A DNA stretch of 64,000 nt from the NCBI GenBank assembly GCA_002269645.1, contig NIVC01000561.1, forward strand, positions 186,001-250,000, given 5' to 3'. A program made the translations under genes and the position numbers. Under the pieces are notes generated by a model. It was not told the origin of the DNA. It saw nothing but the letters and a program-made list of their open reading frames with translations, and made no database searches. Below, in pieces: positions 1 to 64,000 of the stretch. Source of the stretch: Macrostomum lignano (Eukaryota). Within the stretch, counting starts at the first letter, position 1. Each line of letters opens with the position of its first letter.

Positions 1-160
1 CAAGAGACAGGAGCGCCCACCAAGAGACAGACAGGAGCGCCCACCAAGAGACGGGGGCGCCCACCAAGAGACGGGGGCACCCACCAAGAGACGGGGGCAC
101 CCACCAAGAGACAGGGGCACCCACCAAGAGACGGGGGCGCCCACCAAGAGACGGGCGCCA
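1..160. repeat. GC-rich minisatellite, ~20-bp unit (ccaccaagagacgggggcgc), truncated by the window start
   Basis: About 7-8 copies are directly visible. Confidence 0.9.
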
Positions 161-1371
161 ACCAAAGCACGACATATCGGCGCCCCTTAGGTTTGGGAAC
201 TTTGGGGCCTTTAAAATTGATCAGCTTTACTCTCCTTACTGCCCGTGCCCCCCACTGTGCCTTACATTCACCTTTTTACAGTGCAAGAAACCTAGTGGTT
301 TAAAACCTAGCTTATCTGTGACTAACAGGCCCTATAAAAGAAGCAAACAGACTACAGAGCAGACTCCTTATCAGTGAAACAAAATATAGTTTAGCCTAGA
401 TCTTGTATATAACTTAACACTATATATTAGACTTGGTAAGTAAAGTTTAGTAATTTACTGTATAACAATATGCATTATAAATTAACGGACCGTGCTTGCA
501 GATTACTATATTTAACTTTGAAAATTAATAGGAAGTCGTGAAATCCCAAGAATCCCAAATATTTTTTAAACTCAAACGAAAACAGCACCCAGCTTGAAAA
601 AACTGCCAAATAAGGGTGCGAAAATAACTGTTAATTTTTCATGGCACACATTTTTTATTTTCTTGAGTAGCTGCAGCCTCCCAGAGACCCAGACAAGAGA
701 AAAGTCTGGCAAACTTTATAACTGCCTCGCTGCATGCTTTGTTTTAAATTGATACCAAAATAAAAAACTGCACGTCGCTTTCTAGTGAGCCTACTGTAAG
801 TAAGTTATATAGAGTTTTTTTAAACCTGTAGCATGCGAATTCCATTTTATCTATACACAATGACCATGGACCCCCACACCAAACTCAGACAAACAAAGAG
901 GAAAGGAAATATGAAACAGAAGATGACTCATAGCTCTTTATTTTGACATCCTAAAATTTCTAAAAACTACGCATGATTAAAGCATGTCTGGATTTAGCAA
1001 CCATAATTAAAACAACCATAAGTAGCATAATTAAAATAATTTCTCTGTACACCTATATTATAGTAACAAGAGCATCTAAACTTGAGAATTACATTCGGAA
1101 CCCATGTTTGTTCACGTATTAAAATTGATAATAAGGTACACATGCACGAAGTCAATTCTTTTAAAAACTTTTAGGAACACGTGACCTGATCGACTTTTAT
1201 GCCCCAGAAAAAAATCACAACATCAAAATGCACCATGGTATTTATAAGTATAATCAATAATTCGAAAGTAATTTGAAGCTTAAACGCATCAGGAAATTGC
1301 ATAGCGTATAGTAGTTTCTCAGGAGTTACATGCATTTTGAAGGGGTAACCATTTAATTTCATATAGCGTTG

Positions 1372-1705
1372 GCGTCAGCAATCGGAAAGCGCCAGCACCG
1401 GAGGCGTCAGCACCGGGGGCGCCAGCACCGGGGGCGCCAGCACCGGGGGCGCCAGCACCGGGGGCGCCAGCACCGGGGGCGCCAGCACCGGGGGCGCCAG
1501 CACCGGGGGCGCCAGCACCGGGGGCGCCAGCACCGGGGGCGCCAGCACCGGGGGCGCCAGCACCGGGGGCGCCAGCACCGGGGGCGCCAGCACCGGGGGC
1601 GCCAGCACCGGGGGCGCCAGCACCGGGGGCGCCAGCACCGGGAGCGCCAGCACCGGGGGCGCCAGCACCGGGGGCGCCAGCACTGGGGGCGCGGCGGCGC
1701 CAGCA
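1372..1705. repeat. 15-bp tandem repeat (gccagcaccgggggc) x ~21
   Basis: Directly visible; explains the GRQHR/VLAPP pseudo-ORFs. Confidence 0.95.
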
Positions 1706-2202
1706 CCCTAATTATATTGAGTACTATAGTAACCATAAATCTGCACAGAAACTTGAAAATCCACCTTAGAGATTAAATTGTGCGCGACCATCAAACTTCG
1801 AAGTTCGAAGCAATTCGAAGCTGCATGCATATGCACACACATGTCATGCTGTACCACATGCATATCTTCACTGGCTCAATCCATCTTACAGGTAAATAGG
1901 AGCGGATGTTTACAGTATACAGCAGGCGCGGCACAGCAAACTGTTTACTGCAATTTCAAAATGTAGAGGATAAGCATTGAGCATCCATCCACACAGCTGG
2001 GCTATTCATAGCTGATAATGATCTTAACTTAGCTGGCAACGGCCTAATCGCTTTACCAAGAATTAATAGCTAATATCATCATGCCAAGCTTGCAAGCGAA
2101 GCTGAAACCCAATTGACACAGGAAGTAAAAGCGTGATAGATAGTGTCAACTTGTTAAGCTTTCTTCAACGTTTTAAACTGAACTTCCATAATTGTTCCAG
2201 AT

Positions 2203-2612
2203 CGGGGCTCGGCAAGCATTTTTAACTTAAGGGCCAGATTATAGAATCTAGCGCATGGCTGCAGGTCAGAGAAAGAACAGAGGAGAGAGGGAGATGAGAG
2301 ATGAGAGAGGAGGGGAGAGAAGAGATGAGAGAGGAGGGGGAGAGGAGGGGAGAGAGGAGATATGACAGAGAGGAGGCGATGAGAGGAATGGAGAGAGGAG
2401 AGATGCGGGAGCAGGGGAGGGGGGATGGGAGAGGAGAGGGGAGAGGGGGTGAGAGAGGAGAGGGGGAGGAGGGAAGAGAGTAGAGGATGAGAGAGAGGAA
2501 AGAGAAAAGAGACCTGAAATGAGACAAACCTTGAACGGGCCGGATTGCTATTGTGAAGTTTCAAAGGTCCCGAGGGCCGGATGGAGAGGTTGCTTCGCGG
2601 GCCGCATGTTGT
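2203..2612 (+). mobile_element. hAT-like MITE family copy with GA-rich interior
   Basis: The 5' end (ggggctcggcaag...aagggccagat) and 3' end (gggccggattgctattgtgaagtttc...gagggccggat...cgcgggccgcatgtt) recur at 11501, 38215-39078 (minus) and 47215-47307. Confidence 0.6.
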
Positions 2613-3895
2613 ATCAAGTTCTGTACAGTGCACAGTATACAACATGAGCCATGCAGGTATGCCCCAACCACCCCTGTGCAAGAGATACTGGCCAATGGGA
2701 ATCACGTTGGCTTGGGGCCGGGTCTGCACAGAGAGTTCGTGAACCCAATAAAGTAGGGGACCCAGCAGCCCGGCTCTCAGAATACCTCAGAACAACACCA
2801 CTACAAGAAACTTTCAACCACCAGGAAACTACATAGATAGAGGTAAGTTGCACATTCGAACTCAAAGATCGAACTCAAAACAAGAGTACCCAGAATCTGC
2901 TAAACTGGTTCAAGGCCGGTCCATAAGGGCTGTCTGTTTTACTAATAACTTTTGGTCCCCTTAAACCAGTTGAGCAGTATGGAGCATTTCACCATTGACT
3001 TTATTTATCACCTAATTGTAACGCTTTTTCAATGCATCCTACTGTTCAGTAGTCAGAAAATAAAATCGACATAGACAATAAATAAAATAGCGCTTATTAG
3101 TGAGCAATGACAAGTTTGATACAAGTAGAATGCGTTGCTGTGTATTTTGTGTATTTTTTCATTCGATTATAGGACTGATTTATATATATTCAATCTGCGA
3201 CATGGATCGTACGATATTGAAGTAAATTTATAATGATAACTGGGGAGGCGGGGTTCACATTCTTTGTACAACAGAAGGGACATTTATTACAATCGCAATA
3301 AGTAAAATTTTAATTAGCAAAGTTGAAGCTTTTATTAAGCTGAGCTGCCGCCTCTGCGCGTTAGGCATAATTTACGTAGATAAGAAATCAGTTAATTGGT
3401 TGTTGACCACCTTGCAATACTATCAATTAAGTCACTGCTAATGAGTAAGCTGGAGTTTAGCGGCTGTTGTGTTGAAAAAAAGAAATAAATTGCAGAAAGC
3501 ATAGATAGCAGCGGCCTGACTAAAAAACAGCACAAATATACTAATTACGCTACTGCAAGTAAGCTACTCGTAGATGCACAAATTCAAATCTCTTTTATAG
3601 CAGTTATAAAAAATTATCGACACTTCTAACGTAGCGGAGAGTCTGTGTATTTTAACGCACAATCAGCAGTAGCAAGTAATAATGATGATGATTATTATTA
3701 TTTCTATGACAAACAAAGCTTTAAAGCTTAACGAACGCTTTGTATGACGGGATTAGGAAGCGATAGAAACTGATATAAAAAAGGTGCAAAATTAGGGACT
3801 TCAGGTGAGAACCGCGATAATTGAGGCAAAAATGATTATGACTGATGTATGAGGAATAAAAAAACAATTGCTTTAACTGAGGGCTGAACACAATT

Positions 3896-4650
3896 ATATG
3901 GAAGGGAAGGAATGTACATTCAGTGAGTTAGGAGTCGGATAGGACCCAATGTGCATTCTATGGTAGGGAAGGAATGTACATTCAGTGAGTTAGGAGTTGG
4001 ATAGGACCCCATGTACATTCTATGGTAGGGAAGGAATGTACATTCAGTGAGTTAGGAGTTGGATAGGACCCCATGTACATTCTATGGTAGGGAAAGAATG
4101 TACATTCAGTGAGTTAGGAGTTGGATAGGACCCAATGTGCATTCTATGGTAGGGAAAGAATGTACATTCAGTGGGTTAGGAGTTGGATAGGACCCAATGT
4201 ACATTCTATGGTAGGGAAGGAATGTACATTCAGTGAGTTAGGAGTTGGATAGGACCCCATGTACATTCTATGGTAGGGAAAGAATGTACATTCAGTGAGT
4301 TAGGAGTTGGATAGGACCCAATGTGCATTCTATGGTAGGGAAAGAATGTACATTCAGTGGGTTAGGAGTTGGATAGGACCCAATGTGCATTCTATGGTAG
4401 GGAAAGAATGTACATTCAGTGGGTTAGGAGTTGGAAAGGACCCAATGTGCATTCTATGGTAGGGAAAGAATGTACATTCAGTGGGTTAGGAGTTGGATAG
4501 GACCCAATGTGCATTCTATGGTAGGGAAATAATGTACATTTCAGTGGGTTAGGAGTTGGATAGGACCCAATTTGCATTCTATGGTAGGAAAATAATGTAC
4601 ATTCAGTGGGTTATAAAGCGGAAAAGACCCAATGTACATTTTATGGTTGG
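3896..4650. repeat. ~59-bp minisatellite, ~12 copies (aatgtacattcagtgagttaggagttggataggacc...)
   Basis: Directly visible tandem array. Confidence 0.9.
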
Positions 4651-5737
4651 TAGGACAGAATAGGGTAGAATGCAATTTTAAACAATCAACGTACATCCGA
4701 GGGCTGGTTTAAGGGAAACGAACGTACACCGATGTTTGATCGGGAAATGACAGCTAAATTAGGAATTTAGTGGCCTATAATAGTGGTGAAACAACCGAGA
4801 CAATTTTTAAAGACAGCCAAGCCTCACGTTTAAAATGGTAAATCAGATGAAAAATGACATGCCTCTAAATTGAATAAGCTAAGAATGATTAGCTACTTTA
4901 TTAATAATCCCACAAGCATCGCACGCAGGACATACAGGACTAAGAGCGGCAGCAGCACAAGGACAATAAAATTGCGAAGTTTAACAAAATATTCGAAACA
5001 AATTTTGGTGCTGACAGAAAAGTTTTAAGCAGATGATGAGAAGAAATATTAACCTAAAAGTGGCAATGTGGGCAAGTTATTAGTTTTTTATTATAAATTT
5101 CTGACTTGCTGAAAATATTAGAAAATTAAGCAATGGTCCTGATACATAATTTGAGAATTGCATCCTCTGACAGACAGCACAATCAGAGATTTTTTTACTT
5201 TTCTTTCTAGCAGTGACTACGCGTAAATTATACTACTGACAAACAGTCATAGAAGTAGTAAGCCCTTAGCTTCGATACCTAAATTAATGAATTAATTGAA
5301 TAAGAATACTAAGGCACCGCTTGAATATCTCGCGTGGACGAATTGAAACAACTGAGAGAGAGGGGGAGAGAGGAAGAGGGAAAAAGAGGGAGAGAGTGAA
5401 GGGAAAGGGATAGGGGAAAAGAGGGAGAGTGAGAGAGGGGTAGAGAGGGGAAGAGAGTGGGAGAGTGGAAGTGGGATAAGGGAAGAGAGGGAGAGGGATA
5501 GGGGAAGAGCGAGGGAATGGCGGAGAAGGGGAGAGAATTCAGCAAGAACGAAATGACACATTTAGAAGCCATTGGAAGCAAGCACACGCATCAGATTAAT
5601 TTTAATAATAGGACGCACAGTTAATATATAGAGTGGCGGAAAGACTGAACAGGTGAGAACAGGAAACTTGGAAATCAGCACAAGGGGATCAGGCTACAAA
5701 TAAAATAAACATAAATTTAAAGCAGGCGTGAGGGTCA

Positions 5738-7498
5738 TCAGCTCGCAGCCTTGTACAGCAGCCGCTTGGGCGCCCTGGAGTCGGACTGCAGCGCCATCAG
5801 TAGGTCCCGCATGCCCACCCGGGTGTGCTTCGGCCGTTTCGAACCGAGAGAGCCCAGGCCTCCGCCGATGCCGCCGCTGCTGCCGCCACCACCGCTGCCG
5901 CCGCCGCCGCCAGGCCCGGCGCCGAAGAACGGCCGCTTCCGGCTGCTGCCGAAGATGGCCAGAGCGGCGGTCTCGTTTGCCTTGTCCTGCTTGTCCTGCT
6001 CGTACTCGGCTTCTTGCAGTTCTCGCGCCTTCTGCTTCAACTTCTGCTGCTCCGGGTCGTCCATTTTAGCTCGCGACTTCGCCGCCCTAAGCAGCCGTTC
6101 GCGCTCCTCCTCGTCTTTGCGCTGCTTCTCCTGCGCGTCGAGGCCGGCCAGGAATTTCAATCGCCTTGCCGCGTCGTCGGTGCGGGCCAAATAGGGACAG
6201 GCGGCCGCCAGCGGCTCAGACCTGTGCTCAGCAGCGGCCGCCGCATGTTCTAAAATGTCGGTAAGTCGACGCTCAACAGCAGCTGATAGAAAAGCGACGG
6301 CGCTGTCGGAGACTTCCAGAAGACCGTCGGATCGGACGAGGTTGATGAGGCGACGCTGGAGCGAGCCGGAGCCGAAGAGGACGCCCTGGTCGGGGCACTG
6401 GCGAGCTGCTCCCGCGGCAGTTGCAGGCGTCACCGCCGTGGCCGCGGCAGCAGCCGGTGCAGACGAAGATGAAACCGCAGTGACAGAAGCTGAGCTGACA
6501 GCAATTGCTGTAAAGGATGCCTCATTCTCATTCTTGATATTTGCTCCGACAAATGATTTGGTATCTGCCAGATTATCGTCTGAAGGGACAGACTGCTTCT
6601 GCTGGATAGCTGAACTTGTTGCTGCATGCATAACAGGCACAGCGGAAGAAGTCGCTGAAGACACCGCAGTAGCAGTTGAGGGCAACGGCGCAGCGGTTGA
6701 GGCAGCGACAAGAACAGTGGAGGCCATGGGGCGGCTGTGCTGCATCATTGGCTGCATGGCTGCTCGAACTACAGTTGGGGCTGGCATTCGCATGAGCTGC
6801 TGCTGCTGTTGTTGCGACTGCTGCTGCTGAGGCATTGGCGAGTCCAACCTGACCAGGCCCTGTCGATATGCCCGTCGATAATTGGGCAGGTGCAAATTGA
6901 GAAAGCCCAGCAACTGATCCGAATTAGTGCTAGAGCCTAGCGCCTCTTTCAACTGATTGACAAAGTCTGGCACTGGCAGGCGTTCCTCCACAACATCCCG
7001 GATCAGCTGGGTGACCCTCTGCGGTCTCGTGTTGTCTTCGCTATTCTCTCTGGACAGGCGCTGCAATACGCTGAGAAAGTTTGAGCACTTTGCTATGCTC
7101 TCATTGCTGACCCCACCGGCGCTGACTTGAGTAGGCGCTCCGCCAACTGGCACGCCGGGACTGGCAGCTACGCCGCAGACGGCAACGTGAGACACCGGCG
7201 GTCGAGCCTGCATAGCCGCCTGCGGCATGGAGGCCGCGGCCGCCGGCCTAGCAATAATCTGTTGGCCGCCATTGCCATGGAACAGCACATACTGCGGCAT
7301 GCTCGGATGCCTGAGCACAATATTCGGCCCCATGGCCAGCTGTTGCCCGCTGGGCATTCGAATCACCGAGGCGGCACTGCTAGAAACGCTACCAGCTGCT
7401 GACGGCTCCGACGGTCGGACTGACTGAGGCGGAGCCATGTGCACCAGGCGAAGCTGCGCGGCGCCATTTGGAGCCTGAAAGGCCCGACTGTCGCCCAT
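5738..7498 (-). CDS. TAF4: TFIID subunit TAF4 (TAFH/NHR1 + histone fold + conserved C-terminal domain); CDS uninterrupted
   Basis: TAFH-like segment (IAKCSNFLSVLQRL...RVTQLIRDVVEERL..PDFVNQLKEAL...LLGFLNLHLP), histone fold (LQRRLINLV...SDSAVAFLSAAVERRLTDILE), the KQRKDEEERERLLRAAKSR...ANETAALAI segment and the terminal TRVGMRDLL...LLYKA motif. First in-frame ATG is at 7498; the frame is open to 7564, where an AG acceptor is possible. Confidence 0.93.
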   Translation of the reverse strand: MGDSRAFQAPNGAAQLRLVHMAPPQSVRPSEPSAAGSVSSSAASVIRMPSGQQLAMGPNIVLRHPSMPQYVLFHGNGGQQIIARPAAAASMPQAAMQARPPVSHVAVCGVAASPGVPVGGAPTQVSAGGVSNESIAKCSNFLSVLQRLSRENSEDNTRPQRVTQLIRDVVEERLPVPDFVNQLKEALGSSTNSDQLLGFLNLHLPNYRRAYRQGLVRLDSPMPQQQQSQQQQQQLMRMPAPTVVRAAMQPMMQHSRPMASTVLVAASTAAPLPSTATAVSSATSSAVPVMHAATSSAIQQKQSVPSDDNLADTKSFVGANIKNENEASFTAIAVSSASVTAVSSSSAPAAAAATAVTPATAAGAARQCPDQGVLFGSGSLQRRLINLVRSDGLLEVSDSAVAFLSAAVERRLTDILEHAAAAAEHRSEPLAAACPYLARTDDAARRLKFLAGLDAQEKQRKDEEERERLLRAAKSRAKMDDPEQQKLKQKARELQEAEYEQDKQDKANETAALAIFGSSRKRPFFGAGPGGGGGSGGGGSSGGIGGGLGSLGSKRPKHTRVGMRDLLMALQSDSRAPKRLLYKAAS

Positions 7499-9304
7499 GG
7501 TCTGAGAAACCTGCTTGCTGCTCTGTCCGAGTTTCTGTCCTCTGCTGTGCCTAGCCAAGCTCAACTGTCAGTTGCTTTGTTTGTTTTAAAGCAGATGAAA
7601 ATGGAAAAGATAATTTTAGATGAACTTTGCTTTATTTCACTAATGCATTGACTTACCCAAAATGCTTATATATTGAAAACTTCAAACAAAAAGTAAAAAT
7701 GCAAGCATATATTTCAGATTTACACCTGCTTTGTTTTTTGGTAACACACTTTGAATGTTATGTATCTATAAGTTCAATTTTTCTTATCCCTAATGACTCA
7801 ATTTAGGTTTCTTAAGCACTAGATTCAGCATGATTTAGCATCTTAGGTATCAATTTAGGATGTCAAATAAAAAATAGGATCTTATCTAGCAATGGTTATA
7901 TGTTTAAAAAAAGAAAATGATAACAACTATTATAATGCTCTACTTTTAATAGAGAGTTATTAAATTTAAACTACATTAATTAAAATCACACTTCAATGGA
8001 AACTTTTATAGAAATTATTGCATCTAAGATAATGTAGGAAAAATCATTTACAGCTTAGATTTTTTATTGGCAGACACTTTTATATCTGAATTCTGAATTA
8101 ATAATCTGAATTAATAAAGTTTATTTATCATTTGCATAATTATATAATATAGTTATCACAAATTTAATATTAGCCATTGTCAAAATAATATAAAGCCAAC
8201 AAAATTATATAATTTAGATGATTAACTTAAATCATTCAAACATATTTATTATATTGAATAAAACTATCTAAACCCAATGTATTGATGCTTTTTTAAATTT
8301 AAATCCCAAATGCTGAAATGGCACCTTGTAAAATAGGCATTTTTTGCCAGGATTGTTAAAAAAATTGAAATGATTTTATAGCCTCTTATCTTTAGACTAT
8401 CTAGTAATACTATATAACAAATTTGCCTATTTTTTAGTATTTTTATTTAAAACCAAATAAAAAATTGAATTAAATATTTTCTTTCATAGAATTATGTTAT
8501 AATATTTTAAGCCTTTTTTGATTTCTTTGACTAGAATCATCTTGGTAGGTATAAGCAATTTATAAAACTTTTTAATTTTGATAGAAACAAACCAAAGCTA
8601 ATTTATTATTTTGTTAATTTTAGTATTTTAGCAATAGTTTGTTAGGCTAACCAAAATAACTGATTATTAAAATGACTTATACCTGCTACCTTATACTTAT
8701 ATTATACTTATACTAATACCTTAAGAGCCATTAGTCAATAGCTAGATAGTTATAAGCCTATACTAAGATTATATTATGCTTATTTTATTTAAACTTATAC
8801 AGCTATACTTATTTTAAGGACTATTAGTCAATAGTTAGAAAGTTACATATTAGCTTACATTGAAGATAGTAACAGAATTAGTAATGAGCTGCCTTAGTCT
8901 TAGCTTTAGCTCCAATGTTACATTCAACCTTAGTCTCAACTACTTTCATTTCAGTCTTGTTCCTAAATAAATTATATATGATGTTTCTTTTAAGGCCTTA
9001 GCCTAATCAGCCTTAGCTTTTAGCTAATGCATAGGAGCTTTATGCTAATGTTTGTCCCTTTGAAGTTCTGCCAACAATTGCAGAAGAGTCACTTAAATTA
9101 CATTTGAGCTAGAGTAACCTATTAGATATAAAAAACATTGTTGATATAGGAAAATATGCTTGTTTAAGAATGGCAATATAAACTAATGATAGTTTTTAGA
9201 ATAGAATGCCATATGGCTACATCATTATTTATTACAAATCTTTTATAATCAGGTTATCTAGTTCCATTCAATTAGAGGGGTCTTACTTAAGCTTATAGAT
9301 TTTA

Positions 9305-9867
9305 GCAATAGTGCAGTTTCATTTGCAAAATTATTTTTTGTTTAAATTTGAAAGTTTGAAACCAGAAAACAATAACAATGATGTTTTAAACCATTCTAAC
9401 GACTGTGCCAGAGCTCACTGGTCACGGAACTTTAAAGCAAATGGGCGCTCTATTAATATACTTTTTTCATTAAATCTGTGCCACGCTCAAATGCTACTTG
9501 AAACGCAAGTTGTCTATGGAAAAAATAGTTTAAAAAAATCGAAAGGGGCTCAAGTGGGGGGGGGGGCTTGAACTGTTTCCCTTTAGCTAAGAAGCTGCTA
9601 ATATATGCTTTTTCTTTTGGACAACATATTGCATCATGGCTGGACAACTACCAAGACCCTCGTGGATAATTCCGCCGAATGAAGTGCTGCCAGTGAATGC
9701 TCTACCACAGCTAGAGCTAAATGCACACAACCTAATGGCTGCCACGGTCTCTGCCACAAATTGTTAGAATGGTTTAAGACATCATTTTTCATCGTTGTTA
9801 TTGTTTTTTGGTTTTGAACTTTCAATTTAAACGAAAAATAATTTCGCAAATGAAACTGCACTATTGC
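9305..9867. mobile_element. MITE-like element with ~110-bp imperfect terminal inverted repeats
   Basis: 9305-~9415 (gcaatagtgcagtttcatttgc...ttaaaccattctaac) is the reverse complement of ~9755-9867. No clear TSD. Confidence 0.6.
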
Positions 9868-10423
9868 CTCGATTTTATATGCTAGCAATAAATTTGTTAA
9901 CAATTGATAGTATTATAATTGCTGCCTGCAAATCATATAGATATTTGATTCTAAGAAGCAATAAATATGACCTAATACAAGCCTACAATGCTACTTGCTT
10001 GGCCAATAATGGCAATGTAGCATAGGGCCTACTTAGCATTTTCTATCTAGAAGGAATATTGAGAGTTGTTCAAAAGATTTGCTACTTTTAGAATTTATTG
10101 TTACAAGATAGATTATGAATTATATTTTTAATATTATCATAATTATTTCACTAATTGACTAACTTAATAGGTGTAAAGTTTATTTAGTTTAAATAAACTA
10201 ATGTATTTAGTCTAATGGTTACTATACTATAGACTTCTATTATATCCCATTGCATATATCATAGTTGGCTAATATTTTAAAGCAATATAGCTAGAACTAG
10301 GCTAATATCAATTTGTTTTAGTAAGAAGTTTAAACTAATAATAATTAGAAAAAAGGCATAAAAATTAAAGAGCAAAGCTAGATATAAATAGCTAGCTTCT
10401 TCTTTATCTCTATATATAAAAAT

Positions 10424-10990
10424 CAAAACTCTGTCTGTCTGTGTGTGTGTGGACAATTTTGATCGCTATGGACTCCTAAACCGCTCAACCAAATGACACC
10501 AAACTTTACACCCACCCTAAACTTACTACGGAGAATGTCTTAGGCTACCTTTTAATTTCCTAGACTCAAGTCTTCCTACCTAAAAGTACAAAAAACTGCT
10601 CAAATTTTTTCACTAAATCCTCCATAGCGCCGCTCCACTTCTACCGATTCTCTTCAAATTTGACACAGGCAATTTTCAACTATTTTGACACAATCGTGTA
10701 AAATTTCAAATCTCAAAGTTAATCCTGAAAGCTGCTGTGCACTTTTAAAGTTAGGCTGTTTTTTTCAGCGAGGCAGCCACCCCAACCTCCGCCCACCTGC
10801 CTCTTTTTCTTGATCTGGGCAAAGGATGTGAATAGGTTTTAAAATGCCTAACTTTCGGCTCCAATAGTTTTGCTCCACGTGAAGCAATTGACTTCAAATT
10901 TGACACAATCTCTGCCTACATGTAAAGTCTCAACTTTGTATCTCAATCAGGACAGAAACTGTAAGCATGTGAAGTTTGTCTGCTTTTTCT
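10424..10990 (+). mobile_element. possible non-autonomous Helitron/DINE-like repeat
   Basis: Starts with atctctatatataaaaat...ctgtctgtctgtgtgtg, the A/T-rich + microsatellite head typical of such elements. The 3' end was not identified and the end coordinate is approximate. Confidence 0.3.
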
Positions 10991-11500
10991 GTTGTTTGTG
11001 CCACTCACTCACTCATTGCCCCAAAGCCAGACGAAGGGTCAGGCGATAGGACTGAATGTACATAGCAAATGTAGTGTTTTGGAATTCCACCCCGAGAGTG
11101 GAGAGGCTACGTTTAGCCATAACAGTTTAGTGAGAAATTTTAACCACTGCCCTCCCCTCTGTATTGGCAAACTCTGCAGCAGTTTAACACTGGATGGCAA
11201 TTGGCAAATTGAGGGAATACACTATCCAGCATGGTTTGTAAAAGCGAAATATTTATGAAAAGGCGATGCAATGCAATGCAATACAACCCTAGGCACACCA
11301 TGTAAATTTTAGGTTTTCTTTTAAAGGTACTGTGTAAATATTAAATGGCCTTCTAAGAAATGCGTATTTCCTTGGTTGTTAGACTGATGCAGACTGCAGT
11401 GGAGCTGAAGATACACAAATTCCTTTCAGGGCTGCAAATTGGCAAGAAAGATGACGTGATCAAAGCATGAGAACAACCACCCACAAACTGGCTTTCCAAG

Positions 11501-12260
11501 CAGGGATGGGCAGACTTTTACCTCAAAGGCCAGATAAAGAATCCAGCTCATAGCTGAGGGGCAGATGAAAGTGGAAAGAAGAAGGAATAGACGATTCGAA
11601 GAGAGGAGAGGCGACAGAGGGGATAAAAGAAAAGATAAAAGATAATAGAAGATGAGGGGGTGAGGACGATGAGAGAGAGGGGAGAAGAGGGGAGAGAGGA
11701 AAAGCAAGAGGAGAGAGTAGAGATGAGAGAGCAGAGAGCTGCAGGTGAGAGGAGAGAGGAGACAGCAGAGAGGAGAGCAGAGAGGAAATAGGTGAAAGAA
11801 GAGATGAGAGAGTAAAGGGAAGAGAGAAGAGATAAAGATACATCTCTACATCTCTAAGGTTCTAGAGATGAGAGAGGTGGAAGGAGAGATAAGAGATAAC
11901 GGAGAGAGGAGAGTGGAGTGAGAGAAGAGAGGGAGACAGAGTATAGAAAAGGGAAGAGAAGAGAAAAGAAGAAAGGAGAAAGGAAAGTGAGGAGTCAAAA
12001 GAGGGGAAAGAAAAGAGTACAGAGGAGAGAGATGAGAGAACATATAAGACAGAGATGCCAGATTAAAGAGGGGGATGAGAGAGCAGAGACGAGAGTGAAC
12101 AGATAAAAGATGGGAGAGTAGAGAGAACAGAGGAGAGGTTACAGAGACGAGAGGAGAGAGGAGAGACAAAGGTAGAGAAGTGAGTGAGGAGAGAGGAGAG
12201 GAAAGAGGAGAACGGAGAGGGGAGAGAGTAGAGAGAGAAGGAGAGATAAGAGAGAAAGAC

Positions 12261-12344
<84 letters not shown>

Positions 12345-12750
12345 AGCAGAGAGAAATGAGAAGAGATAAGAGATAAAAGATAAAAGAAGAGAAAGGAATG
12401 ATGAGAGAGCAAAGACGAGAGACAAAAGAGGTGAGGGAAGAGACGAGAGAAGAGAGGAGAGATGAGAAAGTAGAGGAGAGAGGAGAGGGGGAGAGAGGAG
12501 AGAGGAGAGGAGAGAGAAAACGAAAAAGTAGAGAGGAGAAAGGAGAGGAAAGAGAAACGAAGAGACAAGAGATGAGATAAGAGAGATGAAAGAGAAGAGA
12601 GATGAGGGAAGATACGAGAGAAGAGGGGAGAGAGGAGAGAAGAGAGAGGAGAGACGAGGGACGAGAGAGATGAGAGGAAACAAAGAGACGATAGAGATTT
12701 TAAAGGATCCAAGGGACGTAGGGAGAGTCAGAGAATGACCAGAGTTTAGC
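11501..12750 (+). mobile_element. hAT-like MITE family copy with a greatly expanded GA-rich interior
   Basis: The 5' end cagggatgggcagactttt...aaggccagat matches the other copies; ~1.1 kb of purine-rich low complexity including (GA)n. Confidence 0.5.
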
Positions 12751-14382
12751 AATATATGTTTTAGAGTCAAACAGACATTGCCTGACATTCTGGGCAGTAC
12801 CCCAGCCAACAATATCAATGTTTGCCTCAAACCCTAATTTTACACGAATGTGCTCCATTTTATGTCTATCTCTATCCTACTAACTAACAAGTTTTTGTTT
12901 GTGTATGGCCTTAGATTTCAGAATAGGCCTACATGCAAAAGTAGTTCCGGGTATTGGAATTCCCTAGGTTCAAAATCCGCGGGTTTCAACAGCTTGTATA
13001 AATATATATTGCTTTACTTGCTAAACAAAGAGGCACAGATGGTTATTCTCTAGGCTAAGCTAGTATGTACTACCTACAAAAAGTCATTATCATTGGCCTA
13101 ATAAATATAAAAAGCTGAAAAAACAACTCAAAGATCAAAGAAAAACTCTATTCTATCTATAAGCAACTTGTAACAAAGCTAAAGCTAAAGGACTTAGCAT
13201 CAATTGATTTCTTTTATTTTGCTTTTAATTAAAATACAATAAATATAATATAAAGGAATTTGACATTATATAAAGTTAATATACTTATATTGTATATTGT
13301 AATAACCAGTTCATGTAATGCTTATTTATTTTTATCAATTAATTCTAGGCCTATCTACCTATGCTACATTTGGTTTAAAACTTATTTATAGGGCCTAGGC
13401 CCCTATTGCTACCAGAATTGTAGATTATTTGCTTTTGTCTTTTTTCTAGGTCTAGTTTATAACTCTATGTATAGGCCTAATGTATGTCTATGGCATGGAT
13501 CTGGCCCCAAGGTAGGCCTAAACCTGCAATTTTAAATAAATGTTTTTTTGCAAAATGACACCATGGGTATGGCAACCTGGCTTAAGTGCTATTATTCTAT
13601 TTTTAGTGGGTCATATATTTTAAAATATAAAAACTAGGCCTTGGCCTAACTTCACCCACCCAAAAGGCAACAGCCAACAAATAACTTTATCTATAATCTT
13701 CTGTTTTCGACAGTCGACAGTCGACGTCGACAGACGACACGACAGGCGCCACACACACACTGTGGTTGACTAACTCATGGCATCGCCTGTTACAATGTGG
13801 GTAGCACCTAATTACTCCGCCTTCAGCTTCTGACCGCCGCCATACTGGCCCTCGCCCCAGACAATCCCACAGTGCCCGGTCGTCACAGACTGAAGTTAAT
13901 TAAAAGTAGTAGTAGTAGGCCTAAAGTTAAGTTTAGTAGTTAAAAAACTAGTTAGAAAAAGATCTTTAAATTTCTGTAGGAAATCATATTGCTAAAACAA
14001 ATTAAAAAATCTAATAATTGGTTTGAAATCCTAAATGAGATTATTTTATCTGAAAAATAGCAGAAAGATTTCTTTCTAAATTTAACTTTTATTAAACATA
14101 AAATTATGGCTTAAAGTAAATTACAAAAAATGCTTAATTTAAAAAACATTTTCAGTCTCTGGACGGCCCCCGCGGGGTTGGGCCAGTGCGCCAGGCAGTG
14201 AGTGTCGTGTCACGGCTGCCCATGCCGACCAGCGCGCGAGCTGCTGCTGATGCAACTATGAGACAACTAGATTATCCTAATGTTACAATGACTGAAGGCA
14301 GTGATGGGTGTGGCATGGTGTGTTCGCGTGGTTTTTGCTTAATTTCATTCAGTTATATGGGTTTCATGAATTATGTCCTGTC

Positions 14383-14697
14383 TGTAACAGGAACGGAGGC
14401 AGGACACTAAATTTGACTTTGAGCCTTGACCGCCCAATCACAAGCTTGCACAGCTGCCTGCTTACTAGGCACACTCTAAAGCATGGCCAGTAACAGTTCG
14501 AGCTATGATTCAGCATTTATTGGACTCACCATCGAGCTAAGGCGATGAAATTCAGCTGATATAAAGTTACGAATATAAAGTATTGAACGAAACGAAAATA
14601 TACGTGTATTATTACATTGCTATGCGATTACTTTGCTTTACTTAACACACGCCTCGAGTTGGCACCAATTTAAATTACGAAATTAAGGTGTACTACA
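14383..14697 (-). repeat. 3' LTR (315 bp)
   Basis: Matches 18190-18504; preceded on the minus strand by PPT AGGGGGGTAG; contains AATAAA on the minus strand. Confidence 0.95.
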
Positions 14698-15366
14698 CTA
14701 CCCCCCTCGCGAAAAAAAAACAATGTCCCCATTGCGCTGAAAATTGACAGTTCGAACAAAATCTACTTTATGAAAATATTTCTTTGACACAATACAAGTT
14801 GCGTTCAATGCACGCTCACAAGACGGACACTAAAGGATCGAATCGCGTATGAGCAAAAGTTAAAAGCCAACTTCAAAAATAGCGGCAAAATTCTTCAACC
14901 ACAGCAATTTAGAACTTCACCAATGCAGTTTGAACCTAACGCGGAAGGAAAATGCTCGAGTCGAATTCAATAGAATATCGGATGATGATCAACGCACATA
15001 CCCTAACGGATGCTAAAAATCGAACAATTATGTCAATGCGGAATAAAAATGCAATATTCACTTCAACGCGAAAATTTACCAATTTTTTTGAATTTAGAAA
15101 ATATTGTTGAAATCGAAAATAAATATTTTGATAGCAAAATGCGATTTAATATATAAGGGAATATATAAAGCACCGGCCTGGAACTCGGAAACCACAACTG
15201 ATTAAAACTCGAAAAGACAGCGGATTTGAATCTTAAAAACGAATTAAACGCAAAAAATACTCAGCCAAGTGACACGCAAAGGCAGCTCTGCTGGAACAGC
15301 GCACAAATGCACAACTCAAGCACAAACTGCGCAGGTCGCAGAAATCGGCAAAAAAGATTGTCAGAC

Positions 15367-17400
15367 TCACACTAGGACCCAGCCATCGTCAAGAACTTCG
15401 CTGCTGCAGTCGCTGGTCGCCTCACTCCGCGCCGGGTCGGGAGCGCGGGGCTGGTGCGCACGTTTCAGCTTGTTTGCGTGGACCACCCGACCGGTGTCGC
15501 CGTCCTTGTAATCGATAGGACGAACCAGGTAGTTCACCGGCGACGTTCGCTGCAGCACCCGGAACGGGCCGGTCCAGGGCGCCTGGTGTTTCGGAGCCAG
15601 TCCAGTCGTCCTTGAAAGCGCCGACGGCGGAACGAAAACCCATACGAGGTCGCCGACCCGGAATCTGCACCGCTTGGCCTTCCGGTCGTAGTACCGCCGC
15701 TGGCGTCGTTGTGCCGTCGCCATCGATCGCCGCACGGAGTCGTAGGCGCGAAGCAGCTGGTCGCGGTTGTTGGCGGCGAACTGGCCGACTGTCATTGGCG
15801 GCTCCGGTGGCCGGTAGACGACGTCAACTGGAAGCGTCATTTCCCGGCCAGTCAGCAGGCAGTGAGGAGTAAACCCGGTTGTAGCATTGACGCTGCTGCG
15901 GTAGGCCAGGAGACAATGCGGCAGCACTTCTTCCCAGTCCTCCGGCTGAACTGACTGCAGGTGGCAGCGGAGCATCTGGTGCAGAGTGCGGTGGAACCTT
16001 TCTACTAGGCCGTCGCACTGCGGATGGTAGCCGGATGTCCGCGTCTTCTGAATCTCCAGCAGCCGGCACAGGCTCCTGATGACCTTTCCGTCCACGGCCT
16101 TGCCACGGTCGGAGTGCAGAATGTGCGGGGCTCCGAAACGCGTCACCCAGTTGTCGAACAGTGCCTTGGCGATGGTGGCCGCTTTCTCGTCGGGGAGTGG
16201 CACCAGCTCGACCCACTTGGTGAAGTAGTCGACAATGGTGAGCAGCCGATCGTTTCCCCGCCGTGACAGTCCAACTTTGACCACGTCGATGCCCACGCGC
16301 TGCATAGGAAATCCACTGGCCATAGTCTGCAGTGGAGCTCGGCGCTGACTCGGTGTCTTAGCGCGCTGGCACACTTGGCAGGACCTGACCGCTAGGCGAA
16401 CGCTCTCCGCCATTTTCGGCCAGTAGCAACGCTGCTTGAGGGCTGCCAAGGTCTTGTCCTCGCCCAGATGCCCAAGCTCATGGACCTCCTCGATGAACTC
16501 CTCCTGTCTGCAGCGCGGAATCACAGGCACAGGCTTGGACTTCACCAGCTTGTTCAGGGCGCCGTCGACGAAACACAGGTCGCCGATCTTCTGTGCCAGA
16601 ATTAGGCTCTCAGGCGACAGTCGGTCACGTCTGCTGGCGCTGAACCTTGTCTTGCCGTTGGACAGCAGGCGAAACACCGGGCCGATGTCTGGATCACGGA
16701 GCTGCAGTTCACGCAGTGACTGAGACGCATCTGACAGCGCCTCGCCTTCCTGAATGGCCTCGTCGCTGATTTCGTCTTCGCTGGAGTCCTCGCTCTCGCT
16801 TGGCCGCGGTTGAAGCTGCTGCTTCCGCCTTGAGGTGCCCTGACGTTCCGGCTCGGCGTTGGTCTGGGCAGCCGCAGAGGTAGCCGGCGCTGATGTCGCT
16901 GCGTTGGTTTGCACGGAGTTGACTCTGACTGTGTCGACCCGGCCAGCAGGCTCCGCGATTGGCACTGGCGCCTCGACCGTCGGCTCCGTCTGGCAGGCGG
17001 CTGTTGAAGTCTCGGCTGGCGCCACCGCTGTCGTCCCTGGCCGACAGACTCGACACTGGCTGGTGCACTTTTGCTCTCGCCGAGAGAGGGCGTCTGCGTT
17101 GCCGTGTTGGCGGCCTCGGCGAAAGACGACCTTGAAGTTGAACTCATCGAGCAGCTGCAGCCATCTGGCCAGCTGGCCTTCGGGCTCTTTGAATGCCAGC
17201 AGATAGGTGAGCGCCTGGTGATCCACTCGAACGGTGAAGGCGCGCGGCAGCAGGTAGCTCCGGAACTTCTTAACAAACTCGACAACAGCCAGGAGCTCGC
17301 GCCGCGTCACGCAGTAGTTGCGCTCAGCTCTTGACAGGGCGCGGCTGGCGTAGGCGATAACCCGCTCTTCGCTCGCCTGCACTTGCGACAGCACCGCCAT
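15367..17400 (-). CDS. pol remnant: RNase H C-terminal half + HHCC zinc finger + rve integrase + GPF motif, open to the stop codon
   Basis: AVLSQ...ERVIAYASRAL..AERNYCVTRRELLAVV...DHQAL (RNase H); HELGHLG...CQVC; GIDVV...HSDRGK...DGLVERFHRTL (DDE); WTGPFRV. Confidence 0.9.
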   Translation of the reverse strand: MAVLSQVQASEERVIAYASRALSRAERNYCVTRRELLAVVEFVKKFRSYLLPRAFTVRVDHQALTYLLAFKEPEGQLARWLQLLDEFNFKVVFRRGRQHGNADALSRREQKCTSQCRVCRPGTTAVAPAETSTAACQTEPTVEAPVPIAEPAGRVDTVRVNSVQTNAATSAPATSAAAQTNAEPERQGTSRRKQQLQPRPSESEDSSEDEISDEAIQEGEALSDASQSLRELQLRDPDIGPVFRLLSNGKTRFSASRRDRLSPESLILAQKIGDLCFVDGALNKLVKSKPVPVIPRCRQEEFIEEVHELGHLGEDKTLAALKQRCYWPKMAESVRLAVRSCQVCQRAKTPSQRRAPLQTMASGFPMQRVGIDVVKVGLSRRGNDRLLTIVDYFTKWVELVPLPDEKAATIAKALFDNWVTRFGAPHILHSDRGKAVDGKVIRSLCRLLEIQKTRTSGYHPQCDGLVERFHRTLHQMLRCHLQSVQPEDWEEVLPHCLLAYRSSVNATTGFTPHCLLTGREMTLPVDVVYRPPEPPMTVGQFAANNRDQLLRAYDSVRRSMATAQRRQRRYYDRKAKRCRFRVGDLVWVFVPPSALSRTTGLAPKHQAPWTGPFRVLQRTSPVNYLVRPIDYKDGDTGRVVHANKLKRAHQPRAPDPARSEATSDCSSEVLDDGWVLV

Positions 17401-18118
17401 GACGAGCGCGAAGGTGCTGCAGGAGATCTTCATAGCGGGCACCTGGCAGGAACTGCAGTGAAGTCCCAACGGGCTGTCCATGCTGCGCGCACAGTTGGTA
17501 GAGCCAGACCTCGTAGGTAGCGAATGCTGGTCCCAGGTAACTGCTGAGCGTGTTGATCTTGCTGTAGTCACTCAGTCCTTGGTGCCGGCTTAAATACGAA
17601 GACACTCGACCCAGAAAGTCATCGAACGGTTCGGATCCGTTGAAGGGCGCCGGCTTCGGCACCGACGGAAGCTGGATTGCTTGTTGATATACCGGTGCGC
17701 ACAGGTTGCGGTCGCCAGCGCCAGGGTGAGATCCGCCTTGGAGCAACGGAGCCCATGGTTCGGCCATACGGTGCACAGAGGGTCTTGGTGGATGTGTCAC
17801 TGCAGCTGCCGCAGCTGCCGCGGAAGGCCTGGTGTCCAGCAGGAATGAGTCTCCCGTCGCCATGTAGTTCGTTGACGGTTGGCCGGGCCCGGGGGGCACT
17901 GGCACTTGAGACTGACAGCAGCGTGCTTCATCGACAGAGATTTGCACAGGATCGAGGTCACGAAGCTCTTGATAGCGCCGCCAGTTCGCCTCCCGTTCGG
18001 ATTCTGGCTCACTGGTTGACGAAGAGGTGTAAGCCGTAGCCGCAGCGGTCGGACGTAAAATATCGCGATTTCTCAGTCTTAGCCGTTGAGGCTCTTCTGC
18101 CTCACGTTCTGACCACAT
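17401..18118 (-). pseudogene. gag N-terminal/capsid fragment, truncated and joined out of frame to RNase H
   Basis: ATG at 18118; KPAPFNGSEPFDDFLGRV...KINTLSSYLG is a typical Ty3 gag N-terminus. The junction near 17396-17400 is in a different frame from pol. Confidence 0.7.
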
Positions 18119-18170
18119 GATGATCGATGACAGGTGCAACCTTCGGTCTTTTATGCTATGAAGAAATTCG

Positions 18171-18187
18171 TCCTGGCGTGGTCGCCA
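18171..18187 (-). promoter_or_regulatory. primer-binding site TGGCGACCACGCCAGGA (tRNA-Arg-like by inference)
   Basis: Begins with TGG 2 nt from the 5' LTR. Its complement UCCUGGCGUGGUCG-CCA would pair with a GACCACG acceptor stem, as in Arg(TCG)-type tRNAs. The tRNA identity is not verified. Confidence 0.7.
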
Positions 18188-18189
18188 AA

Positions 18190-18504
18190 TGTAACAGGAA
18201 CGGAGGCAGGACACTAAATTTGACTTTGAGCCTTGACCGCCCAATCACAAGCTTGCACAGCTGCCTGCTTACTAGGCACACTCTAAAGCATGGCCAGTAA
18301 CAGTTCGAGCTATGATTCAGCATTTATTGGACTCACCATCGAGCTAAGGCGATGAAATTCAGCTGATATAAAGTTACGAATATAAAGTATTGAACGAAAC
18401 GAAAATATACGTGTATTATTACATTGCTATGCGATTACTTTGCTTTACTTAACACACGCCTCGAGTTGGCACCAATTTAAATTACGAAATTAAGGTGTAC
18501 TACA
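18190..18504 (-). repeat. 5' LTR (315 bp)
   Basis: Matches 14383-14697; followed by the PBS. Confidence 0.95.
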
Positions 18505-20924
18505 TGTCTCCTGTCGAGTGTTAACTGTTGACCACAGGCGTAGAGCAGAAAATATAGTCAAATTTGCACAAATTCTGACTTATTTATTGACAATGATGCT
18601 TAATACTGTCAACTGATGGCCTTATGCCCCTATTCAATTTAACAACAACTTAGGGCCTAGGCTAGGGACCTATCTTTTAGCATCACATGATCACAGATTA
18701 GGGCCTAGTCTAATTTTTACATGATAAAAGTAGGCCCACACAACAACAATTACCATATAGGCGTACACCTATGCATAATCTATATTATATAATGTATGGA
18801 ATTTAGTTTAGCCATAGGCATAATAAATAATAAAATAAATGGATGTTGAAAAGTCCATTGAATCTCAATTTTGACTTAATCAAATCAAATGTTATTTTTT
18901 TGTAGCACTTTGCTTTGGCTTAAGGTGAAAATATGTGTAGACTCTAAAGTCAATATAATATTTGATTAACTAACACTATAGGCCTTATCAATAATTATCA
19001 ATAATAAATAAATACTATATATATGGTCAAATTAGGGTTTAATTCAATTTTAGGTTTTTTTATTATAAATATATTATAATAGGGCTTAGTGTTTGCTTTT
19101 TTGCCAGAGACGGGTGCAAAAGTGCATCTTACACTCTCTTTGATGATTCAATTTTTAGGCTCAAAGGACAAAGCGCAATTTCTTTTTTTCTTATTTTAAG
19201 ACAATATGAATATAATGTGGCTTCAATGGAAAAATAGGTTATAAGACTATACCTAAATTGCATCTACTTTTCAATTTCAGAGTGTGATTTTAAAATTTAG
19301 GATGCATATAAACACTTTGCACACAAAAAATAAACTTAGATATATTGTTTATTTAATAGAAAATTAGAGAATTTTTCAATATAGTCTTATAGAACTATAG
19401 GAGTATAAGCCTAAGCCTCTACTTTTTTAATGAAAACAAATAGAAAAAATAAATGCTAGCCTATCTAAATATAGAAATCATAAAATAAGCTTATTTTTTT
19501 CTCTGTTGCAAATAAATTTTATCAAAGTATATAGAATGGTCCATATAATATCCTTGATTTAAAATGTTAATAACTTTTGTCATTTGCAGCCAATATTGAT
19601 AAAATTTAACACAATATGAGTATTTGCATATATAAATTTTGTAAATATAATGCTATATTCATAGGAACATTATGTAAAAATTTTGTTAACATTGGTTGCA
19701 AAAAACAAAAGTTATTAACATTTTACTTCAAATCAGGTACATTATATGGGCTACCCTTTATAGATATTGTTAAGGCTAGGTAAATAGTAGGGCTTATACT
19801 ATAGCCCAAAGAAATATAGCCTAAGTAAGTATAAAAGAATAAAGGATAAAAGAAAATACACAGCATTGCTTATCTTATAGGCCTTAGTATTTTTAGCTCA
19901 TGTTCTACCTCATGGCTATCTAGGCCTAGCTAAATATTTAAATTGGGTTTATATAGTCGAATATATAAAGCTTCAATAATTTTAAACTTATTGTCAAATT
20001 TGTATCATTTACATTTTTGAAAAGCCAGAAAAGATAAATTAGTTTATTAATAAAGCACTTTTTAGAAACTAGGGCCTAGCAAGAATATATAATAATTTGT
20101 TAGGTCTAATTATAGTTTTTTAGTTATTGTTCTTTAGCTTTATATAATATAGGAATTGATTTGTTTTTCCAATATATGAAAGGCAACAAAATAGTAAATA
20201 ATAATAACCTTTAAGAATAAGTAAAACAGTTGACTTGAGTCTTATTATTGCCAGTAGTGTCTATTATAATTTTAAAGTTGCCTTTAAACAATTTATTAGC
20301 ATTTTCAAAGTTTTTTTCTATAGTTACATAATATATTACAAAAAAAGAAAAACCATTGGAGCTTCCTAGGAATCTATCTTGAATTGCTTAGATCCCAAAC
20401 TGTTTTCTTAGCCACATTATCAATATGTTTGTCACTAAGAAAGTTTCTAACAATTTGGGATTAAACCAGTTTGAGGGATTTTTTTATTAGAAGTAGGGAG
20501 TTGTGTGCACCTTGGCGCACTTTAAGTGACATAGGCACACAACTGGCAAGAGGCATTATTGCGCATTCCGCTGACTCCCCTGAGCAGGCATACAAGCACG
20601 CAGATACGTATGCAGGCATACACTCACACAGTAGTATATAGTGGCCCTAACTTTATTTTTTTGTTAGGCATGTACACTTCACTGTGCCTTGGGGGTTGGC
20701 TCTCAAGGCCGTTAATTGCACGAGCAGAGCCAAGCCGAGACTCAAATTCAGCCCCAAATTAATGTGACTGCACTTGAAATCAAGCCTGGTTTACTGGCAC
20801 ACCAGAGCCTGCACTAGACTGCTGGGCTACAGCCCCCTTAAGGGATGCTTTGATAGTCTATTTTAGTGACATTTTACTTGACCTTAGGAAAAAAAAACTA
20901 AAAAATTGTTTAGTAAATGGCTTA

Positions 20925-20975
20925 ATCTCTCTCTCTCTCTCTATTTCTCTCTCTTTCTCTCTATCTCTCTCTCTT

Positions 20976-21067
<92 letters not shown>

Positions 21068-21165
21068 TCTATCTCTCTCTCTCTCTTTCTCTCTCTCTTT
21101 TTCTCTCTCTCTTTCTCTCTCTCTCTCTTTCTCTATCTCCCTCTCTCTTTCTCTCTCTCTCTCTT

Positions 21166-21259
<94 letters not shown>

Positions 21260-21344
21260 ATCTCTTTCTCTTTCTCTCTCTTTCTCTCTCTCTTTTTCTC
21301 TCTCTCTCTATCTCCCTCTCTCTTTCTCTATCTCCCTCTCTCTT

Positions 21345-21422
<78 letters not shown>

Positions 21423-21472
21423 TCTCTATCTCTCTCTCTCTCTCTCTTTCTTCTCTCTTTCTCTCTCTTTCT
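20925..21472. repeat. (CT)n microsatellite, left flank of the Penelope-like element
   Basis: Directly visible. Confidence 0.98.
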
Positions 21473-21555
21473 CTACGTCTACTGGTGTCCCAGAGACTGT
21501 CACCGCCCGGACAAGTGAAGATGCCGCTGACTCCGGAACCCCGGTGGCTTTTCAT

Positions 21556-21596
21556 TTGCCCTGACGAAGAATTTACCTAATTCGAAATATCGGCAA
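21556..21596 (+). ncRNA. minimal type I hammerhead ribozyme (copy 1)
   Basis: Stem I UUGCC/GGCAA; core CUGACGA plus an extra A; stem II GAAUU-uaccu-AAUUC; GAA; palindromic stem III AUAU; cleavage triplet AUC (cut after 21591). Confidence 0.85.
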
Positions 21597-21761
21597 CTTA
21601 AATCATCTTGACTTGTTTGTCCTTTTTACATGTACCGCGTCCGTGCCTGAGATTGGAGGCGCCCTCCTCTCTCTCTCTCTCTCCCTTTCTCTACGTCTAC
21701 TGGTGTCCCAGAGACTGTCACCGCCCGGACAAGTGAAGATGCCGCTGACTCCGGAACCCCG

Positions 21762-22390
21762 GTGGCCACCAGGAAGAGACCCCCATCTGGTTCTCCTGAT
21801 CCCGGTAGCCTCATGCAGCCGTCGAAGACTGCCAGAAGCTTACGGGAGAACAAAGTCATCTACCACCACGGAGCCAAGAAGCACTGGAAGCTGAGGTCAA
21901 AGCAGAAGCCCACCCTGGTGATCGCTGACCAGAACGTGGAATTCGTGAAGCTGGCCTCGCCAGACCTGGAGGTGCACTGCTTCCCAGGCCTCACGCTGGA
22001 CTACCTGAAGAACATCAGCAAGGTGGAGAATGCGAGTCCCGACACGGCCGCGTCATCGTCTGGGCCGGCAACAACGACCTCCACCGTGACAGCTTCGACT
22101 TCTCCATCGCCAAGCTCTGGAAGATGAGCCTGACCAACATCAGGAAGGCTTTCCCCGGTGCGTTAATCTGGGTGGTGCAGACCGTGTGCCCCCCCGATGC
22201 GCCGGCGCTCCAGAAGAGTAACTGTCGCAAGACGAACCAGCTCCTGAGCAGCTACCGGTCTGTCAGCCTGATCTCGCTGGACACCAAGGACCTGGCATTC
22301 CGACGGGACCAGATCAGCCTGGAGCGACAGTCTGCTGATGGGGCGTTCGCCGTCGCCCTGGAGACGGTGGGCGACCTTCCAAAAAACTGA
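21762..22390 (+). pseudogene. PLE ORF1, SGNH/GDSL-hydrolase-like, with one frameshift near 22050
   Basis: TLVIADQNV...EVHCFPGLT (block I/II-like); after a -1 shift, VIVWAGNND (block III GxND) ... RRDQISL (degenerate block V); stop at 22388-22390. Confidence 0.6.
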
Positions 22391-23880
22391 GCGGGCCGGG
22401 GGCGAGCCATGGGACCCCCAACTGAGGGTGACGAACCTCTCCAGCCGCGCTCTCGCACCGACTGAACTGCAACTGCTGGAGCGCGGCCAGTCCTTAGTAG
22501 TGGCTCCTCGGTGCACCTCGGCGGAGTCTCTGGCGTCCGGCGTCCGCGACTTTAGCGAGCGTCTGGCCGTGTCGGCGGCTCGCGGCTTCAAGCGCGAACT
22601 GACAGTGGACGACCGCCCGCCGCTTCCCCGCCGCCCAACGGCCAGCATCGATCCGAGCCGCCTCCGGCCCGAAATTCAAGCCGCTCTGGCGGAGCTGGAC
22701 GACGTCAGGGAGAACATCCGGGACTGCAGGAACGCTCCTAACATCAGCCAGGCGGAGGCAAAGGCACTGCGAGATCTGCGGGCAGACAAGTCCATCGTCA
22801 TCAAGCCGGCCGACAAGGGCAGCCAGCTGGTCATCCTGGACCGGCAGGACTATGTCCGTGAATGCCTGCGTCAGCTGGAAGACCCGCTGTTTTACCGACC
22901 TCTGAGCGCACCGATCAGCCGCTTCACAGCCCAGATGATCCGCGGCGTCTTCAGATCGCTGCTGGACCGAAGGATCATCGATCGGCGCCAGTTCAACGCC
23001 TTCTGCCCGAAGGAGGGGTTCCGCACGCGGTGCTTCTACATCCTGCCGAAGATCCACAAGCCCGTCGAGTCGTGGCCGCTCGGCGACATTCCTCCGGGCC
23101 GGCCCAGCTCCTCAGGTACGCCCGGCGGTGCTCCCGGATGGCCGACTTCGACGCAGCGTGCACCGGGCTGATGTCGAATCTGGTGCAGCACCAAGGCTAC
23201 AGCCGGCGCTTCCTCCGCACCATCAAGTACGACGTGCTGACGGAGCTGGGCTTCTACCCGACCAGACGGTGGGAGTTCGGCTTCCTGCCGTGCAACTCGG
23301 CCCGACTCTGCAAGTGCTGCCAGGCGCACGCCAAGTTCACCTCCGTCTGCCCCGGATCAGCAGCCACGACAGTCCAGCTCATCATCAGTCAGCGGATCGA
23401 CTGCAACGCCACGAACGCCGTCTATGCCGTGTTCTGCCGCCGGTGCGACCACACGGTCTACGTCGGCGAGACCGCCAACAGCATCCGTGGTCGCATGCTG
23501 GCGCACATCGGTGACATCCGGCACACCCGTGACACTCCGGTAGCGCGCCACTTCACCAGCGGTGGCCACAGTCTGACGGACTTCGCCTTCACCGGCATCT
23601 GGACACGCGATGGCACAGGTCCCAGAGCTGACGAGCGGCGTCAGCGCCAGGAGGCCAAGTTTATCGAGGTCCTGAGGACTCATGTTCCACACGGCGCCAA
23701 CGAACTTGCCGGCATACTGCACAAACCGGCCATCCCGCTGATCCTGCCCCACTGTGCGACCTCCGACGCCCTGGCTGCCAAAGTGAAGGACAGGGTGATA
23801 CGCCACTGCGAGACCCGGTGCTGCCCGCCTACACCAAGGGGAGAAGCCTCCGGACTCTGCTCTCTCATAGTCGGCTCGAT
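22338..23880 (+). pseudogene. PLE RT-GIY-YIG ORF with the RT catalytic core deleted near 23103
   Basis: PPGRP is followed directly (out of frame) by the thumb QLLRYARRC; no motif A or YxDD is present. The end coordinate is approximate. Confidence 0.85.
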
Positions 23881-24316
23881 CCTGCCAACTAGGCCCCTTT
23901 TGACGCCTGTACAAAGGCTCTTTTACTGCTATTTTTCCCTCTGTGATTTTTTCATTGACTTTATTTTGATTTATTCAGATTATTTATTCTCTGCTTTTTA
24001 TTCATTTTTCTGACACTGTGTACGGTGCACCTGCATTTTTTGCTCTGAGCATTTAATAATAATTTTTATTTACCTTGTCTATTTATTTTGCCATTTATTT
24101 TTACAATTTTTATTCTACACTCAAAGGTCGTCTAGGCCCACTTGTACAGTTTTAGCCACCCCCCGCTTTTCTCATAGTCTCGGACTCGTTTTTATGTACT
24201 GACCATGCGTACTGTTTTAAGTGCTTGAGCACATCAATTTATCGATCGTCTCTCCCTGGCGATATCGCCTTTATATATTAATGGCAATTCGCGCCAAATA
24301 AACTTCACTCGCTTAC

Positions 24317-24353
24317 AGCCCTGACGAAGAAATTTAATTTCGAAATATCGGCT
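24317..24353 (+). ncRNA. minimal type I hammerhead ribozyme (copy 2)
   Basis: Stem I AGCC/GGCU; CUGACGA-A; stem II GAAAU-uua-AUUUC; GAA AUAU C (cut after 24349). Compensatory changes relative to copy 1. Confidence 0.85.
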
Positions 24354-24427
24354 ACTCAATTTAAATTGACTTTTTTCAGTCCTTTCTGACTTTCTACCGT
24401 GTCAGTGCCCGGGATTGGAGGCGCCCT

Positions 24428-25889
<1,462 letters not shown>

Positions 25890-26497
25890 ATTTTATATTC
25901 AGGCTGATTTTGAAAATTTACTACTAGACTATTTTGATCTGTCTTTGGAATATGTAGTCTACTATTTTTAAATATACTAATGTGTTCAATTGAACTAAAT
26001 AGCATTAAATTGGCCCCAATGACATCTATGATTTATAACTTGTAATGGCAACAAAGAAAAAATGTAATATATGTTTCTGTTGGATTTTATTCTTGTACAG
26101 ACCTATATTAAATAGACTTTTAATTAATTAGGATATACCTTTAATAAAATAACATTGAAAACTCTTTAAAATAGTACCATATGCTAGCTATAAAAAACTT
26201 TCTATTTCATTTGTTTCAATTGCTATTTGAAAATTCATGTATTGTTTAAAGAGCTATCCTAAGTATAGGATGTTCCATAATGTTAGAAAGAACATTTTTC
26301 CCAGTGTCAGACAAATATTTGAGGATTTATTTCCCAGTTTTGAAAAATTGTTCTTAGTCTGAATTTAAACCTTAGGATGCCAAATTTCACTAAAATTCTA
26401 AGCCCTAAAAGAAACTAATGAGTAATTAAATAATGAGATACAGTTCTTGAAGGTTTCAAGCTGCTCATTAAATATTCCAGAGACAGCGCTAGCAACA

Positions 26498-29400
26498 ATG
26501 CAGCATTGGAATAATAATAATTTTCAAAATGCCGGCTCCTGGCATCATCATCAGCAGCAGCAGCAACAGCATCATCAGCAAATGTTGCAGCAGCAACAGC
26601 AACAGATGATGCAACAACAACAGATGGCTGCTGGGGCTGCCCCAGCCGCCGCCCAGTCACAGCATCCGCCATCATTAATGGCTAACATGGTTGGACCAGC
26701 TTCGGTTGGTATGAATAATCCTGCCACTCCGCAGCATCAGCACCAGCAACAGAGGCTGCCTCAGCAGGTCCCAACAGCTGCTCAAGCTGCACCGCAACAG
26801 CCACCGATCGGTGCTAATCTGTCCGGTGCCGGAGTGTCTCCAATTAGACTGGCTGGGAGCGGAGTCGGAGGCGGAGCTGGAGGCGCCCCCAGCCACCCGT
26901 TTGCCAGAGGCCGGGCATTCAATGCTGCAGGTCCAGCCTCAGCAGCAGCAGCTGTTGGTGGCGGTATTGGCGGTGCAGGTCCATCTGTGCCTCATCCTGT
27001 TTCTGATCAGCCGCCTCATCAGCACCAGCTGCACCAGCAGCAGCACCAGCAACCGCAGCAACGAATCAGTGGAGTAAGTGTCTGAAAAGTTGCATTAGTA
27101 CTATCGACAAATAATAATATTATAATAATAACTGAATACACCTGCCCCAATTGGGCCAGATGTGCAGCTATATCTGAAGGCTGCGTACGGCTGTTCAGTC
27201 CAAGGACTGGGGGGGGGGGGGAGTCGCCCCAGACCCTCAATATCTCAGCTAATGCTGGCACCCACTTTACAGCTGGGTGAACTGAAGCAATGCAGAGTTA
27301 ACTGTCTTGCACAAGGACACAAATTGTTCTAGGTGGGATCAGGAGTCGAACCCCCGACCTTCAAGTCGTGAGTCTGACGCTCTGACCACTAGGCTACAAC
27401 CTCCTTTAGGCTAAAACCCTTTGTTATTGATTCTTTATCTACAGAACAAAAAAACTTTTTTGTCAATTTTTGTCCTTAAGCTACTTAGTAAGTAGTACAG
27501 TTGGGTTCGCGAGGAAAGGCTCAATTCTCGCGAGATCTCGCGAGGGGTCTCGCGAGAATCTGTGTGTAACTCGTTCGTCATTGGCTGAGCCATTAACTGG
27601 GGAGAGTAAGATTGAGCGCTGTTTGAGGTGGGTTGTTTATTGAGGTTGCCCGCTTTTTCGGCGTCCACCTTAACAGTTTCTCATAGTTTTTTATGGCAAA
27701 CCCTTTCTTGTTTTTCCCCATCGAAAATACATTGTCTGACACCAGGGTCGGATCCAGAGGGGGGCCAAGGGGGCCATGGCCGCGGCCAAAGAAATTTTGA
27801 TCATACTTTTTTGGCCTGCTACTATGCCAGGTCTACTTTCCAATATGGGGTTGTAGTGTTTGGTATAGCTTGCCCCCCCCCTCAAAAATTTTGTGGATCT
27901 GCGCCTGTCTGACACAGCTAATAGGAAGACTAACAGCAATTTCACGAAGCTTGCAAATGGAGATTGGACGTCGCCTGACGGACAAGCAGCGTATTGATCT
28001 CCTGTCAAAGTTTTACTTAGAGAAAAGAAGTGTAGCTTAAATTAGTAGCGAAATTCAGGTCTCCCGGCGTGCCATCAGGCGCCATCCTACTCTGTCAAGG
28101 ACAAAAATTAGCAAGGATAAAATCTGCCCCGAAAATGGGGGCTTCGTCGATGCGCTGCTTGACGCCACTAATCGCCAAGTTTCAGCTCAAGACTTGTGCA
28201 ATAGGGTGAGATTAAAGTTTGGTTTGCGCCTTTCTATCTGCACAATGAAGAGAATTCGGCGACTGCTGGGTTGGGTTCGAACAACAACACAGTATTGCCA
28301 GATGATCAAGTTGAAAAATAAACCCATTCGGCTATTCTGTGGAGCCACTTCAAGAATCATCTGGACAAGAAGATCAAGCCAAAGACGGAGCAAGCACTGG
28401 CCGATGGAATTGAAGAATTCTGGAAGCTACTGGCTGTTCAGATGTGCAACAAATTTATAGATAAATATTTTTCCGTACTGCCTTCTGTCATGTTACAGTC
28501 ATGACTTCCCTCAGGATTTTAAGCTTGTTTGCCTGCTTCTTGTTTGTAACACGGGGACTCTCAGCTACGCTCGTAGTTTGCTCGGTGCGGGGCCATGGGG
28601 TGGGTGTTCTCGGAGCTAAGGCACCCTCTTGTTGGTGTATACCGACAGGTATTATTACTACCCAGTCCTATTAGCCGGTTTGAGGCAAAGCAAGCTATGA
28701 TGCTCGCCCTTCTCCGTTTCAATCCTTCACCAGGGTATGAGTCATTTATTTGTCCACAGAGCCTCTATTTTACGATAGTCCGAATAGAGTATTCTAATAG
28801 TCCGAAGTCAGCCAAGCCTCTTATTCTCTGAACAAATGGGGAATGGGGATCAAACTATAACAGTCTACTGCAAATACCGTGCTCCATGGTTTAGACTTTG
28901 GGACTTCGAAAAGGTGGGCGGGGTGGCTGTCAATTCAAGCTTGAATGAGCAGAGTTAATTTATGGTCACACTGTCGTCAAGCCCCTTTTCTCCTTATGCG
29001 CATTGATTGTGACTAGTTGTGGATCGTTACACACAAGCCAACCCTATAGAGTAATTTTTTTTCAATTTAGGCCTACTGGTACGATTGAAAAGCAGACTAT
29101 AGTCTAAATAACTGACTGGCTTGCATCGTGATAAAAATATATTTATAACAGCTCACCTTAAAAGTCACATATCGTTATCTTTTGTCAGGCTTTTTCAGTT
29201 CCAACTTTTGGCCTATTATTGTTTCGGTTTGTATAGCGATAAAAACAGCACGGAAAGAACTCACTATAATGACTTAGCTTGCAAATTAACTTCAATCACT
29301 CACCCACTCGCTCACACTCACCCACTCGCTCACACTCACTCACTCGCTCACACTCACTCACTCGCTCACACTCACCCACTCGCTCACACTCACTCACTCG

Positions 29401-32400
29401 CTCACACTCACCCACTCGCTCACACTCACCCACTCGCTCACACTCACTCACTCGCTCACACTCACCCACTCGCTCACACTCACCCACTCGCTCACACTCA
29501 CCCACTCGCTCACACTCACCCACTCGCTCACACTCACCCACTCGCTCACAATCACTCACTCGCTCACACTCACCCACTCGCTCACACTCACCCACTCGCT
29601 CACACTCACCCACTCGCTCACACTCACCCACTCGCTCACACTCACCCACTCGCTCACACTCACTCACTCGCTCACACTCACCCACTCGCTCACACTCACC
29701 CACTCGCTCACACTCACCCACTCGCTCACACTCACCCACTCGCTCACACTCACCCACTCGCTCACACTCACCCACTCGCTCACACTCACCCACTCGCTCA
29801 CACTCACCCACTCGCTCACAATCACTCACTCGCTCACAATCACTCACTCGCTCACACTCACCCACTCGCTCACACTCACCCACTCGCTCACACTCACGAA
29901 GTTCGAGATAGGGTTTTTAGTTAAGCTTTCTTATTTTAGGTGTATATTGTAAAACATTTTGTTTTACAAGACGAACTGTCGGCAGATAAATGAACTGGAA
30001 ACCCTTGACGGTGCACACTATATTATCCCTCCATTGTCATGTTGCTCACTACTTATTTTGTAATTAACATTGTAAACTGCAATAAAAAACGCAAATTTTT
30101 CACTTCGCTGGAATTAATGAATTTTTTACATTAATGTTAACATCAAAGTACTCATTGCTGTTATTCAACAAAAATCTCAAAATTCTAATTTAAAATTAAT
30201 TCTATAACGATTACGAGAATCTTAGTATGCAACTTTCTAGGCAACAATTTTCACTGCTTTGAGACGATTTATATAACTACACTCCGAAATACATGCTTGG
30301 GCGCAACCTAGGGATTCACCCGGCCGTTTCTATTGGCAACACACACATGTAAGTCGCTATTGGACAGAATAGTAGTCACGTGAATGCTCTCAGCCAATAG
30401 CGACTTACATGTGTGTGTTGCCAATAGAAACGGCCGGGTGAATCCCTAGGTTGCGCATGTATGCCGAAATATATCAAGCAAATCTCTGTGAGCTCGTACG
30501 AGCCCTGGACCCCCCATTTCGCACACCATGCATGCACCAACCCCAATTATCCCCATCCCCAGGGGGTTTTCTCTCTCGATTCAGCCTACAAGCTCAATAA
30601 ACGCTCAGCCAATGGAGAGAGAGTTACACACAGATTCTCGCGAAATCTCGCGAGGGTCTCGCGAGATTTGAGCCTTTCCTCGCGAACCCAACTGTATACT
30701 ATGTAAACTAATGCAAAATATTTCAGATGTCGCCGCCGCAGCCTCCGCCTCAGCAACAGCATCAGCGCCAGCAGTATGGCATGAGCAGCAACCTAGCTAA
30801 AAGCCAGTCTCCCACGGCCAGCTCGCACTATCCTAGAGGCCTGCCACCGCCCTGCACAATGGTCCGTCTGGATCCTGTTCGCAAAGATTTCAACATCCTG
30901 CTTGACCAGGGTTCCAGCGGTGGCGGCGGCGGCGTGTCCTGCACCACCCTGTCGCCAGCCGAGTGCGCAGACGATCCCAATGATGAGATCGAGTTTGGCT
31001 GCTACTATATCTGGGGCACCGTGCTGGGCAATCACGGCGTGACCGAGGGTCGGACCTGCTATGAGGTAAAATTTGCTGACGCTATCGACACTTCGGCCGC
31101 GCCGTTCACCTTCTCCTGTTTCCGAGCCGGCTGGACTTTGGCTCCGAAATTCTGCGACTGGTTGCTACCCGGCGGGGAGTCCAAGAACACCTGGTCTTAT
31201 TCCTCCTATGGTGCAGCGTTTTGCGAAGGTCGAATGAACTCAGACTATGGCATCGAGCTGCAGCCGGATGACATCCTATCGCTGCTCATCGATGTCAAGA
31301 GCATGAGCGATGGCAATGCTGTTGCCGAGTTCTCAGTTGAAGTGGTCACCGGTGACGGCAGGCAGCCGAAATTCTATGGGGCATCGCAGCAGATCTTCTA
31401 TAAATGCATGGCGTCGGATGGAGACTCCAAGCTGGCCTGGTTTCCCCACCTGGCACTCATGAACTGCAGTCTGGATTGCAATTTCGGCGCTTCCCCGGTT
31501 GCCCTTGACGACAGGATGCACGCTGGACGGCTCATTCTGGGCAAGATGCCGGCTAGGTGAGCTGCTGGGTAGAAGCTTGTGTTCAGGTTCTGTAGATTTT
31601 CGTTGGGATCCGTGCATTTTCAATTGGGATCTGTAGATTTGGAGATGGGATCTGTAAATTGTAAATCTAAATTGGGATCTGTCGATTGTAAATCTAAATT
31701 GGGATCTGTCGATTGTAAATCTAAATTGGGATCTGTCGATTGTAAATCTAAATTGGGATCCGTCAATTCTGAATTGGGATCTGTAGATTCTGAATTGGGA
31801 TCTGTAGATTCTGAATCGGGATTTGTAGATTCTGATATAGGATCTGTAGATTCTGAATCGGGATCTGTAGATTCTGAATCGGGATCTGTAGATTCTAAAT
31901 TAGGATCTGTAGATTCTGAATTGGGATCTGTAGATTCTGAATTAGGATCTGTAGATTCTGAATTAGGATCTGTAGATTCTGAATTGGGATCTGTAGATTC
32001 TGTGTTGTGTCTCGGATATCCCAGTTAACCAAAAAGCCCAGACCGCTCCCAGAATCCCAAGCTTCATCCCCTAACACTTTGCGCAGATCTCTGCAGACCA
32101 GCGAATACGCGGACCCAATCAGCAGCGCTTTGCCCCCCAAACCCGAGCTACACCTGACAGTCGGTCTGCCAGCCAGCGGCAAGACTTACTACGCCAGAAA
32201 TCTGCCTTACACAAGGCGCCGCTTGTTGCTGGGCATGGATCAGCTGATCGAGATGACCCTGCTACCCGAACGCGGCATCACTAAAAACATGGGCCAGGAG
32301 GTGCACACGCGCGATCGTGTGAATTACTTTCTATACACGTACGGCTCCAGGATTATGTTTATGCAAGCTGATGAAGCCATTGCCATGGGCTGCGATGTGC

Positions 32401-35400
32401 TCATCGATCAGTGCAACGTGTCTGTCTATACCAGAGCTAAACGGGCTAGAAAGTTCGTTGAATCCGGCTATTCTGTAGCTCTGCACGTTCTTCACCCAAC
32501 CCCGAGTATTATGAACGACTTTCAAAGCCGGCTGGTCACTGAGTTTGGACTGCGTGGCAGCGAGACTGCCAGGCTGCAGTTGCAGGCTAATTTCACCCTG
32601 CCGTCACCTCAAAGCGATCAGGTATGTGCTGCGAGATCTGAGCATCTTGTTTATAGTATCTCAGTGTGAGATCTGAGCATCTTGTTTATAGTATCTCAGT
32701 GTGAGATCTGAGCATCATGTTTATAGTATCTCAGTGTGAGATCTGAGCATCTTGTTTATAGTATCTCAGTGTGAGATCTGAGCATCTTGTTTATAGTATC
32801 TCAGTGTGAGATCTGAGCATCTTGTTTATAGTATCTCAGTGTGAGATCTGAGCAACTTGTTTATAGTATCTCAGTGTGAGATCTGAGCATCTTGTTTATA
32901 GTATCTCAGTGTGAGATCTGAGCATCATGTTTATAGTATCCCAGTGTGAGATCTGAGCATCTTGTTTATAGTATCTCAGTGTGAGATCTGAGCATCTTGT
33001 TTATAGTATCTCAGTGTGAGATCTGAGCATCATGTTTATAGTATCCCAGTGTGAGATCTGAGCATCTTGTTTATAGTATCTCAGTGTGAGATCTGAGCAT
33101 CTTGTTTATAGTATCCCAGTGTGAGATCTGAGCAACTTGTTTATAGTATCTCAGTGTGAGATCTGAGCATCATGTTTATAGTATCTCAGTGTGAGATCTG
33201 AGCATCTTGTTTATAGTATCCCAGTGTGAGATCTGAGCATCATGTTTATAGTATCTCAGTGTGAGATCTGAGCATCATGTTTATAGTATCTCAGTGTGAG
33301 ATCTGAGCATCATGTTTATAGTATCTCAGTGTGAGATCTGAGCATCATGTTTATAGTATCTCAGTGTGAGATCTGAGCAACTTGTTTATAGTATCTCAGT
33401 GTGAGATCTGAGCATCATGTTTATAGTATCCCAGTGTGAGATCTGAGCAACTTGTTTATAGTATCTCAGTGTGAGATCTGAGCATCATGTTTATAGTATC
33501 TCAGTGTGAGATCTGAGCATCTTGTTTATAGTATCTCAGTGTGAGATCTGAGCATCTTGTTTATAGTATCTCAGTGTGAGATCTGAGCAACTTGTTTATA
33601 GTATCTCAGTGTGAGATCTGAGCATCTTGTTTATAGTATCTCAGTGTGAGATCTGAGCAACTTGTTTATAGTATCTCAGTGTAAGATCTAAGCATCATGT
33701 TTATAGTATCTCAGTGTGAGATCTGAGCATCATGTTTATAGTATCTCAGTGTGAGATCTGAGCAACTTGTTTATAGTATCTCAGTGTGAGATCTGAGCAA
33801 CTTGTTTATAGTATCTCAGTGTGAGATCTGAGCATCTTGTTTATAGTATCTCAGTGTGAGATCTGAGCATCTTGTTTATAGTATCTCAGTGTGAGATCTA
33901 AGCATCATGTTTATAGTATCTCAGTGTGAGATCTGAGCATCATGTTTATAGTATCTCAGTGTGAGATCTGAGCATCATGTTTATAGTATCTCAGTGTGAG
34001 ATCTGAGCATCATGTTTATAGTATCTCAGTGTGAGCTCTGAGCATCATGTTTATAGTATCTCAGTGTGAGATCTGAGCATCATGTTTATCGTATCTCAGT
34101 TTGAGATCTGAGCATCATGTTTATAGTATCTCAGTGTGAGATCTGAGCATCATGTTTATAGTATCTTAGTGTGAGATCTGAGCATCATGTTTATAGTATC
34201 TCAGTGTGAGATCTGAGCAACCAGTTTATGATATCACGATCTAGTCTCTTCATATACTTTAGTGTGAAATCTAGTCACATTATATCCCAGGGGATCTCAT
34301 TTTTTTCTCAAAGTGAGATCTAGTCTCAATTTTAGGGTGAGATCTAGTCTCAATCTTAGGGTGAGATCTAGTCTCAATTTTAGAGTGAGATCTAGTCTCA
34401 ATTTTAGGGTGAGATCTAGTCTCAATTTTAGGGTGAGATCTAGTCTCAATTTTAGGGTGAGATCTAGTCTCAATTTTAGGGTGAGATCTAGTCTCAATTT
34501 TAGGGTGAGATCTAGTCTCTCATTATATCTCGGGGCGAGATCTAGTCTCATTATGTTTCAGGGTGAGATATAGTCTCATTATGTCTCAGGATGAGATCTG
34601 ATCTAATCTCTCATTAGAACCCAGGGTGAGATCTAGTCTCGTTATATCTCGGGGTGAGATATAGTCTCATTATGTCTCAGGGTGAGATATAGTCTCATTA
34701 TGTCTCAGGATGCGATCTGATCTAATCTCTCATTAGAACCCAGGGTGAGATTTAGTGTCTTACAGCATTCTCCATTCTACAAGCAGCCTACCCCCCCCCC
34801 CAACGCAGGGAGTGGACATCCAGTACGTTCGCAGCAGTCGCTCCCAGTTGCTCAACGGCGTCAAGAAACTCATTACCGAGGCCCGCCAAGCCGGCTACCC
34901 GGAGCATTCGCCCGACGAAATAGACGAGTACTTTCTTGAGCACTGCAACAAGCTGGGCATCTCCATCGCTAATCCGTTTGTGCCATCGCAGCGAAGGCTT
35001 GCCAGTCATGCTGAGGCTCTCTTTGCCAGGCTGGCGAGCGCTGCTGAGGCTCGAAGACTGCAGCAGCAGCAACAACAGAATCAAAAGCAGAGTCTGCAAC
35101 AAGCTACGCCCCCTACAGTTGCTATGGAACAGCCAGCTCAAGCGGCTGCATCGGCTCCGCCAGTGTCTCTGGGCAGTTTCTCGGTGTTTGACAAACTAGG
35201 CTTTGATACGTCTTTGTTGAAGAATGTTCTGCAGTCTGTTAGTGTTTCTAGCGCTTCAGCAGACAGTCCGGCTTTGCAGCAGCAACAGTCTCAACAGCAG
35301 CAGCAGCAACAGTCTCAGCAGCAGCAGCAGCAGCAACAGTCTCAGCAGCAGCAGCAATCAAGCTCCAGTCTGTCTCGTTTCTTACGCAATGCTACAGCTC

Positions 35401-36119
35401 AACAGCAGAATTTGATTCAACAGCAACTGCAGAATCATCAGCAGTCTGTACCACCTCCACCGCAGCAACAGCAGCAGCAGCCTCCAGCGTCAAGCAAATT
35501 CCAGCCGATCCCAGCTGCCAAAACTGATGAAGATCTCACTGACAATCTGCTAGACGTGCCCAGGCCAAAGCCTGCCTCGAACATCCTGTTCCCAGCCTAC
35601 AGCCCTGCCGTTGCTGGCGAAGCCACCAGCGTCATTGAACGATTCGTTGAGATCTGCAGCGTACGCGAATCCAAGGAGCTGTTGAGCCAGTTGCCAAGCG
35701 GCTTGCGAGCGGAACTGCTGGCTACTTGCAGACGGTTGCTGGGCATTGTTGCTGATCGGGATCGGGATCGGGACTCCAGTCGGGATCGCGATTCAGCCTT
35801 TGGCGGCGCTGTTCCCGCACAGCCGCCCCAGCCACCCCAGCCACCTGTCTCGCAGTCCAGCAGTTTCAATCTAGCTGCTTTCACAAGAAATAGCCAACAG
35901 CAGCAGAAGCAGCAACAGCATCATCTGCATCATCAGCATCATCAGCATCATCAAGAGGCGTCTGGATTGTCAGGATCCAGGCGTTCGTCCAGGCGATCAA
36001 GATCTCGTTCGCCTTCGAGCGGCAGCAGCCAGCGAGTTCGCAGGCAGCAGCAACATCATCCAAGGGATTCGAACAGTCACTATTCAAGCGGTAGTCAGCA
36101 CTCTTATAGAAGGCAGTAG
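26498..36119 (+). CDS. hnRNP U/SAF-A-family protein, paralog 1 (Q-rich N-terminus, SPRY, AAA_33-like P-loop, Q/H/RS-rich C-terminus), ~1083 aa
   Basis: Phase-consistent model join(26498..27073,30727..31556,32087..32621,34809..36119) = 3252 nt, all GT-AG. SPRY (WGTVLGNHGVTEGRTCYEVK...FRAGWT...TWSYSSYG...DYGIEL...WFPHLAL...NFG); Walker A GLPASGKT; VLIDQCN and ANFTLP match hnRNP U motifs. Confidence 0.85.
27250..27404 (-). mobile_element. tRNA-derived SINE with CORE(MIR)-like domain
   Basis: Minus strand: A box TAGCCTAGTGG, B box GGTTCGACTCC, then tgtgtccttgtgcaagacagttaac...ccagctgtaaagtggg, which resembles the MIR core. No tRNA acceptor-stem 3' half. Confidence 0.75.
27743..27907. mobile_element. 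165-bp hAT-type MITE nested in the Tc1 element
   Basis: TIR cagggtcggatcc / ggatctgcgcctg; perfect 8-bp TSD tctgacac (27735-42 / 27908-15). Confidence 0.85.
27957..28504 (+). pseudogene. Tc1-like transposase remnant: HTH region fused to the C-terminal helix, DDE core deleted
   Basis: MEIGRRLTDKQRIDLL...*ISSEIQVSRRAIRRH...SICTMKRIRRLLGWVRTTTQYCQMIKLKNKPIRL joins near 28336 (frame change) to LWSHFKNHLDKKIKPKTEQALADGIEEFW...CNKFID. In-frame TAA at 28038. Confidence 0.75.
29297..29897. repeat. 18-bp tandem repeat (cactcacccactcgctca) x ~33
   Basis: Directly visible; explains the AHTHPL pseudo-ORFs. Confidence 0.95.
30301..30456. repeat. perfect 63-bp inverted repeat with a 30-nt spacer
   Basis: 30301-30363 is the exact reverse complement of 30394-30456. 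Confidence 0.95.
31617..32000. repeat. 21-bp intronic minisatellite (ttgggatctgtagattctgaa)
   Basis: Directly visible, in intron 2 of paralog 1. Confidence 0.9.
32630..34220. repeat. 35-bp intronic minisatellite x ~45 (gtgagatctgagcatcttgtttatagtatctcagt)
   Basis: Directly visible; starts a few nt after the donor at 32622. Confidence 0.95.
34300..34750. repeat. 24-bp minisatellite (gtgagatctagtctcaattttagg) and variants
   Basis: Directly visible. Confidence 0.9.
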
Positions 36120-36727
36120 TAGTATGTAGCGAATATGGTCAAAATTTCTTGCAGTTTATAATAAGCCGGTAGTGAAGCGTGGCTTCATCGATCTGTATGC
36201 ATGTTAATTGGTCCAGTTATAACCCAGTTGTCTCGGAACTGAATGCGTGATTAGTTAATAGCCAGATGCGGGCGTGAATCAATGTTTCACGTGATTGTTG
36301 TTGTTATGTTAGTTGAATTTCCACTTTTTACCCCGTGTCAGTTTTTTGCATTTTTTTTAATAAAAAGCAAAATGGTTAATATTGAAATAATTAATAGTGT
36401 GACCCTGCTTCGCTGCAATGCCCCGGTAATTAATTATTGTAGTATACAAGCACCCTTATTACGTAATATTCTGATTACGAAAAATGTGTGTTGAATAACA
36501 TGCTAGTTGTATAAATAATCTAGATCACTGAACATGATAAGTAAACGGTCTAATGAAGGAATGCCATGATAATTATAATTAGGGTTTTGTATGATCATGT
36601 TGTTTGATATTTTGTCTTTAAATATTTTTTATTTATTTTAGGTTTTCTAATATTTATTCTAGGTATTCTAATTTAAGTTTAGGATTCTGAACCAATCTTT
36701 GAAGTGAGACTCTGGTCTATTTTAAGG

Positions 36728-37300
36728 GTGAGATTCAGATGTAATCTAAGGATGACATTCTGATGTAATCTAGGGGTGACATTCTGATGTAATCTAGGGG
36801 TGAGATTCTGATGTAATCTAGGGGTGAGATTCTGATGTAATCTAGGGGTGAGATTCTGATGTAATCTAGGGGTGAGATTCTGATGTAATCTAGGGGTGAG
36901 ATTCTGATGTAATCTAGGGGTGAGATTCTGATGTAATCTAAGGGTGAGATTCTGATGTAATCTAGGGGTGACATCCTCATGTAATCTAGGGGTAACATTC
37001 TGATGTAATCTAGGGGTGACATTCTGATGTAATCTAGGGGTGACATTCTGATGTAATCTAGGGGTAACATTCTGATGTAATCTAGGGGTGACATTCTGAT
37101 GTAATCTAGGGGTGAGATTCTGATGTAATCTAGGGGTGACATTCTGATGTAATCTAGGGGTGAGATTCTGATGTAATCTAGGGGTGAGATTCTGGTGTAA
37201 TCTAGGGGTGACATTCTGATGTAATCTAGGGGTGACATTCTGATATAATCTAGGGGTGACATTCTGATGTAATCTAGGGGTTATTTAATGACATAATCTA
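36728..37300. repeat. 24-bp minisatellite x ~23 (gatgtaatctaggggtgagattct)
   Basis: Directly visible, between the two paralogs. Confidence 0.9.
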
Positions 37301-37583
37301 GGGTCCATATCTGATCTAATCTCAGGATGGGATTCTCATCTAATCTAAGGCAGAGATTCTGATTTTTTCCCAAGGGTGGATTCTCATCTAATCTTAGAAT
37401 GAGATTCTGATCTAATCTAAGGCTGAGCTCTGATCTAGCTTTGACTAGAATAGAGCTAGTTATTTAAAGCGTACTTACTGTACTTTATTGATTAAAGTAC
37501 ATTCGCACTTTTCCGCTGAACTTGCTTCTCCAGCGAATGCTAGCAGCCTATACCGGGCCCCAGCAGCCTGACCAAGAGTACTC

Positions 37584-40500
37584 ATGAGTGCATCCGCACC
37601 GAACAGTTGCAAAGCTGCGGCCGCGGCCGCTGCCGAGCAGCTCAAGGTAGATTTCTTAGAATTATTAAACTCTGAGTTCTCGAGCGACCAGCAGACAAAC
37701 ATATCGGCCAGTTCCGTTGAGTCTGTTGCCGATCAACTATTGGCTAAAATGCCTCGGAGTACGGACGCTTCGGTTGCTATGGCTACAGCCGATGCAGTTG
37801 CTAAGGCTTTAAAATCGGCTCTGCGTAATTGGCTGCGCGAATATTTGAGCAGCCAATTACCGGCTAGGAGCTGCATCACTGCCAGACTGCAGCATTTGAG
37901 CGCTTCTCTTCTAGCCCTGGCTGACCGGTTCGGATTCAGATTTGCTGATCGAGAATTGAACCGAGCCATCGCCTGTGCCGAGTATCAGGCTGTGGCTTAT
38001 CGATTGGGCGTTTCTGACACTGCCGCATTGTCAGCAATTCACGGCCTGGCTGACTATCTGCGAGCAGTTGGCGGTGCTGCCGCTAGCGAGCCGAGTGTTA
38101 AGTAAGTCGTTTTTGTTTGTTTGCTTTTATTGCCTAGATTAGACTAGCTTTTTAGTAAATCTAGTAGTTACTATGGTGAGAGTTCTCAGCACATTTACTA
38201 TCCAATAAGTCAGCGGGTTCTTTGAAACTTTGAAACTTCACAATAGCAATCCCACCCGCTCAAGATTTGTGTCTCTTTTCTTCTCTCCTCTCTTATCTCT
38301 CCCTCTCCTCTCTTATCTCTCCCTCGCCTCTCTTATCTCTCCCTCGCCTCTCTTATCTCTCCCTCGTCTCTCTTATCTCTCCCTCGCCTCTCTTATCTCT
38401 CCCTCGTCTCTCTTATCTCTCCCTCGCCTCTCTTATCTCTCCCTCGCCTCTCTTATCTCTCCCTCGCCTCTCTTATCTCTCCTCTCTTATCTCTCCCTCG
38501 CCTCTCTTATCTCTCCCTCGCCTCTCTTATCTCTCCCTCGCCTCTCTTATCTCTCCCTCGCCTCTCTTATCTCTCCCTCGCCTTTCTTATCTCTCCCTCG
38601 CCTCTCTTATCTCTCCCTCGCCTCTCTTATCTCTCCCTCTCCCCTCTCCTTTTGTCTCTCCTCTCTCCTTTTGTCTCTCCTCTCTCTCCTCTCTTATCTC
38701 TCCTCTCCTCTCTCCTACTCTTATATGTCCCTCTCATCTCCTCCCCTCTCTCTCCCCTCTCTCCTCTCTTCCCTCTCATCTTATCTCTCCTCGATCCCCT
38801 CTCATCTTATCTCTCCCATCATACCTCTCTTATTTCTCTTCTCTCCACTCTTTCTATTCCTCTTTTCTCCCTCCCTCCTTTCTCTCTGCCTCCTCTCTCT
38901 TCCTCTTCTCTTCCACCTATTTTCTCGTCTTACATTTAGCTTCTCTCCTCCCATCTCTCGCCTCTCCTCTCCCCTCGTCTCTCATATTCTATTCCCTCTC
39001 CTTTCCCCTCTCATCTGGCCCGTAGCCATCATCTGGCCCCTGAGGTAAAGAAAAGCTTGCTGACCGACCCCTGCCCTAGGTGCTTTGAAAATCAATTCAT
39101 AATTTCTATAATTAGAATTTCAATAATTCCCCATCTGGCAGGCTTATCAGATCTTCCGAGCTGGACGCTCAAGCTATCAAAGAGCAACAAGAGCATCTGT
39201 CGCAGCGGCGTACTAACAAGCGGCAGAAAAAGGAGCAAAAGCAACAGAAGGAGCAGCAGTTAAAAAAGCGCCAGCAGCAGCAGCAGCCCAGCAGAAGATC
39301 CAAAGACGGCAAACAGGTGGCCATAACTGACAGCGACTCGTGGACTGATTCGCTCAGCAGTTTGTCCTCTGACAGCGACGCCACTCCAGGTGCGAACGGT
39401 AGTAAGAAAAAACACAAGACTAAGAAGCAGCAAAAGACTGCTGAGGCTGACAATAGTCGCGAATTGTCGTCTAGAAAGAGACGCAAAGAGCCGGAAAAGC
39501 CGCCGTTGTTGCCTGTGAAAGTTGCCGAGGCTGCGCCAGTGGAAGACAGCAGTAAGCGAAGGAAACAGGATGAAGTGTTGGTTAAAGAAGAGCCAGCGGC
39601 AGCAGCGCCTGCGGGCAGCGTTAGACAGTCTTTGTTCAGCGCTCTGAGAAATGCGCCGTCGTCAGCGAGCAATTGCGATGGCGCTTCCAGCAGCGGCAGC
39701 GCCAGCAAAGCGGAGAGCTGCGCTAATGAGCCTGTTGTGGCCAAACAGGTCAAGGCGAGGCAGGAGCGCAAGCCATCCTCTTCGCCTGAACGGCCAAAGA
39801 GGCAGCAAGCAACTTTGGAGAAGCAACAAAGACCAGCTGTTGCTGTTGCTGCGGCGCAGAAGCAGCAAGCTGAAAGAAAACCGGAACAAAGACGGCCTCT
39901 TCCACAGCCGCCGCAGCAGCCACAGTCAAGTCGGCCGTCGATAGAGAAACCGCTACCACAACCGCCGCAGCAGCAGCAACAACAGTCGCAAAGACTTCAG
40001 GAGCAGTCTGCTCGGTCTTCGGAACAAAGACCGCCACTGCAGCAGCAGCAATCTAGTCGATCGTCGGAGCAAAGCCCTCTACAGCCGCAGCAGTCAGAAC
40101 AAAGACCTCAGGAGCAATCTGGTCGTTCCTTACAGCAAATAACTCCACCACAACCGCAGCAGAAGCAGCAGCAGGAGTCGCAAAAACCTCAAGACCAGTC
40201 AAGACCAGAACCGCAGCAGAAGCAATCGGAGCAACAAAGACCGCAACAAGAGTCAATGCTTAATTCCGCAAAGCCGGATCAGCAGCCTACTGCAGCGCCC
40301 ACCGTCCGCCTGGTCTGCCTGGGCAACGATCCATTCGTAACCCTTGACGCTAGCAAGTCCACGCTGAGTTCCAGCGGATTCGACAATAAATTTGTCAACC
40401 AAATGTGGGGCAGCGCCTACGGCTCGCACGGTATCGCCGAGGGCAAGGCCTACTTTGAGCTCACTAGAGTTGACAACGGTCAGGATCGGTCATTGTTCCG

Positions 40501-43474
40501 CATCGGTTGGACTTTGGCGCCAAAATCGAATCGCCAATTTTTGCCAGGCGGTGCTGCGTTCAGCTGGGCCTACTCGTCCACTGGCCGCGTGCTCGTTGAA
40601 GGCGACTGTCAGCCAGCGCCCGACGGTGTCGGCACTTGCGGACCGGGCGACTCAGTGAGCTTCTGGCCTGATGTTTCAATCATAGGGAGTTGCCTTGCAG
40701 TTGTAAAGAAACAGTTAAACAAATACTACAGATGGAACTGTGGATCCTAGTCTAGGCTAAAGTTAAGATAAAGATCCTGAGAGTATTTGGTTGTAACTCT
40801 GGACTAGACAGCCAACTACCTTTACTCGAAAGTCCCGTAAACCGTTTTAACTTAACACGACACTGGATTAAAACTACTAATAGTAGTTGTGCACCGCGTG
40901 TTCACCTGAGTGCCTGCCTCTACATGGGCACAGGTGTACAGTGTGCATTAGAGGCACAATAGGTGAACAAAATGTGCACATTAGGTGCAACTTAGGCGTA
41001 GAAGCAATGCAAGGGGCGTGTTCCCACTCTCTAAAGTTCTTTGTATCCTTCTTTGAAAGTCATTGGAACTTATCAGTATAGGAAAAGTTATGCACCTGCG
41101 TAGGCATAAAAGGTGAGCAAGGTGCACAAAAGAGGCACTACAGTGGCCTAGTTCGTGCGTGTTTTGGAAATTTGGAAACCTATTTACGCCGTACATTTAT
41201 ACCTTACGCACATCTAATTCATGTGACTAAAACATCAAGCTACGTGTTAATCTCAGATTCTAAATTGTTGTCAACCCACTTCCCTCCCCTACTCCGCAGG
41301 TAGCCGTATCCATAGAAATCAGCCGAGTCGGCTCGGACTCCGCCCAGGCGCAATTCTCTCTGGCCGTCATACCGCGCCATCTCGATCGCGGCGAGCGTCG
41401 CTGCCAGCAGACTTTCACTCTTTGCTACAACCTGCAGCCGGACACCGAGGAGTGGGCCAACGCCTGGTTCCCTCACGTGGCCATTCTGAACGCCAGCGTC
41501 GAGGTCAATCTTGGCCGAGTGTCGCCGCTGTCTAGCAGGCAGCCAGGCTACCGGCTGCTGTCCCATCGGCCGAGAAGTGCGCTGTGCAGTTTGGCCGATG
41601 CTGACCCCGCGTTTGGCTCCTTGCCAGCCGCGGCCGCTGCCACAGACAGACCGGATGTTCTGTTCTGCGTCGGTTTGCCATTTACTGGCAAAACTGAATT
41701 TGTAGAGACTTATCGGAAGCAGATTGGCCTGGCTAAGTCTGTGTGTTTGAGCATCGACGCATTGGCCGACGCCTGTCTGGTGCCGGAGCTGGGCGACAGC
41801 ATGGATAAGTCCGACACTAGAGAGAGAATTGGTCGCTACCTGCTCAACAATTGCTCAGAGATCCTGTTCGCCTTAGCCACTTTCGCCATGCAGCACAGGC
41901 TGGATGTGATCATGGACATGTGCAACGCCTCTCCATTCACCAGGCGCCTCCGGCTTAACCTATTTCGACCGGCTGGCTACGCCTCCAAAGCTATTATCTT
42001 CTGTCCCGGCCCGAAAACTGAAGCCGGCTTCCGGCAGAAATCCTTGGCTAGATTAGGCCTCAAGGAGCCTTGCGGAGCTTATTATCAGCTGGCTGCTAAT
42101 TTAGTTTATCCTCGGCTGTATCAGGCTAGCCAAGCCGCTTCCGCCTCAGCTGCGGCGTCTGCTACATCTAGCGACTTGTTTGACGATGTCCGGTCCTACT
42201 GCGACATTCCCCAGTCGATGCTGAACGATCGCCAGACTGACATCAATGCCGAAGCCGCGTCTAGAGGTTTCACTCCGCAGCCGGAGGAGGAACTGGACGA
42301 GGTGCTGCTTGAAGTGTGCCAGAAATTCGGATTAGATTACGTGGCCGAGTCTTGCGCCGATGAAGCTGTTCAACCAAGTGTAGAGACTGCGCCTGACCCA
42401 GCTAAGAAACCAGCGCCAGAGCACAGCCCAGCCACAGATTCTCGGCGCTCCAGTCAGGACCGACGCGACTGCGCGCCTCATCTGCCCCAGCCTACTCAGC
42501 AACACCAGCATCGGCCTCATCTCGAGCACAGACTCGAAGCATCCGCCTTGTCCCACGATCGCCACCGCGACCCGGCCAGATCCAGGCGATCCTTGGATGG
42601 CGACCGGGAGCGTAGTCGAGAATCGAATCGGTCGCATCATTCGCAGCATTCTTCTTATCGATCGCATCACTCCCGATCGAGATCCCGATCGCGCGACATT
42701 GCTCATCATCTTCAGCATCATCAGCGTCCACCGCCACCACCGCCAGTGCGTCCGCATCCTCCTCTGCCGTCTGCGTCGCATCGAGATCGTCGATTCGAAT
42801 CGTCGTCGTCAAGCTCAGCTAGCGGTTACCATGGCAACGATCGATGGAGAAGCAGCAGTCGCGGAGACGGTGCTACAATCGATAGGAAACCGCTGCCCAC
42901 TGTTATCGGCAACAGTATTAGCAGCGGCAGTAGGAGTAGCCATGGTACATCTTTCAATCATAGAAGCTTGTCAAGAACAGCCGAGGTTCGCGATCGAGAT
43001 TTTGATCGTCGACGCCAGTCGTCATCCTCGGCTGCTGCAGACCGGTCAGAGCCGTCTCTGGATCATTTCTATTCGCAGGCACATCTGGGCAGCAGGATAC
43101 CTCAAGTTGCTCCGTACGGGCATGACAGGAGCAGTAGCAGCATCAACAGCAACAGTGGCGGCCTTAGCTCTCTGCGGCCATATCAGCATCGAAATAATCC
43201 GGCATTCTTCTCGTCCTCAGCGTCGCCAAGGCAACCGCCGCCGCCGCCGCAGCAGCCAGCAATCGGAGCCATCGGTGCCATGTCGGCAGCTAACAAGCGG
43301 ACGGGCCAGTCTCTATGGGAGAAGCTGCATCCGCCCCCGGTTGCTTCCGGCTACGCCGCTGCCAGTCAGCCGCAGCGGCAGCCCGAGCTCGAGACCGCAG
43401 CCAGCTACCACGCTCGATCGCTTTTACCTTCGCCGTCTGCTCCAGCAGCTGCTGCTAATCGAGAAAACTTCTGA
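37584..43474 (+). CDS. hnRNP U/SAF-A-family protein, paralog 2 (unknown helical N-terminus, K/Q-rich linker, SPRY, P-loop, RS/H-rich C-terminus), ~1401 aa
   Basis: Phase-consistent model join(37584..38101,39142..40654,41300..43474) = 4206 nt. SPRY (MWGSAYGSHGIAEGKAYFEL...FRIGWTL...FSWAYSSTG...WFPHVAILNASVEVNLG); Walker A GLPFTGKT; VIMDMCN; ANLVYP. Confidence 0.83.
38215..39078 (-). mobile_element. hAT-like MITE family copy (CT-rich interior with a 20-bp tandem unit) in intron 1 of paralog 2
   Basis: The ends are reverse complements of the family termini (ttgaaacttcacaatagcaatc...; atctggcccctgagg...ccgacccctg). Confidence 0.6.
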
Positions 43475-44310
43475 AATATTGACAGAGATGACGCTGAAAG
43501 GCGAAAATTTAATCTTCAAAACTATAACTATTTCAGTACCCATGTGGACTGGACTAAATCATTTTTAGTTCGCATTTATATGAACTTTCGTGTCTCTTTG
43601 CTAAAAAATCCAGTCTGTAAGCTGACTGATTCGAAACTGTATTTACATTTGCTCCTGTCAGCAGTCTGTAGTGATTATTATTTTTGTACAAGCTCACTGC
43701 TGCCAGTTTTGCTGAGACTGTTTGTCTTGTGTAGTTATATAATCAAACACAACTATTAATCCTAATAAATATAGTGGTTCAAGACTGCCAGCTTGTGATT
43801 ATCCGTCATCCTGTTGTTTAATTTGGAACAGCTATGGTCTGTTGAAATCTCAGTTGAGAGTTGAAGTGTTCTGTCTGTTTTTTGTTCAGTTTTTTGGGTT
43901 ATTAAACTCGTAAAATCCAAAATAATTGCGTCAGGTGCCAACAACAACCCTCCTGAGAAATATCAAGCGCTGGACGTGTTGCTCTCCGCAACCGCAACTC
44001 AGTCCGTCACTGATCGTCCATATTTTTGTGCTTTTTTGTGCATGAAGACTACAACGCGTAGTGAGAACTTCGTTTCTTGTCTTCTCCCTAGCTAGGCTCG
44101 CACTCGCGTTTTTCGCTGGTAAATTAAACGTAGATACAAAAATTGACTGCTTAGAAAGAACTGATAAAGAAAGGCCTAAAAACTCGAACATGTAGTTTTT
44201 TCTGACTGCACTGGCCTGATTACTTCTGCTGGTACAACAAGGTACAATAAAGATTAGGGCTTTATTTTTAATCCAAGCCTGAAGCAGCAAGAGGCCGCAA
44301 AAGACGAGAC

Positions 44311-47300
44311 ATGGCGTGTAGAAGTCTGCACACGGCATCATCGAGTTCGCAGTTGGAGACTGTGGCTGATTTAATCAGAGCCGGGGCAGATCTTGACGAG
44401 CAGACGCCCGACGGCAGTTTCACACCCCTGCACTTGGCCGTGTATCACGGCAACGACAAAGTAGTTGCTACCCTGATCCGAGCCGGCTGCAATGTTGACT
44501 TGCCAGACACTGCCGGATTTACCCCGGTGCACACAGCCGTTCTGAAAGGTCGCACCGCTATTCTCCGACAGCTGGTCAAGGCCGGAGCCAATCTAAACAC
44601 GCACTGCTGCATGGGCAACACTCCGCTGCTCGCGGCCATCTCTCAGCGAAGAATCGCCGCGTTCAAGGCGCTGCTCGAAGCGCAAGTCGACGTTAATCAG
44701 TGCTGTTCTGATGTGTCAGCATCGGCGTCGCCTCTTTTCGCTGCAACTCTCGGTGGAGACCAAGAATTTGTAAAGCGCCTGGTAGAAGCTGGCGCGTCCA
44801 TCAATTTCCAGCAGCCAAACAACGGACTGACAGCTTTGCACGCCGCTGCTTTAACTGGCAATGCGAAACTCGTCAACTATCTGGTGGGCGTAGGCGCAGA
44901 AGCTGGGCTGGCGAACTTTCAAGGCATCACGGCCGCTAATATGGCCGACATGCGGGGCGATCACCGGGTTGCTGCCCGGCTTAACCTTGCCGACACAGAG
45001 CCAACGGTCTCAGACTCGGACCCGGCTGATCATGCTGAAGAACCCACAACCGAATCACTTCCTGGTGACAAAGGACTCGAAGAACTTCGTGAATTCAGCG
45101 TCACATTGTCCAATGCAATGTGCGCGGCCGGCTTCAAAGCCTTGAACGCCAGTTTGCAAAGCGGTGCTGCATTAGTCTTGCAAGACATCCTTCGAAGGTA
45201 CTATGGTACTGAAGATCTGTACGTGTTTGGAAGCTTCTCAGACGGATGGGGCAGCTGCTTGAGGACCTTGAATGGCAGAATCAGCCGTGACTCCGACATT
45301 GACGTCACTGTGTTTCAGCCCGAAGCTCCACTCTGTTTGCGTGCCATGGATTCTGCTTTTTTCGCCGACTGCAACAACTGCAGGCACCTGGAAGTCGAAT
45401 ACGTTGACGGGCACGCTCGCTATGGAATCGATGGTAGGAATTAATTACTAGTACATGTAGCTCAAAGGTTTACCGATAATTTTTTAGCAAACTTGTATCT
45501 TATATCTGACGACGTACATTATTTCGCTTTTTAGCCTCGGGTCCCAATGCAGCTCTGCTCGCAAACTACCCGCTGATTACTGCAATAGACTTAATCAAGG
45601 CTTTAAGATGCTGCCGCTATCCCCGCATCGAGCTGTTGCAGCCCGACTACAGAAACCGGAAGTGTCAGACAACTGAGATGCCTCAGCGCATTCTGCAGCA
45701 ACTCAGAGACGAGGCTCTCGGCGACTCTCCAAAGTGCCACGCGGTCGTTGCGGCACCTCCAGACGAGCCTCCCGGCAGCTGCATGCGGGTGAGCACAACC
45801 CTGCTGGAGAGAGCCGTCATGCACAGCCTCACCACGGTGCAGGGCCAGTTCTTCATCCTTCTAAAGTTCCTCATCAAGAAGGTGATCAGCAGTCGAGTGA
45901 GCGGTCTGAAGACGTACATGGCCAAGAACCTGCTGTTCTACATGCTCGACGAAACACCGGCAGCGGACTGGGAGCCGCAGAACTTGCTGGAACTCGTGCG
46001 GCAGTCTCTGCAGCTGCTGGTTGAGATGATGGAGAGCTCAGACTCCGAGCATGTTTGCATGAAGCACTTCTTCCTGCGCGATGCCAATGTGTACTTTAAG
46101 AAAGATCACGACTTGCAGAGTGTCATTATTGACTGTGTGCAAGCAACAAGCCGAAAACTGTTGGTAGTGACGAAAGACTTTAAAGACTCGTTGCGAGACA
46201 ACACGTCCAACGTGATTCAGTTCCACCCGTTTTACTACGCAGCTCAGCTCATCCGGAGCGTTGGCACTACACATTCGGGTTACTTTTCAATCTTACCTTT
46301 GGTGAAGGACTGCATCGTGAGACTAGGAAGCGGCTTCACAGAATCCACAAAGGAGCAACAGTTGGAAGATTTGCTTCATCAAATAAACAAACTTCCTGAA
46401 CCGTCGGCAAAAACAACAAAAGAATGCTTGAAATTTTTGGCCTATTTAAAATTCGGAGTACCTTTGAACAGTAGCAACGTTAGTTTGGCGAGCTCAGCCA
46501 GTCCCGGGATCCCCTGCGCCATTGGATGCCGAAGCCAAGACGTCGACGAACGAAAACTGACCGCAGAGTCGGCCAAGCAGATGGTGTGGAGCCATCTCAG
46601 CAGCAACGACTCAGCCTGGAAGTTCGGCCTCTTGCTCAGACGTGACATTCGTCTGGACTTTCTGCCGTCCGACCTGACGGATCTTATCACCAAGAAAACT
46701 GGAGGCGTTAGCGTCGATGCATCCTACTACTTTTTAGACTTCTCGGCTCTTTGCGAGGCACTTAAAGCGCTTTACCTGGACTCGCTAGGTGTCCCAGCTG
46801 CCTGTGCTCCGCTGATGCGCAGCGGCATGTCCGATTTCTATGAGGTTGACCTGCTGCCCCAGGATCAAGGCACCGCTGCAGCTGGCGGTGTTGCCCCGGC
46901 TCCGCTTCCGGATTTGTCTGTGCAGTTTGGAGCTCTGAAGATGGTGCGTCTTTGGCAGCAGCTGAGCTGAGCTTAGTTGACATAATTAAAAGATTAGCTA
47001 ACTTTAGGACTTTTGACTTTAGATAAGAGAGGAGAGGAGTGGGAAGAGAAGGGAAGATGAGGGGACAAAAGAGAGAATAATGAAGAGGAGAATGGAGAGA
47101 GGAAGGGGAGAGAGGAGAGAGGCGAGATGAGAGATGAGAGGTTAGATGAGGGGAGAGAGGAGAGAAGGGATAGGCGACCCCGGAGGAGCAAAGATAGGCG
47201 ACTTGAGAAGAGACTCAAGCGGGCCAGATTGCTATTAATTGTGAAGTTTCATGGATCCGAGGGCCGGATAGAGAGGGCTTCGCGGGACGCATGTTTGCCG

Positions 47301-47762
47301 ACCCCTGAAGTAGACTATGCGACTCCGCACTGTCGGGTATTAAGTTAGGCACTAAAACAGATCATCATATTCACTATCTAATCTAACAAATAAAAAGCTT
47401 TTCTCACGCGGCAGGGACTTATTTTCCGTTCTTATGCAATTTTTACAGCCAGACAGCTGGGCACTGACCGACGACAACGAAGACTTGCGTCACTACATCC
47501 GGGATGTTCAAGGAATTTTGACTGACGCGTTCGCGGCCAACCCGAGCGCGCTTTGCCAGTTCGCTGAGGCTGCGCAGCAGGTGGTGAGAAGAACCGAAGT
47601 AAATGCACTTTTAAGTAAAGAATTTGTAAGTACAAAATGTCCCTAAATTGTTTACCATTCCAGCCAGAAATTGTAGAATTTGTGCAGAGAGGATTTTTAC
47701 CGGCCGACTCAACAACAAGCGCTGATGTTGCTGACCAGCTTGAAGAGGATGACTTGGATTAA
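44311..47762 (+). CDS. ankyrin-repeat + Mab-21/cGAS-like nucleotidyltransferase (cGLR family), ~935 aa
   Basis: Phase-consistent model join(44311..45433,45535..46943,47449..47625,47664..47762) = 2808 nt; AATAAA near 47906. About 6-7 ankyrin repeats (TPLHLA, TPVHTA, TPLLAA, SPLFAA, TALHAA); NTase FGSFSDG...DSDIDV; third Asp in IDLIKALRCCRYP; Mab-21 helical motifs MRVSTTLLE, FILLKFL, KTYMAKNLLF, MKHFFLRDANV. Without the last two introns the frame would end at 46970. Confidence 0.85.
46990..47307 (+). mobile_element. hAT-like MITE family copy inside intron 2 of the cGLR gene
   Basis: GA-rich interior plus the family 3' end ending in ttgccgacccctg; the 5' end is degenerate. Confidence 0.55.
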
Positions 47763-49292
47763 ATTTCACGGCGATCTGAACGTTGATAAATTTTTGTTGG
47801 TGGCCAAAGTTTTATATTTGACAGACTTTTGATTAACCGCACATAATGACAATTAAAATCAATTTAGTTAGACTTTGATTTAACAATATTGTTTTTATTT
47901 TTAACAATAAATAAACTGTGAAACACATTCGAGCTTATATTGAATAGCTTGTGCACGTTTTGACAAGTTTCCGTTGAAAAGTACATTGCTGACTTTGCCG
48001 GCTTTTAAAAATGCTACTATAGATTTAAAAAAACATATTTTGTTAATAACATACTTAAGTAATGACAAAAAATCACAAATATCGCCCTAATTGGATTAGG
48101 ATCAAAGTTTCTTGACACACTGGTCTTGACACACTGGGGCCTCTAGTGATAATTAATAATTAAATTATAATAATTAATATTATAATTTTTACCGCATACG
48201 AATGAGCAAGGCGTAACGATATGAGCGATGGAAAATTGATAACAAAATATCGCGCATCCATTTGAAGCATATGAAAGGAGCTCTTTTTATTGGATTTTTT
48301 ATTATTTCTGTCTAGAAGTGTTCCGACACTTTCCCTAGTTTGTTTCTTTTGTTTCAGAATGCAGCTTATAAAATCATTTAAAAGTTGTAAAGAAAAACTG
48401 TATTATTTAAAATAGCGTTATCACAGAGACGAGAGTAGATGATTGTGCTTTAATCCCGATCAGCGACATGATTTATTGTAAAAAAGGGGTCAGATTCTTT
48501 CAAACAGTTTCGTAGAAACCCAGACTTCTGATTTTATGGCAGTTCTAATCTTCATTTTTGACAATACAATTATGCTCTGTTGGCTCCAAACGAACGCAGA
48601 AGTCGTTTAAAACGAAAAAGATAAATTGCACTAAATACATTTCAAGAATTGACAGAAATGAAATTGGCCATGTTTTGCGTAATATGAGCCGATTATAAAT
48701 ATTTATAACAATAACAATAAGTTGCACTACTGCATGCATGCTACTAGTTGGCTAATAAATTTTTCCTCAGTAGTATGTAACGTACGATGAGAGGCACAAT
48801 GATATCGACAGAGCGACAAAGTCCGTGACACCTTTAAAGTAAAAGTAATCGTATTTGCTGTAGGCACAATTTGCTGGGCTTATTTGTTTAGCCAAAATTT
48901 AGCTTTAAAATTTGTCTCTAGTTCAAACTAGTTGCCTTCGCAGAAGTTAATAAGTAGACTGATTAAATTGCTTTAAAGTACAAATATATGCATTTACAAT
49001 AGCCAAGCTTATTGTACTTACGACTCTTCCCATCTGATCCCATGTACCTTTTACGCTGGACTCAGTGGTGGCGCTGGATTGGCGCTAAAATCTAGACTGC
49101 GGCGCTAAAATCTAGACTCACCTATATGAGTACATACTGTATAATTTCTTTCGATTTTTAGAACTTTTATCCTTCATTTTTCGAACTATGCAGTGACTGC
49201 ACTTTTCGTTCACAGGCATCACCAGCAGATTGTCACACCTATTAACTCTTGTTTATCATACATGCTTGACATACAGTTTACCATGTAGTCTT

Positions 49293-51534
49293 TCAGCTGC
49301 TCAGTTTTGGCGATCGATCATTCCTGTTGACCGACCGGCCCTCTTTAATTGATCGGTCGCTGCCAATCCGATTGCGCACCACCATGTAGGTTGGCAGCTG
49401 GATTGTCCGGGTCACCGGGTTCACCTCAAACACCGGCTCGTTTGTCCAAATCTGTTGCTGTATTAATTTTGTGATTTGAGAAGTGTTTGAGTCATTTTTG
49501 GATACGTGGCGGTGAGTTGTCGACAATATAACTAGTGTGCGACTGACTGGACTGAGTGGTTTTATGATCGAATCAAATCGATTCTTTTGGAGATCCCAGG
49601 GTCTAAAAATAGCATATACCACAGCTTTAATGAATCCTTGTGTCTAAAAATAGCACATGCAAAGCTTTCAGAAATCCCTGCGTCTAAAAATAGCATATAC
49701 CACAACTTTAGAAAAACTCTGTGTCTAAAAATAGCAAATGCCACAGCTTTAGGGAATCCCTGTGTCTAAAAATAGCATATACCGCAGCTTTAGGGAATGC
49801 CTTATCTAAATATAGCAAACGCCACGATTTTACCGTAGTACCGGGTCTAAGAACAGTACATCCCATAAGTTTTGTAGGAATGAATCCCAGAATCTAACTA
49901 AACAGCAAACTGATATCCTTGAGTCAAAGAATACTCTACACAAAAAATTAACTCGTTCAGAGCCTCGCGCTTACTTCGGAATTCTCCGGTCGCCATTTGA
50001 GCACAGCCTCATCCTCGCCAAATCTTCTCAAGCAGGACACAATGCAGCCGCTGGGCGAGTCCAGTCTGCTCAAAGGGTTAAAAGGGGAAAGCTTGCAAAA
50101 AAGAATTTGTTAACTTTCGATTGCACTTTAGCATGTAGGGACGTCCAAGGTTAACCTCCCAGATCCTTAGTTGCTGGGCCAGTCTCCCAGATCCTCAGTT
50201 GCTGGGCCAGCCTCCCAGAGAGTCAGTTGCTGGGCCAGCCTCCCAGAGAGTCAGTTGCTGGGCCAGCCTCCTAGATCCTCAGTTGCTGGGCCAGCCTCCC
50301 AGAGAGTCAGTTGCTGGGCCAGCCTCCCAAATCCTCAGTTGCTGGGCCAGCCTCCCAGATCCTCAGTTGCTGGGCCAGCCTCCCAAATCCTCAGTTGCTG
50401 GGCCAGCCTCTCAGATCCTGAGTTGCTGGGCCAGCCTCCTAAATCCTCAGTTGCTGATCAGCCAGCCACCCAGATCCCTTGTTGCTGGGCCGCCACCGCC
50501 TTCCCAGCAGCTCACCTAGCAGGTATCAGGCACACTATCGCAGACTCGGCCACCTTGTTCCTGACAACCAGCTCCAGATCGCGGCTGTAGGCCACCCGAA
50601 TCCCTCCCTGATCTGCGGAACTCCTTTCTTCCTCGTTTTTATCTTCCTCCTCAGCAACAGTTTCCAAGGAAGCAACTGTCGGCGTTGACGGCGGGGTCCT
50701 GGCCGCTGCCCGCCCGCCAGTGTCGAACACTTCGCTGTCCGTCTCCGAGCCGCTGCTGCTGCCGCCAGCCTCCTCATCAGGCTCGAATCCGTCCTCGCCA
50801 TCGTTCAAGTTTCTCACATCGAACACGATCAGATCCCCGGAGCCGGTGCCCACCCACAGCTGCCTTCGGCCGCTCCTCCGCCGCGTCCCCGTAGCCAGCA
50901 GCGAAGTCACCCTGAAGGGATTCGCCGAGCCGGCCTGGCCGGTGCTCTCCGCAGCGTCGGCATCGAACTCGCTGAGCCGCTGCAGCGGGCGGGTCATGGT
51001 TTGGATGTCGAACCTCAGCCGGCAACTGGAGCCGTCGGAGCTCCACAGCTCTACAACTGGGGAGCCGCGGACCGCCAACCAGACACCGCCGGAGCGACCG
51101 CCGTCATGCAGACAAAGCACCGAGTCGAACGGGCACTCGGACACTCGGACACGACAATACGCGTCCAGACTGTCCGATCGTAGCAACTGGACGAAGTTGC
51201 CGCAGGCCACCCACAGGACGCCGCTGCCATTCTCGGGCAGCTGAGCCAGCGCAACTGCAGTGGCCGGGCAGGCGCCGCCGAGGTTGATGAAGAACACGGA
51301 GGAGTCTGGCTGTTCTCGTCCGATGTCCTCCAGCACGGCCAGGGAGCCGCTGGCCAGGGCTGCGAACACTCGATGACGCCGGGGGCCGCCGATCGGAGCT
51401 GTGGACGGCTGCGCCTCCGAGCAGATGGCCAGGACTGAGTCCGGCATCCGGAACTCCCACAGCTGCTCGCTGGGGGATTGATTCGTAAATTAATAAATCA
51501 ATCAATCATTCAATCAATCAATAGATCAATCAGC

Positions 51535-51598
<64 letters not shown>

Positions 51599-51599
51599 T

Positions 51600-51634
<35 letters not shown>

Positions 51635-51639
51635 TAATA

Positions 51640-51678
<39 letters not shown>

Positions 51679-51823
51679 TAATCAATCAATCAATTAATTA
51701 ATCAATCAATCAGTCAATCAATCGATCAGTCAATCAATTAATCAGCCAATAAATCAATCAAATCAATCAAATCAATCAAATCAATCAATCAAATCAAATA
51801 AATCAAGTCAATCAAATCAATCA

Positions 51824-51854
<31 letters not shown>

Positions 51855-51888
51855 TCAATCAATCAATCAATCAATCCATCAATCAATT

Positions 51889-51947
<59 letters not shown>

Positions 51948-54900
51948 TAATTAATCAATCAATCAATCAATCAATCAATTAATCAATCGATCAGTCAATC
52001 AATCGATCAGTCAATCAAATCAAATCAATCAATCAATCAGCCAAGCAGTCAGTCAATCAATCAATCAATCAATTAATCAATCGATCAGTCAATCAATCGA
52101 TCAGTCAATCAATCGATCAGTCAATCAAATCAAATCAATCAATCAATCAGCCAAGCAGTCAGTCAATCAATCAATCAATCATATAGTCATTAATCGGACA
52201 AAAAACTCTAATGTATCGAGATCTACAATGTATAGCAAACGGTCAACTAATAGATATATTATAACAATCTGTTTTCAAAAATATAAATAACTAATTGATT
52301 AATCAATCAAATAAATCGTCTACTTTATCACCATACATCCATAGCTACACATAGATGGCATATTAATTAACAAACCAGCTCAATCAAAAAACCATAAATC
52401 AATCACATTGCTCACCCGCTGCCAGCATCCAGGGCCGCGATGAACATGCCCAATGTGCCGAGCAGGACCACCTGGCAACTGTCCAACGAATAGGAGCAGC
52501 TCACCTGGGACTCAATCTGCGGGATTGATTCGATCAAGAAATGCTACTTTGGTTGATTTTATTCTGAGTTTGGGAGGAGTTTACGAGTTCGATATCTCAC
52601 CTCTACGCCCAGGCTGAACATGAGGTTGTCTTCGATTCTCAGGCGGCACACCTGGCTCCTGCCGCTGTCGCCGTAGCAAATCCACACACTGCCGTCTGGA
52701 CTGCTCAGACCGCTGCTCACCAGGGGCTGATTGGGGCTCTCCATATCGCCCCGCTGTTGGGTAAGATTGAGGGTGAGATTAGATGGTGAGATTTGATAGA
52801 AGCTGAGATTTAATGGTGAGATTGGATAGAGGCTGAGATTTGATGGTGAGATCGGATAGAGGCTGAGATTTGATGGTGAGATTTGATGGTGAGATTTGAT
52901 GGTGAGATTTGATGGTGAGATTGAATAGAGTGAGATTTGAGGGTGAGATTGGATAAAGCATGAGACTGGATAGAGTGAGATTTGAGGGTGAGATTGGATA
53001 AAGCATGAGATTGGATAGAGTGAGATTTGAGGGTAAGATTGGATAGAGTGAGATTTGAGGGTAAGATTGGATAGAGTGAGATTTGAGGGTGAGATTGGAT
53101 AAAGCATGAGATTGGATAGAGTGAGATTTGAGGGTAAGATTGGATAGAGTGAGATTTGAGGGTAAGATTGGATAGAGTGAGATTTGAGGGTAAGAGAGTG
53201 AGATTTGAGGGTAAGATTGGATAGAGTGAGATTTGAGGGTAAGATTGGATAGAGTGAGATTTGAGGGTGAGATTGGATAAAGCATGAGATTGGATAGAGT
53301 GAGATTTGAGGGTGAGATTGGATAAAGCATGAGATTGGATAGAGTGAGATTTGAGGGTGAGATTGGATAGAGTGAGATCTGAGAGGTGTCTACACACGGC
53401 TGCTCTCCAGAGTTCCATTAGGACACTCCCTACTCCATCGAAATTAATTTCTTCCCACAACAAGGACACATGGGACAGACGGACATTCGGCCCAAATCCC
53501 ATGTTTGGGCGTGTCCGCAACTCGCAGCTCGAATATCTGGCGATGGGCCTCCCATGAATAAAAATAGATTTGTTAGACAAATAAGCAGCCCCGTTTCTCA
53601 TTGCCGTATCGATTGATAATACGGCTGTAGTTTAGCCATCTGAGCAAAAGTATCAAGTTTCGGATCGAATCGGTTCTATATATAGCTTTTATTTTGTCTA
53701 AAATTGTGTTCATTGATCGATAAAAACGTGTCTTCTGTAGTTTCCCTGTTGTTTTTAATATAAATCTTGTTTTTCAGTTTGTTTTGTAGAAAATTACTAA
53801 CCATATCAGTCAGTGTACATTCAATGTCATTTTAATTTGGGTTTTTTTAATTCCTACCCTATCAGTCAGTGTACGCTTGTACGAGTACATTCAAGGTCGT
53901 TTCAATCTGCTTATATAAATTCATACCCTATCAGTATACATCCAAGGTTATTTTAATTTTCTTTAAATTCCTTTTTTACAAGGTATCAGTCAGTGTACAT
54001 TCAAGGTCGTTTTAAATTTGTTTTAGATTTCTACCTTATCAGCGTACATTCAAGGTCATTTTAAATTGTTTTAGATTCCTACCCTGTCAGTGTACATTCA
54101 AGGTCGTTTTAAATTTGTTTTTATTCCTTACTCTATCAGCCAGTAGTGAACATTCAAGGTCGTTTCAATCTGTTAAATAAAGCTTGAAACCCGCTAAAGC
54201 TACATTAAATGTACACTGAAGGTCATTCCACCCAGTACCCTCACATCCACAGCTGCTTCGTCCTCTTCCGCCTCCTCTTCTTCATCCTGAAGCGCTCTCC
54301 GCCGCAGTCGCTTCCGCCTCTCATCAGCCTCCGCCAGCGCCGCGATGTACACACCCCGCCTGGCGTCCAGCTCCCGTCTAGAAGGCACCCCGGCGTCGGC
54401 TCCCGCAGCAAAGGCCGTCCTGGCGAGCCCGTCAACATCGAATGCCAATCTGGCTGCGGCTTTGAGATGACGCCACAGCCCGATGGTGTCCGTCTGCCTC
54501 AGTAATGCCGCCTCGCTAGACTTCAACACCGCCAAGGCGAACCGGAACAGCACCTTGGGTCCTTCCAGTAGGAAACAATCCCACAGTCTCAGCAGAGTTT
54601 CAAACGGCAACGCGTCAAAGTAGATGGCTAGAAACCAGTTCAAAGTCACGGTGCCAACGTCGATGTCCAGATTGGAAATGTGCTCGTGCAGATTGGGCAT
54701 CTGGCGACGAATCAGGTCCTTCAGCACGAGCTGGTCGGCCTGGGCGCCCAGCAGGCTTCCGGTGAAGTACAACGGATGAAAGTAGCACTCGGTGACCGCT
54801 ACGAGCAGCCAGAAGGCGTCTTCCTTGCTGAGGAAGAGCAGGCCCATGCCCGCAATAAAGTTCATGCCTTGGCAATAGCCCACGCTGGGATTGTGCAAGC

Positions 54901-57900
54901 AGAAGGCCTGCAGAATTTCCTGGAGCTTCTGAATCTGTAGGAGGTATATTGCACAGAATAGTAATTTTATTTTTTAGAAATTAATTTCACACGGCCAAGG
55001 ATTAGCCTATTAAAAAAATTGCGCCTTAACCAGTGTACATTTATTCAATCACTTAGGCTGCTCAATCCCTTACTCTAGCTAGTGCACATTCAAGCCGCTC
55101 AATCCCTTACCCTAGCTAGTGTACATTCAAGCCGCTCAATCCCTAACCCTAGCTAGTGTGCATTCAAGAACATGCATTCCCTTACACTAGCCAGTGTACA
55201 TTCAAACCGCTCAATCCCTTACCCTAGCTAGTGTACATTCAAACCGCTCAATCCCTTACCCTAGCTAGTGTACATTCAAACCACTCAATCCCTTACCCTA
55301 GCTAGTGTACATTCAAGCCGCTCAATCCCTTACCCTAGCCAGTGTACATTCAGAACATGCAATCCCTTACTCCAACGAGTACATTCAGCAACCATCTCCA
55401 CCCTGCTTCCGCTTACCCCTTCGCTATCAGACGACTCGAAGCGCACATTCCCGGGCATTGTGCGCATCAGATCCAGTGAAATCTGCTTCCGATGCTTGGC
55501 CACAATATCCGACTCCGTGGCCCGTTGCACCAACCCGGAATAGTACTGTTGGCCTCGCACAGACCGGATCTCTTGCACCTGGGCGTGGATTAGCTCACGC
55601 CACACGGCTGACCGGTACATCCGCGGAATGCCGCCTCGTATTAAGCTTTTAAGCTCGGTCTGTGAAAGGACACCAATTCCATTTAGTGAGTGCGCCTAAT
55701 CGATTGTGTTTATTAATAGCTTATTTTACCGTCTTTGTGAAAGATCTATTAGAAGCAATGAATGACTTCCAATGCCTCTGATGCTCGTCGTATCTGTCTA
55801 GAGTTGTAGCGTAGTGCTCGTGCAGCTGCCTGCTGGTGTAGTGCAGCTGCATTGATTCGCTCTCCTGGCTGTGGCGGAAGCCGTAGCTGTCCACGTGACC
55901 GTCTGGGGACACCAGGCTGCGGGTGGGAGCAAAACTCGATGAGAACGAGTGCAGTTGTCTAGGAGCTGGGGGCTGGGGTGAGGCACTGAGGGTAAGGCAC
56001 TGTTGCTATGGTCTCGGGTTCATGTTGCTATGGTTGGGGATGAGACATTGGGGGTTAGGCACTGTGGATGAGGCCATGAGGCACTGGGGGTGAGGCATAC
56101 TGGAAGTGAGGCACTGGGATTGAGGCACTGGGGTGATCAGGCACTGGGGTGAGACACTGAGGGTGAGGCACTGGGGTGAGGCACTGGGATTGAGGCACTG
56201 GAGCTGAAGTAATGAGCGCTGAGACTGAGAGCCATAGTAATTAGTAGTTGCGTTAAAAAATTGAAATAGCAAAAGAAAATCATGGCAATATAGGATTATC
56301 CTATTGATAACTCATTGATAGGCCAATCCCCAGAGCAGTTATTGCTAGCAGAAATTGCTGATCAATAAACGAATTCAAACTAGTTGTGTTCCGCCAAGCC
56401 TTTGAAAGACTCAGGGCTGCTAGTACTAAGAAAACACATTGGGACTTGCCTTTCAGAGACGGAAGTGGCACAGAGAGAAGGATTTTGCCCACACAATGCG
56501 TCTTTAGTGTCCTAAATCAACCCCGTATAAAAGTGCATGGACGAAGTGGAAATGCCCTTGTGTGTGAATTTTTCTGCGATTGTTTCTCGTTATTACTAAG
56601 CTTGAAGAACTATAAGTTCAAAACAAAAATTACCTTTCAAAAGTTGGCAGCCGTGGATTAACAACGCGAGCCTCTTCTAGGAGCTCCCTAAGCCGTTCCT
56701 TGTGACGCCCGCCGCCATATAGATTGAGTTCGATGCCGTCTGACACGTCTCCAGTTGGCACAGTGATGCAGGATTGCAACAGGAACAAGTAGTCTCGTTT
56801 CCAGTTCTCCAGCTGCAGCTTGTGCTCGCGAAACAATCTTTAGGGTTATTGGGATTAGTAGCTTCATATATGCCTTTTACTAGTTATTGTAGCACAGGAA
56901 TTCCGTTGAATTTACGAGCTATTCTTAGGTGTCCCTTCGTGAAATGTGCATTCTCTTGGGCCACTCCCTTTACTCTGGCGTTCCTTCGTAAATTGTACAT
57001 TCTCTTTGGCCACTCCCTATATTCTGGCGTCCCTTCGTCAATTGTACATTCTCTTTGGCCACTCCCTTTAATCTGGCGTTCCTTCGTCAATTGTACATTC
57101 TCTTTGGCCACTCCCTATATTCTGGCGTCCCTTCATCAATTGTACATTCTCTTTGGCCACTCCCTTTAATCTGGCGTTCCTTCGTCAATTGTACATTCTC
57201 TTTGGCCACTCCCTTTAATCTGGCGTTCCTTCGTCAATTGTACATTCTCTTTGGCCACTCCCTATATTCTGGCGTCCTTCGTCAATTGTACATTCTCTTG
57301 GCCACTCCCTTTAATCTGGCGTTCCTTCGTCAATTGTACATTCTCTTTGGCCACTCCCTTTAATCTGGCGTTCCTTCGTCAATTGTACATTCTCTTTGGT
57401 CACTCCCTGTACTCTGGCGTCCCATCGTGATGTACTTCAGATCCGGTTTTCATATTTAGACATTCAACCACCTCTCCAACTAGCTGTAAAACGAAAGTAA
57501 AAAGCAAATCTGATTACTTGTCCTGATTTCGAAACTTCTCCTGTTCCATGTGTCTCAGCGAGGTGATTCGTCGAACTTCGCTGTTCACAAATCGATTGTT
57601 ATTCTGCAGTACGCGGCACTGCTCCTCTAGGTGGCGCAGGTTGTCCGATTTCTCTTTTATCCAGTCTAGCATGGCTCTGTGTGGAAATTCAGAGATTGGG
57701 TTGGCTGTACTTTCAAGTTACTTTTAAGTACAACAATAGGAAACGGAAGAGCTACTTAGCAAGTTTTCAGTCATTAACAAGAACTCCAAACAATCAAAGC
57801 GCTGGAGTTCTGGCTGTTTAGGTTAGGATTAGGTTTTTTAGTGTTAAGGTTATTTTTAGAGACTGCAGACAATTTTTGGTCCTTAAAATGTGATCCTGTC

Positions 57901-60468
57901 AGTCAAAGCTCAAAAGTCGCATAGACCCATTGATCACCATACATGCACGAGCAATCTCTTACAACTAAATAAAACCGCCTCATCTCTTAGGCCTCCAAGT
58001 ACTTTTAGGAATCTACAGCAGAAACTGTTGCTAAGTCGGTTTTACTGGAAAATCTGGTTGAAAAAATACAGCAGACTTCGAAGGCTTGTCTCTAAGCATG
58101 AGAATGCACTCACGATTCGGACTTGAACCTCGGCGGCCCGGCGCGAGTGACGTTAAATCTGAGGGCTCTGAAAGATTGGCGTTGTGTCGGGAAATCGTGA
58201 CTTCTTTAGCTGGGAAAGGTATTATTAAGACTAGCTTCTTTTTGACAGCAAAGGATTAAATTACTGTGCCAGTCTGGCAAGGTCAACAACAGAAGCATGA
58301 ACTCAACAGAAATAGATTGGATAGCATCGAATATCTATGATAGAATTGAGGTTAAATGTTTAGTCATTCCAAAAGTGCAGTCTCGATCGAGCATGCCAAC
58401 TGTTGTGCAGTGTGAAATTGTTGCTCAAGTGGTTAGGAAAGTGGGAAACATGCTCGAGATTATGGGAACAAAGACTACAATGTATACATCTAGTGCAAAA
58501 TGTGTTATTTAATTATCGAATTGTTTTACCCGTTATCTTTTTGAGCATTCTCCAGCTGCTCAAGTCTATGGGATGGTTAAAGAAGCAGGTTTGCTATTAA
58601 GGAACTCAGCAGAATTACAGAACAATGTTTACTTATATAATGCTAAATGCATTCGCGAGACAGGGAGTCTTCAGTTTTCAACGTCTTATTTTAGCAAACA
58701 TTCAAGATATCTTACATTCTTGAATTCACAAGTTAAAAAAGCTGAAACTGTACTTTTGGAGAGCAGCGATGCTCACAACACAGTTGTTGTGAGCCCGTAT
58801 GCTCACAATACGGGCTGGTAATTGTGCTTTTCTAAACAGATTTTGCAAAGGTTTTATTTTTCGGCAAAATGTTCAATGGATTTGGCCCCGGACTCTCTTA
58901 AGTAGTCCATGATCTGGCCATAGACAAATTTGGTTGAAAATCTGGATTCGAAAGGATTGTCTAGGAAAAGTACAGAACACACGACAAAGTTTATCACCGT
59001 TCTGCGAGTTTAGTGTTTGTTAAACTTTAGTTGTCCATAGTTTAAATAGTGTATCAATTGAGTATTTCCTCCTCACCTGCTCAGTTTCAAGTCCAGTTCG
59101 GCGCGATCAGGGTGTCACGCTTTCTCAAAACCTCTTCAACGCGGAATTCTGCTTTTGCAGGTCCTCCATTTCATGTCTGATATCGCTGTCGCTAAAAGTA
59201 CAAACAGTGAATTATACTTAAATATTTAAAGTGCATAAATGCTGTGTACTTTCTACCACATTCCCATACCGATATCTCTGCCTCATAGCTCACCGTCTCA
59301 AAACTCTCTGCCCCGAAGCCACCCACCCAAAACTCTCTGCCCCGAAGCCACCCACCCCAAAACTCTCTGCCCCGAAGCCACCCACCCAAAACTCTCTGCC
59401 CCGAAGCCACCCACCCAAAAACTCTCTTCCCCGAAGCCACCCACCCCAAAACTCTCTGCCCCGAAGCCACCCACCCAAAACTCTCTTCCCCGAAGCCACC
59501 CACCCCAAAACTCTCTGCCCCGAAGCCACCCACCCAAAACTCTCTGCCCCGAAGCCACCCACCCCAAAACTCTCTGCCCGGGCCACCCACAGTCCCAAAA
59601 CTCTCTGCCCCGAAGCCACCCACCCAAAAACTCTCTGCCCCGGGGCCACCCACAGTCCCAAAACTCTCTGCCCCGAAACCACCCACCCCAAAACTCTCTG
59701 CCCGAGGCCACCACAGTCCCAAAAACTCTCTGCCCCGGGGCCACCACACAGTCCAAAACTCTCTGCCCCAAAGCCACCCACAGTCCCAAAACTCTCTGCC
59801 CGAGCAGCCACCCACCCCAAAACTCTCTGCCCGAAGCCACCCACCCAAAACTCTCTTGCCTCGGGGCCACCCACAGTCCCAAAACTCTCTGCCCCGAAGC
59901 ACCCACCCCAAAACTCTCTGCCCGGGGCCACCCACAGTCCCAAAACTCTCTGCCCCGAAGCCACCCACCAAAACTCTCTGCCCCGAAGCCACCCACCCAA
60001 AACTCTCTGCCCCGGGGCCACCCACAGTCCCAAAACTCTCTGCCCCAAAGCCACCCACCCCAACAGACTCACCCAGCGTCGCTTTTCTTAACGCGCGAAA
60101 CCAGAAGCGGACGCTCCACCAGAGCTGCTGGGCTCAGAACGGCAGCTGCTACCCGACCGGTCTCTGGACTCCTGCGCGCTGTCTCGCCCTGAAGTCGTGA
60201 AGCACGCCTGCAGCTGAGGACTGAGCCACCAGCACCTGCTGCGGTGGAGAACGCTGTAACGTTTCGTTGGTTTTGTTTGTTGCTGCTGCTGACGCGACTT
60301 GCTGGGCGATTCTTCAAGCAAACTGTCGTAGTTGAAGTCGGTGCCAATCTCCGAGCCCTGGTCGGAATGCTGCGGCGACGCCTTGGTGAGGCTGACTGAG
60401 AAACTTTTGCGACATTGACAGGCCGAAACGATTGCTAAGTGAATCGCTGAGCTTGCGAGTCACGTTGC
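49293..60468 (-). CDS. TBC1D2: TBC1D2/2B-like Rab GTPase-activating protein (coiled coil + TBC) with a C-terminal beta-propeller-like region; 5' end lost in the gap
   Basis: Exons (minus): ~60468-60073 (contains indels), 59191-59077, 57676-57518, 56837-56634, 55916-55730, 55659-55417, 54934-54245, 52753-52601, 52516-52416, 51469-50516, 50065-49975, 49451-49293; all GT-AG. Motifs: LQNNNRFVNSEV, DSYGF, LKSLIRGGIP..YRSAVW, QISLDLMRT (R finger), GYCQGMN (Q finger), FETLLRLWDCFLLEGPKVLFRFAL. Orthology is inferred from motif order. Confidence 0.85.
49585..49850. repeat. ~41-bp minisatellite (gtctaaaaatagcatataccacagcttt...)
   Basis: About 6 degenerate copies are visible. Confidence 0.8.
50165..50490. 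repeat. 28-bp minisatellite (gttgctgggccagcctcccagatcctca)
   Basis: Directly visible, next to the donor at 50515. Confidence 0.9.
51480..52180. repeat. (TCAA)n microsatellite
   Basis: Directly visible. Confidence 0.95.
52775..53380. repeat. GTGAGATT-core minisatellite
   Basis: Repeating gtgagatttgagggtaagattggataga variants. Confidence 0.9.
53800..54230. repeat. degenerate ~50-bp minisatellite (cagtgtacattcaaggtc...)
   Basis: Visible copies. Confidence 0.75.
55030..55390. repeat. ~37-bp minisatellite (ctagctagtgtacattcaagccgctcaatcccttacc)
   Basis: Visible copies. Confidence 0.85.
56930..57420. repeat. ~48-bp minisatellite (attgtacattctctttggccactccctttaatctggcgttccttcgtca)
   Basis: Visible copies. 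Confidence 0.85.
59290..60062. repeat. ~30-bp C-rich minisatellite (aaaactctctgccccgaagccacccaccc)
   Basis: Directly visible; explains the PEATHPK pseudo-ORFs. Confidence 0.95.
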
Positions 60469-60559
60469 CTAGGTAACCTGCGATTAAGGAATGAAGATTT
60501 TTCGATTTGGTAAATTAGATTTTTAAGTATAAATTTAGAAATAGATCTCCAAGATCTCA

Positions 60560-60960
60560 CCTGAATTTTTAAAGATCTCACTTCAATCTCACCGAATCTC
60601 ATTCAAATCTCACAGAATCTCATTCAAATCTCACCGAACCTCATTCAAATCTCACAGAATCTCATTCAAATCATCACGCGAACCTCATTCAAATCTCACA
60701 TAATCTCATTCAAATCTCACAGAATCTCATTCAAATCTCACAGAATCTCATTTAAATCTCACCGAACCTCATTCAAATCTCACATAATCTCATTCAAATC
60801 TCACAGAATCTCATTCAAATCTCACATAATCTCATTCAAATCTCACCGAACCTCATTCAAATCTCACAGAATCTCATTTAAATCTCACCGAACCTCATTC
60901 AAATCTCACATAATCTCATTCAATCTCACAGAATCTCATTTAAATCTCACCCAATCTCAT
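60560..60960. repeat. ~21-bp minisatellite (aatctcattcaaatctcacag) running into the gap
   Basis: Directly visible. Confidence 0.9.
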
Positions 60961-61625
60961 NNNNNNNNNNNNNNNNNNNNNNNNNNNNNNNNNNNNNNNN
61001 NNNNNNNNNNNNNNNNNNNNNNNNNNNNNNNNNNNNNNNNNNNNNNNNNNNNNNNNNNNNNNNNNNNNNNNNNNNNNNNNNNNNNNNNNNNNNNNNNNNN
61101 NNNNNNNNNNNNNNNNNNNNNNNNNNNNNNNNNNNNNNNNNNNNNNNNNNNNNNNNNNNNNNNNNNNNNNNNNNNNNNNNNNNNNNNNNNNNNNNNNNNN
61201 NNNNNNNNNNNNNNNNNNNNNNNNNNNNNNNNNNNNNNNNNNNNNNNNNNNNNNNNNNNNNNNNNNNNNNNNNNNNNNNNNNNNNNNNNNNNNNNNNNNN
61301 NNNNNNNNNNNNNNNNNNNNNNNNNNNNNNNNNNNNNNNNNNNNNNNNNNNNNNNNNNNNNNNNNNNNNNNNNNNNNNNNNNNNNNNNNNNNNNNNNNNN
61401 NNNNNNNNNNNNNNNNNNNNNNNNNNNNNNNNNNNNNNNNNNNNNNNNNNNNNNNNNNNNNNNNNNNNNNNNNNNNNNNNNNNNNNNNNNNNNNNNNNNN
61501 NNNNNNNNNNNNNNNNNNNNNNNNNNNNNNNNNNNNNNNNNNNNNNNNNNNNNNNNNNNNNNNNNNNNNNNNNNNNNNNNNNNNNNNNNNNNNNNNNNNN
61601 NNNNNNNNNNNNNNNNNNNNNNNNN
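60961..61625. other. assembly gap (665 N)
   Basis: Run of N. Confidence 1.
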
Positions 61626-64000
61626 GGGTGGGTGGCTTCGGGGCAGAGAGTTTTGGGACTGTGGGTGGCTTTGGGGCAGAGAGTTTTGGGACTGTGGTGG
61701 CCCGGGGCAGAGAGTTTTGGGACTGTGGGTGGCCTCGGGCAGAGAGTTTTGGGGTGGGTGGTTTCGGGGCAGAGAGTTTTGGGACTGTGGTGGCCCCGGG
61801 GCAGAGAGTTTTGGGGTGGGTGGCTTCGGGGCAGAGAGTTTTGGGACTGTGGGTGGCCCCGGGGCAGAGAGTTTTGGGGTGGGTGGCTTCGGGGCAGAGA
61901 GTTTTGGGTGGGTGGCTTCGGGGCAGAGAGTTTTGGGGTGGGTGGCTTCGGGGAAGAGAGTTTTGGGTGGGTGGCTTCGGGGAAGAGAGTTTTGGGTGGG
62001 TGGCTTCGGGCAGAGAGTTTTGGGGTGGGTGGCTTCGGGGAAGAGAGTTTTGGGTGGGTGGCTTCGGGGCAGAGAGTTTTGGGGCGGGTGGCTTCGGGGC
62101 AGAGAGTTTTGGGGTGGGTGGCTTCGGGGCAGAGAGTTTTGGGTGGGTGGCTTCGGGGCAGAGAGTTTTGAGACGGTGAGCTATGAGGCAGAGATATCGG
62201 TATGGGAATGTGGTAGAAAGTACACAGCATTTATGCACTTTAAATATTTAAGTATAATTCACTGTTTGTACTTTTAGCGACAGCGATATCAGACATGAAA
62301 TGGAGGACCTGCAAAAGCAGAATTCCGCGTTGAAAGAGGTTTTGAGAAAGCGTGACACCCTGATCGCCGAACTGGACTTGAAACTGAGCAGGTGAGGAGG
62401 AAATACTCAATTGATACACTATTTAAACTATGGACAACTAAAGTTTAACAAACACTAAACTCGCAGAACGGTGATAAACTTTGTCGTGTGTTCTGTACTT
62501 TTCCTAGACAATCCTTTCGAATCCAGATTTTCAACCAAATTTGTCTATGGCCAGATCATGGACTACTTAAGAGAGTCCGGGGGCCAAATCCCATTGAACA
62601 TTTTGCCGAAAAATAAAACCTTTGCAAAATCTGTTTAGAAAAGCACAATTACCAGCCCGTATTGTGAGCATACGGGCTCACAACAACTGTGTTGTGAGCA
62701 TCGCTGCTCTCCAAAAGTACAGTTTCAGCTTTTTTAACTTGTGAATTCAAGAATGTAAGATATCTTGAATGTTTGCTAAAATAAGACGTTGAAAACTGAA
62801 GACTCCCTGTCTCGCGAATGCATTTAGCATTATATAAGTAAACATTGTTCCGTAATTCTGCTGAGTTCCTTAATAGCAAACCTGCTTCTTTAACCATCCA
62901 TAGACTTGAGCAGCTGGAGAATGCTCAAAAAGATAACGGGTAAAACAATTCGATAATTAAATAACACATTTTGCACTAGATGTATACATTGTAGTCTTTG
63001 TTCCCATAATCTCGAGCATGTTTCCCACTTTCCTAACCACTTGAGCAACAATTTCACACTGCACAACAGTTGGCATGCTCGATCGAGACTGCACTTTTGG
63101 AATGACTAAACATTTAACCTCAATTCTATCATAGATATTCGATGCTATCCAATCTATTTCTGTTGAGTTCATGCTTCTGTTGTTGACCTTGCCAGACTGG
63201 CACAGTAATTTAATCCTTTGCTGTCAAAAAGAAGCTAGTCTTAATAATACCTTTCCCAGCTAAAGAAGTCACGATTTCCCGACACAACGCCAATCTTTCA
63301 GAGCCCTCAGATTTAACGTCACTCGCGCCGGGCCGCCGAGGTTCAAGTCCGAATCGTGAGTGCATTCTCATGCTTAGAGACAAGCCTTCGAAGTCTGCTG
63401 TATTTTTTCAACCAGATTTTTCCAGTAAAACCGACTTAGCAACAGTTTCTGCTGTAGATTCCTAAAGTACTTGGAGGCCTAAGAGATGAGGCGGTTTTAT
63501 TTAGTTGTAAGAGATTGCTCGTGCATGTATGGTGATCAATGGGTCTATGCGACTTTTGAGCTTTGACTGACAGGATCACATTTTAAGGACCAAAAATTGT
63601 CTGCAGTCTCTAAAAATAACCTTAACACTAAAAAACCTAATCCTAACCTAAACAGCCAGAACTCCAGCGCTTTGATTGTTTGGAGTTCTTGTTAATGACT
63701 GAAAACTTGCTAAGTAGCTCTTCCGTTTCCTATTGTTGTACTTAAAAGTAACTTGAAGGTACAGCCAACCCAATCTCTGAATTTCCACACAGAGCCATGC
63801 TAGACTGGATAAAAGAGAAATCGGACAACCTGCGCCACCTAGAGGAGCAGTGCCGCGTACTGCAGAATAACAATCGATTTGTGAACAGCGAAGTTCGACG
63901 AATCACCTCGCTGAGACACATGGAACAGGAGAAGTTTCGAAATCAGGACAAGTAATCAGATTTGCTTTTTACTTTCGTTTTACAGCTAGTTGGAGAGGTG
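61626..64000 (+). repeat. inverted near-identical copy of ~57469-59820, including two TBC1D2-like exons (62278-62391, 63793-63951)
   Basis: The window end is the reverse complement of 57469 onward; the duplicated ORFs (MNSTEIDW..., MVKEAGLL...) appear on both strands; a few SNPs and indels differ. Confidence 0.95.

Follow-up and report, generated by a model that had tools for sequence, protein, structure and literature searches.

Ankyrin-fused cGLRs in animals

Most animal cGLRs are orphans, the only known activators being dsDNA and dsRNA, and the sensing of proteins or other non-nucleic-acid ligands has been raised as a question (Li et al. 2023). In the same study, the cGLR active site was described by the motif h[QT]GS - X8-20 - [DE]h[DE]h - X50-90 - h[DE]h, the nucleic-acid-sensing members were found to have a pI > 8.5, and non-nucleic-acid ligands were proposed for the acidic members. 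Cores of this kind joined to ankyrin repeats were described in a cnidarian, where the ankyrins were proposed to make protein–protein or protein–ligand contacts (Li et al. 2023, Fig. 4C). Table S2 of Li et al. 2023 also lists ankyrin-fused cGLRs that include six paralogs from the flatworm Macrostomum lignano (PAA86972.1, PAA45980.1, PAA68676.1, PAA67649.1, PAA58690.1 and PAA68216.1), and the study accepted an NTase-only relative from the same animal, PAA57558.1, as a cGLR. Five M. lignano enzymes were cloned for a 140-enzyme screen with dsDNA and poly(I:C), and the ankyrin-bearing constructs among them start at the NTase core, i.e., with the arm trimmed. The main text describes 15 active enzymes, and M. 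lignano is unmentioned there.

The protein analysed here, PAA80893.1, is an ordinary member of this published, orphan family, which is large, whose named members are all from M. lignano, and whose architecture had been catalogued before. An earlier note on the DNA, made from its letters, had presented the gene as a candidate little-characterised receptor, a novelty that was overstated because ankyrin–cGLR fusions, several of them from M. lignano, already stand in Table S2 of Li et al. 2023. The accessions of the gene itself were not found in the portions of the supplementary tables that were searched. In the first homology search, the best matches listed, among which its own cluster did not appear, were 51–53% identical; in the core, the catalogued paralogs are only 30–63% identical to PAA80893.1. 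It shares with the ankyrin-bearing paralogs the GS-x20-DxD...D block (GSF[SA][DE]GWG ... SD[IV]D ... D), the Mab-21_C lobe, the tail motifs LPDCAR.. and DSAWKF, and the N-terminal Ank_2 arrays, whereas its own arm is short, with seven repeats. Its architecture, a cGLR core with ankyrin repeats, is also that of the cnidarian proteins.

Gene model of PAA80893.1

Spliced translation of the four-exon gene on the + strand gives a product of 921 aa, which is 100% identical to GenBank PAA80893.1 (BOX15_Mlig016540g3) by tblastn and cluster look-up. The GenBank CDS comes from an RNA-seq-guided annotation, and GT/AG is found at all exon junctions. The parts of the gene are as follows.

44311..45433, + strand: exon 1, with the ATG at 44311, a single open frame of 377 codons and a phase 1 end at a GTAGGA donor; its product runs from the ankyrin repeats through the acidic linker into the NTase lobe, of which it covers the first half with GS and DxD
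45434..45534, + strand: intron 1, 101 bp, GT..AG
45535..46943, + strand: exon 2, encoding what is left of the NTase core, then the Mab-21_C lobe and the greater part of the C-terminal extension
46944..47448, + strand: intron 2, 505 bp, GTGCGT..CAG, containing a purine-rich low-complexity stretch
47449..47583, + strand: exon 3, with the donor GTGAGA at 47584 that leads to the annotated 921-aa product
47664..47762, + strand: exon 4, encoding the acidic tail ..DQLEEDDLD and ending with the stop TAA at 47760-47762
47906..47911, + strand: candidate polyadenylation signal AATAAA, 144 nt 3′ of the stop

An in-frame stop lies 13 codons 5′ of the ATG. The assembled frame agrees with the one four-exon ankyrin–NTase protein that had been read from the letters. 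The fusion is independent of any splice, because exon 1 alone holds the ankyrins, GS and DxD. Alignments of paralogs pass through the exon 1/2 junction without a break, and the position of intron 1 is kept in the paralogs P0001 and P0006 at their own genomic loci. Two other models were discarded: a two-exon model running to a TGA at 46970 (852 aa) was ruled out by the splice at 46943 in the transcript-based CDS, and exon-3 donors at 47580 or 47625 were dropped in favour of 47583, following the annotated CDS. Neither a second gene copy nor further upstream ankyrin exons were found within the window (the whole 64-kb stretch of DNA analysed), and a literature search for 'Mlig016540' returned no match.

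Domain organisation and fold

The N-terminal part of the protein carries two features that precede the NTase core.

44320..45006, + strand: seven ankyrin repeats (residues 4-232), from Pfam matches, with the tandem 33-residue units read from the sequence
45007..45096, + strand: acidic linker (residues 233-262), pI 4.05, with 10 Asp or Glu among its 30 residues

Over residues 37-230, Pfam gives Ank_2 at E = 5.7e-37 and Ank at E = 1.3e-28 (5 stretches), as well as Ank_4 and Ank_3, in line with the six or seven repeats first estimated; the acidic linker that was said to follow them is likewise there. This arm would be the most plausible site of protein recognition, localisation or autoinhibition.

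The core behind the linker was modelled by AlphaFold with a pLDDT of 85.7 and a pTM of 0.89, and the model places GS, DxD and D393 on canonical strand/helix elements. The top match of this model in a Foldseek search against the PDB is Cv-cGLR1 (8gjw, E = 1.2e-7, TM ~0.5), followed by MAB21L1, cGAS, Sp-cGLR1 and MiD51, all with a probability of 1.0; the TM-scores of the leading matches (Cv-cGLR1, MAB21L1, cGAS and Sp-cGLR1) are 0.5-0.55. These leaders uphold the Mab-21 fold that had been proposed. In a profile–profile comparison, hhalign aligned the protein to proteins carrying both PF03281 and PF20266 with a probability of 99.95% (E = 1.3e-38) over 305 columns that take in both lobes, the catalytic motifs being aligned with one another. 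A profile of the family matched cGAS (E = 2e-5) and Sp-cGLR1 among the PDB sequences; a single-sequence phmmer search of the same set reached only E ~0.7, to cGAS.

45876..46139, + strand: Mab-21_C helical lobe (residues 489-576), Pfam PF20266, scoring 27.5 bits (cut-off 24.1)

The Mab-21 helical bundle of the earlier note is thus found by PF20266 at residues 489-576, and the same domain was matched in all 11 members of the family. Its companion model for the Mab-21 NTase, PF03281, had no match in PAA80893.1 in a Pfam scan that also covered the family of 11, so that of the suggested HMM check the Mab-21_C and Ank parts held and the PF03281 part did not; the N-lobe is recognised solely by fold and by profile–profile comparison. 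Domains of other nucleotidyltransferase systems were absent, as OAS1_C (PF10421) gave no match at E<=1 in PAA80893.1 nor at E<=10 in the 11 members, and as, with regard to the bacterial CD-NTases (CBASS cyclases), no PADLOC family was matched at E<=1 and SMODS was unmatched in the Pfam scans. Taken together, the sequence comparisons and the core model support the assignment of PAA80893.1 as a Mab-21/cGLR-superfamily nucleotidyltransferase fused in frame to ankyrin repeats.

With Cv-cGLR1 and Sp-cGLR1 (8gjy), the protein shares the two-lobe cage, the catalytic triad and the lack of a zinc thumb, whereas the sequence identity is just 14-18% and the TM-score moderate. Sp-cGLR1 is active and dsRNA-responsive, and nucleic-acid sensors are basic, whereas PAA80893.1 is acidic and carries the ankyrins and a 315-aa tail.

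Active-site residues

The residues expected of a cGAS-like active site lie at the following positions.

45229..45234, + strand: G307-S308 of the NTase motif (VFGSFSDGWG), S invariant and G nearly invariant among paralogs
45295..45303, + strand: D329-I-D331, the metal-binding DxD, invariant among paralogs
45588..45590, + strand: D393, the third catalytic Asp (AIDLIKA), invariant among paralogs
45786..45809, + strand: R459-V-S461-T-T-L-L-E466, the counterpart of cGAS W-R-L-S-F-S-x-x-E in profile alignments to cGAS and to Mab-21 proteins

The motifs FGSFSDGWG (306-314) and DSDIDV (327-332) are encoded by exon 1 and AIDLIKA (391-397) by exon 2, so the triad is split by the first intron, just as had been noticed. 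In the AlphaFold model, G307-S308 sits at the strand-1/helix junction, D329-I-D331 at and just before the start of the modelled strand 75-80, and D393 on the modelled strand 137-145; in the alignments to Mab-21 proteins, they correspond to the GS (hhalign), the SDxD and the Asp that opens the D-x-V-x-A motif, respectively. Set against the cGLR motif of Li et al. 2023, PAA80893.1 reads V-F-G307-S308, 20 residues, D329-I-D331-V, 59 residues and I-D393-L, which agrees with it except for a Phe before GS where the motif has Q or T. The motif nevertheless applies as those authors used it, because the accepted paralog PAA57558.1 has an identical VFGS. The spacer between GS and DxD, at 20 residues, is at the upper limit of the motif of Li et al. 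2023 because of an 8-residue insertion, with a possible change to the activation loop.

Beyond the triad, the segment from R459 to E466 probably forms the triphosphate-binding strand, as judged from the alignments, and R459, S461 and E466 are invariant among the paralogs. In the alignment to cGAS, K505 in the Mab-21_C lobe is the counterpart of the Lys in S-Y-H-V-K. All 40 columns that are invariant in 10 paralogs are retained in PAA80893.1, including S308, D329, D331, D393, R459, S461, E466 and K505. The active site, described earlier as apparently intact, therefore still appears so from its sequence, with a full G-S / D-x-D / D set that is conserved among the paralogs.

The comparison to vertebrate cGAS shows the same Mab-21 fold with counterparts of G-S, [DE]x[DE], D, the R-x-S-x-S..E strand and the S-Y-H-V-K lysine. 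In contrast to cGAS, PAA80893.1 lacks the H-x5-CC-x6-C thumb and the basic N-terminal tail, is acidic rather than basic, and has the 8-residue insertion between GS and DxD.

Proposed catalytic activity and its alternatives

We lean, if only slightly, towards PAA80893.1 being an ankyrin-armed cGLR, i.e., a ligand-triggered maker of a nucleotide second messenger. In this mechanism, the resting protein would be inactive and would be switched on by the engagement of a ligand; once active, it would couple a pair of NTPs, and the resulting nucleotide second messenger, probably a cyclic dinucleotide, would then be read by a downstream receptor, namely STING if M. lignano has one. Against this reading stand the missing PF03281 match, the Phe before GS, the long GS-to-DxD spacer, the screen of five M. 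lignano relatives with no mention of the animal in its main text, and the loss of cGAS and STING reported for flatworms from Schistosoma.

An active nucleotidyltransferase of another chemistry, making linear 2′-5′/3′-5′ oligonucleotides like OAS or adding nucleotides to RNA or protein, appears unlikely, though it has some points in its favour. The Pfam matches of the N-lobe are all weak and fall in Pol-beta families of a general kind (MTPAP-like_central at E = 0.032, Polbeta and NTP_transf_2); among the paralogs, two match NTP_transf_2 at 5.8e-5, and some UniProt fragments are named 'NTP_transf_2 domain-containing'. The pattern FGS..G......SDIDV in PAA80893.1 also resembles non-canonical poly(A) polymerases. 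However, the structure search and the profile searches alike put only Mab-21, cGAS or cGLR proteins at the top, with no poly(A) polymerase or OAS among the best 50 Foldseek matches, and the C-lobe is Mab-21_C rather than a PAP-associated or OAS1_C domain.

We hold it to be similarly improbable that PAA80893.1 lacks catalysis and acts, as MAB21L1 or MiD51 would, as a Mab-21-type scaffold or a nucleotide-binding adaptor to which the ankyrin arm would recruit partners. MAB21L1 and MiD51, neither of which is known to be catalytic, share its fold and are both high among the Foldseek matches, and in the main text of the published screen none of the M. lignano paralogs is reported as active. Mab-21-like proteins, however, have lost most of the catalytic residues and conserve only one of the five found in cGAS (Wu et al. 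2014), whereas the family of PAA80893.1 keeps them: all five are present in PAA80893.1 and conserved among paralogs that are only 30–60% identical overall, and no variation is seen among these paralogs in the counterparts of the cGAS W-R-L-S-F-S-x-x-E strand and S-Y-H-V-K lysine. Such a conserved catalytic set in divergent paralogs is hard to explain without catalysis.

Charge and possible input

The calculated pI is 5.94 for the core and 5.13 for the whole protein, and PAA80893.1 thus falls outside the basic range (pI > 8.5) of nucleic-acid-sensing cGLRs. A search for the zinc-thumb motif H-x5-CC-x6-C gave no match in PAA80893.1, and in the profile alignment the thumb is a cGAS insertion that is absent from the M. 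lignano family, as the earlier remark that no vertebrate-type Zn thumb is evident had it. The acidic core (pI 5.9) agrees weakly with a non-nucleic-acid input; given this acidity, we infer that a protein or some other molecule that is not a nucleic acid is a likelier activator than dsDNA or dsRNA.

A nucleic-acid-activated cGLR, the ankyrins of which do no more than localise it or contact downstream partners, seems somewhat less likely again than the two preceding alternatives. Among the cGLRs for which a ligand has been identified, most respond to dsRNA or dsDNA, which accords with it, as does the fact that Cv-cGLR1, the top structural match, is an active invertebrate cGLR. The pI values given above, compared with > 8.5 in nucleic-acid sensors, and the lack of both a zinc thumb and a basic N-terminal tail speak against it, as does the absence of the M. 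lignano constructs from the active enzymes mentioned for the screen with ISD45 dsDNA and poly(I:C). With its acidic core and an arm for protein interaction built in, PAA80893.1, as we prefer to read it, is a reasonable cGLR in which to seek a non-nucleic-acid ligand.

Possible downstream receptor

A Pfam search of ten large reading frames of the window gave no STING match near the locus, consistent with the initial reading of the sequence. A word-indexed search with an approximate human STING ligand-binding domain as the query returned 216 candidates, in which the STINGs were only from deuterostomes; because no protostome STING was returned at all, this human query is powerless for a flatworm. 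Textbook accounts hold that flatworms lost the cGAS–STING pathway. The reported loss of cGAS and STING in flatworms is based on Schistosoma (Wu et al. 2014), and M. lignano is absent from the table of cGLR and STING counts in Li et al. 2023.

In a broader and rather improbable picture, Macrostomum would have expanded its acidic cGLRs into a large, partly tandem family whose input device is the ankyrin arm and not a nucleic-acid groove; the arm would bind a host or pathogen protein, or relieve autoinhibition, and the product would be read by a receptor that is not a canonical STING. PAA80893.1 could reveal if a cGLR pathway persists in a flatworm, and via which receptor. RNAi and transgenesis work in M. 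lignano. As one of many paralogs, the protein is of worth as a test case rather than as a discovery.

C-terminal extension and upstream boundary

46227..47759, + strand: C-terminal extension (residues 606-921), encoded by exons 2-4, acidic (pI 4.6) and predicted to be helical

The extra C-terminal sequence of the earlier note is present, at a length of ~315 aa beyond the Mab-21 fold rather than the ~250 aa claimed. No Pfam domain was matched in the extension, and its AlphaFold model (pLDDT 47, pTM 0.28) is confident only in helices around 'LPEPSAKTTKECLKFLAYLKFG'. LPDCAR.. and DSAWKF in the extension are common to some paralogs; for the peptide encoded by exons 3-4, a comparison with the paralogs gave nothing significant, and only the acidic C-terminus ..DQLEEDDLD resembles those of the nearest ones.

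44290..44291, + strand: AG acceptor, 20 nt 5′ of the ATG, used by merged UniProt models to join the upstream SPRY/AAA_33 gene

It is very improbable that the locus is the 3′ part of a far larger SPRY/AAA_33–ankyrin–Mab-21 protein without an independent gene: the merged UniProt models A0A1I8H1V8, A0A1I8HSC9 and A0A1I8HA38 do join 43435 in frame to 44293 (by tblastn against the window, A0A1I8H1V8, or P0025, aligns to 37608-43435 and resumes from 44293), but the upstream reading frame is ended by its own stop at 43472-43474, the acceptor of the merged models has no pyrimidine tract, the RNA-seq-based GenBank annotation has two separate genes with products of 1398 aa and 921 aa, and the paralogs lack SPRY/AAA_33, their N-termini being formed by ankyrins or by the NTase core itself. 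The AG at 44290..44291 may be a spliced-leader trans-splice site, and polycistronic units are common in M. lignano.

Gene structure and transcript support

The gene encoding the ankyrin-fused cGAS-like receptor (ANK-cGLR) is assembled from four exons.

44311-45433, + strand: exon 1, a single open frame that covers the ankyrin repeats and acidic linker plus the first half of the nucleotidyltransferase (NTase) domain
45535-46943, + strand: exon 2, GT..AG intron borders
47449-47583, + strand: exon 3, GT..AG intron borders
47664-47762, + strand: exon 4, GT..AG intron borders

The spliced translation of 921 aa is the same at every residue as GenBank PAA80893.1 of M. lignano (titled 'hypothetical protein BOX15_Mlig016540g3'), showing that the coordinates 44311-47762 and the four-exon model of the earlier note were exactly right. 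The gene occupies 230311-233762 of contig NIVC01000561.1 in assembly GCA_002269645.1, the annotation of which derives from a genome-guided RNA-seq transcriptome (Wudarski et al. 2017, PMC5730564), and the four-exon mRNA thus has transcript support. Because exon 1 alone holds both modules in one frame, the ankyrin-enzyme fusion is independent of any predicted splice, and the RNA-seq-guided CDS agrees that both belong to one protein, as had been claimed. The gene is present once in the 64-kb window. A near-identical copy, PAA90457.1 (925 aa; 3 of 921 aligned residues differ), lies on a different contig, which is expected because the DV1 genome is duplicated.

The rival reading of a merged SPRY-cGLR gene concerns the gene directly upstream.

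37608-43474, + strand: SPRY domain-containing gene (GenBank BOX15_Mlig023272), ~1400 aa, with an AAA_33 segment at 41477-43474 (Pfam E=8.9e-9)

The UniProt entries A0A1I8H1V8, A0A1I8HSC9 and A0A1I8HA38 join this gene in frame to the ANK-cGLR via the AG at 44290/44291; GenBank holds the two as separate genes. The merged gene is rated lower than a ligand-gated cGLR, and the two genes may be transcribed together as a single polycistronic unit that is resolved by trans-splicing.

Domains and fold

Pfam places ankyrin repeats across residues 37-230 (Ank_2, E=5.7e-37), seven repeat units being readable between residues 4 and 232, followed by a linker (residues 233-262) with a pI of 4.05. Mab-21_C (PF20266) is matched at residues 489-576 with a score that barely exceeds the curated threshold. 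PF03281, the Mab-21 NTase lobe, gives no match in PAA80893.1 or in ten paralogs, and the N-lobe matches generic families of the Pol-beta type, all below threshold. Thus, of the Pfam assignments expected from the earlier note, Ank and Mab-21_C were recovered and the Mab-21 NTase model was not.

For the core (residues 256-605), AlphaFold produced a confident model from an alignment of 11 family sequences (pLDDT 85.7, pTM 0.89). The top PDB match of this model is the oyster cGAS-like receptor Cv-cGLR1, followed by MAB21L1, cGAS, Sp-cGLR1 and MiD51, each with probability 1.0 and a TM of ~0.5, bearing out the predicted resemblance to cGAS and cGLRs. The family profile matches cGAS (E=2e-5) and also Sp-cGLR1 among PDB sequences, and in an exhaustive search it reaches proteins bearing PF03281 and PF20266 together. 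Profile-profile comparison with 23 such proteins aligns 305 columns across the two lobes (probability 99.95%, E=1.3e-38). The agreement of the structural, family-profile and profile-profile matches assigns the N-lobe to the Mab-21/cGAS type.

The tail (residues 606-921) has no Pfam match and is modelled with low confidence (pLDDT 47) as mostly helical, the sole confident part being a helical hairpin around 'LPEPSAKTTKECLKFLAYLKFG'. The tail motifs LPDCAR.. and DSAWKF are found again in some paralogs.

Active site

In the profile-profile alignment, the family motifs FGS-x-x-[DE]-G, SD-x-D and D-x-[IV]-x-A fall at the same positions as these blocks in the Mab-21 proteins; M-R-V-S-T-T-L-L-E-R aligns with W-R-[IL]-S-F-S-x-x-E-[KR], K-T-Y-x-A-K with S-Y-H-x-K-T, and C-M-K-H-F-F with C-P-N-Y-F-I. 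The catalytic set in PAA80893.1 comprises G307, S308, D329, D331, D393, R459, S461, E466 and K505, all invariant or nearly so across paralogs otherwise 30-60% identical, so the GS, DxD and third Asp reported earlier are indeed intact. In the core model, GS lies where strand 1 meets the helix, DxD opens the following conserved strand and D393 is on another strand; this predicted layout is canonical. PAA80893.1 keeps each of the 40 columns that do not vary among ten other M. lignano members, which argues that the gene evolves under the usual constraint of its family. A non-catalytic scaffold is rated lower than a ligand-gated cGLR.

Two deviations from the published cGLR motif were observed: Phe replaces Q/T ahead of GS, and the GS-to-DxD spacer, owing to an 8-residue insertion, reaches 20 residues, the upper limit. 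An NTase with a different transferase chemistry is likewise placed below a ligand-gated cGLR.

Gly-His, Cys-Cys and Cys-His pairs that include H368, C400 (codon 45609-45611), C401, C442 and H443 show no or almost no variation across the family, and C400 and C442 align with conserved Cys of distant Mab-21 relatives (hhalign). These residues may make up another kind of metal site, or else a structural contact.

Family and paralogs

The family profile gathers 75 representative clusters at E<=1e-30, and all named matches are M. lignano proteins; a homology search that did not list the cluster of the window gene itself gave M. lignano proteins of at most 51-53% identity. In many members the N-terminus bears an ankyrin array, in some cases far longer than that of PAA80893.1; others begin at the NTase core. 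The position of intron 1 is shared with paralogs. Three tandem paralogs, ~8.5 kb apart within 24 kb and 73-80% identical among themselves, lie ~120 kb from the window gene on the same contig, in the locus L001 (NIVC01000561.1 349372-373241).

about 1388-4047 of L001: ANK-cGLR paralog
about 10001-13870 of L001: ANK-cGLR paralog
about 18497-23252 of L001: ANK-cGLR paralog

Some database members of the family, P0019 (1346 aa) and P0021 (997 aa), contain two cGLR cores with ankyrin repeats between them; either the double-core form is real, as in OAS2/3, or gene prediction has merged adjacent tandem genes.

Comparison with published cGLRs

Li et al. (2023, PMC9980059) defined cGLRs by an active-site motif, by homology that extends across the two lobes and by similarity of the AlphaFold model. 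PAA80893.1 shows all three, with the caveats of the PF03281 null, the Phe before GS and the 20-residue spacer. In the same study, 87% of cGLRs stand alone, some carry fused ankyrin or TPR modules, and 'most platyhelminthes' are without cGLRs. Its Table S2 lists Ank_2 domains for six M. lignano cGLRs, and according to Table S3 the screen of 140 enzymes included clones of five from M. lignano, one being PAA57558.1, the closest NTase-only relative of PAA80893.1. Three of the cloned enzymes have an ankyrin arm and their screen constructs begin at the NTase core; in the searchable part of the tables, the accession of the window gene was not found. The main text, in which the 15 active enzymes are described, never names M. 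lignano. The ankyrin-cGLR architecture and its occurrence in M. lignano are thus already on record, and PAA80893.1 adds an uncharacterised member to a kind already published, the kind itself not being new. The earlier note's reading of the sequence was correct and its interpretation reasonable.

Charge and proposed activation

A motif search for the H-x5-CC-x6-C zinc thumb found no match in PAA80893.1, and in the alignment the thumb appears as a cGAS-side insertion that the M. lignano family lacks, in line with the reported absence of a vertebrate-type Zn thumb. The core (pI 5.94) and the whole protein (pI 5.13) are both acidic, whereas dsDNA- and dsRNA-sensing cGLRs have a pI >8.5, and acidic cGLRs have been proposed to respond to non-nucleic-acid ligands (Li et al. 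2023, PMC9980059). A conventional nucleic-acid sensor is rated lower than a ligand-gated cGLR; with its acidic core, PAA80893.1 would be unlikely to have nucleic acid as activator.

The analysis establishes the architecture, fold and conserved catalytic set of PAA80893.1. On the preferred reading, a ligand-gated cGLR, the protein would be an NTase producing a nucleotide second messenger, and protein recognition, localisation or autoinhibition would most obviously fall to its ankyrin arm. STING may be the receptor. cGAS and STING have been reported lost in flatworms, as judged from Schistosoma (Wu et al. 2014). A search with human STING recovered deuterostome proteins and not a single protostome STING, and had no power to detect a flatworm homologue. 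PAA80893.1 can serve as a test case for cGLR activation by ligands other than nucleic acid, in a flatworm that is experimentally tractable.

Neighbourhood

A Pfam scan of ten large reading frames in the window found nothing STING-like, in agreement with the earlier note, and the neighbours of the gene look unrelated to immunity.

5738-7564, - strand: TAF4 homologue, one long reading frame (Pfam TAF4 E=8e-41, TAFH E=8e-11)
15367-18244, - strand: Ty3/gypsy-type retroelement remnant, 734-aa frame with RNase H, integrase zinc finger, core and C-terminal domain
22338-24013, + strand: two overlapping long reading frames, no Pfam match
about 30727-32669, + strand: more distant paralog of the SPRY/AAA_33 gene
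50512-51447, - strand: LRRK2-type beta-propeller/WD40_2 reading frame (E=6e-11), lying downstream of the cGLR and antisense to it, probably a single exon from a larger gene

An additional reading frame lies upstream of the 734-aa frame, and the second frame of 22338-24013 bears a putative, by-eye resemblance to a GIY-YIG nuclease (YVGETANSIRGRMLAHI), a type found in Penelope-like elements. Satellite and microsatellite arrays are abundant (e.g., 3893-4647, 24429-25885, 29297-29897, 32633-34219, 36704-37434, 59299-60063 and 61626-62170) and include a 35-bp unit repeated 45 times, a 62-bp unit repeated 12 times, a 1.4-kb (CT)n tract and, at 59.3-60.1 kb and 61.6-62.2 kb, a 30-bp unit that occurs in both orientations, a density that fits the repeat-rich M. 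lignano genome.
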